Origin: an uncultured Mailhella sp.
GTDB taxonomy: Bacteria; Desulfobacterota; Desulfovibrionia; Desulfovibrionales; Desulfovibrionaceae
Assembly (NCBI RefSeq): GCF_963931295.1
Contig: NZ_OZ007001.1
Span: 1,551,137 to 1,615,136 of the forward strand
DNA length: 64,000 nucleotides
Direction of reading: 5' to 3'
Shown: one piece after another, positions 1-64,000 of the stretch
How positions within the stretch are numbered: position 1 is the first letter of the stretch
Layout: every line of letters starts with the position of its first letter
Program-made: the position numbers and the translations under genes
Notes under the pieces: model-generated
What the model was told of the DNA's origin: nothing
What the model saw: the letters and a program-made list of their open reading frames with translations, nothing else
The model's database searches: none

Positions 1-1
1 C

Positions 2-1414
2 GAATTCGGCGGAAGCGTGGAGAACCGCTGCCGGTATCCGCTCATGATCATGAAGCGCATCCGTCAGGAAGTGGGCAACGATCTGGTCATCGAAGTGCGC
101 ATGAACGGCTCCGACATGATGGAAGGCGGCATCACCCCGGAGGACGCCGCAGAACAGGCCCTCATCCTTTCCGAAGAAGCGGATATGCTGCACATGACCT
201 GCGGCACCCGCCTCGACGCCTCCAGCCGTCCGAAGATGCATCCCACGCACTTCCTTGAAAGAGCGCACAACGCCAGAGCCAGCGAACTTGCCAAGAAGGC
301 CGGCGTCAAGATTCCCGTGGGCGTGGTGGGCAGCATTCACGATCCCGATCTCGCCGAAAAGCTGCTCGAAGAAGGCAAGGCCGACTACGTGCTCACGGCG
401 CGGCAGGCCCTTACCGACAGCGACTTCGTCAACAAAATCCGTGAAGGACGCCTTGAGGACATCCGCCCCTGCCTGCGCTGCGACTTCTGCCTCGACGGCT
501 CCAAGCGCGGCTCCCTCACCACGGAAGTGAACATCCGCAAGGACTCCACCTACGACAGACAATGCGCCGTCAATCCGCTCTGGTATCAGGGCATCACCAA
601 GAAGCACCTCATTCCCGCGCCTTCCAGAAAGCGCAAGGTCGTCGTTGTCGGCGGCGGCATTGCCGGCATGCAGGCAGCCTTCACCGCGGCCGAACGCGGC
701 CACGACGTCACGCTCTACGAAAAGAGCGACAAGCTCGGCGGTCAGGCGCTGTTCTCCGACGGCATGTGGTTCAAGCAGGAAATGAAGGCCTTCCGCGAAT
801 ACCTCATACGTCAGGTTCACAAGTCCGGCGTCCATGTTCTGATGAACGTCGAAGCCACCCCGAAACTGATTTCCGAAATCGACCCCGACGTGGCCATCAT
901 CGCCGTGGGCGCGGAACAGGTGGTTCCTCCCATTCCCGGCATCGACGGCAAAAACGTGTTCATGTCCTGGGACGTGTTCGGACACTACGAGCTGCTCGGC
1001 AAGCGCGTGGCCATCGTGGGCGGCGGTCTTGTGGGCTGCGAACTTTCCATTGACCTCGCAGGCCAGGGGCACGACGTCACCGTGGTGGAACTCGGACACT
1101 ATCTCGCCGCTACGGCGCAGATCAGCGAACGCATGCACATCATGGAATTCATGAAGAAGAACAACGTCGCCTCTCTGGTGGACGCCACGGTAGAGTGCAT
1201 CGAACCTGACCACCTCAACGTGCGCACGGCCGAAGGCCCGCAGACCATTGAAGCCGACAGCTTCATCATCTGCACGGGCACCCGCTCTCTGACCGACCTG
1301 CGTGATTCCTTCCGCGACACGGCCTTTGACGTCATCAACATAGGCGACTGCGTACGCGCCTCCGACATCGTCAATGCCGTCCGCACCGGCTGGGACGCCG
1401 GCGCAACCGTCTGA
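2..1414 (+). CDS. NADH:flavin oxidoreductase (old yellow enzyme barrel + Fe-S + FAD/NAD domain; FadH/BaiCD-like architecture), 5'-truncated by window edge
   Basis: Frame is open from base 2 (EFGGSVENR, OYE motif). CLRCDFC...C Fe-S motif; two Rossmann motifs GGGIAG and GGGLVG. Confidence 0.85.
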   Translation, partial: EFGGSVENRCRYPLMIMKRIRQEVGNDLVIEVRMNGSDMMEGGITPEDAAEQALILSEEADMLHMTCGTRLDASSRPKMHPTHFLERAHNARASELAKKAGVKIPVGVVGSIHDPDLAEKLLEEGKADYVLTARQALTDSDFVNKIREGRLEDIRPCLRCDFCLDGSKRGSLTTEVNIRKDSTYDRQCAVNPLWYQGITKKHLIPAPSRKRKVVVVGGGIAGMQAAFTAAERGHDVTLYEKSDKLGGQALFSDGMWFKQEMKAFREYLIRQVHKSGVHVLMNVEATPKLISEIDPDVAIIAVGAEQVVPPIPGIDGKNVFMSWDVFGHYELLGKRVAIVGGGLVGCELSIDLAGQGHDVTVVELGHYLAATAQISERMHIMEFMKKNNVASLVDATVECIEPDHLNVRTAEGPQTIEADSFIICTGTRSLTDLRDSFRDTAFDVINIGDCVRASDIVNAVRTGWDAGATV

Positions 1415-1508
1415 CATCAACGGGATGCCGCAAGCGCCCGCCGCTTACGGCATCCCGTCCGAAAAGCTCCCCCCGCACACCGCCTTCCCCTCTGCAAGGA
1501 GTGCCTTT

Positions 1509-2987
1509 ATGTCCACCCTCCGCCTATCCAATCTGACGCCTACCAAATGGTTGTGTTTTGCCATCGTTCTGTTCTGCATGTTCGGCGCTCCCGAGCTGGT
1601 GTCCGGCACCGGAGCCATGACCGATCTCGGAGCAAGGATCATATGCATCTACGTGGGCATGGCCTTCGGCTGGCTGACGCTCGACCTTGCCTGGCCCAGC
1701 GTTCTGGGCATTCTCGCCGTGGGTCTCTCGGGCTACTCCAGCGTGAACAACGTGCTCAAGATGTGCTTCGGCAACAGCAGCGCCCTGCTCGTGTTCTTCG
1801 TGTTCATCATTACGGGCGTCATCGACAAGGCGGGCGTCTCCCGCTGGATAGCCCTTCACATCTGCAGTCTTCCCATCGGCCGCGGACGGCCCTGGGTCAT
1901 GACCTTCTGCATTCTCGCCGCCATCATGACTCTCACCCTCTTCATCGGCGTGTCCCCGGGCGTGCTGGTCGTGTGGGCCATTTTCTACAGCATCTGCGAA
2001 GTGTACGGCATCAAGCCCGGCGAACACTGGGCAACCATGGTCATGGTGGCCATTCCGTTCTTCGGCAGCGTCACCGCCTCCATCTTCCCCTTCAAGTCGG
2101 TTCCCGTTGTGGCCCTCGGCGCGTATTCCCAGCTCAGCGGCGGCGACGTCATCGACTTCCCCCAGTATTTTGCCTGGTCCCTCATCGTGGACTCCATGAT
2201 CGTCGTGCTTACGCTGGCCTTCATGCGCTTCGTGCTCAGGCCGGACGTGAGCAAGATCTATAACGCCAAGGTGTACTTCAATCCCGAAGAGCTGCGCCTC
2301 ACCACCTATCAGAAGATCGTGCTTCTCTGGTTCTTCCTGTTCATCGTCATGATGATGGTCCCCTCCCTGCTACCCTCGCACTGGGAACTTACCAAGTTCT
2401 TCAAGAAGCTCGGCAACACCGGTTGCGCCGCCCTCATGTGCGCCATCTTCTTCGCCTTCGATTTCGTGCAGAACGAATCCATGCGTAAGACCATCGCCTC
2501 CAGCGTGCGCTACGACGCCCTGCTCGTGAACTTCTCCGCCATCGGCATTGCCGGCGTCATGTCCAACGACGCCAGCGGCATCTGCCAGTGGTTCGTGGAT
2601 CTGGTCACGCCGCTGACCTCCGGCCAGAGCACCGTGGTTATTCTCATGCTTCTGGTGGCCATGGCCAGCCTGATGACTCAGTTCCTGAACAACCTCGGCA
2701 GCACGGCCATCTACATTCCCATAGCCTACAGCGTGGCCGTGGCGGCAAACATCAATCCGGCGCTCGTGTGCATGTGCTGCATCGCCGCCCTGAACATCGG
2801 CATCCTTACGCCTTCCGGCAGCAACCCCGCGGCCATGCTCTACTCCAACGCCGTGTGGGCTCCGGGACTGCGGCCTTACGCCTATGCCGCATGCTTCCTG
2901 GCCATCAACTTCGCCGTGCTCATGCTCGTAGGCGTGCCCATTGCCGAATTCTTCTTCCCCAGCATCCTTCCCAATTCCGTGCTGTAA
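1509..2987 (+). CDS. SLC13/DASS-like (ion transporter superfamily) permease
   Basis: About 12 hydrophobic segments; NNLGS and TPSGSNP motifs typical of DASS hairpins; AAGGAG RBS at about 1496-1501 before ATG 1509. Confidence 0.7.
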   Translation: MSTLRLSNLTPTKWLCFAIVLFCMFGAPELVSGTGAMTDLGARIICIYVGMAFGWLTLDLAWPSVLGILAVGLSGYSSVNNVLKMCFGNSSALLVFFVFIITGVIDKAGVSRWIALHICSLPIGRGRPWVMTFCILAAIMTLTLFIGVSPGVLVVWAIFYSICEVYGIKPGEHWATMVMVAIPFFGSVTASIFPFKSVPVVALGAYSQLSGGDVIDFPQYFAWSLIVDSMIVVLTLAFMRFVLRPDVSKIYNAKVYFNPEELRLTTYQKIVLLWFFLFIVMMMVPSLLPSHWELTKFFKKLGNTGCAALMCAIFFAFDFVQNESMRKTIASSVRYDALLVNFSAIGIAGVMSNDASGICQWFVDLVTPLTSGQSTVVILMLLVAMASLMTQFLNNLGSTAIYIPIAYSVAVAANINPALVCMCCIAALNIGILTPSGSNPAAMLYSNAVWAPGLRPYAYAACFLAINFAVLMLVGVPIAEFFFPSILPNSVL

Positions 2988-3008
2988 CGGTCTTTTTCCC
3001 CTGCCGTG

Positions 3009-3044
3009 AAAGTCGGTGGCGTTCCTCCAGCGCCGCCGACTTTT
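3009..3044 (+). terminator. Intrinsic terminator after DASS permease
   Basis: AAAGTCGGTGGCG / CGCCGCCGACTTT stem followed by T-tract. Confidence 0.75.
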
Positions 3045-3321
3045 CACATTCTGCCTGGCTTTCTCCCGGAGCGCTCCGCGCTTCCGCCGAAGGGAAACAC
3101 GGACATCGCCCGAAATTCGGAACATCACCCATCGCATGCCTTCGCGTGCCCCGTTTTTCTGAGTCGGGCGGCCCTACTGGCAACAGTGCTGAAATGCACG
3201 CCGTTGCAAGCCCGCGCTTCTGAGACTCCGGGCCCATGGCCCTGTCACGCCGATCCCGCGCAAGCGCCGCCCCCGCGAGCAAAGCCCTGCGTCACTCCCT
3301 CTGTTCCCCCAAAAACGCCGC

Positions 3322-3358
3322 AAAAAAAGGGCGGCAGCCTGAGCCGTCGCCCCTTTTT
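3322..3358 (-). terminator. Intrinsic terminator after argC
   Basis: A7-GGGCGGC ... GTCGCCCC-T5 hairpin with A/T tails on both sides. Confidence 0.65.
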
Positions 3359-3374
3359 CAGCAATGTTTCCGCG

Positions 3375-4421
3375 CTACGGAACCAGCGGCGCGAAGTTCA
3401 GTCCCGTGTTCACGGGAAGGCCGAACATGAGGTTCGCGTTGGCCACGGCCTGACCGGACGCGCCGCGGCAGAGGTTGTCGATGGCCGAGGTAATGATGAG
3501 TCGTCCGGTGCGCTCGTCCACGGTCACGGCGATGTCGCAGAACATGGTGCCGCGCACGTTGCGCGTTTCCGGCAGCTTGCCTGCGGGCATCACGCGCACC
3601 CAGGGGCTGTTCTTCCAGAAGTCCTCATAGAGGGCCTGCACGTCGGCCTGCGAAAGCGGCGTGGACAGCTTCGTGTAGATGGTGGCCAGAATGCCGCGGC
3701 TGATGGGCAGAAGATGCGGATTGAACGACACCGTCATGGACGTGCCCGCCGCCACGGAGAGTTCCTGTTCGATTTCCGGAGTATGACGATGTTTGCCGCC
3801 GATGTTGTAGGGGCGGAAGGAATCGGCCACTTCGCAGTACAGGGAACTGACCACGGCCTTGCGGCCTGCGCCGGTGGTGCCGGACTTGGCGTCGATGATG
3901 ATGTCGTCGGTGCGGACGAGGCCGTTTTTCAGGGCCGCGTACAGGCCGAGTATGGACGCCGTGGGATAGCAGCCGGGATTGGCCACCAGCCTGGCTTCGC
4001 GCACCTTGTCGCCGTAGATTTCCGGCAGACCGTACACCGCGCGGGCCAGATATTCCTTGCGGGTGTGCGGCTTGTACCAGGCTTCATACACGTCTGCGTC
4101 GCGCAGGCGAAAGTCCGCGGACAGATCCACGACCTTCACGCCTGCGTCGTAGAGATCCGCGCCTATTTCCATGGCTACGCCGTGGGGCACGGCGAGAAAG
4201 ACCACGTCGCAGTTTTCGGCGAGCGCCTTCACGTCCGGCTCCATGAGCACGACGTCTCCGCCGGGAAGCCCCTGAAGGAAGGGATACACGGCGTCGAGCC
4301 GCTTGCCCGCGTCCTGTCTGGACGTGGCGGCGGTCAGCCTGATGGAAGGATGGGAGGCCAGAATACGGGACAGTTCCATCCCGGTGTACCCGGTGACGCC
4401 GACCAGTCCGGCACGCAGCAT
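3375..4421 (-). CDS. argC: N-acetyl-gamma-glutamyl-phosphate reductase
   Basis: GVTGYTG Rossmann motif, ANPGCYPT catalytic motif, DNLCRGASGQAV. Confidence 0.97.
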   Translation of the reverse strand: MLRAGLVGVTGYTGMELSRILASHPSIRLTAATSRQDAGKRLDAVYPFLQGLPGGDVVLMEPDVKALAENCDVVFLAVPHGVAMEIGADLYDAGVKVVDLSADFRLRDADVYEAWYKPHTRKEYLARAVYGLPEIYGDKVREARLVANPGCYPTASILGLYAALKNGLVRTDDIIIDAKSGTTGAGRKAVVSSLYCEVADSFRPYNIGGKHRHTPEIEQELSVAAGTSMTVSFNPHLLPISRGILATIYTKLSTPLSQADVQALYEDFWKNSPWVRVMPAGKLPETRNVRGTMFCDIAVTVDERTGRLIITSAIDNLCRGASGQAVANANLMFGLPVNTGLNFAPLVP

Positions 4422-4477
4422 GGCAATACTCCAAAAAAAGGGCCGGAATATCCGGCCCGCTGATGGTGAGGGGGAAG

Positions 4478-4747
4478 TCAGGAACGGGCCACGAACTTCA
4501 TGCGCAGTTCATAAAGCACGTCGCGCATGAGCTTGCTTTCCTCGGGCGTGAGACCGTTGCGCGTTTTGTCGTCGAGCATGGTGAGCACGTCGATGGCGTT
4601 GCGGGCCAGGGCCTCGTTGCGGGCGGTGCTTCCGGTTTCCGGGTTGGGCACCTCGCCGAGATGCACCAGCGCGGAAGAGGCCAGAGACAGCACAAAGGTG
4701 GAAAACGTCACTTCCGGCAATATGGGCGAGTCGTTCCTGTCAGACAT
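4478..4747 (-). CDS. DUF1844-like small protein
   Basis: 89 aa; VTFSTFVLSLASSALVHLGE..NP...ID.L.ML.DKT.NGL pattern recalled for DUF1844. Confidence 0.75.
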   Translation of the reverse strand: MSDRNDSPILPEVTFSTFVLSLASSALVHLGEVPNPETGSTARNEALARNAIDVLTMLDDKTRNGLTPEESKLMRDVLYELRMKFVARS

Positions 4748-4772
4748 GATACCCCCGAATAACCTGAAGAAA

Positions 4773-6422
4773 TTATTCCTGATAGTTGGGCTTCGCGTTG
4801 ACCTTGGTCGTGTCCAGCGGATACAGGTACACGGCGCAGCGCGTCTTGATGCCCGTGGTAAGACCGGCGTAGGAGTTCACGGCCACTATCAGGTCGAGCT
4901 TGCCGTTGTTGTTCGCATCCATCACGGCCACGTCGCACACCGTGCCCTTGATGCGGCGGGTCTTCCACAGAAGTTCCATGCCCATGCCGTTCCAGAGCAT
5001 GGCGTGAATTTCGCCCTGCGGATAGGTGCGGTAGTTGGAGAACAGCTTGCCGGCCGTGGTGACGGGCTTGTTGGCAATGAGTTCGTAACGGCCGTCGTGA
5101 TCGAGATCCACCACGGGCATGCGCATGGGCACGTAGTAGAGCACGGCGTCGGAGCTTTCGCCGCTCGAGGAGAGCGCGCCGATGCCGCGGTCGCCTTCCA
5201 CGTACACGGAGCTGCCGCTGTAGGTGTCTTCCGTGCCGGCTACGCGGTTGCCGCGCGCATCGTAGGTGACGAGCGTTTCGTTTTCGGCAATGAGCGCCAG
5301 ATGGTCGCCGCGCTTGCCCTTGTCGGCGGGAATCCAGGCGAAGTTGAACACCGTGGCCTGCTTGGGCAGATTGGAGAGCTTGCCGCCGCGCACCACGTCG
5401 TCGCCGGAAATACGGCCTTCGTACACCGCGCCGCTGACCACCTTGCTGCGGTCGCTGTCCTGCATGATGAGCGTGGACGCGTAGAGCGGAGGAATCTTGA
5501 CCACGTTCAGATAACGGCGCACGTTGCGCGCCACCACGTTGAACTTGCCGTTCGCAAACTGCAGCACCTGAGAATAGGCCGCGGTGTCGCTCTTGCTGTA
5601 GCCGCTGAGAATGATGTAGTTTTTCTTGTCCTGAACAAAGGTGCGCACCAGCACGGGCTTCATGGAGGAAGGCAGGCGGTATTCGCCGATTTCCACAAGC
5701 TTGTTGCCGTTCTGCCACACGTAGGCGTTCAGGGAGTTGTCGTTGAGCAGCAGAATTTCGTTCTTGCCGTCGCCGTTGATGTCGCCCACTTCCATGCCGA
5801 GGCATTCAAAGCCGAGCATCTGGCTGCGGATCTGGGCTCTGTCGTCTTCGGTGCCCTGGTAGCGCAGCGAAGGATTGAGATACGCGCCGTCCTGCACGCG
5901 GCCGCGGCTTTCGTTCATGAGAAAGGCGCTGCTGGGGGAACCGGCGGAACCTCCGGCGCGGACCACGTCGGTGCGGCCGAACACTTCGATGTTGATGCTG
6001 TCGGCCACGTTCTGCAGGCCGCCGATGAGCGCGTTCACCGGGCTCGTGGCGGCTTCCTTCCACACCTTGCCGTCGGGCGAAAGTGCGCTCACGTCGAGGC
6101 TGGCCTGATCGCCCATGACGGTGATGCTGCCCCAGATGACGTAATCGGCCCCGAACTTGCGGGCCATGGCGGAGGCGGCGTCCCTGGAAGCGGGAGCCTT
6201 TTCCTTCAGCGCCGCATCCTGACGGCTGGACGGCTCAAACTGCCCCTGAAGGTAGAGGCGCGAAGTCAGCATGGAGGGAACGGCCTGCCCCAGATAGGAA
6301 TAGCCCTGCGCGCCGGACACCGAAAACGGCGCCACCACATAGGTGACCGCCATCGCGGGCACTTGCATCATCAGGAACAGAAGGGTAAATGCCCATATGG
6401 CGGGCAGAAAACGTCTGGACAT
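4773..6422 (-). CDS. Secreted VCBS/FG-GAP repeat protein with N-terminal TolB/CsgG-like domain
   Basis: Signal peptide after MSRRFL; repeats GDINGDGKNEI, DLDHDGRYEL, DANNNGKLDL; AAGGAG RBS. Confidence 0.75.
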   Translation of the reverse strand: MSRRFLPAIWAFTLLFLMMQVPAMAVTYVVAPFSVSGAQGYSYLGQAVPSMLTSRLYLQGQFEPSSRQDAALKEKAPASRDAASAMARKFGADYVIWGSITVMGDQASLDVSALSPDGKVWKEAATSPVNALIGGLQNVADSINIEVFGRTDVVRAGGSAGSPSSAFLMNESRGRVQDGAYLNPSLRYQGTEDDRAQIRSQMLGFECLGMEVGDINGDGKNEILLLNDNSLNAYVWQNGNKLVEIGEYRLPSSMKPVLVRTFVQDKKNYIILSGYSKSDTAAYSQVLQFANGKFNVVARNVRRYLNVVKIPPLYASTLIMQDSDRSKVVSGAVYEGRISGDDVVRGGKLSNLPKQATVFNFAWIPADKGKRGDHLALIAENETLVTYDARGNRVAGTEDTYSGSSVYVEGDRGIGALSSSGESSDAVLYYVPMRMPVVDLDHDGRYELIANKPVTTAGKLFSNYRTYPQGEIHAMLWNGMGMELLWKTRRIKGTVCDVAVMDANNNGKLDLIVAVNSYAGLTTGIKTRCAVYLYPLDTTKVNAKPNYQE

Positions 6423-6535
6423 AAAAGACTCCTTAAAGGATTTGCAAGGGACTCTACACTTTCTCGCCCCAAACGGCAACAGCACGACGCCGGCCTTTTT
6501 GTAACAACCACACCATCAACAGCAGTTTCACAGAC

Positions 6536-7798
6536 ATGACGACCACCCCACGCCGCTCCTTCCGCTTTGCCTGCTCCACGGACGACATTCCCGTTGTCGA
6601 AGAAATGCTCCGTCTGCAGGGTTTCCGCTTCGAGCCCGACGCCTTCTTCCCGCCCGCGCGGCGTCTTGTGGAGGGGCCCGGGCCTCTGGGCAACAGTCTC
6701 GCCGGATTCTTCGGCCTCATCTACATTCAGGACAGAGCCTCCATGCTGCCGCCCATTGCGCTCAATCCGCCGAAGGGCGCGTCGGTGCTGGACATGTGTT
6801 CAAGCCCCGGCAGCAAGACCAGTCAGCTTGCGTGGCTGGTGGGGCCGCACGGCCTCGTGCTCGGCAATGAACCTTCCCCGGTGCGACTTGCCAATCTGCG
6901 CCGCAATCTGCACGTCATGGGACTCATCCAGACCGCGACCTGCTGCCAGAGCGGTGAGCATCTGCCCCTGCCCGACGCCTCGTGGGACTACATTCAGCTC
7001 GATCCTCCCTGTTCCGGCTGGGGCACCGTGGAAAAGAATCCCCGCGTCATGGACATCTGGAAGGACGACAAGGTCGCCCCGCTCATCCGTCTGCAGAAGG
7101 ATCTGCTGCGCGAAGCGGAAAGGCTGCTGCGACCCGGCGGCGTGGTGGTGTATTCCACCTGCACTACCGACGTGGAGGAAAACGAAAAGCAGGTGCTCTT
7201 CGCCCGGGAGGAACTCGGCCTCGAACTCGAACCGCTCGGCGACGTGCCGGGCTTCGACCTCCAGCCGCCGCAGGGCTGTGAAGGCGTGTGGTGCCTTTCC
7301 CCGAAAATGGGCGACACGCAGGGCTTTTTCGTGGCCCGGCTCCGCAAGCCCGGTCAGAGCTCCGGGCCGCTGCCTTATACGGACAATCCCGTGCAGGCCG
7401 AGGTGCTCAGCGAGCAGCAGCTGCGCGAACAGGGGCTTGACCCGCGCTTCGTCCACGCCGAAATAGGACTTTTCGGCGGGAGCCTGCACGCGCTGCCCGT
7501 CCCGGCGCTTGCCGCCCTTCCCGATTCGCTGCACTGGCAGGGCCTGTACATGGGCAAGGCGGGCAAGAACGGCGATGTGCGCCTCTCCCCGCGCGTGCGC
7601 ATCGAAGGCCCGTGCGCCCACGTGGATCTCGAAGGCGCGGAAGGGCTGCGCGTCATTTCAGGCCTGCTGCAGGGGCAGAGCCTGCCCGCGCCGTCCTCGG
7701 TTTCCGCGAAGGATCGCGTGGCGCTGCTGCGCTGGAACGGACTGCCCCTCGGACGCCTGAACGTGAAGAACAAGCGTCTGCTCTGGTCGGAACGCTGA
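6536..7798 (+). CDS. RsmB/NOP (RsmF-like) rRNA m5C methyltransferase
   Basis: LDMCSSPGSKT SAM motif, LDPPCSG, YSTCT catalytic motifs. Confidence 0.9.
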   Translation: MTTTPRRSFRFACSTDDIPVVEEMLRLQGFRFEPDAFFPPARRLVEGPGPLGNSLAGFFGLIYIQDRASMLPPIALNPPKGASVLDMCSSPGSKTSQLAWLVGPHGLVLGNEPSPVRLANLRRNLHVMGLIQTATCCQSGEHLPLPDASWDYIQLDPPCSGWGTVEKNPRVMDIWKDDKVAPLIRLQKDLLREAERLLRPGGVVVYSTCTTDVEENEKQVLFAREELGLELEPLGDVPGFDLQPPQGCEGVWCLSPKMGDTQGFFVARLRKPGQSSGPLPYTDNPVQAEVLSEQQLREQGLDPRFVHAEIGLFGGSLHALPVPALAALPDSLHWQGLYMGKAGKNGDVRLSPRVRIEGPCAHVDLEGAEGLRVISGLLQGQSLPAPSSVSAKDRVALLRWNGLPLGRLNVKNKRLLWSER

Positions 7799-8016
7799 AC
7801 TATAACCGAAATAAACGGAAAACATACCGTTTCCGAAAAATTATCATGCGCCGCGTCCTCCCTGCCGAAGGACGCGGCCTTTTTCTGCTCAAGGGGGCGC
7901 GGCATGGTCGGAGCAGCGCCGACGCCGAGGAAGGCTGGACCAGACAAATGCCGTCGCACGGCAGCGAGCGCCGCAGATCTGCCGCAGCCTGCGCATTTCC
8001 GGCAGCGCTTGCCGCA

Positions 8017-8739
8017 CTACAGCTCAAGCCTGTCCACGCGAAGGGCCGCCCTGCCGTTCTTTCGCGCCTCAAGCAGCACAAAGACGGCCGGAGCGTCGCG
8101 CCGCGTGAACACGAAGCGCAGCCTCTCCGGGTGCAGCCGCGCAGGCAATGCCGCCAGCATGTCCGCCGTGCGCTCCGCGCCGCTCACGGCGGCAAGGCGT
8201 CCGCCGTTTTTCAAAAGCGCGTCCGCCGCGCCGAAAAAGGAAGGAAACGTTTCCGCCGTGCCGAAAAGCGCGGTGCGGCGCATGTCCGAAGGCGGGAGGC
8301 GTCCCGCGCCCTCGCGCCGCCACGGAGGATTGCAGATGACGGCGTCGAAAAGCGGCAGAACGCCGTTCGGCGCGCCGGTCTCCCCGGTCAGCGCAAGCCG
8401 TGCCGCCCGAAGATCGGAAGAAGACGCCACGTCGCCCAAAAGCGCGCAAAAGCGCTCCTCAAGCCCGAGGCGGGAGGCGTTGCGCCCGGCCGCGGCCGCA
8501 AGGGCCGGCTGAATGTCCAGCCCCACGCCCTTCCACGACGCCGCCTTCCGCAGCACGGCGAGCGCCGCCACGCCGCACCCCGTGCCGAGGTCGGCAAAGC
8601 ACGCGCCTTCCGGCAGAGAAAATTCCAGAGCAAAATCGGCCAGCAGCAGCGCGTCGCCGCTGAAGCGGAAACTTCCCTCCGGCTGTTCCAGTCCGGCGGG
8701 AAACGCCACATTCATGGTTCGTATTTCTTCCGCGCTCAT
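8017..8739 (-). CDS. TrmN6/YfiC-like SAM-dependent methyltransferase (tRNA1(Val) A37 N6-methylase family)
   Basis: FRFSGDALLLA, DLGTGCG, CNPPW motifs. Confidence 0.8.
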   Translation of the reverse strand: MSAEEIRTMNVAFPAGLEQPEGSFRFSGDALLLADFALEFSLPEGACFADLGTGCGVAALAVLRKAASWKGVGLDIQPALAAAAGRNASRLGLEERFCALLGDVASSSDLRAARLALTGETGAPNGVLPLFDAVICNPPWRREGAGRLPPSDMRRTALFGTAETFPSFFGAADALLKNGGRLAAVSGAERTADMLAALPARLHPERLRFVFTRRDAPAVFVLLEARKNGRAALRVDRLEL

Positions 8740-8850
8740 GCCGCATTCCCCCTTTCCCGTCATTGCGCAACGTGCCCGTTCCCGCTATAACAGGTCAACT
8801 GTCCGACTGCCGACAGCGTTCTTCCTACCTTCTTCCGCCGCGAGTCATCC

Positions 8851-11800
8851 ATGTTCCGAGCCGACCTGCATATCCATTCCCGTTTTTCCCGAGCCACAAG
8901 TTCGCGTCTCACTCTTCCCCATCTGGCGGCATGGGCCGGAGTCAAGGGCATCGACGTGCTGGCCACGGGCGACTTCACGCATCCCGTCTGGCGGCAGGAA
9001 CTGCGCGACGCCCTCGAACTCGACGAAAGCGGCCTCTTCCGCCTGAAAACGCCGCTTTCCCGCGAAGATCTGGCCCGCGAAATTCCCCACCTCGCCGGCA
9101 TGGAACCGCGGGAACCCCGCTTCATGCTGGAGGCGGAAATCAGTTCTATCTACAAGAAGAACGGAGCGGTGCGCAAGATACACAGCCTGGTCTATGTGCC
9201 GGATTTCGAGTCCGCCGACAGGCTCTGCGAAAAGCTGGAAGCCATCGGCAATCTGAAGTCCGACGGGCGTCCCATTCTCGGTCTGGACGTCAAGGATCTG
9301 CTTTCCATAGTGCTGGACATTCCCCGCGCCTACATGATTCCCGCCCACATCTGGACGCCGTGGTTCGCGCTCTTCGGCTCCAAGTCCGGCTTCGACAGTC
9401 TGGACGAATGCTTTGAAGACCTCGCTCCCCATATTTTTGCGGCGGAAACCGGCCTTTCCTCCGACCCGGACATGAACCGCTGCTGGAGCCATCTCGACAG
9501 GCTGCTCATGGTGTCGAGTTCCGACGCGCATTCGGGCGAGAACCTCGCGCGCGAGGCCACGCTCTTTGACGGCGCCATTTCCTACGACGGCATCTTCGAC
9601 GCGCTGCATCAGAAGAGAGGCGACACGACCTACGCCGGAACGCTGGAATTCTTTCCCGAGGAAGGCAAGTACCATCTCGACGGCCATCGCGCCTGCGGCG
9701 TGGTGCTCGAACCTGCGGAATGCATGAAGCTGAACAACATCTGCCCCGTGTGCGGCAAGCCTCTCACCGTGGGCGTGCTGCACCGCGTGCTGGAGCTTGC
9801 CGACCGCACCGAACCGCCCTGCCCGGGCAAGGATTTTCAGTCGCTCATTCCGCTGCCGGAAGTACTCGGCGAAATACTGCACTGCGGCTCGAAGACCCGG
9901 AAGGTGCAGGAAAAATACGCCGACCTGCTGGATCATTTCGGTTCGGAAATGACCATTCTGCAGGACACGCCGGAACACGATCTGCGTCACGCCTGGCCGG
10001 AGCTCGGCGAAGCCGTTTCCCGCATGCGGGCGGGCAAGGTCATCCGCCACGCAGGCTACGACGGCGAATACGGCACCATCCGCCTGTTTGAGGATGAGGA
10101 AAACGCCCCCTCCCTGCTGGAGCGCGTGCCCGCCGCCCGTCGCGCGCCCCTGAAAAAAAGCAGGGCTCAAAAAAAAAATCTGAACGCCGACACGTCGCCG
10201 ACTGACGGCGGAAGCTGCAAAAAAAGCGCCGAAAATCGTCCCGACTTTTCCCCGGAATCCTTCAGTCCCATGCAGCGCAAAGCGCTGGAGGCCGGCCCCG
10301 GCCCCGTGCTGGTGCTGGCGGGCCCGGGCGCGGGCAAGACAAGAACGCTCGTGGGCAGGCTCGTGCGGCTGCTTCGCTCCGGCACTCCGGCTTCGGACAT
10401 CGTGGCCATCACCTTCACGCGCCGCGCGGCCGAAGAAATGCGTTCGCGCCTTGCCGCCGCCATGGACGGCGAAGAAAACGCCCCGCTGCCGGAAGCCGAC
10501 ACCCTGCACGCGCTGGCCCTCAGGCACTGGCCCGGCGAGGCTCCGGTGGTGCTCTCCGAAGAAGGCGCGCGCAAGGCCTTTGCCTCGGCCAATCCCACGC
10601 TCGACAAGAAGGACGCCTCGCGCCTCTACGATCAGCTTGAGCTCGGCCGCGAAACGCTGAACGTTCCGGGCGAACTTGCGCCCCTGGCCGAACGCTACCG
10701 GCAATGGAAAAAAGAAAGGAATCTTGCCGACTACACCGATCTGCCGGAAACGTGGCTTGCCGAACTCAGAAGCCGGAACTACGGCGCGGCCAAGCCCTGG
10801 AAGCACATTCTCGTGGACGAAGTGCAGGATCTCTCGCCGTTGCAGAAGGCGCTCGTGGAAGCGCTGACCCCGGCGGACGGCTCGGGATTCTTCGGCATCG
10901 GCGATCCGGATCAGTCCATCTACGGTTTCCGCGGCGCGGATGCAGGCATTGAAGAATCCCTCCGCGCCCGCTGGCCGCAGCTGTGCGTGCTGGGCCTCAC
11001 CGAGAGTCACCGTTCCGCGGCCGCCATTCTCGCGGCCGGACACGACGCTCTGGCCGGGCACGGCGCCTGCGGGGAGCTCTCCTCCGTCACCGGGACCTCG
11101 GCCACGCTCCAGTGGATGGGCGCGCCGACCGCCGAACGGGAAGCCGCCTGGATTGCCGACCGCATTGCCTACCTCATCGGCGGCACGTCCCATCAGCAGG
11201 CCGACCTGCACGAAACGCTCGCGGGCTGCCATCTCGATTCCGGTTCCTGCAGCCCGGGAGAAATCGCCGTGCTCTGCCGCATCAAGGCGCTCATTCCTCC
11301 CATCCGTGCGGCGCTGGAACGCCGGGGCATTCCCTGCTCCGCGCCCGAAGCCGACGCCTTCTGGACCGACGAGAGCGCCGACGCCCTGCTTCAGGCCGCG
11401 GCGCGCTTCCACCGGCAGGAGGAACACTCCCGCAAGGAAGCCGCCTTTCTCGACGCCGACCGCTTTCCCCTGCTGGCGGCCATGGCTTCCGCCGCGCCGA
11501 CCGATGAAGGACGCAAGGAAGACGTGCTCGACGACGTGCCCGCCGAAACCTGGGCCGAAGGCCCGGACGCCGTGGTGGCCCGCTGCCCCGAGCGTTTTGC
11601 TCCGCTGTTCAGCGACTCTGCGGCGTTCAAGCGCCTCCGCCAGGCCTGGAAGGAACACGGCGGCTGGCCGAAACTTCTGGACTATGTATCGTTCCGGCGG
11701 GAAATCGACATGGTGAAGGGGCAGGCGGAATACGTGCAGCTCATGACCATGCACGCCTCCAAGGGCCTGGAATTCAAAGTCGTGTTCATTCCCGGCGCGG

Positions 11801-12072
11801 AAGACGGCCTGCTGCCCTTCCGCGGCGTGGGCGCGCTGCTCGGCAAAAGCGACGACTTCGCGCCGCCCCCCGTGGAAGAAGAGGAAAGGCTGCTCTACGT
11901 GGGCATCACCCGCGCCTCGGAAGCGGTGTTTCTGTCCTCCGCGGCAAGCCGCACCCTCTACGGGCACAAGCTTGCGCTGCCGCCTTCGCCCCTGCTGCCG
12001 CTCTCGCACTTTCACGCCGTCAGGCTGACGCGCCACACCAAAACCACGGCAAGTCAGCTGAGCCTGTTCTGA
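8851..12072 (+). CDS. Endonuclease Q (PHP)-family domain fused to a UvrD/Rep SF1 helicase
   Basis: N-term DLHIHS, TGD, PAHIWTPW, GLSSD, SDAHS, GKYHLDGHRAC..CPVCG; C-term GPGAGKT (Walker A), DEVQD, GDPDQSIYGFRGA, TMHASKGLEF, LYVGITRA. Confidence 0.88.
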   Translation: MFRADLHIHSRFSRATSSRLTLPHLAAWAGVKGIDVLATGDFTHPVWRQELRDALELDESGLFRLKTPLSREDLAREIPHLAGMEPREPRFMLEAEISSIYKKNGAVRKIHSLVYVPDFESADRLCEKLEAIGNLKSDGRPILGLDVKDLLSIVLDIPRAYMIPAHIWTPWFALFGSKSGFDSLDECFEDLAPHIFAAETGLSSDPDMNRCWSHLDRLLMVSSSDAHSGENLAREATLFDGAISYDGIFDALHQKRGDTTYAGTLEFFPEEGKYHLDGHRACGVVLEPAECMKLNNICPVCGKPLTVGVLHRVLELADRTEPPCPGKDFQSLIPLPEVLGEILHCGSKTRKVQEKYADLLDHFGSEMTILQDTPEHDLRHAWPELGEAVSRMRAGKVIRHAGYDGEYGTIRLFEDEENAPSLLERVPAARRAPLKKSRAQKKNLNADTSPTDGGSCKKSAENRPDFSPESFSPMQRKALEAGPGPVLVLAGPGAGKTRTLVGRLVRLLRSGTPASDIVAITFTRRAAEEMRSRLAAAMDGEENAPLPEADTLHALALRHWPGEAPVVLSEEGARKAFASANPTLDKKDASRLYDQLELGRETLNVPGELAPLAERYRQWKKERNLADYTDLPETWLAELRSRNYGAAKPWKHILVDEVQDLSPLQKALVEALTPADGSGFFGIGDPDQSIYGFRGADAGIEESLRARWPQLCVLGLTESHRSAAAILAAGHDALAGHGACGELSSVTGTSATLQWMGAPTAEREAAWIADRIAYLIGGTSHQQADLHETLAGCHLDSGSCSPGEIAVLCRIKALIPPIRAALERRGIPCSAPEADAFWTDESADALLQAAARFHRQEEHSRKEAAFLDADRFPLLAAMASAAPTDEGRKEDVLDDVPAETWAEGPDAVVARCPERFAPLFSDSAAFKRLRQAWKEHGGWPKLLDYVSFRREIDMVKGQAEYVQLMTMHASKGLEFKVVFIPGAEDGLLPFRGVGALLGKSDDFAPPPVEEEERLLYVGITRASEAVFLSSAASRTLYGHKLALPPSPLLPLSHFHAVRLTRHTKTTASQLSLF

Positions 12073-12116
12073 CGCGCCCCGCGCGCCCGCCTGCGGGCAG
12101 ACTTCCGGCGTCATCG

Positions 12117-12163
12117 AAAAAACAAAGGCCGTTCTCCCCAGGGAAAACGGCCTTTGTTTTTTT
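12117..12163. terminator. Bidirectional intrinsic terminator between the EndoQ-UvrD gene and the GRE operon
   Basis: 17-bp stem AAAAAACAAAGGCCGTT / AACGGCCTTTGTTTTTT. Confidence 0.85.
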
Positions 12164-12174
12164 CGGAATCCGCG

Positions 12175-12969
12175 TCAGGACGCCTGCCCCGACGGCTCCC
12201 GCTTCCTGAACACGATGAGCGGGCAGTTCTGGCAGATGTCCGCCCCAGGGAAGGGGTGGCCCGAACGCGTGATGGACACGCCGCCCGTTTTTTCCACGCG
12301 GTCGGCCATGCGTTCCACCACGGCGCGGATGTGAGAGCCGGGAATCATCACGTTGACTTCCCCGCGCTCCATCTTGCCGGAATTGTAGCTGCCCGCGCAG
12401 GCCAGGGTCAGATTGGCCTGACCGTGAATGCAGCTGAACGCCGTGCCGCCGCACACCGCGGAATTGATGCACAGGGACGGGCGGAAGGGATGCACGCCGG
12501 TAACGGCCATCCAGTCGCCCACAAGATGATACGCCTGCATGTTGTCGCAGCAGAAATGCACGACGTCCGGCATGTTCTTCTGTTCGCGCAAAGGCCGCAT
12601 GACCACGGCCAGCGGCGCTTTTTCCATGCGGGGCTTGCTCTCCACAAAACCGCGCACCTGCGCCTCATCCGTGCCGAAGCGCAGAAGATCGCGCACCACC
12701 GCGTCGCTCACTTCGTCCACGCCGAAGCAGCAGCGGGCGTCGAGACACCAGAGCTTCTTCATCTCCAGAAGCACGGTGCGCCCCTCCATGCGGGCCCCGA
12801 GCTCCGCCTGACAAAACGTCAGCGGCCGCACCGGCTCGCAATATTCGTTCTCCGCCCGAAACTGCTCCACGCTCTTTTCGTCGAACAGAAACGTGATGCC
12901 CACAGGCTCGTGCATGAGGCGAAGAAAACGCATGAGACACTCATGCATGCGCGCGTAATCCATATTCAT
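12175..12969 (-). CDS. DUF169 family Cys-rich protein
   Basis: EPVGI...FCQA...WC...NSAVCGG...LACAGSYNSG.MERGEV..MIP pattern; many Cys; RBS GGAGAG. Confidence 0.7.
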   Translation of the reverse strand: MNMDYARMHECLMRFLRLMHEPVGITFLFDEKSVEQFRAENEYCEPVRPLTFCQAELGARMEGRTVLLEMKKLWCLDARCCFGVDEVSDAVVRDLLRFGTDEAQVRGFVESKPRMEKAPLAVVMRPLREQKNMPDVVHFCCDNMQAYHLVGDWMAVTGVHPFRPSLCINSAVCGGTAFSCIHGQANLTLACAGSYNSGKMERGEVNVMIPGSHIRAVVERMADRVEKTGGVSITRSGHPFPGADICQNCPLIVFRKREPSGQAS

Positions 12970-13143
12970 CTTCTCTCCTCCCGCAGCGCGCCGGATCCCC
13001 GAAGGCCTCCGTCACGCCCTTGCCGTCGTCCGGCCCGTTCACGGCAGAACCCGCCTTCCGGTTTTGCCGGAAAGCGGGCCTCACTTCGCCGCAACGCGTC
13101 TGCAACGCGCTTCGCGGCGCTCTTCAACAGGAACAGTTCCGCA

Positions 13144-13443
13144 TCAGTTGTCGGAATCCAGCGCCTTGACCTCAACCTGCTTTTCTTCGTTGAGCCCAAG
13201 GGAGAACCTGCGGCCGTACCTCAGCAGAAAATCGCCGTCGGCAATGAAGGTGACGTCTTCCACGGTCACGCTTTCATCCTCGTCCTCGTCCTTTTCCTCC
13301 AGAGCGAGCCCCAGAATGATGCGGGAACGGCAGCCGCCTCCCAGCGTGTATTCGCGCAGGCGCACACAGGTTCCTTCATCTTCGTCTTCCAGCATGGAAC
13401 GGAGTTTCGCCAGCATTTCTTCATTGACAGTCACTGTGAACAT
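13144..13443 (-). CDS. HesB/ErpA-like small acidic protein, Cys-containing paralog (GGGC38)
   Basis: 99 aa; VRLREYTLGGGC..IILGLALEE...V..IAD pattern of HesB/IscA-like fold; about 63% identical by hand alignment to the upstream Sec paralog. Confidence 0.75.
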   Translation of the reverse strand: MFTVTVNEEMLAKLRSMLEDEDEGTCVRLREYTLGGGCRSRIILGLALEEKDEDEDESVTVEDVTFIADGDFLLRYGRRFSLGLNEEKQVEVKALDSDN

Positions 13444-13541
13444 GGTCTTCTCCCGTGTTGCGCAGGCACTTCTGCCGACGGTTCCGCCCCGTATCCTGCT
13501 TCCGGGCCTCCCGGAAAACGGATCCTGTCCCGACGCCTTTC

Positions 13542-13835
13542 CTAAGCGTTCAGAGCCGTCAGCACGACCTGCTTCTCTTCATTGAAGCTCAGCTCGTAAG
13601 CCTTGCCGTACTTTGTCAGAAAATCATTGTCTGCGATGAAGGGGACGTCTTCGACGAGAATCTTTTCATCCTCGTCTTCGTCCATTTCGTCCATGCCCAG
13701 ACCGAGCACGATCTTGCAATGTCATCCGCCGCCCACTTTGTATTCGCGCAGACGCACGCAGATTTCCTCATCTTCATCTTCCAGCATGGCGCGAAGCTTT
13801 TCCAGCATTTCGTCGCCTATGGTCACGGTAAACAT
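13542..13835 (-). CDS. HesB/ErpA-like selenoprotein (Sec38, GGGUHC), 97 aa
   Basis: ATG 13835 with CAGGAG RBS. In-frame TGA at 13722-13724 aligns with Cys38 of the paralog, and homology continues for 59 codons to TAG at 13542. SECIS-like hairpin follows the TGA. Confidence 0.85.
13693..13709 (-). promoter_or_regulatory. Bacterial SECIS-like hairpin
   Basis: GUGCUC-[GGUCU]-GGGCAU 6-bp stem, with its G-rich apical loop starting 18 nt after the UGA; absent at the same position in the Cys paralog. Confidence 0.7.
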
Positions 13836-13860
13836 AGCTGCTCCTGTTGATTTTGCGCTG

Positions 13861-14754
13861 TCACACGACAACGGTGGAAAGGCCGTGTCTTCTGAAGCGT
13901 TCCCGAACTTCCCTGAGGGCTTCCGGCGTGTACTGTTCCACCGGCGGCAACGGCTTTCCGAGGGCCTGATACTTGCTTTTTCCAAAGGCATGGCACGGCA
14001 TGATCTCTATTTCGGAACGGCCGTACCTGCCGAAAAACTGCGCCATGGCTTCAAGATTCTCGTCCGAATCGTTGAGGCCCGGCATGAGCGGCATGCGGAT
14101 GCGCACTTCCTTGCCCGACTCCAGCGCCGCGCCCATGTTGCGGAGTATGAGGGCGTTGTCCTGCCCGGTAAGCTCCCGGTGTCTTGCAGGATCCATGTGC
14201 TTGCAGTCGAAAAGGAAAAGATCCGCCAGCTTGAGGGCCTTGTCGAAGCGTTCTTCCGGGCAGAAGCCGCAGGTGTCCACGGTCACGTGCCAGCCCTCAT
14301 AGAGAGAGGCTTCCGCAAGATCGAGAAAAAACTCGCCCGCCGCCGTGGGCTCTCCGCCCCCGAAGGTCACGCCGCCCCCGGAATTTTCATAGAAAAGCGC
14401 GTCCTTGCGCACAACGGCGATCACTTCGTCCACGCTCATGACCCTGCCGCTCATTTCTCTGGCCTTGGTCGGACACGCCGGGGCGCAGGCTCCGCAGGAA
14501 AGGCACTTTTCCCTGTCGAGCAGAGACACGCCGTTTTCCATGCGCACGGCGCCCGCGGGGCAGACCTTTTCGCAGGCTCCGCAGCCCGTGCACAGATCCT
14601 GAAAGAACAGAAGCTGAGGGGCAAAGCTCTGGGATTCGGGATTGCTGCACCAGAGGCAGCGGAGCGGGCAGCCTTTCAGAAACACGGTGGTTCTGATGCC
14701 GGGGCCGTCCTTGGTGGACATGCGCTGAATGTTGTAAACCGTTCCCTTGCTCAT
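13861..14754 (-). CDS. Glycyl-radical enzyme activating enzyme (radical SAM with 2x[4Fe-4S] ferredoxin insert)
   Basis: DGPGIRTTVFLKGCPLRCLWCSNPES; CTGCGACEKVCP and CLSCGACAPACP; GGVTFGGGEP. Confidence 0.95.
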   Translation of the reverse strand: MSKGTVYNIQRMSTKDGPGIRTTVFLKGCPLRCLWCSNPESQSFAPQLLFFQDLCTGCGACEKVCPAGAVRMENGVSLLDREKCLSCGACAPACPTKAREMSGRVMSVDEVIAVVRKDALFYENSGGGVTFGGGEPTAAGEFFLDLAEASLYEGWHVTVDTCGFCPEERFDKALKLADLFLFDCKHMDPARHRELTGQDNALILRNMGAALESGKEVRIRMPLMPGLNDSDENLEAMAQFFGRYGRSEIEIMPCHAFGKSKYQALGKPLPPVEQYTPEALREVRERFRRHGLSTVVV

Positions 14755-14884
14755 GGATCCCCTCCCCGCGGGCGGCCCGTGCCGTTCCGGCGGCCTTCTG
14801 CGGCCCCCGTTTTCCGAAACCCCCGGGCGACCGGTGTTCCGCTCTTATGCGAGGCGGCGGAGCCGGGCCCCGCCGCCGTTCGTT

Positions 14885-17329
14885 TTACTGGGCGTACTCG
14901 GTACGCTTGATTATTTCATTCTGCACGCCGCGGTCGAGGCGGGTGAAGTAGGCGCTGAATCCGGCCACGCGGACCACGAGATCCTTGTAGTCCTGCGGAT
15001 GATCCTGCGCGTCCTGCAGCGTGGCGGAGCTTACGCAGTTGAACTGAATGTGCGAACCGCCGTAGTCGCAGTAGGTCTTGATGAGCGAAATGAGATTGCG
15101 CGCGCCCTGCGGACCTTCCAGCGCGGAGGGCAGGAACTTCACGTTGAAGTGGTTCGCGCCGTAGCGCACGGTGTCGATGGCTTCCGCACCGGACTTGATG
15201 AGGGCGGTGACGCCTTCATGATCGGTGCCGGGCATGGCGGACACGCTGCCGTCGGTAAGGGCCACGCCTGCCTTGCGGCCCGTGGGCAGAGCGCCCATGA
15301 GCGAGCCGAAGTAGTTGTGGTAGGAGAGCGAGTAGGCGTCCAGAGGCGTTCTGTGGCCGAAGCAGTCCGGGCCGACGGAGCTGTGGATTTCATCCACGTC
15401 GCGGTAGAATCGCTGCACGAATTCTTCCACTTCGGGATAGTCGTTGCCGTGCTTGGGAGCCTCGAAGCACATCTTGCGGATGTCTTCATAGCCTTCAAAG
15501 TTGGCGTTGAGGGCTTCCAGCAGCTGTTCCATGGTGAGCTTCCTGGTGTCGAACACCAGATGCTTGATGGCGAGCAGCGAGTTGGCGGCGTCTATGCCCG
15601 CGGTCATGATGGGGTTCACCTGCGGATACTTGGTGCCGCCGGCTTCTTCGCACATGCCCTTTTCCACGCAGCCTTCGTACATGACCGAGCGGAAAATGCT
15701 CGGCACCACCTGCAGACGGGCCATCTGGCTGAGATCGGAGTGATGGCGGGAAATGGTGAACAGGTGCTTGAGCTGCGCCTTGCAGGCGTCGTACACTTCT
15801 TCAAAGGTCTTGAATTCGCGAGGATCGCCGGTTTCCGCGCCCACCACCTTCTTGGTGGAGGGATCCTTGCCGTTGTGGAGCAGAAGTTCCACGACCTTGG
15901 CGAGGCAGGGCTGGTCTTCCTGCGTGATGAAGCTGCCCATGCCGCAGATGCCCGTGGACACGCAGCCGTAGTTGCCGCAGTTGCGGGCGTCTTCGAGCGT
16001 GATGCCGCCTTCGTACTGAGAGAAGCGGGCGAGATTGCGTTCGATGACCACGGTGTTGTTGAGAATCTGAGGCTGGCCGGAGCCGCCGCGGATGCAGTCC
16101 ACCACCTTGTTCATGTAGGAAGTCTTGAGCTTCGGATGATAGAGCAGGGTCAGCGTGGGCTGAATGCCGCGCATTCTGATCTGGGTTTCCAGCAGCAGTT
16201 CTTCCAGTTCGGTGCTGGCGTCGCGGCCGTAGGCGTCCACGCCGCCGATGGTGATGGTCTGGCCGGTGTGGCCGGAAAGCGTCTTGGCGTAGGAGCCGCC
16301 CTGGTATTCGCCGAGTTCCATGTGCTTGATCCACTGGAACTTCAGCAGGGTGATGACCTGTTCGCGGGTCAGCTTTCCTTCGTCGATGTCCTTCTTGTAG
16401 AAGGGATACATGTACTGACCATAACGGCCGGGGGAGGTGGCGCAGGCCATCTGTTCCACTTCGATGGCGAGGTGAATGAACCAGAAGGACTGGATGGCTT
16501 CACGGAAGTTGCGGGCGGGATATTCGGGCACGCGACGGCAGATTTCCGCGATTTCCAGAAGTTCGGCCTTGTTCTTGGGATCGGTTTCGGCTTCGGCCGT
16601 CTTTTCCGCAAGGTCGGCATAGCGGTGGGAATGGGCAATGACGGCTTCCGTGGCCACGATCATGGCGCGGTAGAGGTCATGCTTTTCCTTGTTTTCCAGC
16701 GTGGTGGGGCAGTCGAGGAGGCGCTTTTTCAGATCGTCCACCACCCAGCGCAGGCCCTTGTTGAGCGCCTTGGGATAGTCGGCGATGCCGGAACCGGAAG
16801 CCACGCTCACGTTGTCGTAGTACATGCCGGCCTTGGAATACTGCGCGGGATTCACACCGTACTTGTCCTTGTACATCTTGTTGTTCAGGGCAATGCAGGT
16901 GCGGTTCTTCCACTTCTTGTACACCTTTTCGAGCAGATCCTGGGTCTCCTGCGGAATCTTCATTTCGCCGAGAGAGGTCATCTTGGCGAGCTGCATTTCG
17001 TCCTTGATCCAGGACACGTTCCATTCAGGATACGGATTCACGCCGCAGCGGATGCCCGTAAGCGTGCCCACGATGGGGTTGCCGTCCAGAAAAATCTTCT
17101 TGGTCAAGAGCACGCGTTCAAACAGTTTCGCCCGGATGTAGAGCGTGGATTCGCCGGCGAATTCATCATACACGTCCAGAAGGCAGCGGAGGCGTTCCGG
17201 ATCCATGACCTGAGGCGCGGTCATCAGGAAGTCCTTCAGCTCCTGAACGCGCTGTTCGGCGGTATCCCAGTTGATGCCGTAGCCCTGCCCTTCCACCGGG
17301 GCAGGCGAGGTGAACTGCATGACAGACAT
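14885..17329 (-). CDS. Glycyl radical enzyme (PFL2-like superfamily), substrate unassigned
   Basis: 814 aa; C-terminal VRVAGFSAYF with Gly790; active-site loop NCGNYGC456VSTG; SPGRYGQY and TIGG motifs. Lacks the adjacent Cys-Cys of true PFL. Confidence 0.93.
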   Translation of the reverse strand: MSVMQFTSPAPVEGQGYGINWDTAEQRVQELKDFLMTAPQVMDPERLRCLLDVYDEFAGESTLYIRAKLFERVLLTKKIFLDGNPIVGTLTGIRCGVNPYPEWNVSWIKDEMQLAKMTSLGEMKIPQETQDLLEKVYKKWKNRTCIALNNKMYKDKYGVNPAQYSKAGMYYDNVSVASGSGIADYPKALNKGLRWVVDDLKKRLLDCPTTLENKEKHDLYRAMIVATEAVIAHSHRYADLAEKTAEAETDPKNKAELLEIAEICRRVPEYPARNFREAIQSFWFIHLAIEVEQMACATSPGRYGQYMYPFYKKDIDEGKLTREQVITLLKFQWIKHMELGEYQGGSYAKTLSGHTGQTITIGGVDAYGRDASTELEELLLETQIRMRGIQPTLTLLYHPKLKTSYMNKVVDCIRGGSGQPQILNNTVVIERNLARFSQYEGGITLEDARNCGNYGCVSTGICGMGSFITQEDQPCLAKVVELLLHNGKDPSTKKVVGAETGDPREFKTFEEVYDACKAQLKHLFTISRHHSDLSQMARLQVVPSIFRSVMYEGCVEKGMCEEAGGTKYPQVNPIMTAGIDAANSLLAIKHLVFDTRKLTMEQLLEALNANFEGYEDIRKMCFEAPKHGNDYPEVEEFVQRFYRDVDEIHSSVGPDCFGHRTPLDAYSLSYHNYFGSLMGALPTGRKAGVALTDGSVSAMPGTDHEGVTALIKSGAEAIDTVRYGANHFNVKFLPSALEGPQGARNLISLIKTYCDYGGSHIQFNCVSSATLQDAQDHPQDYKDLVVRVAGFSAYFTRLDRGVQNEIIKRTEYAQ

Positions 17330-17395
17330 GAGGGGTCTCCTGTAGGAATGTTTTATGGGGACAGGAAAAAATTGCTTGCTTGTTGCCGTACACTA

Positions 17396-17412
17396 TGCAC
17401 AAAGCGTGCCAA
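17396..17412 (-). promoter_or_regulatory. Sigma-54 (-24/-12) promoter of GRE operon
   Basis: Minus strand TTGGCACGCTTTGTGCA = GG-N10-GC, about 70 bp upstream of the GRE start. Confidence 0.8.
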
Positions 17413-17509
17413 CTTTTTCTCAATGTAAATAATTTATTGAAATATTTAATTTTTATAAAACATGCCGCGCGCAAAATCCGGAATAATCTTTTTTCGGACC
17501 TAAAAAAAC

Positions 17510-17527
17510 TTTCTTTTTAGAAAGAAA
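17510..17527. promoter_or_regulatory. Candidate upstream activator site (TTTCTTT-N4-AAAGAAA)
   Basis: Perfect 7-4-7 palindrome about 110 bp upstream of the -24 element; same arms and spacing at 19603-19620. Confidence 0.6.
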
Positions 17528-17578
17528 TTTTCTATACATGAGAAAAATTTATCAGAGCATTCCAGCAAAGGATTCCGC

Positions 17579-19054
17579 ATGCTCATAGACAGCAAGAACT
17601 TCAGCGACGTCAGCATGAACGACGTGATGACGCCGGCCATGCGGGCCATATGGGATCATATGAGCATAGGCGTGGCCATCGTGGACGGCAAAGGCATCTG
17701 CGTGTACATGAACGAGATTCAGGCGCGCGTGGACGGCTTCACCACGTCCGGCGTGGTGGGCAAGCACATCACGGAACTGTACGTGCCCAACGGCATGGCC
17801 CGCATTCCCACCATGGAATGCCTGTACCGGGGCGAGCCGCTTCTGCGCAAGGCCTACTGGTACAAGACCATCAACAATTCCCTCTTCTCCTCCGTCACGG
17901 ACTTCTATCCGCTGTTCGATCACGGCATGAAGGACGGCGTGCTGGCCTTCACCATCTGGGTGGACAGCGCCCTGCTCACCGGCGAGGCAAAAATGAACAC
18001 CCGCGCGCCGGCCTCAGCCAGCGACAGCACAAGATACACCTTCGAGAGCATCATCGGGCACGATCCGGCCCTGCGCGGAGCCGTCAGCGACGCCAAAGTG
18101 GCCGCCAAGAGCCCGGTTCCGGTCATGATCTGGGGAGAGAACGGCACGGGCAAGGAACTGTTTGCGCAGGCGATTCATGCGGCAAGTCCGCGAAGAAATC
18201 ATCCGTTCATTGCGGTCAACTGCGCGGCCATTCCGGAAAATCTGCTGGAAGGCATACTGTTCGGCACCTCGAAGGGAGCCTACACCGACGCCGCGGACAA
18301 GCCCGGACTTTTTGAAAAGGCCGACGGCGGAACCCTGCTGCTCGACGAACTCAACTCCATGCCTCTGGGCCTTCAGGCCAAGCTGCTGCGCGTGCTTCAG
18401 GAAAAAAGAATACGCCGCCTCGGCGCCAGCTCGGAAAAGGACGTCGACGTCCGGGTCATCAGCATTCTGAACGAGCCCCCGCTCACGGCCGTGAGCCGCG
18501 GCATTCTGCGCAACGACCTTTATTACCGCCTCGCCGTGGTGGGCATTGCCGTGCCGCCGCTTCGGGAACGGTTGGAAGACATTCCGCTGCTCATCGCTTC
18601 GTTTCTTCAGCGCGCCGAAGACGCTCCCGCCGGCGTGCGCGTTTCCGACTCCGTCATGAAGCTGTTCTGGGGCTATTCCTGGCCGGGCAACATCCGCGAG
18701 CTTCTGCACGTCATCGAGGGCAGTCTGGCGCTGCTCGGAAGCCGCAACGTCATTACCGAAGACAGTCTGCCCCGGCAGTTCCGCGAATCCTGCCTCAGCA
18801 GACGCGCCGCCGAAGCCGCGCCTGCGGCCGTGCGGGAAGAGGACCTTCCCCTGCTGGACGACTACCGCAACGTGCGCCGCAACAGCGTGGTTCCTCTTAA
18901 AGAAAAGATCAACGCCTTTGAATCCCGCTGCATCCGCAACGTGCTGCGCGTGACCGGCGGCAACGTGTCCAAGGCCGCAAAAATCATGGAACTCACCGGC
19001 CCCGGACTGCGCTACAAAATGAAGCAGCTCGGCATCACCGAAGAGGATTATTGA
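17579..19054 (+). CDS. Sigma-54-dependent enhancer-binding protein (PAS-AAA+-Fis HTH; RocR-like architecture)
   Basis: GENGTGKELFA, GTSKGAYTDA (GAFTGA variant), LLLDELNSM, LRNDLYYRL, WPGNIREL, C-terminal HTH GNVSKAAKIM. Confidence 0.93.
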   Translation: MLIDSKNFSDVSMNDVMTPAMRAIWDHMSIGVAIVDGKGICVYMNEIQARVDGFTTSGVVGKHITELYVPNGMARIPTMECLYRGEPLLRKAYWYKTINNSLFSSVTDFYPLFDHGMKDGVLAFTIWVDSALLTGEAKMNTRAPASASDSTRYTFESIIGHDPALRGAVSDAKVAAKSPVPVMIWGENGTGKELFAQAIHAASPRRNHPFIAVNCAAIPENLLEGILFGTSKGAYTDAADKPGLFEKADGGTLLLDELNSMPLGLQAKLLRVLQEKRIRRLGASSEKDVDVRVISILNEPPLTAVSRGILRNDLYYRLAVVGIAVPPLRERLEDIPLLIASFLQRAEDAPAGVRVSDSVMKLFWGYSWPGNIRELLHVIEGSLALLGSRNVITEDSLPRQFRESCLSRRAAEAAPAAVREEDLPLLDDYRNVRRNSVVPLKEKINAFESRCIRNVLRVTGGNVSKAAKIMELTGPGLRYKMKQLGITEEDY

Positions 19055-19104
19055 CGAAACATACCGATATCACACAAAATTCACTCGTTTTTCCGACGAT
19101 TCCT

Positions 19105-19140
19105 AAAGGCCGCGCTCCGCAAAAAGTCCGCGGCCTTTTT
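19105..19140 (+). terminator. Terminator after sigma-54 activator
   Basis: AAAGGCCGCG / CGCGGCCTTTTT stem. Confidence 0.7.
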
Positions 19141-19602
19141 GCCGCTCCTGCCGCTGCGTTCAGGCATGACGCCGCCGCTTTTCGTTGCGAAAATCCCCTT
19201 CCGCGCCCTTGCCGCACAAAAGAATAGGGGCGGGCGACACTTCCCGCCGTGCCACGGCTGCGCAGAAAAACCGGGGCCTCGTCGTCCGACGGGCGGCCAG
19301 TCCGATTTCTGCGTCGGACGATGCGCCGCTCAAAAGACCCTGCGCATGTCTTTGCCCTCCGAAATGGCAGGAATTTTCATCCGCAGCGTCAGCATTGCAC
19401 CGACGCTCCGCAGGCGTGGAATTTCGCAGGCGTGCGCCGCGGCTGCGCGCCGAAAACGTCGTTTCGCGCGTCAGACCAGCTCCGCGTCGGCTGGATTCCG
19501 TCTTTCGATATGATATTTTTTGCACAAATTCAGCCGACTTTTCCGCTTCCATCCTCGCCTTTTGTCGCTTTTATTAATTATGATAGCTCTATTTTTCACA
19601 TA

Positions 19603-19620
19603 TTTCTTTCAAAAAAGAAA
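19603..19620. promoter_or_regulatory. Candidate upstream activator site (TTTCTTT-N4-AAAGAAA)
   Basis: Same arms and spacing as 17510-17527; about 125 bp upstream of the permease -24 element. Confidence 0.6.
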
Positions 19621-19735
19621 AAATTTTTTATTTTTTGATTATTTTCTTTTTTAAGATAATGATTTTTATTATCGGTTAAAAAAATTATCTTTTATTTTCA
19701 TGATATTATCTGTATAGTCTCTTTCATTATCGGTT

Positions 19736-19752
19736 TTGGCATGGTTCTTGCT
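19736..19752 (+). promoter_or_regulatory. Sigma-54 (-24/-12) promoter of APC permease
   Basis: TTGGCATGGTTCTTGCT, a near-consensus TGGCAC-N5-TTGC. Confidence 0.85.
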
Positions 19753-19911
19753 TCACGTGACCCATCTCACATTATCTCATTCAAACCCCTTCCCCAAAAG
19801 TTGTTTGCTTGTTGTCGGTCCGCAGTGCCCGAACCTCCCTTTTCGGAGATTCCCCGGGCGAACCTCGCCTGCTTCCGCAGGTTTCCCCTCTTCATTCAGC
19901 AGGAACTCACC

Positions 19912-21411
19912 ATGTCAGAAGCCAAACTTACGAAATCCTTGTCTCCCATGCAGGTTTGCGCGCTCGCGCTAGGTTCCATTGTCGGTTGGGGCTGCTTTGT
20001 TCTTCCCGGCGACATGTTTCTTCCTTCCGCAGGACCTCTCGGCACCCTGCTCGGCTTCCTTGCCGGCGCCATCCTCATTTCCTTTGTGGGTGTGTGCTAC
20101 AGCTACATGGTCAAATACGCCCCCGTGGCCGGCGGCGCATTCACGTATGCCTACATAGGCTTCGGCCCCACCGCCTCGTTCATCTGCGGCTGGGCGCTCG
20201 TCATCGGCTACATCGCCATCGTCATGATCGACATAGCCGCACTCTCGCTCATCTTCCGCTTCCTCTTCCCCGGCGTGTTCGAGTTCGGCGAACTCTACAC
20301 CATCGCAGGATGGAAGGTGTATGTCGGCGAAGTGCTGCTCATGACCGCCGGCACCATCGTCTTCGGCTGGCTCAACTACCGCAGCGTGGGCATGGCCGGC
20401 AAGCTCCAGCTCATCCTCGCCTTCATGCTCACCTTCGGCATCGTGGCCTTCTTCTTCGGCTCCGCCTCCCTGGATTCCGCCGGCATCAGCAACCTCGTGC
20501 CCCTCTTCGCGGAAAACAAGTCCCAGGCCGCCTGCATCATGAGCATCTTCGCCCTCTCGCCCTTCCTCTTCGTCGGCTTCGACACCGTGCCCCAGGCCTC
20601 GGAAGAGTTCGCCTTCGAGCCCAGCCGCTGCCGCAACATCATGGTCGTTTCCATCTTCGTGGGCATGATCCTCTACGCCATGGTCATGCTGGGCGTGGCC
20701 ATCGCCATCCCCTACCCTGAACTCCTCGCCAAGATGGAAGAAATGAGAGCTTCCGGCGGTCATGCCTGGGCGACCGGCTACGTGGCCACCCTCGCCTTCG
20801 GCAAACTCGGCTCCATCATTCTGGCCTGTGCCGTGTTCGGCGCCGTCTGCACCGGCATCAACGGCTTCTTCGTGGCCGCCAGCCGCCTGCTCCTCGCCAT
20901 GTCCAGAGGCCGCATCCTCCCCGAATGGTTCGGACGCATCCATCCCACCTACCATACCCCCTACAACGCCATTCTCTTCACCGCCGTTCTCGCGCTCCTC
21001 ACCCCCTTCGCCGGCCGCTCCGCCGTCGGCTGGACCGTGGACATGAGCTCCGTCGGCACCGGCATCGGCTACCTGTTCACCTGCCTCGTCGCCCGCCGCG
21101 CCATCCTCAACAGCGGCGAAACCCGCGGCAGAAGCATCGGCCTGTTCTGCTGCGTCATGGGCACCATCTGCTCCATCCTGACCCTCATCCTGCTCCTCAC
21201 TCCCGGCTCCCCCGCCTACATCTCCTTCGCACCGCGCTGCGTGCTCGCCGTGTGGGTCATCATGGGATTCGTGTTCTACTTCTCCAACAAGAAAGTCTGG
21301 AGCAATCTCTCCACTGAGGAAATTTCCAGGAACATTCTCGGCGGCACCGACATCCCCATCCTGTTCAACAAGAAAACCGCCCCCTGCACCATCGAACGCG
21401 AAAACGCCTGA
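19912..21411 (+). CDS. APC-family amino acid/polyamine permease
   Basis: ALGSIVGWGCF TM1 motif, PVAGGAFTY, FVGFDTVPQASEE, SRLLLAMSRGRILP..F; CAGGA RBS before ATG 19912. Confidence 0.92.
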   Translation: MSEAKLTKSLSPMQVCALALGSIVGWGCFVLPGDMFLPSAGPLGTLLGFLAGAILISFVGVCYSYMVKYAPVAGGAFTYAYIGFGPTASFICGWALVIGYIAIVMIDIAALSLIFRFLFPGVFEFGELYTIAGWKVYVGEVLLMTAGTIVFGWLNYRSVGMAGKLQLILAFMLTFGIVAFFFGSASLDSAGISNLVPLFAENKSQAACIMSIFALSPFLFVGFDTVPQASEEFAFEPSRCRNIMVVSIFVGMILYAMVMLGVAIAIPYPELLAKMEEMRASGGHAWATGYVATLAFGKLGSIILACAVFGAVCTGINGFFVAASRLLLAMSRGRILPEWFGRIHPTYHTPYNAILFTAVLALLTPFAGRSAVGWTVDMSSVGTGIGYLFTCLVARRAILNSGETRGRSIGLFCCVMGTICSILTLILLLTPGSPAYISFAPRCVLAVWVIMGFVFYFSNKKVWSNLSTEEISRNILGGTDIPILFNKKTAPCTIERENA

Positions 21412-21747
21412 AAACCGCGCTCATAACTGAAGGAACGGGCCACCGGCAAAACCGTCGGCGGCCCGTTCCTCTCCCTCCTGCGCGCCGGAGGCGTCCCCCC
21501 CCTGCCGCCTCCGGCGCCGCCCTGATTTCTTCGCCGCAGCAAGACGCGCCGACCCCCGGCAGCGCGTCTCGCCCCAAAAGGCCGACGCCCTTCCAAGACG
21601 GGCTCAGCGATCCTCCCCGCTCCGACGCGTCACCCTTCTGCGGACTCTCTTCTTCCCTTTCTGAGGCGCAGGTCTGCGCCATCCGGCCCAAAACTCTCCG
21701 AAGCGCTCCATTTCTCCCACCTCGTATCGTCATCAGAGGCTCGTTCC

Positions 21748-22479
21748 ATGGACACCACTTCGCTCATCGTTTTTCTCTGCTGGTTCGCGGGAGGCTTCGT
21801 CTCCGGCCTCACGGGCATAGGCGGAGCCATGGTCGCGGTTCCCGCGGCCGCCCTTGTTCTCCCCATGCACGTGGTCATTCCCCTCAGCTGCATCCTCAAC
21901 GCGGCCATGGACGGGAGTCTGGCCTGCATGCACTTCCGCCACTGCCGCGTCAAAGCCCTCTGGCCTCTGCTGGTGGGCGCGCTGCCCGGATCGTTCGCGG
22001 GACTCTACATTCTTCAGATGGTGTCCGACGCCGTGCTTCAGGGCGCGGTGGGCGTGCTGCTCGTGGTCTATGTGCTCTGGCAGCGCGTGGCCAGGGCCGG
22101 AAGCAGGAAGGAAGATTCCTGGATTCTCGGCGGCACGGCGGGCTTCGGCGCGGGACTTCTCGGCACGGCCATCTCCTTCGACGGCCCGCCCGCCGGAGCC
22201 TACGCGCTCTACCGCGGATGGTCGCCGCGCGAAGTGCTGGGCACGCTCGGCGTCTTCTTTCTCGTGCGCAGTCTGTTTACCTGTCTTCTTCAGGCTCAGG
22301 CCGGATTCTACACGCCGCAGGTTCTCGGCTACGCCATGTACGGCATACCCGCCTGCATGCTCGGCGCCGTGTGCGCCTTTCCGGTGGTAAAGCGCATCCG
22401 CGTGGAACTGTTCCGCCGCGCGCTCATGGCCGTGATCGCTGTTGCCGGCCTCGTCTGCCTGTGGCAGGCCCTGCGCTGA
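21748..22479 (+). CDS. TauE/SafE (sulfite exporter) family membrane protein
   Basis: AGGFVSGLTGIGGAMV and internal repeat GAGLLGTAISFDGPP; about 8 TM. Confidence 0.8.
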   Translation: MDTTSLIVFLCWFAGGFVSGLTGIGGAMVAVPAAALVLPMHVVIPLSCILNAAMDGSLACMHFRHCRVKALWPLLVGALPGSFAGLYILQMVSDAVLQGAVGVLLVVYVLWQRVARAGSRKEDSWILGGTAGFGAGLLGTAISFDGPPAGAYALYRGWSPREVLGTLGVFFLVRSLFTCLLQAQAGFYTPQVLGYAMYGIPACMLGAVCAFPVVKRIRVELFRRALMAVIAVAGLVCLWQALR

Positions 22480-22482
22480 CCG

Positions 22483-23391
22483 CTATTTTGCGGCGGCGTC
22501 GAGCAGCAGTCCGGCAGCGAGCAGCAGACTGAAAATAAGAATGTTGCGCGACGTGAGCCCGAGGCAGCGGTTGAGCGCCCGGCCTTCGTAAATGGAAACA
22601 ATGCGGCTCCACACCCGATAGTGCGGAACAAGGAAGAGCAGCGGCAAAAGTCCCGCCCAGAACAGACCATGCGGAATGAGACACAGCGCAAACGCGCAGG
22701 CGAATCCCCCCTGCGCCAGATAATACCGCAGGCCAAACTCCGCCCCGAAGCGCGCAATGAGCGTCTTCTTGCCGGAAACCTTGTCCTGATCGCGGTCGCG
22801 GAAGTTGTTGATGGTGAGCAGCAGATTGATGCACACGCCCACGGCAAGCCCGGCCAGCGTGGCCTGCGGAGACCATGCGCCGGCCTGCACGTAGTAGGTG
22901 AAGCCCACGGCCACCAGACCGAAGAACACCACCACGAGCACGTCGCCCCAGCCGTGCGCCGCAAGCGGATACGGCCCGGCGGAATACATGTAGGCGCACG
23001 CCAGGCACACCAGCGCCACGGCGGCCATGCTCCAGCCGCCGTACCAGACGAGCGGAAGTCCGGCGCAGAGCGCCAGCGCAAGATCAACGACAATGCCGAT
23101 CTTCATTCTTCGGGGCGATATCCAGCCCTGAGCGCAGGCGCGGCGCGGCCCGAGACGGTCGTCCCTGTCGTTGCCCTGCTCGAAGTCGCACACGTCGTTG
23201 ATGAAGTTCGACGCAATCTGCATGAGCACGGCAAAAAGCACACACAGAAAGGCCGGAACCGGACGAAAACAGCCCGCCCACACGGCAAGGGAACAGCCCA
23301 CGACCACCGGAGCGAGCGCCGCCGCCAGCGTTTTCGGCCGACAGGCCAGTACCCACGCGTACAGAGAATCCTTGCGAACTTCAGTTTCCAT
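22483..23391 (-). CDS. menA: 1,4-dihydroxy-2-naphthoate octaprenyltransferase
   Basis: RPKTL, QIASNFINDVCDFEQGNDRDDRLGP, YSAGPYPL, NNFRDRDQDKVSGKKTL. Confidence 0.9.
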   Translation of the reverse strand: METEVRKDSLYAWVLACRPKTLAAALAPVVVGCSLAVWAGCFRPVPAFLCVLFAVLMQIASNFINDVCDFEQGNDRDDRLGPRRACAQGWISPRRMKIGIVVDLALALCAGLPLVWYGGWSMAAVALVCLACAYMYSAGPYPLAAHGWGDVLVVVFFGLVAVGFTYYVQAGAWSPQATLAGLAVGVCINLLLTINNFRDRDQDKVSGKKTLIARFGAEFGLRYYLAQGGFACAFALCLIPHGLFWAGLLPLLFLVPHYRVWSRIVSIYEGRALNRCLGLTSRNILIFSLLLAAGLLLDAAAK

Positions 23392-23560
23392 TCCTTATGC
23401 TCCCGCGGCCTTGCCGCAAATGTCCGGCTTGACGCCCCTTCCCGGGCGAGGGCAGAATAGCGCATCTTACAGGCAAAGAAAAGAACACTCGCGCCGTGCG
23501 CGAACACGGCGTCTTTTTCCTGCACGCTCAGGCAACCTTCCGTTCGAGGGAGATCCTTCC

Positions 23561-24235
23561 ATGACGGCGACATCCAGCACTCCGGCAGCGCGCGGCAAGG
23601 GCCGCCCCCGCAATTTCGACAGGAACACGGCCCTTCTCAAGGCCCTCGAAGTCTTCTGGCAACGCGGCTACGGCCCGGCTTCCGTTTCCGAGCTGTGCTC
23701 GGCCATGGGCATCAACGCGCCCAGTCTCTACGCCGCGTTCGGAAACAAGTCCGCCCTGTTTCTGGAAGCCGTAACCTATTACGAGCAGCGCTACTGGGCC
23801 GCCCCTTCCCGCAGATTCATGGAGGAAAAGGACTTCTACCGGGCCGTGAACAACTTCTTCATCGAGGCCGCAGGCATTCTGCGCTCCCCCGACACCCCCT
23901 GCGGCTGCATGGTCGTGCTTGCGGCGGTCAACATTTCCGAAAGCGAGCAGAACGTCATACGCACGCTGCGTCAGATGCGCCTCGACACAAAAAACATGTT
24001 CGCCGAAAAAATCCGGCAGGCCGTGCTCGAAGGCCAGCTTCCCGAAGACACGCATGTCGAAGCGCTGGCCGGAGCCTTCAACACCTTTCTTGAAGGCATG
24101 TCCCTCCAGGCCAGGGACGGCCTGAACGCGGAAGAACTCAGCAACGCCGCCTCCTACGCCGTGCGCATGCTGCCCAAGTGGCATAAGCGGCTGAAACCCG
24201 CACCCACGCTCAAACAACTGCCTTCTCATTATTAA
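23561..24235 (+). CDS. TetR/AcrR family transcriptional regulator
   Basis: GRPRNFDRNTALLKALEVFWQRGYGPASVSELCSAMGINAPSLYAAFGNK HTH; PCGC motif in C-terminal domain. Confidence 0.92.
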   Translation: MTATSSTPAARGKGRPRNFDRNTALLKALEVFWQRGYGPASVSELCSAMGINAPSLYAAFGNKSALFLEAVTYYEQRYWAAPSRRFMEEKDFYRAVNNFFIEAAGILRSPDTPCGCMVVLAAVNISESEQNVIRTLRQMRLDTKNMFAEKIRQAVLEGQLPEDTHVEALAGAFNTFLEGMSLQARDGLNAEELSNAASYAVRMLPKWHKRLKPAPTLKQLPSHY

Positions 24236-24348
24236 AATAATAAATTACGAGCACTTATATATTTATATAACGTTCAATAAAAATATGTTGACTATTTTTA
24301 TATCGTTCGATACATATTTAGACACATCAACGCATGAGGAGATCTCGC

Positions 24349-24915
24349 ATGAGCAAGAACATTGTTATTCTCAACGGCAGCCCCAGAAAGCACGGCAACA
24401 CCGCAACCCTTTGCGACGCCTTCGTCGAGGGCGCCGAGGCCGCGGGAAACCATGTGACGAGATTTGACCTTCAGACCATGAACATACACGGCTGTCTCGG
24501 CTGCATGAAAGGCGGCAAGGATCCGCAGAGCCCCTGCGTGCAGAAGGACGACATGGCCCTCATCTACCCCGCCTACAGGGAAGCCGACGTCGTGGTGCTG
24601 GCCTCCCCCATGTACTACTGGGGCTTTTCCTCCCAGCTCAAGGCCGCCTTTGACCGCCTCTTCGCCGTGGCGGAACTCGACAGCGAATACCGCAACCCCA
24701 TCAAGAACTGCGTGCTGCTCATGGCGGCCGAAGGCAACACGCCCGAAAACGGCAAGCCTGTGCTCGACTACTATCACACCCTTCTTGAACAGCTCGGCTG
24801 GCACGACCTCGGCGACATTCTGGCCGGCGGCGTGCTCCAGCTCGGCGACATTCTCAAAAACGGCGGTCATGAAGCTCTGAAGCAGGCCAGGAAACTCGGC
24901 GCTTCGCTTTCCTGA
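24349..24915 (+). CDS. Flavodoxin-like NAD(P)H-dependent FMN reductase / iron-sulfur flavoprotein family
   Basis: [19 protein letters not shown]...[14 protein letters not shown]; GAGGAG RBS. Confidence 0.88.
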
Positions 24916-25035
24916 CGCAATCTTCGGCAAAGCCGCAGCGCCCCTTCCTCCCCGCTGCGGCCGAGCGCCCTTTTCGCCGTCGCGAATGTTCTTCGCGACG
25001 GCTTTTTTTGCTCATTTTCCCCGATCCGGCGGACT

Positions 25036-25053
25036 CCGACGCGCCTTCCAGAG
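25036..25053 (+). repeat. Dispersed intergenic 18-bp repeat CCGACGCGCCTTCCAGAG (copy 1)
   Basis: Identical 18-mer at 41084-41101; looser matches near 21582 and 51840. Confidence 0.55.
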
Positions 25054-25147
25054 CTGTCTCGCACCGCATTGCGCTTTTCCGGGCCCATGCGCATCCACGA
25101 AAACGCCCTCCCCCCCCCTTCCGGCAGGACGCCTCCCGCTTCGTCAA

Positions 25148-25176
25148 TTGACCTTCCCCCGCGACAAAGGTATTCT
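25148..25176 (+). promoter_or_regulatory. Sigma-70-type promoter upstream of glnS
   Basis: TTGACC-N17-TATTCT. Confidence 0.55.
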
Positions 25177-25288
25177 TTTCAGCCGTCAGTCATTCAGGAT
25201 ATGCGCCCCGCCGCGAGGCGAGGGCGCATCGCTCCACCGCTGTTTCGCGCGCCCTGAACGCGCAGCAGCCAAACGACATGAGGCCTCC

Positions 25289-26992
25289 ATGAGCCAGAAC
25301 ACCCCCGCCCCTGAAGCGGAACGTCCCCAGGGCGTCGATTTTCTCCGCGCCCGCATCAATCAGGATAATCTTACCGGCCGTTTCGGCGGACGCGTACACA
25401 CCCGCTTTCCTCCCGAACCCAACGGCTATCTGCATATCGGCCACGCCAAGTCCATCTGCATCAACTTCGGACTGGCCAAGGAATACGGCGGCCTGTGCAA
25501 CCTGCGCTTCGACGACACCAACCCCGTGAAGGAAGACACCGAATACGTCGATTCCATCCAGAAGGACGTGCAGTGGCTCGGATTCCAGTGGGCGGGCGAC
25601 GTCCACTACGCCTCGGACTACTTTGATCAGCTCTACGAATACGCCGAAAAGCTCATCATGATGGGCAAGGCCTACGTGGACGAACTTTCCGCCGACGAAA
25701 TCCGCGAATACCGCGGCACCCTCACCAGGCCCGGCACCCCCAGCCCGTGGCGCGACCGCCCCGCCGAGGAAAGCCTCGACCTGTTCCGCCGCATGAAGGC
25801 CGGCGAATTTGAAGACGGCAGATACGTGCTCCGCGCCAAGATCGACATGGCGTCTCCCAACGTCATCATGCGCGATCCCACCATCTACCGCATCCGTCAC
25901 GCCACCCATCACCGCACCGGCGACAAGTGGTGCATCTACCCGATGTACGACTTCACCCACTGCCTCTCCGATTCCATCGAAGGCATCACCCACTCCATCT
26001 GCACCCTGGAATTCGACAACAACCGCGAACTCTACGACTGGGTGCTCGACACGCTGGGCGTCTATCATTCCCAGCAGATCGAATTCGCCCGTCTGCAGCT
26101 CACCTACACCGTGCTCTCCAAGCGCAAGCTCATCCAGCTCGTGAAGGAACACTACGTGCGCGGCTGGGACGATCCCCGCATGCCCACCATCTCCGGTCTG
26201 CGCCGCCGCGGCTACACTCCCGAATCCATCCGCGACTTCTGCTCGCGCATCGGCATCGCCCGCAGCGCCGATTCCGTGGTTCACTACAGCCTGCTCGAAT
26301 TCTGCTGCCGCGAACATCTGAACGCCGTGGCTCCGCGCTGCATGGCCGTGCTCAATCCGCTCAAGGTGGTCATCACCGACTACCCCGAAGATCAGGTGGA
26401 GGAATTCGATCAGCCGCTGCATCCCGAAGACGCGTCCTTCGGCAGCCGCAAGGTTCCCTTCTGCCGCGAAATCTACATCGACCGCGACGACTTCCGCGAA
26501 GATCCGCCCAAGAAGTACTTCCGTCTCGCTCCCGGCGCGGAAGTGCGCCTGCGCTACGCCTACTACATCACCTGTCAGGAAGTCGTGAAGGACGCAGACG
26601 GCAACATCGTGGAACTGCACTGCACCCACGATCCTTCCTCCCGCGGCGGCTCCAGCCCCGACGGCCGCAAGGTCAAGGGCACGCTGCACTGGGTGAGCGC
26701 CCGTCACGCCGTTCCCACGGAAGTGCGCCTCTACGAGCAGATGTTCACCACCGAAAGCGACAGCGACATCGAAGAAGGCAAGACCTTCCTCGACTACTTC
26801 AACCCCGATTCCGAAAAGATCGTCACGGCCATGGCGGAACCCTATCTCGCCACGATGCCCGCAGGCAGCCACGTGCAGTTCGAGCGCGTGGGCTATTTCT
26901 GCGCCGATCCCGACGGCACGCCCGAACACCCCGTGTTCAACCGCACCGTGACGCTCAAGGACTCCTGGGCGAAGATAGAAAAGAAGCAGTAA
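25289..26992 (+). CDS. glnS: Glutamine--tRNA ligase
   Basis: [17 protein letters not shown] (HIGH), [31 protein letters not shown]. Confidence 0.97.
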
Positions 26993-27190
26993 TCGACGGG
27001 CCTTCTCCCGCGCCTTCCGGCTCCGCGCTCTGCGGAGCGAAACGCCCGGAGAAGGGCCCGGTTGCGCCCGGCCCGGGATCGCAGAACGCGTCCGGCCCGG
27101 GCACGTCACACCGCATACCTTCGCGCGAACGCGCGACAACGGGCGGGAGCTTCCCGCCCATGAAGACCGGACTCCTCAGAAGGAGGCAGC

Positions 27191-28510
27191 ATGTCCATTT
27201 TTGAGAAGAACCAGGCGCTGGCGACCCTCTTTGAACAGCACAAGGCCCGCCTGTGCGAAGAAGAAGGACTGACGGAAGAAGAAATCCGTTCCGCCATCGA
27301 AGCAGGCACCATGGTGCTGCTGGGCAACCCCAACCACAAGGACGTTCGTCCCATTCTGGTAGGTCAGCCCTCCAGAGTGAAGGTCAACGCCAACATCGGC
27401 ACCTCTCCCTTCCACTGCAGCGTGAAGGGCGAAATGCGCAAGCTCAAGATAGCCCTGGACGCCGGAGCCGACACCGTCATGGATCTGTCCATTGCGGGCG
27501 ATCTCGACGACATCCGCCGTCAGATGCTGGAAGCCTGCCCCGCGCCTCTCGGCACGGTTCCCATGTACGGCGTGGCCCAGATCTACATCGACCGCGGCGA
27601 AGACCCGGCCACCATTGATCCCGAAGTCATCTTCGCGGACGTGGAAAAGCAGGCCGAACAGGGCGTGGACTTCATGACCCTGCACTGCGGCCTCACCCGT
27701 CAGGGCGCGGAATGGGGCGCCAAGGGCGGCCGCGTTCTGGGCATCGTGTCCCGCGGCGGCAGCATTCTCTCCCGCTGGATGCTGCGCAACGACAAGGAAA
27801 ATCCCCTGCTCACCGACTTCGACCGTCTGCTCGACATCGCGCTGCGCTACAACGTCACGCTGTCTCTCGGCGACGGCCTGCGCCCCGGAGCGAACAGCGA
27901 TTCCGGCGACGCCGCCCAGTGGATGGAAGTCATCATGCTCGGCCAGCTGGCCAGGCGCGGTCTGGAAAAGGGCGTGCAGTGCATGATCGAAGGCCCCGGC
28001 CACGTGAGCCTGAACGAAGTGGAAGCGCAGATTCTCAGCATCAAGAAGCTCACCCACGGCGCGCCTCTCTACGTGCTCGGACCGCTCGTGACCGACACCA
28101 CGCCCGGCTACGATCACATTGCCGGAGCCATCGGCGGCGCGCTTGCCGTGAAGGCCGGCGTGGACTTCCTCTGCTACCTCACGCCCGCCGAGCACCTCAC
28201 CCTGCCCGACGAAGACGACGTGAAGCAGGGCGTGATGGCCTCCCGCGTGGCGGCGCAGGCCGGTGAAAACGCGCTAGGCACGCCCCGCGCCAGGGCCCGC
28301 GAAGCCAAGATGTCCAAGGCCCGCATGGAACTCGACTGGGACGCCATGCGCGAAGCCGCCATTGATCCGGAACTCATGGACAAGCGCCGCGAACCGCACA
28401 AGAATGAAGAAGCCTGCGCCATGTGCGGCAACTTCTGCGCCGTGCGCATGATGCGCGAAGGCAATCCCGCGGCTCAGGTGCCCAGCCACTGCCAGCACCA
28501 TCGCAAGTAA
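27191..28510 (+). CDS. thiC: Phosphomethylpyrimidine synthase ThiC (BzaA/B/F paralogs not excluded)
   Basis: KVNANIGTS, DTVMDLS, GIVSRGGS, SLGDGLRPG, MIEGPGH, LCYLTPAEHL, CAMCGNFC cluster motif. Confidence 0.85.
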   Translation: MSIFEKNQALATLFEQHKARLCEEEGLTEEEIRSAIEAGTMVLLGNPNHKDVRPILVGQPSRVKVNANIGTSPFHCSVKGEMRKLKIALDAGADTVMDLSIAGDLDDIRRQMLEACPAPLGTVPMYGVAQIYIDRGEDPATIDPEVIFADVEKQAEQGVDFMTLHCGLTRQGAEWGAKGGRVLGIVSRGGSILSRWMLRNDKENPLLTDFDRLLDIALRYNVTLSLGDGLRPGANSDSGDAAQWMEVIMLGQLARRGLEKGVQCMIEGPGHVSLNEVEAQILSIKKLTHGAPLYVLGPLVTDTTPGYDHIAGAIGGALAVKAGVDFLCYLTPAEHLTLPDEDDVKQGVMASRVAAQAGENALGTPRARAREAKMSKARMELDWDAMREAAIDPELMDKRREPHKNEEACAMCGNFCAVRMMREGNPAAQVPSHCQHHRK

Positions 28511-28607
28511 TCTCATCACTGCGCGGGCGTCTCAGGCGTCCGCGCCGCTCTTTTTCCGGAAAGGCCGCATCTTGCCGATGCGGCCTTTCTGCCTGCGGAC
28601 TGAAACC

Positions 28608-29222
28608 ATGCGCACAACGGCTGTTCTTCTCACGATACTGCTGATGCTGCCTTCCCTTGCTCTCGGTGCGGCTCCGCGCCACGCCGCGCCGCTGAGCGCG
28701 CGCCAGGCATTTGCCCTCATTCCCACCGAAATATTTGAAAATACGCGCGCGCCTCTGACCGAAGACGAAAGGGAGCTGCTGGCCGATCAGGGCGTGAACG
28801 CCCACTGGAGCATTGCCGAAGACAGCCCGGACGCCCTGCGCTTCTCCTCCGCGGACGGCTTTCCCGACGTGTGCCTGCGCCTGTTCCGCTCCGAACGCGG
28901 AGCCGTGGCGGCCTTCCGCACCGAAGACGACGACGGCGTGTGCATTTCCGAACTGTGGTACATCAGCGCCAAAGGCCACGCCGCGCCCCTGCCGCTGCCC
29001 CCGGAGCCTCCCGTCGATGACTTTTTCCGGCCCGAGCGCGACCTGCCGGGGCGTCTTTCCTCAAGCTGCACCTACTGCGTGTTCGACAGTGGCCTCGAAG
29101 TGCTGCCCTCCTTCGCCTCCGACGGCGTGCCCTGCGCGCTCAACCCGGACAACGCCGTGTATTACCTCTGGAACGGCCGAACCTTCGTCAAAAAAGTAAA
29201 GAAAATAAACAAGCAGCAGTGA
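28608..29222 (+). CDS. Hypothetical secreted protein
   Basis: Signal peptide MRTTAVLLTILLMLPSLALG-A; 204 aa; C-terminal YYLWNGRTFVK. Confidence 0.6.
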   Translation: MRTTAVLLTILLMLPSLALGAAPRHAAPLSARQAFALIPTEIFENTRAPLTEDERELLADQGVNAHWSIAEDSPDALRFSSADGFPDVCLRLFRSERGAVAAFRTEDDDGVCISELWYISAKGHAAPLPLPPEPPVDDFFRPERDLPGRLSSSCTYCVFDSGLEVLPSFASDGVPCALNPDNAVYYLWNGRTFVKKVKKINKQQ

Positions 29223-29265
29223 AGTCCGGGCGCGCCTCTGCCGGAATTTCCCGGAAGACGCGCAC

Positions 29266-29301
29266 AAAAAAAGGGCGGCCGAAGCCGCCCCGTCCTTTTT
29301 T
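29266..29301. terminator. Terminator between convergent secreted-protein gene and argB
   Basis: A7-GGGCGGC-CGAA-GCCGCCC hairpin. Confidence 0.7.
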
Positions 29302-29314
29302 GCGGACGCCCCTG

Positions 29315-30217
29315 CTACTTCACGATTTCGGTGCCGATGCCCTGATCGGTGAGCAGTTCCAGAAGCAGACAGTTTTCCACGCGGCCGTCCACGATGGTCA
29401 CCTTGTCCACGCCCCTGGCCAGCGCGTCGAGGCAGCAGTTGATCTTGGGAATCATGCCGCCGCTCAGGGTGCCGTCTTCCAGCAGACGATGCGCGTCGGC
29501 CGTGTCGATGTGCTCGATGAGCTTTCCTTCCTTGTCCAGAATGCCGGCCACGTCGGTGAGCATGAGCAGGCGGCGGGCCTTGAGCGCGCCGGCCACGGCT
29601 CCGGCCACGGAGTCCGCGTTGATGTTGTAGGTGTTGCCCTCGGAATCCACGCCCACGGGCGCGATGACGGGCACGAATTCATCCTTGATGAGCGAGCGCA
29701 GAAGCTGCACGTTGACGGCCGTCACTTCGCCCACGTTGCCGAGATCGATGATTTCCGGCGGCTGCTGTTCGCCGTGGCTGATGGTCATGGCGAGCTTGCG
29801 GGCCTCAAGCAGCATGCCGTCCTTGCCGGAAAGGCCCACGGCTCTTGCGCCCGTCTTGTTGATGAGGTTCACCACGCTCTTGTTCACGGAGCCGACCAGC
29901 ACCATTTCCACCACGTCCATGGTGGCCTTGTCGGTCACGCGGTGCCCCTGCCGAAATTCCGACTTGATCTCCAGCTTGCTCAGCATTTCATTGATCTGCG
30001 GGCCGCCGCCGTGAACCACCACGGGATGAATGCCCACCAGCTTGAGCAGACTTATGTTGCGGGCGAAGGCCAGCTTGAGGCTCTCTTCGGTCATGGCGTG
30101 GCCGCCGTATTTGATGACCACGGTTTCTCCATGATATTCGCGCAGATACGGAAGGCTCTCAATGAGCACCTTCGACTGCAGGCGGGCCTGTTCCACGGGA
30201 TCGGCAAAAACGGCCAT
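29315..30217 (-). CDS. argB: Acetylglutamate kinase
   Basis: [33 protein letters not shown]. Confidence 0.97.
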
Positions 30218-30441
30218 ATGTGCTCCTTGCGCCGGGAATCGCCCGGACTTCGTGTTTTTTCCGCATAGTCCCCGCATTCGTGGCGAATGTCCAGCCCTTT
30301 CCCCACGCGGCGCAACGAAAAAAGTATGCCCGCCGAAGACGGCATCCGCCGCTTAAACCATTGCGTAAAAAGGCGCAACAGGTTAAGAAGGTGTGGTCAA
30401 TGACGCGGACATCCTTCCGCAAAATCAATTCTGGAGAATCT

Positions 30442-30807
30442 ATGTTCACTTCCATTGCCTACGCCGCCGGCAACGCGGGCGGCGCCGCTCAGAGCGGCCC
30501 CATGGGAGCCGTCGCCTCTTTCGTTCCCCTCATCCTCATGTTCGCCGTGTTCTACTTCCTGCTGATCCGTCCTCAGCAGAAGCGCAACAAGGAACACAAG
30601 GCCATGCTTGAATCCCTGGGCAAGGGCTCCTACGTCATCACCTCCGGCGGCCTGCTCGGACGCATCGTCGACCTGGAAGGCGACATCCTCGTCATCGATC
30701 TCGGCGAAACCAAGGTCCGCATGCCCCGCGGCTTCGTGAGCGGCACCTACGATCCCAAGGCCGTGAACAAGACCGCCGAAGCGGCCGCTCCCGCCGAAAA
30801 CAAGTAA
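30442..30807 (+). CDS. yajC: Preprotein translocase subunit YajC
   Basis: FYFLLIRPQQKR, VITSGGLLG; directly upstream of secD. Confidence 0.95.
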   Translation: MFTSIAYAAGNAGGAAQSGPMGAVASFVPLILMFAVFYFLLIRPQQKRNKEHKAMLESLGKGSYVITSGGLLGRIVDLEGDILVIDLGETKVRMPRGFVSGTYDPKAVNKTAEAAAPAENK

Positions 30808-30924
30808 GGCCCGTTCCTTCGAGTCTTCCGACTCCACGCCCCTCCTTCCGGGGAGGCGTGGAGCTTTGTGCTATTCATTCACTAAGGTCTTCCGACCTTG
30901 TCATCGTGTTTCAAGGATACAACC

Positions 30925-32505
30925 ATGAAAGCTCTGCGTTTGCGCCTGGCCGTCTCCCTCATCGTGCTGCTCGTGGTGCTTGCGTACGCCCTGCCCAACA
31001 TTCCCGCCATCGGCAACTCCCCTCTGGGCGCGTTCATGCAGGACCGCATCAGTCTCGGCCTGGACCTCAAGGGCGGCATGAATCTCACCCTGGGCGTGGA
31101 TGTGGAAAAGGCCGTGCAGAATACGCTGTCCGTCAACGGACAGGACATCCGCGACCGCGCCGAACAGGAAAAAATCACCGTCATGAAGCCCCGGCTCAAC
31201 GCCGACGGCCTTCTCGAAGTCACGCTGCCCCGCGCCGATCAGGCCGGAGCCTTCGAGTCCATGATGGGCAAGTGGTTCCCCAATCTGCAGCAGGTCAGCT
31301 CCGACACTTCCGCCGCTGGCCGCGTCTATGTCTTTGAACTCTCTCCCGCCGCCCGCAAGCAGACGGAAGACATGACCATGGAACAGGTCGTGCGCACCAT
31401 ACGCAACCGCATCGACCAGTTCGGCGTGGCCGAACCCGACATCCGCAAGCAGTCGGACAATCAGGTGCAGGTGCAGCTGCCCGGCATGACCGACGCCGAA
31501 CGCGCCATCCAGATCATCGGCCAGACCGCCCATCTGGAATTCCACATCGTGCGCGACGACGTGGATCCCACGTCCATCATGCTGCCCGCCGGCACGGCCC
31601 GCTATCCGCTCATCGTGAAGGGTCAGTACGGTTCGCAGACCGAGAGCACCATCATCCTCGACACCGAAGCCCTCATGGGCGGCGAGGACATCACCAACGC
31701 CCGCCCCGCCTTCAACGAATTCGGCCAGTCCTACGTGGCCCTGGAATTCAACAACCGCGGTGCCAGCAACTTTGAACGCATCACCGGCGAACACATCAAG
31801 AAGCGCATGGCCATCGTGCTCGACGGCAAGGTCTATTCCGCGCCCGTCATTCAGGACCGCATCGCCGGCGGCAAGGCCTCCATCACCGGCAACTTCACCA
31901 CCGAAGAGGCGCAGGATCTCGCCATCGTGCTGCGCGCAGGCTCCCTGCCCACCCCCGTGTCCGTGCTCGAAGAGCGCACCGTGGGCCCCTCCCTCGGCAA
32001 GGAATCCATCAACAGCGGCATCAAGGCCTCCCTCGTGGGCGCGGCCGCCGTGGTGCTCGTCATGCCCCTCTACTACGGGCTCTCCGGCCTCATCGCCGAC
32101 GTCATGCTCTGCTTCACCATCACCATTCTGCTCGCCGGCATGACCCTCTTCGGCGCCACCCTCACCCTGCCCGGCATTGCGGGCATCGTGCTCACCATCG
32201 GCATGTCGGTGGACGCCAACGTGCTCATCTTCGAGCGCATCAGAGAAGAGCTCAAGGCGGGCATGTCCGCCATGGAAGCCGTCAGGGCCGGTTTCAGCCG
32301 GGCCAGCATCTCCATCATCGACTCGAACCTGACTACGCTCATCACCGCGGCCATTCTGTACCAGTTCGGCACGGGCCCCGTCCGCGGCTTCGCCGTCACG
32401 CTGTCGCTGGGCATTCTGGCCTCCATGTTCACGGCCGTGTTCGTTTCCCGCGCCGTGTTTGAATCGTGGGTCGCCCGCTCCGCCAGTCAGAAAATCAGCA
32501 TTTAG
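30925..32505 (+). CDS. secD: Protein translocase subunit SecD
   Basis: LGLDLKGG, RNRIDQFGVAEP, RTVGPSLG, GMSVDANVLIFERIRE. Confidence 0.97.
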   Translation: MKALRLRLAVSLIVLLVVLAYALPNIPAIGNSPLGAFMQDRISLGLDLKGGMNLTLGVDVEKAVQNTLSVNGQDIRDRAEQEKITVMKPRLNADGLLEVTLPRADQAGAFESMMGKWFPNLQQVSSDTSAAGRVYVFELSPAARKQTEDMTMEQVVRTIRNRIDQFGVAEPDIRKQSDNQVQVQLPGMTDAERAIQIIGQTAHLEFHIVRDDVDPTSIMLPAGTARYPLIVKGQYGSQTESTIILDTEALMGGEDITNARPAFNEFGQSYVALEFNNRGASNFERITGEHIKKRMAIVLDGKVYSAPVIQDRIAGGKASITGNFTTEEAQDLAIVLRAGSLPTPVSVLEERTVGPSLGKESINSGIKASLVGAAAVVLVMPLYYGLSGLIADVMLCFTITILLAGMTLFGATLTLPGIAGIVLTIGMSVDANVLIFERIREELKAGMSAMEAVRAGFSRASISIIDSNLTTLITAAILYQFGTGPVRGFAVTLSLGILASMFTAVFVSRAVFESWVARSASQKISI

Positions 32506-32523
32506 GACAAAGAGGTCCGTTCC

Positions 32524-33639
32524 ATGGCATTCGCACTTCTTTCCCGTCAGACCAACATCGACTTTGTCGGCTTCCGCCGCATAGCCTACAGCATCTCCGG
32601 CTTCTTCATCATTCTCGGCCTGATCGCCATCTTCTGGAACGGCGGTCTGCGCTACGGCGTGGACTTCGCCGGCGGCGTCATGGTGCAGATTGAATTCGCC
32701 CAGCCCATTCCCGACGAACAGGTGAAAACCGCCCTGAAGGACGTCGATCTGCCCGGCCTCACCGTGCAGCAGGTCGATACCGAAGACCGCGACTATCTGC
32801 TGCGCTTCTCCATGCCCACGGCGGAAAATCAGGATCTGCGCGAGCAGGTGTCCTCCGCGCTGAAGTCCAGCATTCCCGACAACCCCTCCACCATCCAGCG
32901 CCTGGAATCCGTGGGCCCCAAGGTGGGCAACGATCTGCGCAACATGGCCATCGAAGCACTGTTCTACGCCGTGCTGCTCATCACCGTGTACATCTCCGGC
33001 CGCTTTGAATACAGCTGGTTCATGGCCGGAGCCATGGCCATCGTGCTCTGCGCCGCCGTGTACGGCGCTTCCTACCTCGACTTCAACCGGCTGTGGGGCG
33101 TGGCCATCGGCATGATCATCACGCTTCTCTGCTGCTGGAAGCTCAAGCTCAACTTTGCCCTGGGCGCCATTCTGGCCCTCATTCACGACGTGATCGTCAC
33201 GCTCGGCCTGCTCACCCTGCTCGGCGTGGAAATAGACCTCAACGTCATTGCGGCTCTGCTCACCCTCGTGGGCTACTCCATCAACGACACCATCGTCGTG
33301 TACGACCGCATCCGTGAAAACCTGCGCGCCGTGCCCGCAGACGCCCATCCGAAGCCCACCATGGGGCAGATCATCAACAAGTCCGTGAACCAGACGCTCT
33401 CGCGCACCATCATGACCTCCGCCACCACGCTGGTGGCCAGCCTGGCCCTGTACCTGCTCGGCGGCAACGTCATTCACGACTTCGCCCTGACCATCACGCT
33501 CGGCATCGTGTTCGGCACATTCTCCTCCATCTTCGTGGCCTCGCCCATCCTCATCGCCTTCGGCGACGTGGATCTCTACCACTCCAAGACGAAGCAGAAG
33601 GACGACTACGAACGCCCCGGCGAACACGGCATCGTGTAG
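32524..33639 (+). CDS. secF: Protein translocase subunit SecF
   Basis: GVDFAGG, VGPKVG, GYSINDTIVVYDRIRE, TLSRTIMTS. Confidence 0.97.
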   Translation: MAFALLSRQTNIDFVGFRRIAYSISGFFIILGLIAIFWNGGLRYGVDFAGGVMVQIEFAQPIPDEQVKTALKDVDLPGLTVQQVDTEDRDYLLRFSMPTAENQDLREQVSSALKSSIPDNPSTIQRLESVGPKVGNDLRNMAIEALFYAVLLITVYISGRFEYSWFMAGAMAIVLCAAVYGASYLDFNRLWGVAIGMIITLLCCWKLKLNFALGAILALIHDVIVTLGLLTLLGVEIDLNVIAALLTLVGYSINDTIVVYDRIRENLRAVPADAHPKPTMGQIINKSVNQTLSRTIMTSATTLVASLALYLLGGNVIHDFALTITLGIVFGTFSSIFVASPILIAFGDVDLYHSKTKQKDDYERPGEHGIV

Positions 33640-33664
33640 CGCCGCCGCGCCCGCAGCGCTTTTT

Positions 33665-33699
33665 CCTCCGCTTTCCTCCGGGAAGGCGGAGGATTTTTT
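33665..33699 (+). terminator. Terminator after secF
   Basis: CCTCCGCTTTCC / GGAAGGCGGAGG stem plus T-tract. Confidence 0.7.
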
Positions 33700-34117
33700 A
33701 TGCCGAAACTGCAGGGGGAAAACGAACGCGAGAGACTCCGGCCGACGGGATGCGCCGTCTTCCGCGCGACCTCCGGCCACCCGCAGCCAGCCTGAACGCC
33801 CGCGTATCGAGGTGCGCCGTCAAGGCTGCAACGTCGCGCGTGGACCTCGACTCTGAACTTCTGCCGCTCCTCGCTCCTCCGCCGCGCCGCCCCCCTCGCC
33901 GCCCGACGCTCCACGTCTCCCAAGCCTCGCGGCGTTCTCGATCACGAGTCGCGGCTGTTCCTTCCTGCGCCTTGCCCGCCGGGCCGCTCCGCCTTCTGAG
34001 CGTGCGCACGCGCGCCGCAACTTCCCTCTCTTTCGCCCCTAAAAAACACAACATCGCAGGCGCAAAAAAAGAGCGGCCTCCGTGGGGAAGCCGCCCTTTC
34101 ATTCGCGTTTGCCGCAA

Positions 34118-35266
34118 TCAGTCGAGATACTCGGTCAGATCGCTGCGCAGAATGTGATCCAGTTCCGCACGGTCGGAAGCCAGCGTCTCAGTGAACAGGA
34201 AGCCGAACACCGGACCGGCATGATAGTCGATGGGACGCAGTTCCATCACGTTGCGGAAGGAGGCGCGGAGCCTGTCGTAGTTGAACACGTCGGAAGGCTT
34301 GAGGCTCGCCGGCGGATTCAGCACGATGAAGGAATAGATCTTGTCTTCCTTGCCCTTCAGCAGGCTGTCCCAGTCGGGACGAACGTTCCGCAGGAAATAG
34401 TCGTAGGTGCGGAAGCCGTAGGCGTGCAGAGAAAGATCGGTGAGGCACCAGCCCGCAAAGCGCAGCGGATTGGCCTCGATGGGGATGATGCGGCCGTTGT
34501 CCACACGCAATTCCAGATGAATGGGCAGATTGCGCGCGCCCATTTCCTCATTCATGCGGTTGAAGAACTCAGTGAACGGCTCAAGATGCTCACGGATGAT
34601 GGACGCGCCGGAGCAGTACAGTCTGTCGCTCACGTCGTCCGCCGAAGCGAATTCGTGATGGAAGATGTTCACGATGACGGCCCGGCCTTCGTCGTCGTAG
34701 TAGAAATCGACCGCGTATTCCTCGCCGCCGATGTACTGCTCAAGGATAAAACGGCTGCTCGCCACCACGCTTTCATCGTAGTGCTTCTTCCAGTCGTCGG
34801 AGTGCAGACGGATGTCTTCCAGCGCCTTCTTCCAGTCGTCCTCGCTGAAGATGGTGTACACGCCCACGCTGAAAAAGCCCACGGAAGGCTTGAGGATGAA
34901 GGGCGTCTTCAGTTCGCTGAAGTCGATCTTGTCGAGATCGGCCGTCTCGACTTCGCGGAACATGAAATCGGGATAGATTTTCGCGAGCATGCGGCGGAAG
35001 GCAGCCTTGTCCTTGCACAGGGCTATGCCCTTCTGCAGCCCTTTGTCGGGCGAATGCTTCAGCACCCACGAAAGGGAATTTTCGCAGGTGGTGTAGATGC
35101 GGTCGCCCTGCGCGAGCAGCGCGTCGGCCTCTTCGTCGGAAACGAGACGGAACGCCCCTTCGGGCGCGGCGGCCAGCGCGGCTTCGTTGCGGAGCACGGG
35201 CGTGCGGCTTTCAACAAGATAATCCCGAAGTTCCCGGGACACGTACTGTTTGTCAAGAATGATCAT
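34118..35266 (-). CDS. ATP-grasp domain protein (carboxylate-amine ligase-like), function unknown
   Basis: [46 protein letters not shown]. Confidence 0.8.
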
Positions 35267-35273
35267 GCAGTCC

Positions 35274-36245
35274 TCACAGGGGGAAGTGGCAGCGCACGGC
35301 ATGCCCTTGGTTGACGGCAACAAGCGGAGGCTCTTCTTCCCGGCACTGCGGTCTTGCGTGCGGGCAGCGGGGATGGAAGGCGCATCCGGCAGGCGGAGAA
35401 AGCGGACTCGGCATTTCTCCGGAAAGAATCGCGCCCCGGCCGCGGCGGGACGGATCCCGCGACGGCGCGGCGGCCATGAGCGCTTCCGTGTAGGGATGCG
35501 CGGCATGGGAAAAAAGTTCGTCGCAGGAAGCCATTTCCACAAGACGCCCGAGGTACATGACGGCCACACGGTCGCTCATGAAGCCGATGACGCCGAGGTC
35601 GTGGGAAATGAACAGGTAGCCGAGGCCCATGTTCTGCTGCATGTCCTTCAAAAGATTCAGCACCTGCGCCTGCACCGAAGCGTCAAGGGCGGAAACGGGC
35701 TCGTCGCACACCACCGCGCCGGGCCGCGCCACAATGGCTCTGGCCACGGCCACGCGCTGACGCTGTCCGCCGGAAAACTCGTGCGGATACCTGTCGATGT
35801 GCTCGGGCTGAAGCCCCACATGCACAAGAATCTCCTGCACCTTTTCCCGCCATTCGGCCCGCGACAGCGGCCGTCCGGCGGCCTGCGCGGCGAGGCGCAG
35901 CGGTTCGGCAATGCTGGATCCCACGCTCTGGCGCGGATCGAGCGAGGAAAACGGATCCTGAAAGATCATCTGAATGCGGCTTGCGCGCTCAAGAGGCGAC
36001 CACGCTCCGATGGGCCGCCCCGAAAGCAGAACCTCGCCGGAAGAGGGCGAAAGCAGCCCCACGGCCATGCGGGCGAGCGTGGACTTGCCGCAGCCCGATT
36101 CTCCCACAAGCCCCAGAGTTTCTCCGGCGGAAAGCTGGAAGCTTACCTCGTTCACGGCCTTCACGCTTGCCGGACGGGGATCGAAAAAGCCCCGCCGCAC
36201 GGCAAATTCCCGGCTCACCCGTTTCAGTTCCAGCAACGCATCCAT
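35274..36245 (-). CDS. Oligopeptide/dipeptide ABC transporter ATP-binding protein (OppF/DppF-like)
   Basis: [42 protein letters not shown]-terminal GCAFHPRCP. Confidence 0.93.
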
Positions 36246-36521
36246 AGAAGTTCCCGCATAGTTCCTGTTCGTCGAGGGGCGAAAGTTCCGCCCGGGCGAC
36301 ATCCTATCTTAGCCTTCCCCGTGCCGCAAGGGGATAAAATCTCTGGACATGGAGCCGTTCCGGCTTTAAGTAGGGAGGAAGGAGAGGAACCGCTGAGACA
36401 TTCGAGCTTCATGCCGACAAGCCGACCGCCGCTGCGGTCATGTCCACGCGGCTCCTTTTGCATTCCAGGCTCCACACTCATTCATGGACAGCAAATCCCA
36501 ATACTCAGGGAGTTACTTCCT

Positions 36522-38132
36522 ATGTTTCACCGCATGATTTTTTCTTTCTGCCTGCTTGCGGCTCTTTTTGCGGCTCCTCTTTCCGCCGGCGCCGCGGCGC
36601 CCTTCGCCTTTGCCGACGTGCAGGCCAAGGCGCAGGATCTGGCCGGAACAAAGTACGTTCCCACCACTCCCGTGCCGGAATTTCTCACCAAGCTCAATTA
36701 CGGCGAATGGAGCGGCATCCGCTACCTGCCGGAAAAGGCGCTCTGGGCCGAGGATAATCTGCCCTTCACGGTGCAGTTCTTCCACCCCGGACTGTACTAC
36801 GACAGAACGGTGCGCGTACACATCGTCAACGACGAAGGCGTGGAAGACGTGGCCTTTGATCCTTCGCTGTTCCAGTACGGCAGCGAAGACCTGGCCAGGC
36901 AGGTCGCCCAGACCAAGGACATGAACTTCGCCGGATTCCGTCTGCATTATCCGCTGAACAAGCCCGAATACAAGGACGAAGTGGCCATTTTCCTCGGCGC
37001 GTCCTACTTCCGCGCGCTGGCTGCGGATACGCACTACGGCATCTATTCCCGCGGCCTCGCCCTGGACACCGCCACGGCGCAGGGCGAAGAGTTCCCCTAC
37101 TTCAAGGAATTCTGGATCGTGAAGCCCGCCGCCGACGCCAGGGACATCACCATCTACGCGCTCATGGACAGTGAAAGCATGGCCGGAGCCTACCGCTTCA
37201 TCATCACGCCCGGATCTCCCACGGTCATGGACGTGAAATGCGCGCTCTTCACCCGCAAGGGAGCCAAAAACTTTCAGAAAATCGGCCTTGCTCCCCTCAC
37301 GAGCATGTTCTTCTACGGTGAAGAGAAAAACGGCCGTCCCGGCGACTACCGGCCCGAAGTCCACAATTCCGACGGCCTGCTCTTCGTGAACGGCGACAAG
37401 CACTGGTTCTGGAGCCCGCTCGCCAACTTCAAGCGCCTCAGCGTGAACACCTTCCCGCTTCAGAATCCGCGCGGCTTCGGCCTTCTGCAGCGCGACAGCG
37501 ACTTCAAGAGCTATCAGGACATCGAAGCCGCCTATGAACGCCGTCCCTCCCTGTGGGTGGAACCCCTGGGCGACTGGGGCCCCGGCACGCTGAACCTGGT
37601 GGAAATTCCCACGGAAGACGAAATGCACGACAACATCGTGGCCTTCTGGACGCCCGACAAGCCCCGCGACAAAAACAATCCCGATCAGCCGGAAGCGGAA
37701 CTGCGCTATCCAGACACGCAGATGTACAGCTGGAAGCTCTACTGGATGCAGCCCCAGACCCAGCAGCACGACCGCGGACAGGTCACCTCCACCCGCGTTT
37801 CCCGCAACGGCGACACCATGACCTTCCATGTGGACTTCGCCGGCGGCGAACTGGCCACGCTCCCTGCGGATACCGGCCTTTCGAGCATCGTGGAAACGCC
37901 CGAGCCCATTCCGCTGCTGGAAAAGAAACTGCTGCGCAATCCGGCCACGGGCGGCTGGCGGCTCACCTTCACCGTGCGTCTGCCCAAGGAAGAAGGCGTC
38001 ATTCAGAGCCTCATGGCCGCACGCAAGGGGCCCGTCACGCTGCGCTTCCGCGCCCTGCTCAAGAAGGGCGAAAACCTGCCCGATCCTCTGACCGAAACCT
38101 GGATCTACGACTGGCAGCTGCAGCAGCAGTAA
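36522..38132 (+). CDS. opgG: Glucan biosynthesis protein G (OpgG/MdoG family)
   Basis: Signal peptide; FLGASYFRA, SRGLALDT, EEFPYF, PEVHNSDGL, DNIVAFW; upstream of opgH. Confidence 0.9.
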   Translation: MFHRMIFSFCLLAALFAAPLSAGAAAPFAFADVQAKAQDLAGTKYVPTTPVPEFLTKLNYGEWSGIRYLPEKALWAEDNLPFTVQFFHPGLYYDRTVRVHIVNDEGVEDVAFDPSLFQYGSEDLARQVAQTKDMNFAGFRLHYPLNKPEYKDEVAIFLGASYFRALAADTHYGIYSRGLALDTATAQGEEFPYFKEFWIVKPAADARDITIYALMDSESMAGAYRFIITPGSPTVMDVKCALFTRKGAKNFQKIGLAPLTSMFFYGEEKNGRPGDYRPEVHNSDGLLFVNGDKHWFWSPLANFKRLSVNTFPLQNPRGFGLLQRDSDFKSYQDIEAAYERRPSLWVEPLGDWGPGTLNLVEIPTEDEMHDNIVAFWTPDKPRDKNNPDQPEAELRYPDTQMYSWKLYWMQPQTQQHDRGQVTSTRVSRNGDTMTFHVDFAGGELATLPADTGLSSIVETPEPIPLLEKKLLRNPATGGWRLTFTVRLPKEEGVIQSLMAARKGPVTLRFRALLKKGENLPDPLTETWIYDWQLQQQ

Positions 38133-38231
38133 GCCGCCTCTGCCGGAACGCGCCCGTTCCCGGAGCGCCGAACGCAGGGAGAAAATTTTCCTGCCGCCCT
38201 GCCTCCGTCAACCTCTTCAAAAGGTCTTCGC

Positions 38232-40697
38232 ATGAACGCCTATCAGGATATGGATTTCCGGGTCCGCGACCGCATTCTGCTCTATGCGCGCGGGCTGAAC
38301 CTCTCGCCGAAGGCCAGCGTGGAACTCGCGCTGGAAAGCCTGAAACGCTGCGAATCCGATCATCCGAGCTACCACGAGGCCCTCGCCTGCCTCCACGCCA
38401 TTCTGGCGGAAAAAGGCCGTGAACTCATTCCCGGCGACGAAGCGCCGCATCTCGTGTCCGCCCCGGGCATGACCCGCAGCTCCATGCTGGCCGAAGAACT
38501 CGACCGCACGCCGTGGCTGAGCATCTTCAAAAAAACGCTGAGCCGTCTGTTTCGCATCTTCCGCCCCTCCGGCATGGCCGCGCGCGCATCCTGGAAGGAC
38601 AGCGCCGACAGACAGCGCCAGCAGCTGGAATGGGAACGCGTGGCGGGCCGCCGCCGCACCCTGCTCATGACGCTGATTCTCGTGCCCGCCGTCATCGGCG
38701 CGTACCTCATGTACAGCATTCTGCCGCAGCAGGGCATTGAAGCCGTCAAAATCATGACGGCCGTGCTGTTCGCCATTCTGTTCGGATGGATTTCCATCGG
38801 CTTCTGGATGTGCGTGGCGGGCTGCTGGGTGCTCTCCCACAAGGTGGACCGCTTCACTCCCACGCGCGGATGCGACGCCGTGAACATTCCCGACACGACC
38901 CGCACCGCCATTCTCTTCCCCGTGTACAATGAGGACACCCGCAAATACATGGCGGGCATTGCCGCCACCTGGCACTCCCTGGTGCAGACCGGCGAAAGCG
39001 ACAAGTTCGACATCTTCATTCTCAGCGACTCCACCAGTCCCGACTCCTGGGTGGCCGAAGAGGAAGCCTGGTACGAATTCTGCCAGAGAGAAAACGTGTT
39101 CAACCACATTTTCTACCGTCGCCGCCGCAACAACACCAAGCGCAAGAGCGGCAACGTGGCCGACTTCTGCCGCCGCTGGGGCGCGCAGTACAAGTACATG
39201 ATCGTGTTCGACGCCGACAGCGTCATGAGCGGCCGCACCATGGTGCGCATGGTGAAGTCCATGGAGCTGCATCCCGAAATGGGCATGATCCAGACGCCGC
39301 CGCTCGCCGTGAACATGAACAGCCTCGTGGCCCGCGTGCAGCAGTTCGCGAACCATCTCTACGGCCCCGTGTTCGCCACAGGCCTGCATTTCTGGCTGCT
39401 CGGCGACGCCCAGTACTGGGGACACAACGCCATCATACGCGTGGATCCATTCATCAAGCACTGTCAGCTTCCCACCCTGCCCGGACGCGGTCCCCTCGCC
39501 GGCGACATTCTGAGCCACGACTTCGTGGAATCCGCCCTCATGCGGCGCGCAGGCTACGGCGTGTGGCTGGCCTACGACCTCGACGGCTCCTGGGAAGAAA
39601 GTCCGCCTTCGCTCATCGACGAACTCATACGCGACCGCCGCTGGTGTCAGGGCAACCTGCAGCACAGCCGTCTCATCTTCTCGGGCGGCATCTTCCCCAC
39701 GCATCGCGCGCTGTTCATCAACGGCATCATGTCCTACGCCTCGGCCCTGCTGTGGCTGTTCTTCCTGGTGTTCAGCTCCATTCAGGCCGTGACGGAAGCC
39801 TTCATTCCGCCCTCCTACTTCCCGAACGGCCCCACGCTGTTCCCCGTGTGGCCCACCTGGTATCCCAAATGGGCCCTGCTGCTGCTCGTCAGCACCTGCA
39901 TCATGCTGTTCATGCCCAAGATTTTCGCTATCATTCTCACGCTGCGCAAAGGCGGCGCCAAAAACTTCGGCGGAGCCTTCAGCATGTGCATGAGCGTGCT
40001 CGGCGAAGTCCTCATTTCCACGCTGCTCGCCCCCGTGCGCATGCTCTTTCACAGCTTCTTCGTGGTCACCACCCTGCTCGGCTGGAAGGTTTCGTGGAAC
40101 ACCCAGAACCGCAGCGACACCGGCACAAGCTGGAGCGACGCCATCCGCTTCCACTGGTGGGGCACGCTCATCGGCCTTTTGTGGGGCGGCGTCATGTGGC
40201 TCATCAATCCGGGCTTCTTCATCTGGTTCTCGCCCATCGCCGTCGGTCTCGTGCTCTCCATTCCGCTTTCGGTGTTCACCAGCCGCGTGAGCTGGGGCCT
40301 GGCCGCCAAACGCATGGGCCTCTTCATCACCTCGTCCGAACTCAAGGCCGAGCCCGAACAGGCCGACATGCACAGGGAACTCGAACGCCCCGACCGCTAT
40401 TCGCCCTTCACCATCGCGCGCGACAAGGGCTTCACGCGCGCCGTGGTCATTCCCCGCGTGCACGCGCTGCACATCGCCCTCATCCGTCGCCGCAAGTGGG
40501 AACGTCCCATCGGCGAAGAGCGCGAAAAGATGCGCCGCGCCCTGCTGGCCAAGGCTCTGGAAACCGGGCCGCGCGGCCTTTCCAAGCAGGAGAAGTCGGC
40601 GCTGCTCATGGATCCTCGCCTCTTGAACGAACTGCACAGGAACGTCTGGCAGCTGGATCCGGAAAAGGGGCACGACTGGGGCGTGGCGCAGAACTGA
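38232..40697 (+). CDS. opgH: Glucans biosynthesis glucosyltransferase H
   Basis: PVYNED, RKSGNVADFCRRWG, FDADS, YWGHNAIIR, ILSHDFVE, RDRRWCQGNLQH. Confidence 0.95.
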   Translation: MNAYQDMDFRVRDRILLYARGLNLSPKASVELALESLKRCESDHPSYHEALACLHAILAEKGRELIPGDEAPHLVSAPGMTRSSMLAEELDRTPWLSIFKKTLSRLFRIFRPSGMAARASWKDSADRQRQQLEWERVAGRRRTLLMTLILVPAVIGAYLMYSILPQQGIEAVKIMTAVLFAILFGWISIGFWMCVAGCWVLSHKVDRFTPTRGCDAVNIPDTTRTAILFPVYNEDTRKYMAGIAATWHSLVQTGESDKFDIFILSDSTSPDSWVAEEEAWYEFCQRENVFNHIFYRRRRNNTKRKSGNVADFCRRWGAQYKYMIVFDADSVMSGRTMVRMVKSMELHPEMGMIQTPPLAVNMNSLVARVQQFANHLYGPVFATGLHFWLLGDAQYWGHNAIIRVDPFIKHCQLPTLPGRGPLAGDILSHDFVESALMRRAGYGVWLAYDLDGSWEESPPSLIDELIRDRRWCQGNLQHSRLIFSGGIFPTHRALFINGIMSYASALLWLFFLVFSSIQAVTEAFIPPSYFPNGPTLFPVWPTWYPKWALLLLVSTCIMLFMPKIFAIILTLRKGGAKNFGGAFSMCMSVLGEVLISTLLAPVRMLFHSFFVVTTLLGWKVSWNTQNRSDTGTSWSDAIRFHWWGTLIGLLWGGVMWLINPGFFIWFSPIAVGLVLSIPLSVFTSRVSWGLAAKRMGLFITSSELKAEPEQADMHRELERPDRYSPFTIARDKGFTRAVVIPRVHALHIALIRRRKWERPIGEEREKMRRALLAKALETGPRGLSKQEKSALLMDPRLLNELHRNVWQLDPEKGHDWGVAQN

Positions 40698-40762
40698 CGC
40701 CGCGCTTCCCCGGCGAGCCTCGGCAAAAAACGCCGACGCCGTCCGACGACATCCGCTTCATC

Positions 40763-40794
40763 AAGGCCGATCCCACAACGGGGTCGGCCTTTTT
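40763..40794 (+). terminator. Terminator after opgH
   Basis: AAGGCCGATCCC / GGGGTCGGCCTTTTT. Confidence 0.7.
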
Positions 40795-41083
40795 CATGGT
40801 CAAGGCCGGACTCGACCGCCTTGCCGGAAAAGCTGCGCCGCAGGTGGCCGGACTCTCGGAAAATGCGCGTAAAAGACCGAATGCGCGCCGACTTTGCCGG
40901 GAAAGGCTTCGGACTCAAGGACGCCGCGCCTGAGCGCCGGACGCACGCAGCTCTTGCCGGAAACCGGAAAAGCCTCGGGAAATCACGCCGGAAATTTCCC
41001 CACTCCCTCCAGCACGCTTTCTCCCCCGTGCGCCGCACCTAAGAACTCGGAACATGAGGCAAACGGCCCCTTCGACTCCGGCG

Positions 41084-41101
41084 CCGACGCGCCTTCCAGA
41101 G
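41084..41101 (+). repeat. Dispersed intergenic 18-bp repeat CCGACGCGCCTTCCAGAG (copy 2)
   Basis: Identical to 25036-25053; flanking pyrimidine-rich sequence also similar. Confidence 0.55.
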
Positions 41102-41232
41102 TCCCTCTCCGCCGCTCTCCCGCGCTCTGCGCTTCCCTGAGCCCTTTGCTCAGGTCTTTCGGCTCCGCGCCGTGCAGGGCGCGCCACGGCCCGCAGCGCC
41201 GCAGGTATGGTATTCGCGCCCAGTCTGGCGAC

Positions 41233-41264
41233 AAAAAAGGGCGGAAAGATCGCTCCTTCCGCCC
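41233..41264 (-). terminator. Terminator after infB
   Basis: GGGCGGAA / TTCCGCCC stem with A6 on the + strand side. Confidence 0.65.
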
Positions 41265-41325
41265 CTCAGGGTATGTCATTGTCAGACGGCAGACGCCGCC
41301 CGTTCAACGCGCGCTCTTTGGATCA

Positions 41326-44300
41326 TCAGTCCAGAGAGGCCGCTTCCTCCACCACTTCAAAGGCTTCGATGACGTCGCCGACCTTGATGTCGTGGAAGTT
41401 GTCGAGGCCCACGCCGCATTCAAGGTTGCGCACGACTTCGCGGGCGTCGTCCTTGAGGCGCTTGAGGGAAGCGATCTTGCCGGTGTACACCACCACGCCG
41501 TCGCGCAGCAGGCGCACGTTGGCGGTGCGGGTGAGCTTGCCGTCCGTAACCATGCAGCCCGCAATGAGGCCGACCTTGGGCACGGAGAAGGTCTGACGCA
41601 CTTCGGCCTGACCGAGATACACTTCCTTGGACACGGGAGCCAGCAGGCCGGCCATGGCGCTCTTGATCTCGTCCACCAGCTTGTAGATGATGTCGTAGAA
41701 GCGGATGTCCACCTGTTCCTGTTCGGCCACTTCCTTGACCTTGGCCGTGGGACGGACGTTGAAGCCGATGATGATGGCATTGGACGCCGCAGCCAGCATG
41801 ACGTCGGATTCCGAAATCGCGCCCGCGCCGCCGTGGATGATGTCGATGCGCACCTTGTCGGTGCTGAGCTTGCGCAGCGACTCGGTAATGGCTTCCAGAG
41901 AGCCCTGCACGTCGGCCTTGAGAACCACGTTGAGCACCTGCGTTTCCTGCGCGTCCGCGCTCTGCTTGAGGAAGTTTTCAAGGGTCACGCGGGACACCTT
42001 GGCCAGTTCCTTCTCGCGCAGCTTGGTGGCGCGGGATTCGGCGATGCGGCGGGCCGTCTTTTCATCTTCGAGGCACACAAACTCGTCGCCGGCTTCCGGC
42101 ACGCCTTCAAAGCCCTGGATTTCCACAGGCATGGAAGGTCCGGCTTCCTTGATCTTGCGGCCCTGATCGTTGAAGAGCGCGCGAACGCGGCCGGAGAACA
42201 CGCCGCACACGAACACGTCGCCCTGATGCAGCGTGCCTTCCTGCACGAGCACTGTGGCCACGGGGCCGCGGCCCTTGTCGAGCTTGGCTTCCACCACGTG
42301 ACCGCGGGCGGGCTTGTCGGGATTGGCCTTGAGTTCCAGAATTTCGGCCTGGAGGGCGATGAGTTCCAGAAGATCGTCGAGGCCCTTGCCCGTTTTGGCG
42401 GAAACCATGGCCACCACGGTGTCGCCGCCCCAGGCTTCGGGCTGCAGTCCGAGTTCGGAGAGCTCGCGGAGCACGCGGTCGGGATTGGCGGTTTCCTTGT
42501 CTATCTTGTTCACGGCCACCAGAATGGGCACGCCGGCGGCGCGGGAGTGGTTGATGGCTTCGCGGGTCTGTTCCATGACGCCGTCGTCGGCGGCGACCAC
42601 GAGCACCACGAGATCGGTCACCTGCGCGCCGCGGGCGCGCATGGCGGTGAAGGCCGCATGACCGGGCGTGTCGAGGAACACGATGTCGCCGCGCTTGGTC
42701 TTCACGAGATACGCGCCGATGTGCTGCGTAATGCCGCCCGCTTCGCCGCTGGTCACGCTGGTCTTGCGGATGGCGTCAAGCAGAGAGGTCTTGCCGTGGT
42801 CGACGTGGCCCATGATGGTCACCACCGGAGGACGGGGCTTGAGCATCTCGGGCGTATCCACCACGGTGGGCACGAGGTAATCTTCTTCGGAGAAGCCCAC
42901 CTTTTCCACTTCGTAGCCGAATTCCGAAGCCACGAGCGTGGCGGTGTCGATGTCGAGGGCGTTGTTGATGGTGGCCATCACGCCGAGACCGAACAGAACC
43001 TTGATGACTTCGCTGGACTTCACGCCCATCTGATGGGCCAGTTCCGACACGCGGATGGATTCTTCCACGCGAATCTTGCGCTTGGTGGCCTTCATGGGCT
43101 GAGTGGACTGGCTCACCGCCTGATGCTGCTGCTTCTTGGGCTTGTGCGAGCGGCGGGTGCGGACCATGCCCTCGTCGTCATCCATGTCGGGGCCGCCGTG
43201 ACGACGGCTGAAATCGTCGGCGTCCTGCGGGAAGTCGGTGGAACGACGGCTCTTGCTGTTGCGCTTCTTGCGGCTCTGCTCGTTTTCCATGGGAGGCTGC
43301 TGACCGAAGGGCGGCGTGAAGGAACCGCCGGCGGAACGGCCGCCCGCCGGACGATTGCCGGAAGGACGGTTGCCGCCGGAGCGACGGTTGTCGCGATTGT
43401 CTCCGTCGCGGCCGTCGCGGCCGTCACGACCGTCGCGACCGTCGCGGGCGTCGGGACGCACGGGACGCGCGTCGCGGCGACCTCCGTCGCGACGATTGTC
43501 GCCGTCGCGGGAAGAGCGGTTCTCCGAGGGAGACGCGGGACGAATGATGCGGGCCTGCGTGGGATCGGGGCGGGAAATGACGCGCACGCGGGGCGTGCCG
43601 TCGGCGGCGGGCTGGGCCTTCTTGCGGGCGTCTTCGCCTTCATGCTCTTCGGAGACGTGACGGCGTTCCTGCACGGGAGGCAGCAGGCTGGGCTGGGAAG
43701 AGCCTTCCGGCTCGGCGGAAGCCGCAGGAGCTCTGCGGGCGCGTTCGGACTTCGCCGGTTCAGCCGAAGCGGCAGGACGAACTTCCGGCTTTTCCTCCTT
43801 CGCGGGAGCGGGCGCGGGGCGGGGCGTCACGATGCGGGCAGCGGGAGCCTCCGTCCTGCGGGCGGGGGCCGTCTTGTCCGCAGCCTCGTCGGCGGGCTTT
43901 TCCACCACCTTGGCCGCAACGGGCTTTTCCGGCGCGCTCTTTTCCGCAGCGGGCTTTTCGACCGCAGGCTTCTCCACCACCTTGGCGGCAGGAGCCGGCG
44001 CGGGCTCGGGTTCCGGAGTCACCACGCGGGCGGGGCGCACGATGCGCGCCACAGGCGCGGCTTCCCGGGGCGTTCTGGCCTTTTTCGGGGCCTTTTCCGC
44101 GGCGGGCGCGGCCTTTTCCGCAGCTTCGGCTTCGGGAGCGGCGGGAGTCTGGGCTGCGGCGGGCGCCGCGGCCTTCTCTTCGACTACGGGAGCGGCAGGA
44201 GCTTGCGCCGCTGCCGGCTTGGAACGACGACGTATAATAACGTCCTTGCGGACAACTTCCACAGAGGCCTCCGACTTTTTAACCTTGACTTTTTCGTATT

Positions 44301-44421
44301 CTTCCGGGGAGATGGACCCTTTCACCGTCTTTTCTATCCCGGCCTCGCGCAGGCGGGCAACAAGCTCTTCGGGCTTCATGCCCTGTTCGAGCGCGGCATC
44401 TTTTATCTTTATCTTATCCAT
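41326..44421 (-). CDS. infB: Translation initiation factor IF-2
   Basis: [25 protein letters not shown]; long Ala/Pro/Arg-rich N-terminus. Confidence 0.98.
43403..43447. repeat. 5 x 9-bp tandem repeat (CCGTCRCGR) encoding RDG repeats in the IF-2 N-terminal region
   Basis: ccgtcgcgg ccgtcgcgg ccgtcacga ccgtcgcga ccgtcgcgg. Confidence 0.8.
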
Positions 44422-44656
44422 GCTTTCTCCCCTTGTGAGATTTGCGCCTGAATTTCATGCCCGCAAAACGCTCCCGGCAGACCGGATCATCGCACACGTA
44501 CCAGCCTCGTCCGGGCCTGGTCTGCGCGTGATCTGCTTCAAGGCCGTTGCCGGCGGCAGCGCCTTCCGGGGCAGACACATGACGCAGGAGCCGCGACTTG
44601 GCAAAACGCCGTCGGCATACGACACACATGCGCACGGGCTCCTGCCTGTTCTCCAT
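44414..44656 (-). CDS. ylxR: YlxR/DUF448 family RNA-binding protein
   Basis: [11 protein letters not shown]...PGRGWYVC...C; between nusA and infB. Confidence 0.88.
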
Positions 44657-44659
44657 GCT

Positions 44660-45940
44660 CTATTCCTCTCCGGCTTCCGCCTTTTCCTCTTCGGCGCCTT
44701 CGCCTTCCACAACGGGGCTGAGGAAGTTCACGGCGGCGCGCAGATCGGCAATGCGCGCGGCGGAGAGCTCAAGCTTTTCGGCAAGCTCGTCGTCCGAGGC
44801 GGCGCGCAGGGCGTCGAGAGAACGGAAACCGGCGTCCATCAGTCTGTCCACGGGAATCTCGGCCACGCTGGCCACCTGTTCCAGACCGCGGCCGGCGGCG
44901 TTGGCTTCGTGGTAGCGGGACTCGGTGAAGATGTCGATCTTCCAGCCGAGGAGCTTGGCCGCGAGCTTCACGTTCTGACCCTTGCGGCCGATGGCGTTGG
45001 TGAGCTGATCGTCCGGCACGGTGACTTCCAGAAGGTTGGAAGCCTCGTCCACGTTGATGCGCGACACCAGAGCCGGAGCCAGCGCGTTGCGGGCGTAGGT
45101 GGCGATATCGGGGCTCCACACCACGATGTCGATGCGCTCGCCGTGCAGCTCCTGCACGATGTTCTGAATGCGGGATCCGCGCACGCCCACGCAGGCGCCC
45201 ACGGGATCGATGTCGCGCTCGCGGGAGAGCACGGCCACCTTGGCGCGGGAACCGGGATCGCGGGCCACGCCCATGATCTGCACGCTGCCGTCGTCCACTT
45301 CGGGCACTTCGCGGCGGAAGAGCGCGGCCATGTAGTCGCGGTGCGCGCGGGAAATGATGACCTGCGGACCGCGGCCCTCGCGGCGCACGTCGATGATGAG
45401 CGCCTGAATGCGGTCGTTGCGCTTGTAATGTTCTCTGGGAATCTGTTCCTCGCGGGGCAGCAGGGCCTCGGTACGGCCCAGGTTGATGACCCAGCCGCCC
45501 TTGTCGCGGCGCTGCACCATGCCGCTCACGATTTCGCCCACGCGGTCCTTGAATTCCTCGTAAATGAGTTCCTGCTCGGCGTCGCGCATGCGCTGGATGA
45601 TGACCTGCTTGGCGGACTGGGCGGCAATGCGGCCGAGATCCTCCACCTTGAGGCGGAAACCCATTTCGTCGTCGATCTGAATGGAAGGATCGTGCTGACG
45701 GGCCTCTTCCAGGGAAATCTGAGTGAGCGGATCCTCCACCTCGTCCACGACGAACTTGAACTGGAACACCTCGATGTCGCCGGTGTCGTCGCTGTAATGC
45801 ACTTCCACGTCCAGATCATCGCCGTACTTGCGGGTCACCGACGTGCGCACGGCTTCCTCAAGAGTGCTGATGAGCATATCGCGATCCAGCCCTCTGTCCT
45901 TGCTGATCTGTTCAATGGCTTTCTTCAGTTCCAGGCTCAT
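44660..45940 (-). CDS. nusA: Transcription termination factor NusA
   Basis: RIAAQSAKQVI, ARDPGSRAKVAV, GACVGVRGSRI, AIGRKGQNVKLA. Confidence 0.98.
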   Translation of the reverse strand: MSLELKKAIEQISKDRGLDRDMLISTLEEAVRTSVTRKYGDDLDVEVHYSDDTGDIEVFQFKFVVDEVEDPLTQISLEEARQHDPSIQIDDEMGFRLKVEDLGRIAAQSAKQVIIQRMRDAEQELIYEEFKDRVGEIVSGMVQRRDKGGWVINLGRTEALLPREEQIPREHYKRNDRIQALIIDVRREGRGPQVIISRAHRDYMAALFRREVPEVDDGSVQIMGVARDPGSRAKVAVLSRERDIDPVGACVGVRGSRIQNIVQELHGERIDIVVWSPDIATYARNALAPALVSRINVDEASNLLEVTVPDDQLTNAIGRKGQNVKLAAKLLGWKIDIFTESRYHEANAAGRGLEQVASVAEIPVDRLMDAGFRSLDALRAASDDELAEKLELSAARIADLRAAVNFLSPVVEGEGAEEEKAEAGEE

Positions 45941-46569
45941 GCTTGCTTACCTCCGCCTTTGCCGGCAGCTTTTTTCGCGTTCTTTCCGGCTCCGGGCTTG
46001 CTGGTGTCAGGAAAAACAGGGACGAGGCGCGCCTTTCTTACCCAGTCCCATCGAATGGAAACATTGGAGGGAACGGGCTTTTCGCCCGCAACGGGCGCAA
46101 GAAGCACCTCCACGACGAAGGCGTTGTCCGAAGCGCTCACGAGCGGTCCCCGGAACTTGCGCCGACCGGCGATCTCGGGATGGGGATCCGCAAGAGTCAC
46201 GTCTATCTCCTGCCCGACGTAGGGAGAAAGCTGCGCGGGCTCAAAGAACAGCCGATCCATGCCCGGGGAGGACACTTCCAGCACCCAGGCGTCGGCAAAC
46301 ACCTCGTCGACCTCAAGGGCCAGACCCACCATACGGGAAATTTCCGCGCACTGATCCACGGACACGCCTTCCAGCATGCCGTCCTCACCGTTGTTGCCAC
46401 CCTCGGCAACGTCGCCGCCGGCGGGGGCGTCCACATACACGCGCACCACTGTGCGCCCGCCCGCCACAACCTCGATGCCCCAGAGCATCAGGCCGAACGA
46501 CGCGACGACAGGTTCCGCCGCCTCGCGGACGCGGCGGACGATCTGTTCAGGAGAAAGTCCTTTTCCCAT
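45937..46569 (-). CDS. rimP: Ribosome maturation factor RimP
   Basis: VRVYVD...VSVDQCAEISR, LEVSSPGMDR, RRKFRG. Confidence 0.95.
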   Translation of the reverse strand: MGKGLSPEQIVRRVREAAEPVVASFGLMLWGIEVVAGGRTVVRVYVDAPAGGDVAEGGNNGEDGMLEGVSVDQCAEISRMVGLALEVDEVFADAWVLEVSSPGMDRLFFEPAQLSPYVGQEIDVTLADPHPEIAGRRKFRGPLVSASDNAFVVEVLLAPVAGEKPVPSNVSIRWDWVRKARLVPVFPDTSKPGAGKNAKKAAGKGGGKQA

Positions 46570-46846
46570 GCATCATACCTTATATAATAAAAAAAGGGAG
46601 GCCGTCGTCAGGCCACCCCTACCAGACCGCCTTGCGCGGTGCATCAGGATGTAGAAAGACAGAGCTGAAACAGCCCCCGCCTTCCACTGCGTGAAGACGT
46701 TTTACCCATGACGACGGCCCTTGTCAAGAGCTCCTCCGCGCCCCCCCGCTGCACAAAAATTTTTTTGGGCCGCCCGGGAGCCGCGCCCCGAGACGAATCT
46801 CATCATGAGAGCATCGGATAACCTTCAGTTCTTTTCCAAACGATGC

Positions 46847-46875
46847 TTGACCCACTCCCCTCGGCACGCTAGGCT
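46847..46875 (+). promoter_or_regulatory. Sigma-70-type promoter upstream of nrdD
   Basis: TTGACC-N17-TAGGCT. Confidence 0.6.
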
Positions 46876-47069
46876 CTTCTTCTCAGGTCGGTAAACATGC
46901 CTTTTCATCCTGGCTCCGCGCATCGAAAAACGTGCGCCGCAAGGCATGAGTCCCGAGTATTTTTGTCTTTATATCCGCGCAGTTGCCACAAAAGCCGGGT
47001 AGCTGCGTCTTTTCCTGGCCTCTCCAGGATTCCCCAGGCTTCACAAGGAATACACAGGTTGTACAGGTT

Positions 47070-49358
47070 ATGATTCGCTTCATCAAAAAACGCGATTCTC
47101 GAGTGGTTCCCTTTGACATCGCCAAGATAGATGAGGCGATCTTCCGAGCGGCGAAGGCTCAGGGCGGCACCGATCGCGCCATGTCCCGCAACCTCGCCGA
47201 TCAGGTGCTCGACATGCTCGAGGCCGAAGGCGGCGACACGCCCGACGTCGAACACGTGCAGGATCTCGTGGAAAAGGTGCTCATCGAAGCCGGTCATGCC
47301 CGCACCGCCAAGGCGTATATTCTCTACCGCAACGAACGCACCCGCGTGCGCGAAATGAAGACCAGACTCATGAACACGCTGAAGGATCTCTCCTTCACCG
47401 ACGCCAAGGAGCTGGACCTCAAACGCGAAAACGCCAACATCGACGGCGATACGCCCATGGGCACCATGCTGCGCTACGGCAGCGAGGCTGCCAAGGCCTT
47501 CTACAAGAACTATCTGCTCTCGCCCGAATACAGCCGCGCGCACGAGGAAGGCGACATTCACATTCACGACCTCGACTTCCTCTCCCTCACCACGACCTGC
47601 TGCCAGATCGACATCAAGAAGCTGTTCAACGGCGGTTTCAACACCGGTCACGGCTTCCTGCGCGAACCCAACAGCATTCAGTGCGCGAGCGCCCTCGCCT
47701 GCATCGCCATCCAGTCCAACCAGAACGATCAGCACGGCGGCCAGAGCATTCCGAACTTTGAATACGGTCTCGCTCCCGGCGTGGCCCGCAGCTTCATCAA
47801 GAACATCGACCTCGCCCTCGACATGCGCGACGCGCCCGAAGACTTCCGCAACGAAGTGAAGACCGCGCTGCGTTCCCGCGCCTTCCCCACGGGCGAATAC
47901 GCCTCCTTCCGGTCCATCCTCAACGAGGAAGGCCTCGACTTCGTGAAGCAGCAGCTCATGACCCGCCTTTCCGAAAAGGAAGCCGCCCACGTCATCGACA
48001 AGGCCCTCGCCAAGACCGACAAGGACACCTATCAGGCCATGGAAGGACTGATCCACAACCTGAACACCATGCACAGCCGCGCCGGCGCTCAGGTTCCCTT
48101 CAGCTCCATCAACTACGGCACCGACACCACGCCCGAAGGCCGCATGGTCATCAAGAACACCCTGCTGGCTGAAGACGCGGGTCTCGGCAACGGCGAAACG
48201 CCCATTTTCCCCATCCACATCTTCAAGGTGCGCGACGGCTACAGCTTCAACCCCGGCGATCCCAACTACGACCTGTTCAAGCTCGCCTGCCGCGTGTCCG
48301 CCAAGCGCCTGTTCCCCAACTTCTCCTTCATGGACGCGCCCTTCAACGCCCCCTATCTTAAGGGCGACGATCCCAACCATGAAGTCGCCTACATGGGCTG
48401 CCGCACCCGCGTCATGGCCAACCGCTACGACCCCGAACGCGAAACCACCTTCGGCCGCGGCAACCTCTCGTTCACGTCCATCAACCTGCCCCGCCTCGGC
48501 CTCAAGCACCGCGGCGACGTGGAAGGATTCTTCGAGGAACTCAACGAAAAGATCGATCTCGTCTTCGGTCAGCTTCTTGAGCGCCTCGAAATTCAGAGTC
48601 ACAAGCGCTGCCGCAACTATCCCTTCCTCATGGGACAGGGCATCTGGCTGGATTCCGAAAGCCTGGCCCCCGGCGACGAAGTGGGCGAAGTGCTCAAGCA
48701 CGGCACCCTGACCACCGGCTTCATCGGCCTCGCCGAATGCCTGAAGGCGCTCATCGGCGTGCATCACGGCGAATCCGAAGAAGCGCAGGAACTGGGCCTG
48801 CGCATCGTGCGCACCCTGCGCGAGCGCTCCGACGCCAAGGGCGAGGAAACCGGACTGAACTTCACCGTGATCGCCACCCCCGCCGAAGGCCTCGCCGGCC
48901 GCTTCGTCAAGTACGACCGCAAGCTCTTCGGCAGCATTCCCGGCATCACCGACAGGGACTACTACACCAACTCCTTCCACATTCCGGTGTACTTCCCCAT
49001 CAACGCGTTCAACAAGATACGTCTTGAAGCGCCGTACCACGCCCTGACCAACGGCGGCCACATCAGCTATGTGGAAGTGGACGGCGATCCGCTCAACAAC
49101 CTTGAGGCCTTTGAAGACATCGTCAAGGCCATGAAGGAAATGGGCATCGGCTACGGTTCCATCAACCATCCCGTCGACCGCGATCCCGTATGCGGCTATA
49201 CTGGAATCATCGGCGACGTCTGCCCCCGCTGCGGCAGACACGACGGCGAAGGCATTCCTCTTTCCGTTCTGAAACAGATCAAGGGCTATATCCGCGACAG
49301 CCGCACCAGCGACGAACGCAGCGAAGCCCATGACAAAATTCCGAATATCAAACTCTAA
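47070..49358 (+). CDS. nrdD: Anaerobic (class III) ribonucleoside-triphosphate reductase large subunit, with degenerate C-terminal glycyl-radical motif
   Basis: N-terminal ATP cone (KKRDSRVVPFD), IHIHDLD, TTTCCQID, QNDQHGGQ, YMGCRTR, ATPAEGL, YYTNSFH, CG...CPRCG; ends QIKGY... instead of RITGY. Confidence 0.93.
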   Translation: MIRFIKKRDSRVVPFDIAKIDEAIFRAAKAQGGTDRAMSRNLADQVLDMLEAEGGDTPDVEHVQDLVEKVLIEAGHARTAKAYILYRNERTRVREMKTRLMNTLKDLSFTDAKELDLKRENANIDGDTPMGTMLRYGSEAAKAFYKNYLLSPEYSRAHEEGDIHIHDLDFLSLTTTCCQIDIKKLFNGGFNTGHGFLREPNSIQCASALACIAIQSNQNDQHGGQSIPNFEYGLAPGVARSFIKNIDLALDMRDAPEDFRNEVKTALRSRAFPTGEYASFRSILNEEGLDFVKQQLMTRLSEKEAAHVIDKALAKTDKDTYQAMEGLIHNLNTMHSRAGAQVPFSSINYGTDTTPEGRMVIKNTLLAEDAGLGNGETPIFPIHIFKVRDGYSFNPGDPNYDLFKLACRVSAKRLFPNFSFMDAPFNAPYLKGDDPNHEVAYMGCRTRVMANRYDPERETTFGRGNLSFTSINLPRLGLKHRGDVEGFFEELNEKIDLVFGQLLERLEIQSHKRCRNYPFLMGQGIWLDSESLAPGDEVGEVLKHGTLTTGFIGLAECLKALIGVHHGESEEAQELGLRIVRTLRERSDAKGEETGLNFTVIATPAEGLAGRFVKYDRKLFGSIPGITDRDYYTNSFHIPVYFPINAFNKIRLEAPYHALTNGGHISYVEVDGDPLNNLEAFEDIVKAMKEMGIGYGSINHPVDRDPVCGYTGIIGDVCPRCGRHDGEGIPLSVLKQIKGYIRDSRTSDERSEAHDKIPNIKL

Positions 49359-49369
49359 GGAGCGTTCTC

Positions 49370-49555
49370 ATGATCCATTGCAAGTCCGATGTGGCTGCCA
49401 CCACCGATCAGATTCTCGTCGGTTCCAATGTCAAGTTCGAGCGTATCCGCCGCATCACCGGTTACCTCGTAGGTACTCTCGACCGCTTCAACGACGGCAA
49501 GGCCGCGGAAGAGCGTGATCGCGTCAAGCACTGCAGCATGGACAATTGGAAGTAA
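49370..49555 (+). CDS. Stand-alone NrdD glycyl-radical domain peptide (61 aa)
   Basis: FERIRRITGYLVG...AEERDRVKH; own RBS (TAAGGAG overlapping the nrdD stop codon). Confidence 0.88.
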   Translation: MIHCKSDVAATTDQILVGSNVKFERIRRITGYLVGTLDRFNDGKAAEERDRVKHCSMDNWK

Positions 49556-49581
49556 TCCGGTCCTGCGGCTGAAAAACATGC

Positions 49582-49613
49582 GGGACGGGCCTTTTGGGGC
49601 CCGTCCCTTTTTT
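49582..49613 (+). terminator. Terminator after nrdD + peptide
   Basis: GGGACGGGCC / GGCCCGTCCC-T6. Confidence 0.85.
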
Positions 49614-50397
49614 CATGCCCAAAGCGTGAGGAGCTCTCGCCGCCTTTCCAAAAAAGCGCCCGGGGCTGAGCCCTGCCGCGGCGCAGGAGCCTCGCTCCGG
49701 CGCGGATTCCCCGGTTCCTCAGGATTTCCCCGGAGCTCCACGGATCTCCACGGGGCCGCACGCGCCGCCTGAGGCGCAGAATGATCCGGCCCGACTTCCT
49801 GATGAAAAAAGCGAATACTGTGCCGCAAACGGGCCCGTGAGCGCGGAAAACAGCTATACCGGCCCCCCCGGCAAAACACACGGACAGCCCTGTTCGCGGA
49901 AAATCCGCCCGCCGCTCCGCCAGACGCCCCGTCTTCTCCCCCTCGTCCGACATTTCAAGCACAGCGGGCTGAATTTTTCGTCACACGGGGGCACTGTCCG
50001 TCGCATGCGCAAAACACCTCTCTCCGTCCGACAGCCCAGGCACGGCAGGCTGCGCTTTTTTGCGCCGCGCCTCTCTCTCCGTCTGCCACTCCAGAGCAGC
50101 GGACTGCACCTTCCGTCATGTTCCGCCAGAGGTCTGCTCATCTGCCGAAGTCCCTCCCGTATCGCCGGCTCCGACAGTTGAGGCTCCGCCCCTCTCCGCG
50201 CTGCCCCGAGCCCGCCTGTGCGTCCATTCCGCGTCCCAGAGGCCTGATGCCTTCGCAGGCAAAGCCGTCAAAAACACCTTTGCGCCGAACAAAAGCGTCC
50301 GCCCCGCGGACAAAAGCCCATGAAAAAACGCGGAGAAAAGCCGCCCACAAAAGGGAGACTCTTCCCCGCGCCATGCGTCAAAAGGCGTCAAAAATGC

Positions 50398-50928
50398 CTA
50401 GCGCTCGATAGGCCCGTTCAGCGCGTCCAGCACGGGCGTCCAGCCGGCGTCTCTGGACGCGGCCAGATTCAGAATGCGCTGATTGCGCGAGCCGCGGAAA
50501 CGCAGCTCCAGCGATTTTTCCTCCTCAATGAACGGTCCGTCCACAAGAAGATCCAGAAGGGAAAGCAATTCGCGACAGCCGGGCTTCGGCAGAAGCTGCT
50601 CGAAGGTGTAGCCGCTGAACGCCATGAGATGATAGCCGCGCCGCTTCAGTTCGGCGGCCAGAGGCAGCAGCGCCTGCGCCTGCTCAAAGGGCTCGCCGCC
50701 GCTGAAGGTGATGCCGTGAACCAGGGGATCGCCCTGAATGCGGGCCAGAACGTCCTCAGCCGAAACCAGCGTGCCTCCGTTGAAGTCCCAGGTCTGGGGA
50801 TTCTGGCAGCCTTTGCAGTGCGTGCGGCAGCCCTGAAGAAAAAGCACGAAGCGGAGCCCCGGTCCATCGACGATGGACTCCTCGATGACGCCAGCCACGC
50901 GCAGCATGATGTCCTTCAGAGCGTCCAT
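50398..50928 (-). CDS. nrdG: Anaerobic ribonucleotide reductase activating protein
   Basis: SIVDGPGLRFVLFLQGCRTHCKGCQN, ITFSGGEPF, LVDGPF, FRGSRNQR. Confidence 0.95.
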   Translation of the reverse strand: MDALKDIMLRVAGVIEESIVDGPGLRFVLFLQGCRTHCKGCQNPQTWDFNGGTLVSAEDVLARIQGDPLVHGITFSGGEPFEQAQALLPLAAELKRRGYHLMAFSGYTFEQLLPKPGCRELLSLLDLLVDGPFIEEEKSLELRFRGSRNQRILNLAASRDAGWTPVLDALNGPIER

Positions 50929-50929
50929 G

Positions 50930-51826
50930 TTATTCCTTGTTCGGTTCGGGAATGACGCTTTCTTCCGTTGCCGGAGCCACCTTGCCTTCGGTGTCGTCCA
51001 CGCGGCCCTGCATCCAGAAGATCATGTCCACGTCGTCGCCTTCCTTGGGCTCGTAGCCCTTGTAGCAGATGCGCTCGGGCGCGTAGATGATGGCATAGAC
51101 CGGCTTTTCGGGATTGCCGAATCCCACGCCGAAACGATAAATCTTCATCTGCGACTTTTCCGGCCCGAACATGAAGCTGTCCACATCAAAGATTCTGGCG
51201 CGGCACTGATACTCGCAGCAGTGATCGGTGATGTCGATGATCGTTTTTCCCTTGAGCGGTATCTTGAGCGCGGGCACGTCGAGACGGGTCTTGTCGGGAT
51301 GCTGCTTCATCCATTCCAGTGCGTGCTTTTCATAGGCGGGGCCCTGGGTCACGGTCAGTTCGTCGAGAAGGGCGCGGCGAATGCCGTAGCACAGGCCGGA
51401 AAGGAGAAAGTTGAAGCTCTTGTCCTTCACATCTCCGGCTCCGTCGCGGAAAAACAGCGGAGCGTAAAACCAGAACGGCGGAAAATCGTCGGTTCCGGCA
51501 AGAATTTCGCCGGCGTGCTCGCCCTTCCAGGGATAGACGTCCCTGACGGTGAGCGTGTTGGAGAAGCCTTCCATGAGAGGAGCCACGGCCACGGCGGAGA
51601 GCTTGCCGTCCGGCTTGCCCGCCATGAGCACCGACGAGCGCAGAAGCGACTCGCTCGGCCAGGCCATGAGCATACGCTCCACCTGTTCGTCCTTCATGCC
51701 CCACACGGGGCGGCTGCCGCCGAGTTCCAGAGTGGTGGCCATCACGCCGACAACCTGCCTGGCATCAACTCCGAGGACAAACCACTTGTCCCCCATGCTT
51801 TCAATATGCTGCATATGACTTTCCAT
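50930..51826 (-). CDS. Hypothetical protein, 1 bp upstream of nrdG
   Basis: 298-aa ORF with typical GC3 bias; no motif recognised. Confidence 0.7.
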   Translation of the reverse strand: MESHMQHIESMGDKWFVLGVDARQVVGVMATTLELGGSRPVWGMKDEQVERMLMAWPSESLLRSSVLMAGKPDGKLSAVAVAPLMEGFSNTLTVRDVYPWKGEHAGEILAGTDDFPPFWFYAPLFFRDGAGDVKDKSFNFLLSGLCYGIRRALLDELTVTQGPAYEKHALEWMKQHPDKTRLDVPALKIPLKGKTIIDITDHCCEYQCRARIFDVDSFMFGPEKSQMKIYRFGVGFGNPEKPVYAIIYAPERICYKGYEPKEGDDVDMIFWMQGRVDDTEGKVAPATEESVIPEPNKE

Positions 51827-51924
51827 GGTAATTGAGATTCCGACGCGCTTTCCCTGCCGGAAAACGACGTCGGAGGAGAGAATAGCACAGGGGACGCCGG
51901 CAGAACAATAGAAACCTGCCCCCT

Positions 51925-51960
51925 AAAAAAAATGCCGAAGGCAATCGCCTGCGGCATTTT
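51925..51960 (-). terminator. Terminator after YeiH operon
   Basis: A8-TGCCG ... CGGCA-T4 hairpin. Confidence 0.65.
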
Positions 51961-51983
51961 ACATTTTCCGAACAGGAAAAAAA

Positions 51984-52253
51984 CTACAAGGAAGAGGCCC
52001 GAAGCTCTATAGCCTTCTGCACAGCCTCGCGGGAGGCCATTTCGCTCTCAAGCGATACAGGCACGTCCGTATAGTAAATGGCTCCCGCCGAGATGTCGAA
52101 CCTGGCCTGCTGATCCCTCGAATGCCGGAGTGGGGGCACCACGTCGTACACCCAGGGGAGAAATTCCCCCAGAAACAGCCATGTGACAATGCTGAGCGCC
52201 ACAAGCTTGAGCCATGCGACTTTTCTGCTGGAAGAAGAGGAGAGAGAAATCAT
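51984..52253 (-). CDS. Small membrane protein downstream of YeiH transporter
   Basis: One TM (VAWLKLVALSIVTWLFLGEFLPW) followed by GAIYYTDVP; start uncertain (52253 or 52277). Confidence 0.6.
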   Translation of the reverse strand: MISLSSSSSRKVAWLKLVALSIVTWLFLGEFLPWVYDVVPPLRHSRDQQARFDISAGAIYYTDVPVSLESEMASREAVQKAIELRASSL

Positions 52254-52315
52254 TTTCAAGAAATCCAGTGTCCGCACCGTCTTTCGACGGTGCGGACCGA
52301 GTTCAACGGTTCAGG

Positions 52316-54022
52316 TTAGATGCTGGCGGTGATTTCCGGGAACACCTTGTAGAACATGATCCAGGCCATCAGCAGGGTCAGAGCCAGGTTGAAGGACTGA
52401 CCGCAGACGTACAGGATGATGGGCTTGCCGCCCTTGAAGTAGCCGGCGAGTTCCTTGAAGTTGGTGGCCAGACCGATGGAGATGAAGGCCAGGGCGAAGA
52501 ACCAGCCGCGCAGAGGCACGGTGATCTTGTTGGTGCCGTTGGAGATCAGGGCGTTGCCGAGATCAGCGCCGAGGTTGCCGGCGATGGTGGACAGCACGAT
52601 GGAGGCAGCGAGGAAGCCGATGACGAACTTGGGGAAGCGGTTCCAGATTTCCATGGGACCGACCTTCGTGCCTTCTTCATGGGCTTCGACCTTGGTGGCG
52701 AAGTAGATGGCCACGCAGAAGGCGCTCACGCCGATGAGCACGTTCTGGATCATCTTGATGGTAGCGGCGACCTGCAGAGCCTTGGGACCGATGAAGGCGC
52801 CAGCGGCGGCCACGGAGCCCGTGGCGTCGATGGTGCCGCCGATCCAGGCGCCGCCGAGCACTTCAGGCATGCCCACGGCCTTGATGAAGGCAGGCATGGC
52901 GATCATCATGATGGCGGTGAACACCATGGAGAGGCCGACGGAGAGGGTCAGTTCTTCCTTCTTGGCGCGGCAGGCGGCGGCCACGGCGATGGCGGCGGAG
53001 GTGCCGCACACGGACATGTCGGCCGAAATGGTGATGTTCAGGGTCTTGGAGGGCATCTTCAGCACGGTCTGGCCGAAGATGTAGGTGGAGATGAGCACGA
53101 TGGGCGTCACCACCCAAGCCACGAAGATGCCGGGGATGCCGATGGCGAGAATCTTGTTGAAGAGCACTTCGGCGCCGAGCAGCACGAGGCCGGCCTTGAT
53201 GAAGTATTCCACCTGCACGGCGGGCTTCATCCACTTGGGCGTGCCGATGGTGTTGGCCACCACCATGCCGACGATGATGGACCAGATTTCGGCGTTGAGG
53301 CCGTAGGTGGCCGTGGGCTTGTAGCCGCCGAGGAAGTTCGCGAACACGCACAGCACGTACACGCCGATGAAGCCGATGAAGTACTGAACGACGTTGGCGC
53401 CCATGACGCCCATGCCGACGGCGGTGATCACGCCCAGGCTGATGCCGAGAATGATGAGGCTGGGAATGAGGTTGGTGTCGGAACCGATCTTGGCCTTGGC
53501 CTTGGAAGCGGCGCTGTCGGCCTTCTGCCAGTCGGCGATGGCGGTTTCGGCAACCTTGTTCAGGTCGGCGTTCTGGAAGGAGGCGGCGGAAGCGGCGTCC
53601 TGCGCGGCCTTGGCGACGGTGAGAGCTTCGGCGGCAGCCTTGGCGGCGGCTTCAGCGGCGGGCTTGGCCGATTCGTCCGCGTGCGTCACGAAGGAGTTCA
53701 TCGGATTGCCGGACCACTTGGCGGGAGTCTTGAGGTAGCCGATGATGGTCTTGGCGGCGGGCAGCTTGTTGCCGGCCACGGCCTTCTTGCCGGCCTGGGC
53801 CTGAATCAGTTCGATGGTTTTGATGGGCTTGGCCTTCTCAGCGGCGATGACAGCGTCGTACTTGCTGAGCTGGGCTTCGATGTCGGCACGGCCGTTCATC
53901 ATGATGAGACCGGAAATGATCAGGATGAAGAAACCGATCCAGATCGCCCAATAGTCTTCCTTCAGCCAGAGGTCAGACCATTTTGCACGGCCATCGTCAA
54001 CGACTATGTTCTCATTAGCCAT
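52316..54022 (-). CDS. YeiH family (PSE, putative sulfate exporter) membrane protein
   Basis: EDYWAIW N-term; YFIKAGLVLLG, SVCGTSAAIA, AWIGGTIDATGSVAAAG, FPKFVIGF. Confidence 0.85.
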   Translation of the reverse strand: MANENIVVDDGRAKWSDLWLKEDYWAIWIGFFILIISGLIMMNGRADIEAQLSKYDAVIAAEKAKPIKTIELIQAQAGKKAVAGNKLPAAKTIIGYLKTPAKWSGNPMNSFVTHADESAKPAAEAAAKAAAEALTVAKAAQDAASAASFQNADLNKVAETAIADWQKADSAASKAKAKIGSDTNLIPSLIILGISLGVITAVGMGVMGANVVQYFIGFIGVYVLCVFANFLGGYKPTATYGLNAEIWSIIVGMVVANTIGTPKWMKPAVQVEYFIKAGLVLLGAEVLFNKILAIGIPGIFVAWVVTPIVLISTYIFGQTVLKMPSKTLNITISADMSVCGTSAAIAVAAACRAKKEELTLSVGLSMVFTAIMMIAMPAFIKAVGMPEVLGGAWIGGTIDATGSVAAAGAFIGPKALQVAATIKMIQNVLIGVSAFCVAIYFATKVEAHEEGTKVGPMEIWNRFPKFVIGFLAASIVLSTIAGNLGADLGNALISNGTNKITVPLRGWFFALAFISIGLATNFKELAGYFKGGKPIILYVCGQSFNLALTLLMAWIMFYKVFPEITASI

Positions 54023-54262
54023 AAAAAGTCCCCTGCTTAAAAAATTAGAAACAAACTCTCCTCAGGCCCATTTGTACCTTCAATAACAAACTCATGCCCC
54101 ATTGACAAGTATTTGTCTGATAGTTGCCGCTTTTCCTGCAAAGAACTCATGCGCACACTGTGCGTCTTCGTCACGAGCCCGACATAAAAAAACCGGCGAC
54201 AAAGCCCTGTTATGCAGACTTTGCGCCGGTAGGAAGGCGGCTTGCCGCCCCGAAAAAAATTA

Positions 54263-54922
54263 TTACGCAGATTCGCCGGAAGACTTTTCTTCCGCCTTCT
54301 CGCAGGCCTCCGTGAGAAGCTTCCAGTAGTCGTCGGCGACATCGTAACCGAATTCACACGCTTTTTCCGCGTATTCCTTGGCCTTTTCCACTTCGCCGAG
54401 CTCAAAGCAGGCCAGCGAGAGGTTGTTCCACGCGGGAGCGAAGGAGGGTTCCTGCTGAATGACCATGCGGCTCATTTCGGCGCTTTTTTCGTATTCGCCC
54501 TTCATGTACAGGGCGGAAGCGAAGGTGGCGCGGGCCTGCAGATACTTGGGATCCCAGGTCAGGGCCTTGTGCAGGGCGGCAATGGCCTCGTCCACTTCGC
54601 CCTTCTGCAGATGCACGAAGCCGATGTTGCCCCAGGCGACCGGGAACTTGGCACGGCACTGGGCCGCTTCCTTGTTGTACTGCATGCAGCCGTCGAGATC
54701 GCCGCGGCGCAGGCAGAGTCCGCCGAGCTGCACGAACGCTTCGGCCATGTGACCGGAGTTGCGAACGGCGTTCAGAAAGCATTCCTCAGCCTCGGCGTAG
54801 TCGCCGAGAGAGAGCATGGCCACCCCGAGATTGTAGTGGTGGATGGCGCACTTGGGATCCTTTTCGATTTCTGCCTGAAGATCGTGAATATATTCGTGAA
54901 TATCGGTATAACGGTCTTTCAT
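54263..54922 (-). CDS. Tetratricopeptide repeat protein
   Basis: Repeated HYNLGVA, AWGNIG, AWNNLSLA TPR units. Confidence 0.9.
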   Translation of the reverse strand: MKDRYTDIHEYIHDLQAEIEKDPKCAIHHYNLGVAMLSLGDYAEAEECFLNAVRNSGHMAEAFVQLGGLCLRRGDLDGCMQYNKEAAQCRAKFPVAWGNIGFVHLQKGEVDEAIAALHKALTWDPKYLQARATFASALYMKGEYEKSAEMSRMVIQQEPSFAPAWNNLSLACFELGEVEKAKEYAEKACEFGYDVADDYWKLLTEACEKAEEKSSGESA

Positions 54923-55323
54923 TGCACGTGACCTTCCTTCTTTAGGAGTTCATGGTACCAGGCGGCGAATTCATAGGCGCCGAGGAACTTGTCCTGCTTG
55001 TTCACCACGCCTATGGCGGCTTCCATGGCGCCCTGAATGAACGCTTCGCTGGAGTCTTCCGCTTCGCCGGAAAGCTGCGCCTCGCATTTCTTGGCGCGCA
55101 TAAATTCCTTCATGAGCTGCTGCGCCGTGCGCTTGGTGACGTCGGTGCGAATTTCCACAGGATCGTTGGGCTCGGGGAAAGGATCCCACTTGTCGTAGCC
55201 TATGCGGTCGATGAACTTGCGCCGACGGGGCGAGATTCTCTCGTACAGCTCGCGCTTGAGCTTTTCCTCTTCGGCGGTAAGCTCGCGGGGCTTTTCGCTG
55301 CGCAGAATGGAAGCAATGGACAT
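54919..55323 (-). CDS. Conserved-looking hypothetical protein
   Basis: 134 aa; overlaps TPR start (ATGA-type coupling); GYDKWDPFPEPNDP segment. Confidence 0.7.
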   Translation of the reverse strand: MSIASILRSEKPRELTAEEEKLKRELYERISPRRRKFIDRIGYDKWDPFPEPNDPVEIRTDVTKRTAQQLMKEFMRAKKCEAQLSGEAEDSSEAFIQGAMEAAIGVVNKQDKFLGAYEFAAWYHELLKKEGHVQ

Positions 55324-55325
55324 GG

Positions 55326-55997
55326 CTACTCCTTGGGAATGGGACCGACGCCGAGATAGGCGTCATCGTACTTGGTGATGAGCGCCATGGACACCGGAAC
55401 GTACACGCGGTGCAGTTCGCGGAAGCGGGAGCCTATGGCCGCGCCGATGCGGCGGCTCATGTCGGCCAGACGATCCTGAATGCGGTCGAGAGCCACGGTG
55501 GGGTAGGCCTGTCCTTTTTTGAAGCGGCATTCTCCACACACATGCGCCTTGCCGTGTATGGAGGTGGAAATGCCGTAGAGCCGGCAGGTGATGGGCCGGT
55601 GCTCATAAAGCAGGCAGGTGTCGTCGAGTCCGAGAAGAGGGCAGCGCACCCGTTCTTTGGCGGCTTCCACCATGATTTCTTCGTCGGACATGCCCTGTCT
55701 GGCCTGCTGGAAATAGTGATGCTTCAGCCGGGCAAGCTGCCGGTCGGCGTCGCCCGCGGCCTGAAGCACGGCGGAACGACGAATGCCGAAGTCAAATTCC
55801 TTGTTGAACGCCCGGTTCAGCGCCATGGCCTCCACAAGGGAAAGATCGAAGGCCGCATGGCAGCAGCTGCTGCAGCCCGAGGCGCAGGCCACCTCTTCAG
55901 GATACTGGTTCTTCACTCGCTCGAAAAGCTGATCGGCCTGCGCGGCAAGCTGTTCATATTCCTGAAAAATAGCGTCCAATTCCGGGTTGGTCATCAT
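55326..55997 (-). CDS. YkgJ family cysteine-cluster (putative Fe-S/Zn chelating) protein
   Basis: CASGCSSCCH, RCPLL...CLLYEHRPITCRLYG, CGEC. Confidence 0.85.
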   Translation of the reverse strand: MMTNPELDAIFQEYEQLAAQADQLFERVKNQYPEEVACASGCSSCCHAAFDLSLVEAMALNRAFNKEFDFGIRRSAVLQAAGDADRQLARLKHHYFQQARQGMSDEEIMVEAAKERVRCPLLGLDDTCLLYEHRPITCRLYGISTSIHGKAHVCGECRFKKGQAYPTVALDRIQDRLADMSRRIGAAIGSRFRELHRVYVPVSMALITKYDDAYLGVGPIPKE

Positions 55998-56190
55998 AGT
56001 TCCCACTGAAAAACGGTTAAAAAACCGCCGGATGAGCAACGCCCATCCGGCGGCAACAGGCTCACATGGGCCGCTGCAGGGCAGCGGTTCAGTCAGCGTT
56101 GCGGATGACTCCGATCATCCGCCGGCCTTCGGCGCAAGCGCGTCGGGCCCGGACGGCCTGAGCCGCCCTCGCCGAGGAATTCCTCAGGCG

Positions 56191-56379
56191 TTAGTCTTCT
56201 TCGATGGTGATGGCGTCGTGTTCGCAAACGCCGGTGCAGGATTCGCAGCCCAGGCATTCTTCAGCGTTCACGGGATCGCTCTTGCCGTCGTGCATTTCCC
56301 AAACGGAAACGGGGCAGATGTCCACGCACTGGCCGCAGCCGACGCACTTGTCCGCATCAAAAGTAATCTTGTAGCCCAT
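56191..56379 (-). CDS. Ferredoxin (2x[4Fe-4S] type, 62 aa)
   Basis: CVGCGQCVDICP and CLGCESCTGVCE; GGAGG RBS. Confidence 0.93.
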   Translation of the reverse strand: MGYKITFDADKCVGCGQCVDICPVSVWEMHDGKSDPVNAEECLGCESCTGVCEHDAITIEED

Positions 56380-56532
56380 AACAGCCTCCAGTGTTCGGCC
56401 GAACAAAGTTCGGCGCAAGTTAATAATTCCGAGTTGAGCGGATACGCCGTCCGGAGTATCCGATGCATGAGGGATAGCCTGTGCGACACACGCTGTCAAG
56501 CGGCATCTCCTCAAAACGCCGGGTCTTCCGGC

Positions 56533-57972
56533 TCATTCCGCGGCCTGGAGACCGGCGGCCTTCGCCACCGCCAGCGCCGCGGCTCTGGTGAACTCTCCGG
56601 CGGGCAGCGCGGCGCGCTCTTCGGCCGTGAGCAGCAGCTTCGGATGATTCACCAGTTCCGGCCGGGCCTTCACGCCGTATTCGGCGGGGAAGGAGTCTTC
56701 AAAATACATGTTCTGGAATCCGGCGAACTTCAGGGCGTGCGCCGTGGAGTCGAGCACGCAGAATTCGTTCTCGCCGAGCAGGCCGAGTTCCTGCGCCTTC
56801 AGCATGCCGGCAAAGCTTTCGCCGCCCTGCGTGCAGGCGATGTGTCCGTGGCGGTTGGCCAGAATCATGGAGTCCATGATGGCCTGTTCGGTCACCTGCA
56901 CCACGTCGAAGCGGCCGCCGAGCGCCTCGAACTTCTCCACGAGATTGCGCACCCGGGGGAAGGACACCGGATTGCCTATCATGGCGGCCTGCGCCACGCT
57001 GGGCTGCACCGTCACGGCATGGTATTCGCGCTTTTCCCTGGGCTGGCTGTAGTATCTCCACACCGGATCGGCGTGTTCGGACTGCACGCCCACAATGTGC
57101 GGAAGTTCTTCAATGATGCCGAGGCGATACATCTTGAGACAGGCGGAAATCATGGACGTGATGTTGCCCGCGTTGCCTATGGGCATGAAGAGCGCCTTGT
57201 CCTTCATGTTCCAGGCGTACCACTGAGCCACTTCGTAGGCGTAGGATTCCTGACCGAGCACGCGCCAGCTGTTCTTGGAATTGAGAAGGGCCACGCGGTA
57301 GTGTTCGGCGAGGTATTCGACCACCTTCATGCAGTCGTCGAACACGCCGGGCACTTCCAGCACCTGCGCGCCGGAGCCGAGCGGCTGGGAAAGCTGGGCG
57401 GGGGTTACCTTGCCGTGGGGCAGCAGCACCACGGTGCGGATGGGCGCGCCCACATAGGCCCCGTACATGGCCGCCGCGGCCGAAGTATCGCCCGTGGAGG
57501 CGCAGATGGTGAGCACTTCCTTCCAGCCGTTTCTGCGCACGAGCGACCTGAGATAGCTGTACGCGCCGGCCATGCCGCGGTCCTTGAACGAGGCGCTGGG
57601 ATTCATGCCGTCGTTCTTGTAGGCGAAGCGGCGTCCCACCCTGGCCTGAAGCGCCGCCGACGCCTCGACGATGGGCGTGTCGCCTTCGCCGAGGTACACG
57701 ATGTCTTCTTCTTCCAGAACGGGAGCCATGAGTTCGTAGAAGCGGAACACCCCGCGCAGGGCCGTGGTACGGGTGGCTCGGCGGGCGTCGAACAGATCGC
57801 GCCAGTACTGCGCGCCCTTTGCCTTCATGTCGTCGAAGTCGAGATCCTCAAGAAGAAGGACTCCTCCGCAGTCGGGGCAGGTGTAGAGCAGGGCGTCCAC
57901 CGGATGGCGATGGCCGCAGTTCATGCATACGTATTCCATGCGCGCGCGGCGCGTGGGGAAATCCTGTGACAT
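56533..57972 (-). CDS. thrC: Threonine synthase
   Basis: LGEGDTP, NPSASFKDRGM, CASTGDTSAAAA, PIGNAGNI. Confidence 0.93.
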   Translation of the reverse strand: MSQDFPTRRARMEYVCMNCGHRHPVDALLYTCPDCGGVLLLEDLDFDDMKAKGAQYWRDLFDARRATRTTALRGVFRFYELMAPVLEEEDIVYLGEGDTPIVEASAALQARVGRRFAYKNDGMNPSASFKDRGMAGAYSYLRSLVRRNGWKEVLTICASTGDTSAAAAMYGAYVGAPIRTVVLLPHGKVTPAQLSQPLGSGAQVLEVPGVFDDCMKVVEYLAEHYRVALLNSKNSWRVLGQESYAYEVAQWYAWNMKDKALFMPIGNAGNITSMISACLKMYRLGIIEELPHIVGVQSEHADPVWRYYSQPREKREYHAVTVQPSVAQAAMIGNPVSFPRVRNLVEKFEALGGRFDVVQVTEQAIMDSMILANRHGHIACTQGGESFAGMLKAQELGLLGENEFCVLDSTAHALKFAGFQNMYFEDSFPAEYGVKARPELVNHPKLLLTAEERAALPAGEFTRAAALAVAKAAGLQAAE

Positions 57973-58075
57973 ATCATACTCCTGAGTGATGGTCGAATCT
58001 GAGGCGCAAGCATAGAATGTTTGCCGCCCGGCCGCAACAACTTCCGGGCCGGACGACAAAAAACGACGCGTCCGG

Positions 58076-58867
58076 TTAGATCCGGCGCACCGGCACGCCG
58101 GCCTTTTCCATGTAGTCCTTCAGCTCGGCGATGGTGTACTGGCCGTAATGAACGATGGAGGCCACGAGCGCCGCGGAAGCGCCGCCGCGGGTGACGGCGT
58201 CCACAAGATGCTGCGGCGCGCCCGCGCCGCCGGAAGCGATGACGGGAATGGTCACGGCGTCGCAGATTTTGCGGGTCAGGTTGAGCTCGTAGCCGTCGAG
58301 GGTGCCGTCGGCGTCGATGGAGTTCACGCACAGCTCGCCCGCGCCGAGTTCTTCGCAGCGACGCGCCCAGGCTATGGCGTCTATTCCCATGGGCTTGCGG
58401 CCGCCGTGAATGACGATTTCATAGCCAGAAGGGCAGGCTTCGCTCACAGGCACCTGCTTCACGTCCATGCCCACCACCACGGCCTGCGAACCGAAGGCGT
58501 CGGCGCCGCGGCTGATGAGGTAGGGATCCTTCACGGCCGCCGAGTTCACGGACACCTTTTCCGCGCCTGCGAGCAGCACGGCGCGCATGTCCTCCACGGA
58601 AGCGATGCCTCCACCCACGGAAAACGGAATGAAAATGTTGCTCGCCACCTTTTCGACCACGTCGAGAAAGATGCCGCGCGCCTCGCAGGAGGCCGTAATG
58701 TCGTAGAAGACTATTTCGTCCGCGCCTTCCTCATAGTAGCGGCGGGCGGTTTCCACCGGATCGCCGATGTCCACGTTGCCCGCGAACTTGACGCCCTTGG
58801 TGAGGCGTCCGTTGCGCACGTCGAGGCAGGGAATGAGTCGTTTGCTCAGATGGCTGATTTCAGACAC
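58076..58867 (-). CDS. hisF: Imidazole glycerol phosphate synthase cyclase subunit
   Basis: [45 protein letters not shown]. Confidence 0.97.
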
Positions 58868-59495
58868 GGGCGGCCTCCTGACAATAGCGGTAGAAGTTCG
58901 TCAGCAGCGCAAGCCCGGGGCGGCCGCTCTTTTCCGGATGAAACTGCACGGCCCACAGGCCCGGACGTCCGTACATGGCCGTGAACTCCACGCCGTAGCG
59001 GCACGTGGCGATGACGAGCTCCGGCGCGGGAACGGTGTAGTAGCTGTGCACGAAATAGAAACGGGCGTCGGGAGAAACTCCTTCCAGAAGCCGCGAGGGA
59101 CGGCGCACCTCAAGGGTGTTCCAGCCCATGTGCGGAATGCGGATGGGTTCCCCGCCGTCGCGCCATTCCGGCCGGAAGCGACGGCATTCGCCGGGCACGA
59201 TGCCGAGCGTTTCGGCGTTGTTTTCCTCGCTGCGTTCGAGCAGAATCTGGCAGCCGAGGCAGATGCCGAGCAGGGGCTTGCCTCTGGCGACCACCTCGCG
59301 CAGCACCTTGTCCATGCCCGTGGAGACGAGCTGATTCATGGCCTGACCGGCCGCGCCCACGCCGGGAAAGATCACGCCTTCCGCGGCAAGAATGACCGAA
59401 GGATCGGACGTAATTTCGGCGGGTATGTCCAGAGAACGCAGCGCCCTCAGAACGCTGGTCTGGTTCCCCGCCTTGTAATCGAGAATGGCAAGCAT
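58860..59495 (-). CDS. hisH: Imidazole glycerol phosphate synthase glutaminase subunit
   Basis: [36 protein letters not shown]. Confidence 0.97.
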
Positions 59496-59533
59496 CGGGA
59501 TGACCTGTGTTGTAAATGAACGGCTCCGAAGAG

Positions 59534-59713
59534 CTAGAAACTGATGCCGGTACGGGTCCGGCTCGACATGTGGGAAGGCGAACTTCCCGTTCTGAACACC
59601 GTGGTGATATCGCCATCGACCTTGACGCTGTCGAAGGTGTCTTCCTGCATGCAGCCCGTCAGAAAGAGCGTCGTCAGCATCAAAAGAGCGAGCGGCACAA
59701 GAAACGTTTTCAT
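59534..59713 (-). CDS. Small putative lipoprotein (59 aa)
   Basis: [21 protein letters not shown] lipobox; AGGAGG RBS. Confidence 0.6.
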
Positions 59714-59950
59714 GTCGCATCCTCCTGCGGTCATCATAACCAAGACGTAAAACAGCGCAAGCCCTTCCCCATCGGCGGAACAAAAAAGAAGTCGTATTTT
59801 CAATACTCTGATTTTATTGGTATTATTTTGTAAGATTAAAGAAAAAGCACGCATGACTTGACAGTTCTTCATCTCGGGTGCAAACATGCGTTTTACAATA
59901 ATGAAAAACTTGCCCCTTATGCAGGTTTTGCAACAGGAGAATTGCCCGCC

Positions 59951-60991
59951 ATGAAGAAGTCCCTGAACGTTGCTGTGTGCGGCGCTACCGGCGCCGTCGG
60001 CCGCGAAATGCTTAAAACCCTTGCCGAACGCCATTTTCCCTGCGCTTCCATCACCGCTCTCGCCTCCGCCCGTTCCGCCGGAACCCGCGTTCCCTTCGGA
60101 GACGACGAAATTACGGTCAAGGAACTGACGAAGGACTCCTTCAAGGGCATTGATCTGGCCATCTTTTCCGCCGGCGGCAGCGTATCCACCGAATTTGCGC
60201 CCTACGCCGTGGCGTCCGGCTGCGTGGTGGTGGACAATTCCAGCGCCTGGCGCATGGACGACCGCTGCCCCCTCGTCATTCCCGAAGTGAACCCCGACGA
60301 TCTGGAAAAGCACAACGGCATCATCGCCAACCCCAACTGCTCCACCATTCAGATGCTGGTGGCCCTCAAGCCCCTGCACGACGCTGCCAAGATCAAGCGC
60401 ATCATCGTGACCACCATGCAGGCCGTGAGCGGCACGGGCAAGAAGGGCATCGACGAACTCGAAACCCAGGTGCGCCGCCTCTTCAACATGCAGGATGTCG
60501 AACCCAAGGCCTACCCTCATCAGATCGCCTTCAACTGCCTGCCCCACATCGACGTCTTCCAGGCCAACGACTACACCAAGGAAGAAATGAAGATGGTGAA
60601 CGAAACGCACAAGATGCTCGATCCGAACATCCGCGTCACCGCCACGTGCGTCCGCGTTCCCGTGTTCTACGGCCATTCCGAATCCGTGAACATTGAAACG
60701 GAAAAGAAGCTCACCGCCGCCGAAGCCCGCGTCATTCTTTCCCAGGCTCCCGGCGTGCAGGTGGTGGACAACCCCCGCGCCAATCTCTATCCGCTCGCCA
60801 TCGACGCCGCCGGCGAAGACGACGTGTTCGTGGGCCGCATTCGTGAAGACGAAAGCTGCGACAACTCCCTGAACATGTGGATCGTGGCCGACAACGTGCG
60901 TAAGGGCGCTGCTCTCAACGCCGTGCAGATCGGCGAAGAACTGCTCAAGCGCGACCTCGTTTCCGTAGTCAATCCCAAGATGTTCCTGTAG
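59951..60991 (+). CDS. asd: Aspartate-semialdehyde dehydrogenase
   Basis: GATGAVG, VDNSSAWRM, IANPNCSTIQ, CVRVPVFYGHSE, DNVRKGAALNA. Confidence 0.97.
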   Translation: MKKSLNVAVCGATGAVGREMLKTLAERHFPCASITALASARSAGTRVPFGDDEITVKELTKDSFKGIDLAIFSAGGSVSTEFAPYAVASGCVVVDNSSAWRMDDRCPLVIPEVNPDDLEKHNGIIANPNCSTIQMLVALKPLHDAAKIKRIIVTTMQAVSGTGKKGIDELETQVRRLFNMQDVEPKAYPHQIAFNCLPHIDVFQANDYTKEEMKMVNETHKMLDPNIRVTATCVRVPVFYGHSESVNIETEKKLTAAEARVILSQAPGVQVVDNPRANLYPLAIDAAGEDDVFVGRIREDESCDNSLNMWIVADNVRKGAALNAVQIGEELLKRDLVSVVNPKMFL

Positions 60992-61007
60992 TCCTCCAAC
61001 CGACAGG

Positions 61008-61050
61008 AAAAAGGCCGCCGTTCCAGCAAAGGACGGCGGCCTTCTTTTTT
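61008..61050 (+). terminator. Terminator after asd
   Basis: AAGGCCGCCGT / ACGGCGGCCTT stem plus T-tract. Confidence 0.8.
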
Positions 61051-61725
61051 GCTTTCGACACGGAGCCGATGTTCCGAGACGCCGTCCGTCCCCAGGAGGG
61101 AAAACTGTGCCGCGCCCGAGAAGAAAAAGGCTCCCAAGGGAGAAAAAACGCGCCGGGAGGGACCATCGCCAGCGGACGCGGCCGCAAACGGCGAAGCGGC
61201 CATCCACGCCCAAGGAAACGGTTCGGGTGCGCGGAAGAGCCCCGGAGGCGAGAGAGGCGGGGATGGAGGCGGGAGACATGCCCCAGAGACGCGTGAAGTA
61301 TCGAAGGTCAGGAAGCCGAAAGGGCAAGAGACGAAGAGAGGCGCGAGGATAAGGAAGGAGGGGACGCCCGGAAGGACGTGACGTTGAAAAGGTCTTGCGC
61401 CGCAAGCAAGCCCCGCTGATCTCCGCATCCGGCGCTTCCGCCAGTGAAGACCGCATGTTTCCGCCCTGCATGCTCATGCGAAAATCCGCATCCGATGCCC
61501 GCGCAGACGCGCCGTCACGTTCAAGCCCCTTCCGCACACAGCGTTCCGTGCATGCGCTCGCCCCGCGCCGCACAGATGTCGCTCGAAACACCATTGCGCC
61601 GCCGCGCGCCGCCGACACACGCCATCGACAGCACTCCTGCTTGCCGCGCGACGTCCGCACAGACGAAAAAGCCGGAAGCAACCATCGTCGCTTCCGGCCG
61701 TTCGTCTTTGTCAGAACAAAGTCAA

Positions 61726-62631
61726 CTAGATGACCTTGTTCAGGCTGTATTCCAGAATGCCTTCCGCACCCAGCGCATGCAGCTGAGGAATCAGATCACG
61801 CACCACGTGAGTGTCCACCACGGTTTCCAGCGACACCCAGGCCGGATCGCGCAGCGAGGCCACGGTGGGGGAATTCAGGGCGGGCAGCAGGCCGAGAATG
61901 GCGTCAAGACGGGCGGTGGGCGCGTTCATCTTGAGGCAGACGAAGCTTTCCGCGCGCAGCGCGCCCTGCAGGAGCAGATCAATCTGCTCGATCTTGCGGC
62001 GGCTGTCGGGGTCGTTCCACACGTCGCGGTTGGCGATGAGCACGGTGTTGCTGGCCATCACTTCGTCGATGACGCGCAGGCCGTGCGCGCGAATGGTGGT
62101 TTCGGTTTCCGTCACTTCCACGATGGCGTCGGCCAGACCTTCCACAACCTTGGCTTCGGTCGCGCCCCAGGAATAATTAATCTGAACCGGCACGCCTTTC
62201 TTCTCGAAATAGCGGGTGCTTACGCCCACAAGTTCCGTGGAAATGCGCTTGCCTTCCAGGTCGGCCGCGCACTGATAGGGGGAATCGCCGGCCACGGCGA
62301 GCACCCAGCGGGCCTTGCGGTTCGACACCTTGGAATACACGAGGTCGGAAATCACCACCACGGGGGCGTCGCTGTCTTCCTTGCCGCCGTAGGAAACGCC
62401 GCGCTCTTCCAGCCAGTCCTTGCCGGTGAGGGCCACGTCGAGAATGCCGTTCTGAATGTATTCGGGAATTTCCTGCACGCGGCACAGACGGGCCGTCAGT
62501 TCAGGATCGTCGATATCGGGAAAATAGTTGCGGACATGTTTATGAATCTTCCACCCGGCTCTGTCGAAAAGGGCGATGGTGGCTTCTTCCAGAGAACCTT
62601 TGGGAATGCCGAGCTTGAGCTGAGCTTTCAT
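61726..62631 (-). CDS. hisG: ATP phosphoribosyltransferase (long form)
   Basis: LGIPKGSL, RVQEIP, ALTGKDW, GATEAK, ADAIVEVTETETT, C-terminal regulatory domain PALNSPTV. Confidence 0.95.
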   Translation of the reverse strand: MKAQLKLGIPKGSLEEATIALFDRAGWKIHKHVRNYFPDIDDPELTARLCRVQEIPEYIQNGILDVALTGKDWLEERGVSYGGKEDSDAPVVVISDLVYSKVSNRKARWVLAVAGDSPYQCAADLEGKRISTELVGVSTRYFEKKGVPVQINYSWGATEAKVVEGLADAIVEVTETETTIRAHGLRVIDEVMASNTVLIANRDVWNDPDSRRKIEQIDLLLQGALRAESFVCLKMNAPTARLDAILGLLPALNSPTVASLRDPAWVSLETVVDTHVVRDLIPQLHALGAEGILEYSLNKVI

Positions 62632-62641
62632 GAGATGAGCC

Positions 62642-63046
62642 TCACTTCTTGTACACTTCTGCAGGATCAAACACCTGCGGGCAGCAGATGGTCGCTTCGG
62701 AGCTGCCGGGCGTGAGCCGCCGATAAAAACAGCTGCTTCTGCCGGTGTGGCAGGCGGAACCGCCCACCTGCTCGATTTCCAGCACCACGGCGTCGGAATC
62801 GCAGTCGAGGCGGATGGCCTTAACTATCTGAACGTTGCCGGAACTTTCTCCCTTGTGCCACAGCTTCTGACGGCTGCGGCTCCAGTAATGGGCCTCGCCG
62901 GTGGCGAGCGTGGCGTCCCAGGCTTCCCGGTTCATCCAGGCAAGCATGAGCACTTCGCCGGTGGCGGCGTCCTGCGCCACGGCGGCGATGAGACCTCCGG
63001 ACTTGGAAAAATCGGGAACGAAGTCGGACGGAGCTTGAAACTTCAT
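62642..63046 (-). CDS. hisI: Phosphoribosyl-AMP cyclohydrolase
   Basis: [40 protein letters not shown]. Confidence 0.96.
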
Positions 63047-63118
63047 GGAACGATATCCTTCTGAAACGTGCGTTGTGAACGCCGTTATACGCTGCAATGA
63101 TGACGCCAGTGTGATGAT

Positions 63119-64000
63119 TTACTTGGCAAAGCCCACGGCGCGGCGCTCGCGGATGACCGTGACGCGTATCTGACCGGGATAGGTGAGGTTTTCCTCGATC
63201 TTGGCGGAAATGTCCTTGCAGAGCAGGTAGGTGCTGTCGTCGTCCACGTTGTCCGAATTGACGATGACGCGCAGCTCGCGGCCCGCCTGAATGGCGTAGG
63301 ACTTGGCCACGCCCTCAAAGGAATCGGCAATGTTTTCCAGATCTTCGAGGCGCTTGACGTAGTTCTCCAAAAGTTCCTTGCGCGCGCCGGGCCTTGCGCC
63401 GGAAAGAGAATCCGCCGCCTGCACGAGCACGGCAAGCGCCGTTTCGGGATGCACGTCCTCATGATGGGCGGCAATGGCGTGAACAATGTCCTTGCCTTCG
63501 CCGTACTTCTTGGCGATGTCCGCACCGATGAGCGCATGGGAGCCTTCCACTTCGTGATCCACGGCCTTGCCGATGTCGTGCAGGAGACCTGCGCGCTTGG
63601 CGCGCTTGATGTCCATGCCGAGTTCGGCGGCCATCATGCCGCAGAGGGCGGAAACTTCCAGAGAATGCTGAAGCACGTTCTGCGTGAAGCTCGTGCGGTA
63701 CTTGAGCTGACCGAGCAGACGGATGATGTCGGGATGAATGCCGTGAACGCCGGCGTCGAAGGTGGCCTGTTCGCCCACTTCGCGGATCTGCACTTCGAGT
63801 TCCTGCTCGCACTTATGAACCACGTCCTCGATGCGGGCGGGATGGATGCGGCCGTCCTGGATGAGGCGTTCAAGAGCCATGCGGGCCACCTGACGGCGGA
63901 TGGGGCTGTAGGCGGAAAGAATCACGGTTTCCGGCGTGTCGTCGATGATGAGATCCACGCCGGTGGCGGCTTCGAGCGCACGGATGTTGCGGCCTTCGCG
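63119..64000 (-). CDS. rny: Ribonuclease Y (KH + HD domains), 5' part outside window
   Basis: [65 protein letters not shown]. Confidence 0.96.

Follow-up and report, generated by a model that had tools for sequence, protein, structure and literature searches.

A co-regulated glycyl radical enzyme locus of Mailhella with selenocysteine- and cysteine-containing Erp proteins

Closest described systems

The 1,2-eliminases and isomerases among the glycyl radical enzymes (GREs), i.e., HypD, HpyG/HpzG, CutC, the glycerol and propanediol dehydratases, IslA/HpsG and HplG, have a PFL-like fold and domains in common with the GRE found in the 64,000-nt stretch of Mailhella DNA analysed here (the window). 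They also share with it the RVAGFS Gly-radical motif, a single thiyl Cys and an adjoining three-cluster activase, and HypD, HpzG and HpyG are the best solved matches to its catalytic core (191-177 bits). However, the Mailhella GRE is only about 30% identical to these enzymes, lacks the Glu of the CXE motif, has a Cys at the beta1 position and has an obligate small partner. The sulfonate anchors of IslA/HpsG are missing as well. Class III ribonucleotide reductase (NrdD) is a GRE with more than one active-site cysteine and an external reductant, and can serve as a model for a thiol/selenol relay. It should be noted that NrdD belongs to another superfamily branch and shows no sequence relation to the Mailhella GRE beyond the superfamily fold, and that for the latter we only infer a reductive reaction.

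A small protein of ~10 kDa is always co-encoded with the multisubunit GREs (HPAD gamma, BSS beta/gamma, MASS beta/gamma/delta), as is the partner protein described here, Erp (ErpA_rel). Those small subunits resemble HiPIP or rubredoxin and have metal sites of four Cys (PMC13450708), whereas Erp, of IscA fold, has a single invariant Cys/Sec, often occurs as a tandem pair and is fused to the GRE in one lineage. The IscA/HesB fold is shared with IscA, SufA, ErpA and the HesB-like selenoproteins (TIGR01911/NF038090), and the Sec/Cys of Erp takes the place of the first cluster-ligand Cys of A-type carriers. Erp scores 27.8 bits with NF038090 (cut-off 85) and does not match TIGR01911. It displays a GGG-U/C motif in place of the U-x-G-P of HesB-like selenoproteins (PMC13188914), has no C-terminal CxC and, unlike the HesB-like family and the A-type carriers, is found strictly with a single GRE family.

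A regulon governed by DVU2275 was predicted in Desulfovibrio vulgaris Hildenborough by Kazakov et al. 2015 (PMC4641369), with its enzyme labelled pyruvate formate-lyase (PFL). DVU2275 has the same GAYTDA loop variant as the Mailhella activator. The small Sec/Cys proteins are unmentioned in that paper, and DVU2272 is set beside the Mailhella GRE by description. To this regulon the Mailhella locus adds the APC permease promoter, TauE and DUF169.

Locus organization and regulation

The host is a gut sulfite-reducing bacterium, and the enzyme at the centre of the locus is sensitive to oxygen. All genes named in an earlier note on this DNA are present, the GRE, activase, Erp pair and DUF169 genes on the minus strand and the activator, permease and TauE genes on the plus strand (Table 1); the strong terminator it had placed behind DUF169 is seen as a stable hairpin with a U tract. 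The hairpin in the Cys-Erp/DUF169 interval is followed by a weak U tract and is possibly an attenuator or processing site. Another hairpin, of -33 kcal/mol, is found downstream of the permease gene, between it and TauE.

Table 1. Features of the Mailhella GRE locus (positions in the window)
Feature	Position	Strand	Details
Intrinsic terminator closing GRE operon	12112-12172	-	hairpin after DUF169, -33.7 kcal/mol, z -6.4, then U6
DUF169 protein, 264 aa, Cys-rich	12175-12969	-	PF02596, E 4e-39
Strong hairpin, Cys-Erp/DUF169 interval	stem 13049-13079 (13 bp)	-	13020-13080 (61 nt): -35.4 kcal/mol, z -3.9
Cys-Erp, 99 aa	13144-13443	-	NF033940 (ErpA_rel), 134 bits vs cut-off 65
Sec-Erp, 97 aa	13542-13835	-	in-frame TGA 13722-13724 = Sec38; motif GGG-U-H-C
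SECIS-like hairpin	13692-13710	-	starts 14 nt past UGA; apical loop GGUCU
GRE-activating radical SAM enzyme, 297 aa	13861-14754	-	TIGR02494, 358 bits vs cut-off 174
GRE, 814 aa	14885-17329	-	PF02901 + PF01228
Sigma-54 promoter, GRE operon, TGGCACGCTTTGTGC	17396-17411	-	TGGCAC-N5-GTGCA
Enhancer (UAS) palindrome TTTCTTTCTAAAAAGAAA	17510-17527		116 bp upstream of GRE promoter
Sigma-54 activator (enhancer-binding protein), 491 aa	17579-19054	+	PAS, Sigma54_activat, HTH_8 (Pfam)
Terminator hairpin downstream of activator gene	about 19105-19140		
UAS palindrome, second copy TTTCTTTCAAAAAAGAAA	19603-19620		134 bp upstream of permease promoter
Sigma-54 promoter, permease gene, TGGCATGGTTCTTGC	19737-19752	+	TGGCAT-N5-TTGCT
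APC-family permease, 499 aa from ATG 19913	19913-21411	+	PF00324, PF13520
TauE/SafE-family (TSUP) anion transporter, 243 aa	21748-22479	+	PF01925, E 6e-35

Both sigma-54 promoters expected from the earlier note, ahead of the GRE and the permease genes, were found, and the genome encodes rpoN. GRE-activase-Erp(Sec)-Erp(Cys)(-DUF169) is under the control of the first and the APC permease gene under that of the second. An exact match to the palindrome TTTCTTT-N4-AAAGAAA occurs just twice in the 3.17-Mb genome, once per promoter, and the core, CTTTC-N6-GAAAG, is common to Desulfobaculum. In 10 related loci a sigma-54 promoter precedes the GRE by 80-150 bp; such promoters are kept ahead of the APC gene in seven loci, and in several relatives also precede TauE. 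The activator displays a PAS sensor, an AAA+ domain with the GAYTDA loop and a Fis-type HTH, and its top NCBIfam match is PrdR (314 bits, under the cut-off of that model); it is an activator of the DVU2275 type, and both sigma-54 promoters have the same palindromic site for it upstream. The promoters, the common palindrome unique in the genome and synteny across genera tie activator and permease to the GRE, and the locus is a real, co-regulated catabolic-type module. The earlier remark that the gene set is not recognisable as a characterised GRE cluster is correct for the GRE, which is outside characterised groups, but not wholly so for the regulatory module, which had already been predicted (PMC4641369).

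The permease ORF could open at position 19741, but this falls inside the sigma-54 promoter, and the ATG at 19913 is therefore probably the true start. The permease has BcaP as its top NCBIfam match (110 bits, cut-off 690), is co-conserved with the GRE in the close clade and is presumed to be an importer. Within the window, TauE is not preceded by a sigma-54 promoter of its own. Among the 13 well-flanked loci with a GRE of 80% identity or more, 11 have TauE, in shuffled positions. In relatives it is found inside sigma-54 operons, and the more distant clade lacks it; it is likely a module member. Across the wider GRE family, the transporters are of the APC, BCCT, SSF, TRAP, MFS and GltS-like types. 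Because the transporter family varies in this way, the import of an amino acid- or amine-type compound, as proposed earlier, is plausible for the Mailhella clade only.

DUF169 had been listed with the locus, but it is not co-conserved. Its gene is adjacent only in the Mailhella loci and two others (L015 and L017), is preceded by the strong hairpin, and is located away from the GRE locus in three genomes (G079, G016 and G354). No solved relative of the protein was found. DUF169 is a lineage-specific accessory, outside the core. Cys-rich or redox neighbours do recur, DUF169 in Mailhella, C_GCAxxG_C_C in locus L020 and a CCG/Fer4 protein in L049.

The glycyl radical enzyme and the Erp proteins

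The GRE is below every NCBIfam equivalog cut-off, the best score being that with indoleacetate decarboxylase (492 bits, cut-off 1100), and is ~30% identical to any solved GRE (best PDB match 418 bits). By these measures it is outside any characterised isofunctional group, as the earlier note had anticipated, and it represents a distinct uncharacterised family. Neither such an enzyme nor such a partner is described in a June 2026 review of GREs (PMC13450708). The activase has the CxxxCxxC motif and two ferredoxin-like motifs, and is likewise under all substrate-specific activase cut-offs.

Key residues of the GRE are Gly790 (codon 14960-14962), the thiyl Cys456 (15962-15964) and Cys296 (16442-16444). 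The Cys loop reads GCV[STGA]TG across 120 homologues, all of which lack the eliminase CXE motif; in the Mailhella enzyme, Ser458 stands where the motif has Glu. Cys296 is conserved in 118 of 118 homologues. It aligns with the His of the propanediol dehydratase sequence 'GHSISPGR' and, by numbering, corresponds to HypD Asp278, the catalytic acid/base, which would place it in the active site. As judged by alignment, both eliminase acid/base positions are replaced: Ser/Thr/Gly/Ala stand in for the Glu, and the invariant Cys296 for the beta1 His/Asp.

Read-through of the TGA in Sec-Erp yields a full-length homologue in which the TGA aligns with the invariant Cys38 of the Cys twin, and in a genome search the sequence scores 133.9 bits with one internal TGA. 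The SECIS-like hairpin has a consensus in nine Sec orthologues; in locus L042 a G-C pair is replaced by A-U in a compensatory manner, and L044 forms the same hairpin from a different sequence. Use of Sec is supported by this hairpin and by the presence of selB and selD. An AF2 model of Cys-Erp (pLDDT 91) has Foldseek matches to IscA/SufA with TM 0.64-0.69. Cys/Sec38 is the sole invariant Cys/Sec, so that one of the three cluster-binding cysteines is kept, and the C-terminal CxC is missing.

All members of the GRE family have one or two Erp genes next to them. ErpA_rel is confined to the GRE locus within the host genome and, among 401 genomes of the phylum, is found in all five with a GRE at least 55% identical, always adjacent, and in none of the 396 others. 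Erp adjoins genes of the GRE locus in 27 of 27 loci examined. In one lineage only, Erp and the GRE are naturally fused in a 925-aa ORF, and the two assemblies of that lineage may share one sample. The retention of one of three cysteines and the obligate GRE partnership, together with the fusion, make it unlikely that the HesB-like pair are ordinary Fe-S accessory proteins, as had been suggested. The earlier interpretation is supported in part, as to the locus and the uncharacterised GRE, and not as to DUF169 and the Fe-S accessory role.

Possible working of the module and alternative explanations

We are inclined, by somewhat more than an even chance, to see here an inducible module of one enzyme, in which the GRE would employ the selenol/thiol of Erp as a bound partner. 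Erp would be a physically bound GRE subunit or a co-substrate and no Fe-S carrier. The compound brought in by the permease and sensed by the PAS domain would be small and either zwitterionic or acidic; the activase would put the radical on Gly790, and the Cys456 thiyl radical would then attack the substrate. A thiol/selenol relay of Cys296 and Erp Sec/Cys38 may replace acid/base-assisted 1,2-elimination. The substrate could be cleaved in an overall reductive reaction, with an S-S or Se-S bond left behind in the manner of ribonucleotide reductases, or a fragment of it could be passed to the Erp chalcogen. TauE would export an anionic product, and the Cys-Erp twin could serve as a back-up that needs no selenium, or as the other half of a heterodimer. 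As GRE active sites are buried, it is not obviously possible for the Erp Sec to reach Cys296 directly, and no conserved reductase for Erp re-reduction is found in the GRE locus.

An unlikely alternative is that the Erp proteins are dedicated A-type carriers supplying the activase with its three [4Fe-4S] clusters, in which case the GRE would be a conventional single-subunit lyase or decarboxylase of an imported amino-acid-type compound. The IscA/SufA fold, the NCBI name, which implies a carrier, the weak match to ErpA/HI1723, in which the invariant Cys falls on the first cluster ligand, and the position directly behind the activase gene in most loci are consistent with this. However, a single invariant Cys/Sec without the CxC ligands is not expected of a carrier, and we know of no Fe-S carrier with selenocysteine as a ligand. 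The five other GRE-activase pairs of the host have no such carrier, and Erp is behind the GRE, not the activase, in L020, L021 and L044, and is fused to the GRE in one lineage. A small chance, of similar size, is given to a C-S lyase acting on a taurine-type aminosulfonate. The sulfite released would feed the sulfite respiration of the host, with the APC permease taking up the zwitterion and TauE dealing with sulfite or a sulfonate. The host has dsrA, no sat and three HpsG/IslA-type GREs, which points to an organosulfonate lifestyle (PMC13653922); TauE/SafE is co-conserved in the close clade and within sigma-54 operons of relatives, and an NMT1/SsuA-type ABC system is near one betaproteobacterial GRE locus. 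Against a C-S lyase are the missing CXE motif and the Arg/Gln/Arg sulfonate anchors of IslA, IseG and HpsG (PMC13450708), which are Ala/Gly/Ala in the Mailhella GRE. Family loci without TauE also exist, with TRAP, MFS, BCCT or SSF transporters, and a sulfite respirer has no evident need of sulfite export.

The GRE could also be an organic-acid decarboxylase like phenylacetate decarboxylase (PhdB), with Erp as a structural small subunit comparable to the gamma subunit of 4-hydroxyphenylacetate decarboxylase, an enzyme from which small subunits are known. We regard this as quite improbable. Indoleacetate decarboxylase does give the top equivalog score, but at less than half of the cut-off; GCIQT loops occur in homologues at 44-45% identity, and PhdB, which is likened here by description and not by sequence, has C-x-Q instead of C-x-E (PMC7079210). 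Known GRE small subunits have HiPIP/rubredoxin-like 4-Cys sites, in contrast to the IscA-like Erp with its one Cys/Sec, and a neutral decarboxylation product would need no exporter such as TauE. A pyruvate (2-oxoacid) formate-lyase is about equally improbable. The G-C-V-S of the GRE resembles the C-C-V-S loop of PFL, and Cys296 could in principle stand in for PFL Cys418 as a second active-site Cys. DVU2272-type enzymes were called PFL by Kazakov et al. 2015 (PMC4641369) and in later proteomics papers. However, the score with the PFL model TIGR01255 is 70 bits (cut-off 994), the Cys-Cys pair that defines PFL/TdcE (PMC13450708) is absent from the GRE homologues, and the transporters are amino-acid or osmolyte types, with no formate channel present.

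The differing transporter families across the wider GRE family suggest that substrates may differ too. With the acid/base residues of studied relatives missing and the Sec/Cys partner constant, the enzyme probably performs a reaction not yet described in the GRE family.

Gene content and regulation of the locus

The ORF listing and the family scans recovered every gene that the earlier note had named at this locus, and the coordinates are collected below. The window has a G+C content of ~62% and belongs to a host genome assembled as a single 3.17-Mb contig. The nearest relatives found for it are Mailhella metagenome-assembled genomes; their glycyl radical enzymes (GREs) share 94-96% identity with the one described here.

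Genes and predicted promoters of the GRE locus (positions in the window)
Feature	Position	Strand	Basis or sequence
DUF169	12175-12969	-	family scan
Cys-containing ErpA-related protein (Cys-Erp)	13144-13443	-	ORF listing and family scan
Sec-Erp twin gene	13542-13835	-	reads through TGA 13722-13724
GRE activase, three-cluster	13861-14754	-	family scan
GRE, 814 aa	14885-17329	-	family scan
Predicted sigma-54 promoter of GRE	17396-17411	-	TGGCAC-N5-GTGCA
Activator, PAS / AAA+ / HTH_8	17579-19054	+	family scan
Predicted sigma-54 promoter of permease	19737-19752	+	TGGCAT-N5-TTGCT
APC permease	called from 19741; likely start ATG 19913	+	family scan
TauE-family protein	21748-22479	+	family scan

The permease ORF as called runs over its own promoter, and the later ATG, which is preceded by an AGGA ribosome-binding site, is the likely start. 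At the end of the operon a fold computation gives a hairpin of -33.7 kcal/mol with U6 behind it. Further strong hairpins lie 3' of the Cys-Erp gene and 3' of the permease gene, and thus the coupling of DUF169 and TauE to their upstream genes may be incomplete.

On the left the locus is bordered by a 1073-aa ORF (8851-12072, plus strand) with a PHP/EndoQ-like N-terminal domain and a UvrD-like helicase, which is the conserved left neighbour in all Mailhella relatives (85-87% identity); an antisense high-GC ORF at 8845-12114 is almost certainly spurious. TauE is flanked at 22483-24235 by menA (1,4-dihydroxy-2-naphthoate polyprenyltransferase, minus strand) and a TetR-family regulator. Their synteny is found in Mailhella only, and they are probably unrelated to the module.

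The sigma-54 promoters claimed before the GRE and the permease were both found and are near-consensus. Upstream of them, at 116 bp (GRE) and 134 bp (permease), is an identical 18-bp palindrome, TTTCTTT-N4-AAAGAAA, and a whole-genome pattern search (3.17 Mb) returned these two perfect copies only. A CTTTC-N6-GAAAG core at ~-115 is common to Mailhella and Desulfobaculum. Together with -24 GG/-12 GC promoters and an upstream palindrome, the locus has an EBP with an AAA+ sigma-54 interaction domain, in which GAYTDA is read in place of GAFTGA, and rpoN is found in the genome; these are the features of a sigma-54/bEBP-controlled operon. In ten related loci a sigma-54 promoter is found 80-150 bp upstream of the GRE, and further ones are found 5' of the APC gene. 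TauE is under sigma-54 control in several relatives: a promoter precedes the TauE gene of locus L016 and the DUF4125-TauE pairs of loci L018 and L042. The TauE gene lies within the GRE operon in L005 and L006 and behind the APC gene in L043. The arrangement of genes and promoters shows a predicted inducible two-promoter regulon, made up of an importer, the GRE-activase pair and a Cys/Sec partner that is obligate.

This organization is similar to that of the DVU2275 regulon of D. vulgaris. Kazakov et al. 2015 (PMC4641369) list the GAYTDA variant for DVU2275 and predict that its regulon is a 'PFL'-activase operon, divergently placed, under sigma-54 and with a palindrome that is AT-rich. The likeness is one of motif and architecture (the GAYTDA loop of the EBP, a divergent sigma-54 GRE-activase operon and a palindrome). 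DVU2272 is not among the 120 best homologues of the GRE, and neither DVU2272 nor DVU2275 is mentioned in the D. vulgaris fitness paper.

Across the loci compared, activase and activator are nearly always present. Of 13 well-flanked loci with a GRE of at least 80% identity, 11 have TauE, in shuffled positions; it is absent from the more distant clade of 57-73% identity, where the transporters are BCCT with EamA, SSF, TRAP, MFS or GltS-like. The earlier note had also counted DUF169 in the gene set. It is not a conserved part of it: DUF169 adjoins the locus only in Mailhella, L015 and L017, and was rejected as a core member. Outside the window (G000:C1:2490830-2491422 of the same genome), a DUF169 match is broken by four TGA and one TAG and is probably a decayed copy. 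A different gene, DUF4125, recurs beside GRE and Erp in six loci from both sub-clades (L017, L018, L042, L044, L048, L049), sometimes accompanied by a TPR protein or DUF4037; DUF4125 is absent from this window.

The glycyl radical enzyme and its active site

The GRE has a PFL-like barrel (PF02901, E 1e-152) and a C-terminal glycine-radical domain (PF01228, E 3e-30) with the motif RVAGFSAYF and Gly790. The Cys loop has a single cysteine, Cys456, which in the alignment falls on the catalytic Cys of HypD, HpyG, HpzG and CutC, and the cognate radical SAM activase scores 358 bits on TIGR02494. By its sequence the enzyme is a member of the PFL-like branch of the GRE superfamily. That it stands apart from the characterised isofunctional groups, as had been supposed, agrees with scores below every NCBIfam equivalog cut-off and with an identity to the solved GREs of ~30%, equal across all of them.

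Scores of the GRE against equivalog models
Model	Score (bits)	Cut-off (bits)
Indoleacetate decarboxylase (IAD)	492	1100
HypD	483	1100
HpsG (NF048011)	453	1000
CutC	419	1050
HPAD	388	1150
PFL (TIGR01255)	70	994

The Cys loop reads GCVSTG, and in 120 homologues, all at least 56% identical to the query, it is GCV[S/T/G/A]TG and never has Glu. According to a 2026 review of GREs (PMC13450708), C-x-E is kept by all eliminases and isomerases and C-C is found only in PFL and TdcE. The 1,2-eliminase/isomerase class was thus rejected on the Ser at C+2, and the PFL/TdcE class on the lack of an adjacent Cys pair (Gly455-Cys456) and the TIGR01255 score.

All 118 family members compared share a further cysteine, C296, in the motif EQ-MAC(A/G)TSPGR; the position is Thr, Ser, Gly or Asn in the HpsG-type paralogues of the same genome. 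C296 is aligned with the His of propanediol dehydratase 'GHSISPGR' and corresponds by numbering, four residues before the PGR motif, to HypD Asp278, the beta1-strand acid/base at 3.1-3.5 Å from the substrate. As judged by alignment, neither of the two acid/base residues of the eliminases is kept, and a thiol stands in for one.

The substrate pockets of known GREs were compared as well. The columns of the Arg-Gln-Arg sulfonate anchor of IslA/IseG/HpsG are Ala/Gly/Ala in the query family and R/Q/R in the HpsG-type paralogues of the host. The anchor columns and the NF048011 score place the enzyme outside the C-S lyases IslA/IseG/HpsG. An IslA-like sulfonate binding mode was rejected on the absent anchors, a rejection that concerns the binding mode and not a sulfonate substrate as such. 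A HypD-like proline pocket found no support, since the equivalents of Tyr450 and Phe340 vary and the alignment around Ser334 is ambiguous.

The ErpA-related partner proteins

The two small proteins called HesB-like in the earlier note belong to the ErpA_rel family (NF033940, cut-off 65), on which Cys-Erp scores 134.2 bits and Sec-Erp, with the TGA read through, 133.9 bits. They are unlike the HesB-like selenoprotein, with 27.8 bits on NF038090 (cut-off 85) and no match to TIGR01911. The AlphaFold (AF2) model of Erp has a pLDDT of 91, and its Foldseek matches are IscA (1s98/1r94) and SufA (2d2a), with TM 0.64-0.69 and a probability of 1.0; the modelled fold is that of IscA. In a 15-member alignment the invariant residues are M1, R28, G35, C/U38, F66 and G77. 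Cys26 is not conserved in this alignment, and none of its members has the C-terminal CxC of cluster-binding A-type carriers.

The in-frame TGA of Sec-Erp is aligned with the invariant Cys of its homologues. A SECIS-like hairpin with a GGUCU loop begins 14 nt 3' of the UGA and is conserved in nine orthologues; a compensatory pair change is seen in L042, and L044 has another sequence with an equivalent hairpin. The single-sequence fold is not significant by itself (z -0.55), and the SECIS assignment draws on this comparison of hairpins and not on the single fold. The genome has Sec machinery (selB 349 bits, selD 298 bits), and Sec-Erp is supported as a bacterial selenoprotein gene. The selD gene, outside the window at G000:C1:41867-42808, has one in-frame TGA, and selenophosphate synthetase is probably itself a selenoprotein in this host.

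Tandem Sec and Cys forms are found in this window and in genomes G079, G177 and G016, Sec with Sec in L048 and Cys with Cys in L004; single-copy loci also occur. A word-based search with Erp found close relatives only, and a full profile search was needed for wider reach. In 1.84 billion representative proteins, the profile search gave only 138 matches, many of them pieces of 37 aa and ~53 aa; the long matches (620-2307 aa, many stretches) appear to be acidic low-complexity matches. Gene callers break Sec-Erp genes at the UGA, and the resulting halves stand in public collections as dozens of separate 'proteins' of 35-38 aa and 47-56 aa.

Important is the linkage of Erp to the GRE. In its own genome the Erp family is found at this locus only, and in a sample of the phylum ErpA_rel is found in 5 of 401 genomes. 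These are exactly the genomes with a GRE at least 55% identical, and Erp adjoins the GRE in each; Erp is absent with GRE homologues of 44-46% identity. The five genomes represent four genera and thus are not independent events. Erp and GRE are adjacent in 27 of 27 loci examined, and the homologue P0094 (925 aa) is a natural fusion of an Erp domain, a linker of ~25 aa and a GRE; a ribosome-binding site and a sigma-54-like promoter of its own precede the fusion gene. The fusion is seen in two assemblies (L052 8001-10778, L053 445-3222), which may come from one sample. Its neighbours are two transporters, one GltS-like and one MFS, and a sigma-54 activator of unusual length (1041 aa), and there is no activase within 8 kb.

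In Desulfobaculum bizertense the same locus has another GRE (L018 306-3147) that is very divergent, with ~30% identity to the query, and has its own Cys-form Erp gene and sigma-54-like promoter. Thus a further branch of GREs may also be partnered by Erp.

Possible chemistry and significance

The overall picture towards which we lean, by a little, is an inducible GRE module with a Cys/Sec partner. The imported compound would be sensed by the PAS domain, and after activation Cys456 would start the radical chemistry. The reaction would probably proceed via a thiol/selenol relay and not by 1,2-elimination, its outcome would be net reduction or fragment transfer, and TauE would export an anionic product. 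The relay is suggested by the missing acid/base residues, by the gain of an active-site thiol, and by a constant (once fused) one-chalcogen partner that often has Sec, a residue typical of redox catalysis. Tentative, and possible at best, is the more specific proposal of a thiol/selenol-dependent chemistry on a small metabolite, with net reduction or group transfer, in which C296 would act with the IscA-fold selenoprotein subunit as redox or acceptor partner.

Other readings should also be considered. The IscA fold of Erp would suit an Fe-S carrier for the activase. Unlike the A-type carriers (IscA/SufA/ErpA) with their three-Cys ligand set C-x(n)-C-x-C, Erp has only Cys/Sec38 invariant, and such a role is unlikely. 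Similarly doubtful is an aminosulfonate C-S lyase with a new binding mode, as the family lacks the sulfonate anchors. This second reading would suit the host, which has five other PFL-like GREs (six in total), three of which pass the HpsG cut-off. In addition, dsrA is present and sat (sulfate adenylyltransferase) was not found in the host genome, in agreement with a report of Mailhella without sat (PMC13653922); this points to a Bilophila-like sulfite reducer. In gene content, the GRE/dsrA/sat profile is that of an organosulfonate-dependent sulfite reducer like Bilophila.

A PhdB-like decarboxylase with Erp as a structural subunit would account for the partner, but is quite improbable: the arylacetate decarboxylases (HPAD, IAD, PAD) were rejected on the IAD and HPAD scores and on a C+2 residue that is Ser and not Glu/Gln, PhdB being compared by description only. 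Least probable is a true PFL, a reading that has the missing Cys pair against it. In work on D. vulgaris the family goes by the name 'pyruvate formate-lyase', a label by which metabolic models are probably misled.

Already known were the GRE superfamily, control by sigma-54 and a regulon of the DVU2275 type. New with respect to the literature searched are the make-up of the active site, the IscA-fold Sec/Cys partner and its fusion to the GRE; no description of this system was found in that literature, which was covered for GREs with DUF169, sigma-54, TauE or HesB. The small GRE subunits listed in the review are limited to those of HPAD, BSS and MASS and are all of the HiPIP or rubredoxin type; HesB, IscA and selenium are not mentioned (PMC13450708).

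The GRE family ranges over Desulfovibrionaceae of the human gut, the rumen and the sea. For chemically hard gut reactions anaerobes rely mainly on GREs, such as those of choline to TMA, of hydroxyproline, of sulfonates to H2S, and the formation of p-cresol and skatole. To our knowledge, all characterised PFL-like GREs except PFL and the succinate synthases use the acid/base help of the Cys-loop Glu (Gln in PhdB), and we know of no GRE partner subunits other than HiPIP- or rubredoxin-like ones. The family described here departs from both patterns, with its acid/base positions replaced (one by Cys) and a strict coupling to an IscA-fold Sec/Cys protein, and thus points to a type of reaction and a type of subunit as yet undescribed. 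This is directly testable, as some carriers are in culture and the partner also exists in a Cys-only form, and the sigma-54 promoter is a ready reporter for a substrate screen. If the proposed chemistry is true, this would be the first PFL-like GRE with thiol/selenol-dependent chemistry on a small metabolite. A catabolic GRE would then have taken over a relay of the RNR or glycine-reductase kind, and gut bacteria that reduce sulfate and sulfite would have a new electron sink, respiratory or fermentative.

Follow-up and report, generated by a model that had tools for sequence, protein, structure and literature searches.

Small proteins of the IscA/HesB fold that contain selenocysteine (Sec) are not new in anaerobes: HesB-like selenoproteins, cited as a precedent in the first-pass annotation of the DNA described here, have been recognised ever since prokaryotic selenoproteomes were first surveyed, and Desulfovibrio is among their carriers. 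They are represented by the model TIGR01911 and carry the motif UxGP (2026 review, PMC13188914). The supplement of Zhang et al. (2006) comprises 11 HesB-like sequences, of which those of D. vulgaris and D. desulfuricans read ...APGGUSGPRLALALDEP... and have Cys-rich tails (PMC1794560). The A-type carriers IscA, SufA, and ErpA have the same fold, with a first cluster-ligand Cys and a C-terminal Cys-Gly-Cys. Sec and Cys versions of a protein may also be retained side by side, as in Desulfovibrio, where [NiFeSe] and [NiFe] hydrogenases are paralogs differing at the Sec/Cys site and kept in one genome. The same holds for Fru/Frc and Vhu/Vhc of Methanococcus (PMC11097638). For the oxygen-sensitive glycyl radical enzymes (GREs), a 2026 review names small subunits of three enzymes only, all of them HiPIP-like or rubredoxin-like proteins and none IscA-like or selenium-containing (PMC13450708).

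The window analysed here is a stretch of 64,000 nucleotides from an uncultured Mailhella sp. with a genome of 3.17 Mb. For the locus of interest, an ORF list made with translation table 11 contains fragments only, 13722..13991 and 13542..13709, and the former begins too far upstream, within the 3' end of a GRE activase gene. Reading through the in-frame TGA at 13722..13724 (minus strand) gives a single gene, 13542..13835 (minus strand), with the start codon ATG at 13833..13835 and the stop codon TAG at 13542..13544. With TGA translated as U, the 97-aa product is MFTVTIGDEMLEKLRAMLEDEDEEICVRLREYKVGGGUHCKIVLGLGMDEMDEDEDEKILVEDVPFIADNDFLTKYGKAYELSFNEEKQVVLTALNA*. An AGGAG ribosome-binding site lies 7 nt upstream of the ATG, and all homologs begin with MF..., which supports the ATG at 13835 as the true start. 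The suspicion raised in the first-pass annotation, that ORF calling had missed a selenoprotein in tandem with a Cys paralog, was borne out. Its hand count of about 63% identity (61/97) to the product of the neighbouring gene 13144..13443 is close to the BLASTP result of 62 identical residues out of 97 (64%) over the full length, gapless, with an E-value of 1e-40; U38 is placed opposite Cys38, as had been proposed. On comparative grounds, we consider it very likely that 13542..13835 is a real, conserved, and unannotated selenoprotein gene in which UGA is decoded as Sec.

The in-frame TGA occupies a column that is conserved far beyond this genome. Matches to the protein's family model were collected from 201 genomes of the same family, many of them containing exactly one TGA, and were read through this codon and aligned. 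Every Sec form had TGA at the identical GGG[U/C] column: 38 distinct homologs, or 41 with identical copies counted separately, from about 30 genomes, including Mailhella, Desulfovibrio piger ATCC 29098, D. desulfuricans, Maridesulfovibrio, Halodesulfovibrio, Desulfobaculum, and others, and the remaining family members carry Cys there; homologs with either residue at this position, as anticipated, are the rule across the alignment. The region downstream of the UGA is under purifying selection: dN/dS for codons 39–93 was 0.02–0.57 in 24 of 33 ortholog comparisons (dS unsaturated), and a second stop downstream of the UGA occurs in none of the 33 orthologs. The genome encodes the machinery that a Sec codon needs and that the first-pass annotation had asked to be looked for elsewhere in the genome, namely selA, selB, selD, and a tRNA-Sec gene (selC; detected by aragorn), and its selD and fdhA themselves contain an in-frame TGA. 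The genome's own SelA/SelB/SelD/tRNA-Sec system would recode the UGA at 13722..13724, directed by a putative SECIS element at 13691..13711 (minus strand).

This element is an 8-bp stem closed by the loop GGUCU (13699..13703). Counted from the U of UGA, nucleotides 14–21 pair with nucleotides 27–34, leaving an apical loop of nucleotides 22–26, and the folding energy is -9.0 kcal/mol; the loop begins 18 nt after the UGA. The hairpin GUGCUC-GGUCU-GGGCAU of the first-pass annotation is present, and two extra pairs extend its stem to nucleotides 14–34. Its geometry matches that of the SECIS of the selD gene in the same genome, whose stem has 7 bp and whose 5-nt loop is AGUUG at nucleotides 23–27. 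G23 and U24 of the loop correspond to those of E. coli fdhF, and the hairpin agrees with criteria of the bSECISearch type.

In an alignment of 17 Sec genes, pairing was retained in 97.8% of cells, with compensatory changes at three pairs, and pair 15–33, which joins two third-codon positions, occurs as five different pair types. None of 500 shuffles matched the observed values, and a control in which the pairing partner was shifted by 1–3 nt gave pairing of only 26–44%. Where the spacing was standard, Sec genes had hairpin energies between -5.5 and -10.6 kcal/mol, versus +6.6 to -4.2 kcal/mol in Cys paralogs; two Sec genes have two additional codons behind the UGA, and in these the hairpin lies 6 nt further downstream (MFE -7.0 and -8.2 kcal/mol). 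Since the Cys paralogs encode a nearly identical peptide in this region (I-V-L-G-L-G-M) and score poorly, synonymous sites are under constraint only where the UGA is present. The Cys copy of this genome had been described as devoid of a hairpin; the conserved one is indeed lost, with 5 of 8 pairs left and an energy of +2.7 kcal/mol, but another, weaker hairpin without the GGU loop could form there (-5.9 kcal/mol). Taken alone, the 71-nt sequence behind the UGA gave a fold no better than that of shuffles (z -0.9), and an Rfam scan of 12000–15000 at E <= 10 gave chance-level matches only and no match to a SECIS family; therefore, the support for the SECIS element is comparative.

These data bear directly on the simplest alternative, that the TGA is a recent inactivating mutation that turned one copy of a duplicated Cys gene into a nonsense pseudogene. 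Gene calling with table 11 does halt at the TGA, and many fragments of the family are found among public gene calls, as such a mutation would have it. However, a TGA column common to 38 distinct homologs in many genera, low dN/dS without further stops downstream of it, a covarying hairpin kept in the TGA copies only, and a complete Sec machinery in the genome rule this reading out, and we assign it next to no probability.

The fragments have another explanation. A search of 1.84 billion representative proteins returned 192 matches at E <= 1e-3, and among the best 150 of these about 20 are N-terminal pieces of 37 residues that stop at the Sec column, and about 57 are C-terminal pieces, roughly 50 residues long, that start just past it. 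Since about half of the best 150 matches are fragments split at the Sec codon, the Sec form is routinely mis-annotated, and because gene callers split this family, the counts of selenoproteins in Desulfovibrionaceae from gut and marine habitats, D. piger and D. desulfuricans among them, are too low. The database annotation would instead imply two separate products, a 37-residue peptide running up to the TGA plus a protein of 55 residues with a new start at the GTG at 13709. The GTG-started ORF 13542..13709 is present, and a 57-aa Mailhella massiliensis fragment is named ErpA-related in nr. However, both halves align in one frame and gapless to full-length Cys homologs, the predicted fold requires both halves because the beta-hairpin formed by strands 25–34 and 41–50 spans the TGA, and a restart would give no role to the SECIS-type hairpin or to the Cys/Sec column. 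This reading was also ruled out by the alignment, fold, and hairpin, and we regard it as highly improbable.

The product of the readthrough gene belongs to NF033940, named in NCBIfam as ErpA-related iron-sulfur cluster insertion protein: the Sec copy scored 141.4 bits and the Cys copy 134.2 bits against a cut-off of 65, covering profile positions 1–94 of 95. Judging from the sequence searches, NF033940 is a small family largely confined to Desulfovibrionaceae. A phmmer search against PDB sequences gave only a marginal match to HI1723 (E 0.053), so a fold search was needed. The AlphaFold2 model, built with 55 family sequences, had a pLDDT of 93.5, and its nearest solved folds according to Foldseek were E. 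coli IscA (1s98, TM 0.70), SufA, HI1723, AQ_1857, and B. subtilis YneR; 2d2a was matched with TM 0.71, and the probability was 1.00. In the predicted model, Sec38 is located at the turn between its two flanking strands, at the tip of the beta-hairpin, and it is aligned with the GGGC of HI1723, that is, with the first cluster-ligand Cys of the A-type carriers.

Residues that are near-invariant across the family are the Sec/Cys, R28, R30, E31, G35, L44, D56, F66, and G77, while conservation of Cys26 is limited to the main clade. The sequence U-H-C in the Sec copy versus C-R-S in the Cys copy had been described as U-x-C versus C-x-S. The contrast holds in this genome, but it is not a feature of the family: at the second position after Sec, the 41 Sec forms have Ala in 24 cases, Cys in 10, and Ser in 6, U-H-A being the commonest variant, and His directly follows Sec in 37 of 41. 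U-x-C is therefore a trait of Mailhella, not a motif, and was rejected as a redox motif of the family. Because only a single Cys/Sec is conserved family-wide, Cys26 being limited to one clade and Cys40 to 10 of the 41 Sec forms, no canonical cluster-binding site is visible.

HesB-like selenoproteins resemble this protein in their small IscA/HesB fold, in the position of Sec at the first conserved Cys, and in the coexistence of Sec and Cys forms. They differ in having UxGP and a Cys-rich tail, where the window protein has GGGU-H-x-K (U-H-C-K here) and a Cys-free C-terminus, and no linkage to a GRE has been reported for them. The signature GGGUH / CVRLREY was found in none of the 11 HesB-like sequences of the 2006 supplement (PMC1794560). 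Both copies scored only 24–28 bits against NF038090 (IscA_HesB_Se; 24.3 bits for the Sec copy, cut-off 85), and neither matched TIGR01911. This model does find a classical HesB-like tandem Sec/Cys pair in the same genome (G000:C1:2970731-2971339), and only that pair; since the genome also carries these classical genes, the gene studied here represents a second family with Sec among proteins of this fold. In our literature search, the term 'ErpA-related' occurred in no paper, and none relevantly linked a GRE with a HesB/IscA-like protein or a selenoprotein; on this basis, the Sec form of NF033940 and its link to a GRE are absent from the papers and selenoprotein lists that were searched.

The genomic context connects the gene to a GRE. 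The stop codon of the activase gene (13861..14754, minus strand; TIGR02494, 357.6 bits), which encodes a radical SAM protein with two ferredoxin-like motifs, precedes the Sec gene by 25 nt; the position directly behind an activase predicted to hold three clusters, pointed out in the first-pass annotation, was seen at the locus. With this short gap, the AGGAG, and no terminator-like site between the two genes, their co-transcription is plausible. Upstream of the activase lies a gene for an uncharacterised GRE of 814 aa (14885..17329, minus strand), which matched no characterised enzyme and whose relatives in PDB were reached with E-values of 1e-124 to 1e-72 at best. Its Cys loop, GCVSTG at 15950..15967 (minus strand), lacks the Glu of eliminases; at this site HypD has GCVETG. 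GCVSTG was present in 24 of 24 GRE orthologs covering the loop, divergent paralogs having [G/S]CVGTG, and the Glu is missing from the Cys loop of all partner GREs. Ser at the second position after the Cys of the loop is shared with X-succinate synthases. Assignment of the enzyme as IslA/IseG, HpsG, HypD, CutC, or PFL was ruled out by equivalog scores far below the cut-offs.

Divergently from the GRE gene, 17579..19054 (plus strand) encodes a sigma-54 enhancer-binding activator whose best match is PrdR, below the cut-off, and which is conserved beside the GRE in nearly all related loci. It is followed by genes for an APC-family amino-acid permease (19741..21411, plus strand) and a 243-aa protein without NCBIfam match, called TauE-like in the first-pass annotation (21748..22479, plus strand); both are usually found near the cassette in related loci. 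On the other side, a DUF169 gene (12175..12969, minus strand) is located downstream of the Cys twin and belongs to the cassette in Mailhella-like genomes only.

In a sample of 30 related loci taken from named genomes, the order of the cassette is a divergent sigma-54 activator, the GRE, the activase, the Sec copy, and an optional Cys copy. The run GRE–activase–Sec copy was observed in 27 of 30 loci, the activase–Sec pair in 28, and the divergent activator upstream of the GRE in 26. Among the 201 genomes of the family, NF033940 exceeded its cut-off in 21 and an ortholog of the GRE (E <= 1e-150) was found in 23, with both in 20. Two of the three genomes with the GRE only contain a weaker HesB-like Sec gene, which in one of them, G028, lies directly behind the GRE (order GRE, small protein, activase). 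Where a genome has two GRE paralogs, one small protein adjoins each. Outside the family, about 290 genomes of the phylum yielded a single match, G216, in which Sec and Cys copies lie directly behind the GRE. Because the gene follows the GRE in the divergent loci of G028 and G216, its link is with the whole GRE system rather than just the activase. A regulon study of D. vulgaris predicted a sigma-54 operon DVU2272-DVU2269, comprising a 'PFL', an activase, and two more genes, with the activator DVU2275 (PMC4641369); this operon is probably a counterpart of the GRE–Sec cassette. The family marks an uncharacterised clade of Glu-less GREs under apparent sigma-54 control and beside an amino-acid permease, and its conserved Sec/Cys partner suggests GRE chemistry or maturation not yet described.

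The first-pass annotation had envisaged delivery of Fe-S clusters to the activase, and a canonical A-type carrier assembling or repairing its three [4Fe-4S] clusters would agree with the IscA/SufA fold, with Sec at the first cluster-ligand position, with the family name, and with the location next to an activase that has two extra ferredoxin motifs. However, the C-terminal Cys-Gly-Cys of the carriers is missing, which removes two of the three cluster ligands, and the carrier models stayed below their cut-offs: PF01521 scored 23.9 (cut-off 26.3), the ErpA model NF010147 22–25 (cut-off 117), and TIGR00049 (cut-off 58.8) gave no match for the Sec copy and 16.3 bits for the Cys twin. A classical Fe-S carrier role is doubtful for these reasons. 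Moreover, the operon partner of the gene is a GRE, not isc/suf genes; in divergent loci the gene comes after the GRE instead of the activase; its linkage is to one GRE clade rather than to activases generally; and the descriptions of other GRE activases named by NCBIfam matches mention no such partner. Delivery of clusters to the activase was not supported by these observations, and we consider a canonical carrier rather unlikely.

The protein could also be a small structural or regulatory subunit of the GRE, the fourth of its kind, or a binding partner comparable to YneR of Bacillus subtilis, in which case the Sec/Cys might quench or protect the radical or act as a reductant for the Glu-less site. 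The near-perfect co-occurrence with one GRE clade, the presence of one copy per GRE paralog, and the absence of the catalytic Glu from all partner GREs are in line with this possibility. Like HPAD gamma/HpdC, BSS beta/gamma, and MASS beta/gamma/delta, it is a small protein within a GRE operon, lying between GRE and activase in some loci, and the orders GRE–small protein–activase (G028) and GRE–Sec–Cys (G216) resemble hpdB-hpdC-hpdA. YneR (9a4q_B, TM 0.63) offers an example of an IscA-like fold without the carrier Cys triad and with a metabolic enzyme as partner, having been modelled in complex with pyruvate dehydrogenase E1 alpha (9a4q), but the resemblance is one of fold only, since YneR is 18% identical, Sec-free, and associated with a different enzyme. 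On the other hand, the known small subunits have other folds and four-Cys metal sites (PMC13450708), as opposed to an IscA fold with one conserved Sec/Cys, and the operon position fits an activase helper equally well. A GRE subunit or binding partner of this type is therefore only a tentative possibility.

Most likely, the protein assists the GRE system as a non-canonical accessory acting through a metal/Fe-S site or redox chemistry, a description that suits an activase helper and a GRE subunit alike. In this dedicated accessory, the single conserved Sec/Cys would be the working residue; it could, jointly with a partner, ligate a metal or Fe-S cluster or, alternatively, serve as a redox-active selenol or thiol acting on the activase or the GRE, and the Cys twin would then be a selenium-independent version with the same function. 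Taken together, one Sec-containing gene for an IscA-fold protein, interpreted as an accessory of the GRE system with a Cys twin as its selenium-independent version, is the explanation we hold with good confidence. More speculatively, one could hypothesise that NF033940 proteins are a fourth, hitherto unrecognised class of GRE accessory subunits, in which an IscA-fold selenoprotein provides a selenol, or a Se-ligated metal or Fe-S site formed jointly with its partner, that is needed by the Glu-less GREs of the GCV[S/G]TG clade for activation, radical protection, or turnover, with Cys twins as repeatedly arisen selenium-independent spares; we think this unlikely, and if true, it would be the first link of selenium to glycyl radical chemistry.

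The Cys twin (13144..13443, minus strand) encodes 99 aa with Cys at position 38, lacks the conserved SECIS, and follows the Sec gene after 98 nt. Purifying selection on it is strong (dN/dS 0.06–0.12). Nevertheless, pairing varies in related loci: about 13 have Sec and Cys copies, about 11 the Sec copy alone, and a few have Cys copies only or three to four copies, so that the twin is dispensable in many genomes. In the tiny sample of Cys-only genomes, one (G159, 95% complete) lacks selA, and the other (G001) has selA and the Cys form only.

In a tree of 70 family members, Cys twins join the Sec copy from the same lineage at three or more points, with weak support, and the Mailhella Cys twins form a clade of their own with a support of 99 and a long stem. 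Only 9 of the 67 inner branches are well supported, and parsimony gives 11 Sec/Cys switches, of which at least two are forced; because the protein is short and offers too few columns, leaving most branches without resolution, the number of switches is uncertain. The Cys twin seems to have arisen several times, and some twins retain part of the hairpin-coding sequence, e.g., CUUGGUCUGGG, which hints at Sec-to-Cys conversion after duplication.

A selenium-dependent and selenium-independent backup pair, as proposed in the first-pass annotation, is plausible from these patterns. Similarly to known Sec/Cys isoenzyme pairs, both paralogs differ at the Sec/Cys site and are retained in one genome; unlike in those pairs, the copies are adjacent, in one apparent operon, and without visible selenium-responsive regulation. 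No promoter-like site was found between the Sec gene and the Cys twin, and with the Sec gene upstream of the twin in one apparent operon, no means of favouring the twin as a backup at low selenium is evident.

The two copies might instead be the parts of an obligate heteromer, as could be suspected from their tandem arrangement, from purifying selection on both, and from the well-supported, long-stemmed clade of the Mailhella twins. However, the loci with a Sec copy and no Cys twin, the genomes with Cys copies only or with three to four copies, and the weakly supported clustering of Cys twins with the Sec copies of their own lineages make a heteromer improbable, and interchangeable Sec and Cys versions fit these comparisons better. 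Two different HesB-type families of this genome each contain a tandem Sec/Cys pair, which makes for a compact system in which to ask why cells retain a protein in both chalcogen versions.

The Cys loop of the glycyl radical enzyme (GRE; 14885-17329, minus strand) reads GCVSTG at 15950-15967 (-), the equivalent in HypD being GCVETG. This loop is common to all 24 of the GRE orthologs fetched, and the loop of divergent GRE paralogs is GCVGTG or SCVGTG. The catalytic Glu is missing throughout the GRE clade with an NF033940 partner. In NCBIfam, the divergent sigma-54 activator at 17579-19054 (+) matches the proline reductase regulator PrdR best, at 314 bits against a cut-off of 795. For the activase (13861-14754, minus strand), the hydroxyproline dehydratase activase is the top equivalog, with a score of 318 bits against a cut-off of 425. 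Both matches, each below its cut-off, hint at an amino-acid-like substrate for the GRE.

Comparison of the selenocysteine (Sec) gene at 13542-13835 (-) with its Mailhella orthologs gave dS values of mostly 0.1-0.5, versus 0.68-0.99 for the adjoining Cys twin at 13144-13443 (-). The lower dS of the Sec gene, seen in most shared genome pairs of a small sample, suggests that its RNA may be under added constraint beyond the SECIS hairpin. The spacer between the Cys twin and the DUF169 gene (12962-13152, minus strand) is predicted to fold very stably (-89 kcal/mol, z -3.46). Part of this fold is a 14-bp hairpin, GGCCCGCUUUCCGG/CCGGAAGGCGGGUU, that lacks a U tail. Candidate explanations for the structure are an attenuator, a repeat or an element affecting RNA stability.

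In a search of 1.84 billion proteins, about half of the best 150 representatives of the NF033940 family were fragments broken at the Sec column, comprising about 20 N-terminal 37-mers and about 57 C-terminal 50-mers, and in two metagenome calls the TGA was read as W or L. NF033940 copies, exclusively Cys forms, were also found on contigs binned to Bacillota and Bacteroidota, namely L067 (labelled Bulleidia), which carries the complete cassette including the sigma-54 activator, and L071 (labelled Odoribacter splanchnicus), a 2.3 kb contig containing only two NF033940 copies. Their presence there reflects either mis-binning or horizontal transfer.

Outside the window, the source genome contains a second tandem Sec/Cys pair (G000:C1:2970731-2971339; locus L081, about 1000-1900, minus strand). 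It is of the classical HesB-like type (APGGUSGPRLALALDEP...), with a Cys-rich C-terminal tail, and is preceded by a cystathionine-beta-lyase-like gene; similar classical pairs occur in genomes G012, G064 and G079. Also outside the window, selD (G000:C1:41867-42808, minus strand) and one fdhA (G000:C1:73404-76409, plus strand) are likewise selenoprotein genes, each containing an in-frame TGA.

Follow-up and report, generated by a model that had tools for sequence, protein, structure and literature searches.

A class III ribonucleotide reductase in a gut anaerobe that may carry its glycyl radical on a separate, exchangeable small subunit

Introduction

Can a class III ribonucleotide reductase (RNR) carry its glycyl radical on a protein other than its catalytic chain? 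This question is raised by a locus in a 64,000-nucleotide stretch of DNA from an uncultured Mailhella sp. (the window), where a 61-aa open reading frame (ORF) follows directly on nrdD. Glycyl radical enzymes are all destroyed by oxygen at the radical glycine, where the chain is cleaved, and to our knowledge no repair is known other than the spare part GrcA/YfiD, which serves pyruvate formate-lyase (PFL). A June 2026 review (PMC13450708) gives formate lyases as the sole enzymes with known spare parts and considers it undetermined whether other glycyl radical enzymes have them. We found no publication on a split, two-subunit, or spare-part NrdD, with the restriction that subscription journals were not covered. 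The locus makes the spare-part question directly testable for the anaerobic RNR, in an organism predicted to have no other deoxyribonucleotide source.

The large subunit and its activase

NrdD is a full-length match to NF005497 (1069.5 bits, cut-off 764, model positions 1–743 of 746) and to Pfam PF13597 (NRDD; E 4e-188), and its features are collected in Table 1. The ATP-cone aligns with that of the Prevotella copri (P. copri) NrdD 8P23, as does the MGCRTRV loop with Cys444, which is invariant in 68 relatives. Cys416 was identified as the radical initiator in the P. copri NrdD paper, and Cys444 is predicted from the alignment to take the radical from a glycyl loop. In the zinc ribbon, C708, C718, P719, R720, and C721 are invariant in the aligned relatives (A1), and Asp705 occupies the position of the first Cys of the zinc site of other NrdDs, a feature found throughout the clade, single-chain members included. 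The chain thus comprises an ATP-cone, a catalytic barrel with Cys444, a zinc ribbon, and a diverged cis copy of the glycyl radical domain (GRD). The canonical motif R-I-T-G-Y-L-V-G-T..DR[FW]N is absent from NrdD and is found on the separate 61-aa ORF.

Table 1. Coordinates of the features of the nrdD locus within the window
Feature	Position	Strand	Basis
nrdD, class III ribonucleotide reductase large subunit, 762 aa	47070..49358	+	NF005497, Pfam NRDD
ATP-cone, allosteric activity domain, NrdD residues 4–91	47079..47342	+	PF03477 E 1.2e-22
Cys444 codon (MGCRTRV), predicted thiyl-radical cysteine	48399..48401	+	alignment to P. copri NrdD
Zinc-ribbon segment VC708GYTGIIGDVC718PRC721	49191..49232	+	aligned to 8P23 Zn site
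"Pseudo-GRD" tail, diverged cis glycyl radical domain, residues 724–762, HDGEGIPLSVLKQIKGYIRDSRTSDERSEAHDKIPNIKL	49239..49355	+	hhalign
Shine-Dalgarno AAGGAG for the small ORF	49357..49362	+	sequence; 7 nt before ATG
Small subunit, stand-alone canonical NrdD GRD, 61 aa	49370..49555	+	NF005497, 8P23 match
Intrinsic terminator, closes the bicistronic nrdD-small-subunit operon	49582..49613	+	sequence
nrdG, radical-SAM activase, 176 aa	50398..50928	-	TIGR02491
Conserved ORF, 298 aa, function unknown, directly upstream of nrdG	50930..51826	-	

Both nrdD and nrdG are single-copy genes, and no PF02867 match indicative of a class I or II RNR was obtained in the 97.5%-complete, single-contig genome. 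Judged by this gene content, the nrdD enzyme is the sole source of deoxyribonucleotides in this gut anaerobe. NrdG (TIGR02491, 133.4 bits, cut-off 126.1) is the only NrdG-type activase encoded; the remaining activase-like matches lie in frames of 314–351 aa, four of which are located 0.1–1.7 kb from the GRD ends of genes for long glycyl radical enzymes, and all PF01228 matches of the genome fall in frames of 835–930 aa. The stop of the 298-aa ORF is 1 nt from the nrdG start, and a 294-aa counterpart adjoins nrdG in related contigs. Searches of Pfam, NCBIfam, PHROG, and the PDB returned no match for it, and it is uncertain whether it is part of the RNR system. Between 46400 and 52000, no Rfam family was found, including the B12 riboswitch. 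The terminator behind the small ORF consists of an 11-bp stem with 9 G-C pairs, followed by TTTTTT.

A canonical glycyl radical domain in a gene of its own

The small ORF starts 11 bases after nrdD and translates to MIHCKSDVAATTDQILVGSNVKFERIRRITGYLVGTLDRFNDGKAAEERDRVKHCSMDNWK. Its residues 17–55 match positions 706–744 of NF005497 (E 1.7e-12), the same end of the model that is matched by NrdD, and PF13597 is its sole Pfam match, with no match to PF01228. The alignment to residues 707–740 of 8P23 is gapless and covers the radical loop and the C-terminal helix (RITGYLVGT.DR[FW]N). In P. copri NrdD, where the glycyl radical has been observed, roles have been assigned to Gly711, Tyr712, and Arg719. 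A reading made from the sequence alone (the sequence-only reading) had proposed a peptide with an intact radical motif, and this is borne out, as Gly31 (the predicted radical Gly, codon 49460–49462), Tyr32, and Arg39 are kept and the small protein thus retains every residue assigned a role in the P. copri enzyme. Moreover, Arg28 is invariant in 45 small proteins, and the core of the small protein has a dN/dS of 0.014 at a dS of 0.67. Relatives of the small ORF are also short, and the best 150 of 1971 clusters (50% identity) all comprise proteins of 46–124 aa.

A trivial explanation would be that one gene has been broken by a sequencing or assembly error, or that the two ORFs are joined by programmed frameshifting or readthrough. 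They are only 11 nt apart, and in a few relatives both lie in one frame with a stop codon between them. However, this junction recurs in 27 species-level genomes and hundreds of independent assemblies; 394 indexed blocks of public assemblies contain the 61-aa protein unchanged, and three contigs among them, which stem from different samples, have the same order of nrdD (762 aa) and ORF (61 aa). An assembly artefact at the junction is rejected on these grounds. The ribosome binding site previously noted to overlap the nrdD stop codon is indeed present, with AAGGAG overlapping TAA (49356–49358); among the 27 loci of the genus, 23 retain the junction TAAGGAG and 25 retain AAGGAG. Spacers in these loci are mostly 10–18 nt long, with extremes of -1 and 27 nt, and each of the three frame offsets is represented in front of a conserved Shine-Dalgarno sequence and ATG, pointing to independent initiation rather than recoding, which upholds the earlier statement that this is not a simple frameshift. 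Furthermore, fusion of the two ORFs would yield two tandem GRD-like modules, an arrangement seen in no single-chain relative. We therefore regard an artefact or recoding as scarcely credible.

The tail of NrdD is a diverged but conserved second copy

The C-terminal end of NrdD reads ...CPRCGRHDGEGIPLSVLKQIKGYIRDSRTSDERSEAHDKIPNIKL up to its stop codon, and the GRD-like tail contains …GEGIPLSVLKQIKGY…, with Gly739 encoded at 49284–49286. The gapless 16-residue alignment between tail and peptide that had been claimed holds for GEGIPLSVLKQIKGYI versus GSNVKFERIRRITGYL. A comparison of profiles for the tail (n = 25) and the small protein (n = 45) with hhalign gave a probability of 91.7% (E 7.7e-7, 34 columns) with a single 3-residue gap after GY, a score indicating that the likeness is beyond chance. 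On the strength of these profiles, the homology between tail and small protein extends over the entire GRD, beginning at GEG and reaching the C-terminal D-K/R-x-x-H/N. The distance from the last Cys of the zinc ribbon to the tail Gly is 18 residues, exactly as in unsplit relatives, and this equal spacing and the homology over the whole GRD agree with the duplication inferred earlier.

Among the residues with a role in the P. copri enzyme, the tail keeps only Gly and Tyr, and it has neither VGT nor the Arg of DRFN. Compared to 8P23, NrdD has five extra residues behind the zinc site and lacks three residues behind Gly-Tyr; this deletion falls in the tail motif KQIKGYIRDSR, in which the flap-binding Arg is not aligned. 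The reported replacement of the conserved Arg by Gln was only partly confirmed: Gln is found at position -3 of the Gly, but it is specific to the source genome, and relatives have R, K, H, N, S, T, or A, in some of them giving R-[IL]-K-G-Y. By all appearances in the alignments, with a variable -3 position, the deletion after GY, and the unaligned flap-binding Arg, the tail has lost the canonical constraints. To call it degenerate, as the sequence-only reading did, is nonetheless misleading, since it is under purifying selection (dN/dS 0.086, i.e. ~0.09) and represents an old, widespread module, which is conserved in 27 of 27 split loci of the genus and also occurs in NrdDs of Oscillospiraceae/Clostridiales.

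These features bear on the main rival to a two-piece enzyme, namely that the small proteins are pure spare parts comparable to GrcA. The KGY tail would then be the working site, with NrdG installing the radical on Gly739, and small proteins would come into use only once oxygen has cleaved the tail, to replace the lost loop. Consistent with this, Gly739-Tyr740 is invariant in the genus, the loop is under strong purifying selection, the zinc-ribbon spacing is identical to that of single-chain NrdDs, and Arg is present at -3 in some relatives. Given the 18-residue spacing that it shares with single-chain NrdDs, the tail may remain able to reach into the barrel and to be activated. On the other hand, position -3 and the stretch behind GY are both free to depart from the canonical motif.

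As a counterpoint to the two-piece reading, the tail segment IPLSVLKQIKGY is as constrained (dN/dS 0.046) as the core of the enzyme (0.044). Structure prediction was uninformative for the tail. AlphaFold2 with 68 tail-type relatives modelled the 762-aa NrdD with a mean pLDDT of 82.9 and a good core, and the tail at a pLDDT of 42–61; in a control with the single-chain NrdD of Ruminococcus flavefaciens (shallow alignment, 23 sequences), the canonical GRD was placed equally poorly (pLDDT <50), so the low tail values say nothing either way.

Five small genes in the genome

The genome encodes five small GRD genes for its one nrdD and one nrdG. All five share an identical core, and the motif H[CM].M[DE].W[KR] is common to the C-termini of the chromosomal and prophage copies of the genus. 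Paralogue 2, at genome positions 1224757–1224942, is located between genes for desulfoferrodoxin/rubredoxin (Dfx/Rd) and genes for rubredoxin, a flavodiiron protein (FDP), and cytochrome bd (CydAB), and this Dfx-Rd-[GRD]-Rd-FDP-CydAB context recurs at about 19 of 21 loci across the genus. The oxygen link of paralogue 2 consists of this genomic context only. Paralogues 3–5 are found in prophage or mobile DNA, following genes for tail-fibre assembly or endolysin.

With four additional copies elsewhere in the genome, the small piece resembles an exchangeable radical-bearing module, of which PFL offers the only demonstrated case so far. The earlier inference of a replaceable subunit had been drawn from a single small gene; with five, in oxygen-defence operon and prophage contexts, it is much stronger and is supported as far as computation can show. 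The copy inside an oxygen-defence operon would equally suit a pure spare part.

Multiple copies per genome could also be expected if the small proteins were not catalytic at all, acting instead as regulators or decoys that titrate NrdG, as sacrificial radical or oxygen sinks, or persisting as selfish or neutral fragments spread by phages. There is no evidence that the small protein binds to NrdD, and most viral copies are orphans distant from any nrdD. Against such a role stand the dN/dS of the core and the fact that exactly the residues contacting the barrel and the flap are kept.

Distribution of split and single-chain enzymes

The split pattern comprises a large subunit ending in CP.CGR..GEG[VI].hE.h followed by a gene for 50–70 aa with the core G.G[VI].FERIRRITGYLVGT.DRFN..K.AEE.DRVKH, and the window meets it with CPRCGRHDGEGIPLSVL… in NrdD, followed by the 61-aa ORF. 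A survey of how often the split and the tail occur together elsewhere had been proposed; the arrangement proves widespread, and lower bounds for it are 593 loci in species genomes and 548 viral contigs. Among the best 80 of these viral contigs, 74 carry the small gene without nrdD within 3 kb. The PHROGs contain no family for the small protein, which matches only the end of full-length NrdD families.

The small gene lies directly downstream of nrdD in all 27 loci of the genus and in the tail-type loci examined elsewhere. In an unbiased sample of species genomes, retrieved via the small protein rather than via the tail, CP.CGR..GEG[VI].hE.h is shared by 36 split large subunits from other species, yet only seven have Gly at the radical position and only four Gly-Tyr. 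One large subunit without this Gly (…VLKAIRKRITKDNRSEEE…) is followed by a canonical small gene of 69 aa and then by nrdG. Most of these large subunits have no Gly where the radical would sit, so that in such enzymes it has to be borne in trans by the small protein.

This distribution argues against both rivals. Non-catalytic small proteins would leave the split enzymes without Gly with no radical site at all, even though most genomes of the genus have no RNR besides NrdD (PF02867 is absent from 27 of the 33 other genomes). Small genes are also restricted to genomes with an NrdD of this type: two genomes of the genus (G026 and G033) have neither nrdD nor any small gene and encode a PF02867 RNR, and small genes are likewise missing from other genera of the Desulfovibrionaceae, whose NrdD is different. 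We consequently consider a non-catalytic role improbable. For pure spare parts, the existence of genomes with an intact single-chain NrdD and an orphan small GRD protein (R. flavefaciens ATCC 19208 and a Christensenella MAG) is a point in favour. Conversely, closely related split enzymes without the Gly still keep the small gene, and its co-transcription and tight coupling to nrdD at every locus better fit a stoichiometric subunit. In our assessment, pure spare parts are rather unlikely.

In a tree of the NrdD core, split and single-chain forms are interleaved, with 11 changes, at least five of which are forced by well-supported branches. In single-chain relatives, the canonical GRD follows directly after the zinc ribbon and there is no tail; together with the interleaving, this suggests that the tail and the small protein together replace a single cis domain. 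An unsplit allele within the genus (G001:C385) resembles a natural re-fusion at first sight but is not relied on. Its 3' 300 nt differ in origin, with 80% identity vs. 94% upstream, its only source is a MAG contig that breaks off 190 nt downstream of the unsplit nrdD, and it may be a recombinant or an assembly chimera. The interleaving rests on the wider tree.

A proposed two-piece enzyme with an exchangeable radical subunit

The reading that we favour, with only moderate confidence, is a two-piece class III RNR whose radical resides on an exchangeable, NrdG-activated small subunit, with the tail of NrdD serving as a docking element or placeholder. Anatomy, homology, selection, copy number, genomic contexts, and distribution are observed, whereas activation by NrdG, docking, exchange, and a non-radical role of the tail are inferred in the absence of biochemical or expression evidence. 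In this enzyme, NrdG and S-adenosylmethionine would remove a hydrogen atom from Gly31 while the small protein is free or only loosely bound. The loop FERIRRITGYLVGT, with the radical on its Gly, would then be placed in the barrel beside Cys444, like the cis domain of a single-chain NrdD, and Tyr32 and Arg39 would contact the substrate and flap network described for P. copri NrdD. The NrdD tail would no longer be the main radical site and may be retained as a docking strand or site placeholder. With the radical Gly on an exchangeable 7-kDa protein, the 86-kDa enzyme would not have to be remade after cleavage by oxygen, and the four paralogues could supply fresh modules, one from the oxygen-defence operon and three from prophage or mobile DNA, acting during oxygen defence or when phages demand dNTPs.

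A more explicit "cartridge" version can only be offered tentatively, and we regard it as possible but doubtful. Here, the KGY tail would plug the barrel as long as no activated module is bound, and NrdG would charge free 7-kDa modules in solution; a charged module would displace the tail and be replaced after cleavage, for which the stress-operon copy would be kept, and host-matched copies brought by temperate phages would keep dNTP synthesis running. As a further counterpoint to the two-piece reading, one barrel site cannot hold the tethered cis loop and the trans peptide together, and how the site is shared remains unexplained.

If the two-piece reading is correct, many gut and rumen anaerobes assemble their RNR from two proteins, which would explain how strict anaerobes replicate through oxygen pulses, and the small GRD gene would be a new and very common phage auxiliary gene. 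Annotations could also be corrected, as the small genes currently either lack a name or are annotated as "anaerobic ribonucleoside-triphosphate reductase", and the large genes appear complete.

Comparison with known systems

Like the single-chain NrdDs of P. copri (8P23), phage T4 (1H7A), and E. coli, the large subunit belongs to the NF005497 family and has an ATP-cone, barrel, Cys loop, and zinc ribbon; it matches 8P23 with an E-value of 1e-182, and nrdG is located nearby, as in single-chain systems. Asn465 (GRGNLSF) occupies the position of the third Cys of thioredoxin-type NrdDs, which is the formate-type signature of PcNrdD. Unlike in these enzymes, the canonical radical loop resides on a separate polypeptide and the enzyme's own chain ends in a diverged copy.

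An RNR chain split over two adjacent genes is also known from the class II NrdJa/NrdJb of Pseudomonas aeruginosa, whose larger part bears an additional C-terminal element with a presumed role in binding. The NrdJ products must likewise associate, but the enzyme depends on adenosylcobalamin and its split-off part is an IscU-like/zinc-finger C-terminal domain instead of the radical-bearing element. We know of no extra paralogues or phage copies of NrdJa/NrdJb.

The closest parallel to the proposed function is GrcA/YfiD, which restores full-length inactive PFL in vivo; PFL retains a seemingly redundant strand that is required for YfiD binding. Like GrcA, the small protein is essentially one glycyl radical domain with an intact radical Gly motif, presumably activated by the enzyme's own activase, and both have phage-borne copies; a link to oxygen stress like that of GrcA may exist for the small protein, judged from genomic context only. 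In contrast to GrcA, it is homologous to NrdD (PF13597) and falls outside the PFL-type Gly_radical family (PF01228/IPR011140), has ~60 aa without a long disordered N-terminal half (GrcA has 127 aa), and is encoded in one of its copies by a gene translationally linked to that of the enzyme. Finally, as the enzyme of most relatives lacks a radical Gly of its own, the small protein would, unlike GrcA, be a subunit and more than a repair part.

A separate gene for the radical domain

The large class III RNR subunit NrdD ends in CPRCGRHDGEGIPLSVLKQIKGYIRDSRTSDERSEAHDKIPNIKL, the C-terminal part being a diverged copy of the glycyl-radical domain (GRD; hereafter the tail, KGY type, Gly739). A small ORF encoding a stand-alone GRD (MIHCKSDVAATTDQILVGSNVKFERIRRITGYLVGTLDRFNDGKAAEERDRVKHCSMDNWK, Gly31) follows and matches NF005497 positions 706-744 (E 1.7e-12), the same model stretch covered by NrdD's own end. 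Re-checking the sequence confirmed the coordinates, the codons and the 16-residue gapless alignment of NrdD and peptide from the sequence-only reading.

Features of the locus and small GRD gene copies of the genome (window numbering unless marked genome)
Feature	Position	Strand	Remarks
nrdD, 762 aa	47070-49358	+	NF005497 end-to-end, 1069.5 bits vs. cut-off 764; ATP-cone present
nrdD stop TAA	49356-49358	+	overlapped by AAGGAG
Small ORF, 61 codons (copy 1)	49370-49555	+	ATG 7 bases past AAGGAG; directly 3' of nrdD
Hairpin, then T-run	49582-49613	+	11-bp G+C-rich stem, 3' of small ORF
G+C-rich stretch, ~780 nt	49614-50397		separates small-gene terminator from nrdG end
nrdG	50398-50928	- (convergent)	TIGR02491, above cut-off
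Conserved 298-aa ORF	50930-51826	-	ends 1 nt before nrdG start
Copy 2	genome 1224757-1224942		desulfoferrodoxin and rubredoxin on one side; second rubredoxin, flavodiiron protein and cytochrome bd oxidase on the other
Copies 3 and 4, 53 aa each	genome ~2.777 Mb and 5.4 kb		follow baseplate genes, integrase and tail-fibre-assembly-like gene in near-identical prophage ends
Copy 5	genome ~262.6 kb		after GH108 endolysin-type gene, adjoining IS200-type transposase

An assembly artefact was rejected: an index of public assemblies has the exact 61-aa protein in 394 blocks, and three contigs compared, each from a different sample, all have the nrdD(762)-ORF(61) order. Across 27 species-level genomes of the genus, TAAGGAG is kept at 23 and AAGGAG at 25 of the junctions and the ATG almost everywhere, while the spacers range from -1 to 27 nt and include all three frame offsets. 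This pattern fits independent initiation and rules out a conserved frameshift or readthrough, bearing out the earlier view of a peptide with its own RBS.

Between the small-gene terminator and the 3' end of nrdG, no ORF is convincing and Rfam gave no match; at the equivalent place in related contigs, gene callers predict hypothetical ORFs (157-184 aa) that differ from one another. The 298-aa ORF, with a 294-aa gene at the equivalent position in related contigs, has no match in Pfam, NCBIfam, PHROG, or PDB. Its stop lies so close to the nrdG start that it is probably co-translated with the activase, and it could be an unknown NrdG partner.

The tail is a diverged but conserved paralogue

A profile of 25 tails aligned by hhalign to a profile of 45 small proteins (probability 91.7%, E 7.7e-7) from GEG to the C-terminal D-K-x-P-N / D-R-V-K-H, with a single 3-residue gap after Gly-Tyr. 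Over 19 distinct sequences (dS ~0.62), dN/dS was 0.044 for the NrdD core, 0.086 for the whole tail (0.046 for its segment IPLSVLKQIKGY), 0.064 for the whole small ORF, and 0.014 for the small ORF core (residues 20-55). By these comparisons the tail is a genuine paralogue of the radical domain and is conserved, not decaying; to call it degenerate is misleading.

The residue before the tail Gly is Lys instead of the canonical Thr, position -3 is variable (Q, R, K, H, N, S, T, A) where the small proteins have an invariant Arg, and VGT and the DRFN arginine are absent. In the solved single-chain NrdD of P. copri (PDB 8P23), the radical resides on Gly711, Tyr712 forms a bridge to both substrate and NxN flap, and Arg719 is a flap-binding residue (PMC11226230). 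The small protein aligns without gaps over this stretch and keeps all three residues, whereas the tail keeps only Gly and Tyr. Within the genus the tail Gly-Tyr is invariant, and its Gly lies 18 residues past the final Cys of the zinc ribbon, the spacing also seen in single-chain relatives. These two features keep alive the main alternative, which we consider unlikely, that in the KGY-tail lineage the radical still resides on the tail, with the small proteins serving merely as spare parts.

RNR gene content of the genome and genus

The genome (single contig, 3.17 Mb, 97.5% complete) encodes one NrdD and one NrdG-type activase, and a search for class I/II RNR large subunits yielded no PF02867 match (control positive in 12 of 14 genomes). 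It contains five stand-alone NrdD-type radical domains sharing the core FERIRRITGYLVG..[DE]RFN..K.AEE.DRVKH. Small genes (1-6 each) occur in 31 of the 33 other genomes of the genus; the remaining two also lack nrdD and have a PF02867 RNR instead. Since 27 of these 33 genomes have no PF02867 RNR, a two-piece enzyme would be the sole dNTP source in most species of the genus and must function.

Copy 2 lies in an oxygen-defence operon, and other genomes of the genus repeat this context at about 19 of 21 loci. The two rubredoxin genes flanking copy 2 (genome 1223983-1225124) are identical over their first ~50 residues (MKKYICNVCGYEYDPAKGD… / MEKYICNVCGYEYDPAKGD…), and it looks as if copy 2 was inserted together with a local rubredoxin duplication. 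Chromosomal and prophage small proteins of the genus (copies 1-4; viral loci L155-L157 and L163) share the motif H[CM].M[DE].W[KR] after DRVKH (e.g. HCSMDNWK, HCNMENWR, HMSMEPWK), which is missing from Firmicutes small proteins and may be a host-specific docking element. The genome also encodes five other long glycyl radical enzymes (835-930-aa frames), four with activase-like genes (314-351 aa) within 0.1-1.7 kb; none of the five has a PFL-type stand-alone GrcA.

Wider distribution

A HMMER search of 1.84 billion representatives yielded 1971 clusters (50% identity, E <=1e-3); the best 150 are all 46-124 aa long, with unrelated N- and C-terminal extensions flanking a near-invariant core. Scanning one genome per prokaryotic species gave at least 593 loci, from Desulfovibrionaceae, Succinivibrionaceae, many Clostridia and Bacilli, Muribaculaceae, Eggerthellaceae, and others. 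Among the best 80, 26 are single-chain NrdDs that lack a tail and have the canonical domain immediately after the zinc ribbon, and 54 are small ORFs. The sequence-only reading had proposed surveying how often the split with a tail occurs: about 36 of these 80 loci have the small ORF directly 3' of a large subunit. The motif CP.CGR..GEG[VI].hE.h is common to all of these large subunits; beyond it their tails fall into several types (long KGY, as here, long without Gly-Tyr, and several short kinds). In these 36, which were not selected by tail, Gly occupies the radical position in 7 and Gly-Tyr occurs in 4. Behind one tail-type NrdD that lacks the Gly (…VLKAIRKRITKDNRSEEE…) come a canonical 69-aa small gene and nrdG. 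Where the large subunit lacks this Gly, the radical is only possible on the small protein.

Split and single-chain enzymes interleave in the NrdD core tree (11 changes, at least 5 forced by well-supported branches), and the NrdD studied here falls in a KGY-tail clade, from within which Gly-less and short-tail forms branch. Orphan small proteins accompany an intact single-chain NrdD in R. flavefaciens ATCC 19208 and a Christensenella MAG. Some orphan GRD proteins (L112, L113, L132, and P0239; 78-113 aa) from genomes with single-chain NrdD have a distinct N-terminal domain, which ends in …DGD[FY]VD[IL].Y.[FW]… and abuts FERIRRITGY. By sequence, they represent a second architecture in which NrdD radical domains stand alone.

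In IMG/VR, at least 548 viral contigs carry the motif, and in 74 of the best 80 the small gene stands alone, without an nrdD less than 3 kb away. In Eggerthella phage EL753P1 (OP172808.1 6964-7180), nrdD contains an intein and its product ends without the Gly loop; the small gene is frameshifted in the record precisely at ...GFERIRRI-stop / (M)TTGYLTGSADRWNDAKKAELRDRVKHGK, its second half unannotated, which is due either to an error in sequencing or to genuine disruption of the gene. One genus contig (L049, G001:C385) has an unsplit nrdD (1224-3521, 765 aa) in the same rimP-nusA synteny, with a core 96% identical to a split relative. Its last ~300 nt, encoding a canonical GRD (…MDRWNDAKTAEEKDRVKHGI), match the local small gene at only 80% identity, and the gene stops 190 nt short of the contig end. 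Either natural recombination or chimeric assembly produced this allele.

A proposed two-piece class III RNR and its known counterparts

The most economical reading, towards which we lean with some reserve, is a two-piece class III RNR; it rests on comparative genomics alone, without transcript or protein data, and AlphaFold2 was uninformative. NrdG would charge the radical-bearing loop on a separate small subunit, the tail would be retained for another purpose, and the copies in the oxygen-defence operon and prophages would serve as replacement modules. That the small protein is an autonomous NrdD-type glycyl radical cofactor, as both this and the spare-part reading imply, seems quite likely.

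No description of a split or spare-part NrdD was found in full-text literature searches. New for this locus are the statistical demonstration of the tail as a conserved paralogue, the census of Gly at the radical position across large subunits, the finding that small-gene paralogues number five, and the status of NrdD as the genome's sole RNR. The only split enzyme described in RNR family surveys is of class II. According to a June 2026 review (PMC13450708), spare-part proteins are known for no glycyl radical enzymes but the formate lyases, and whether others have any is undetermined; a 2021 YfiD paper stated the same. Binding of YfiD, the spare-part radical domain of PFL, needs a seemingly redundant retained strand of PFL, and by analogy we propose that the tail may dock the small subunit or hold its place.
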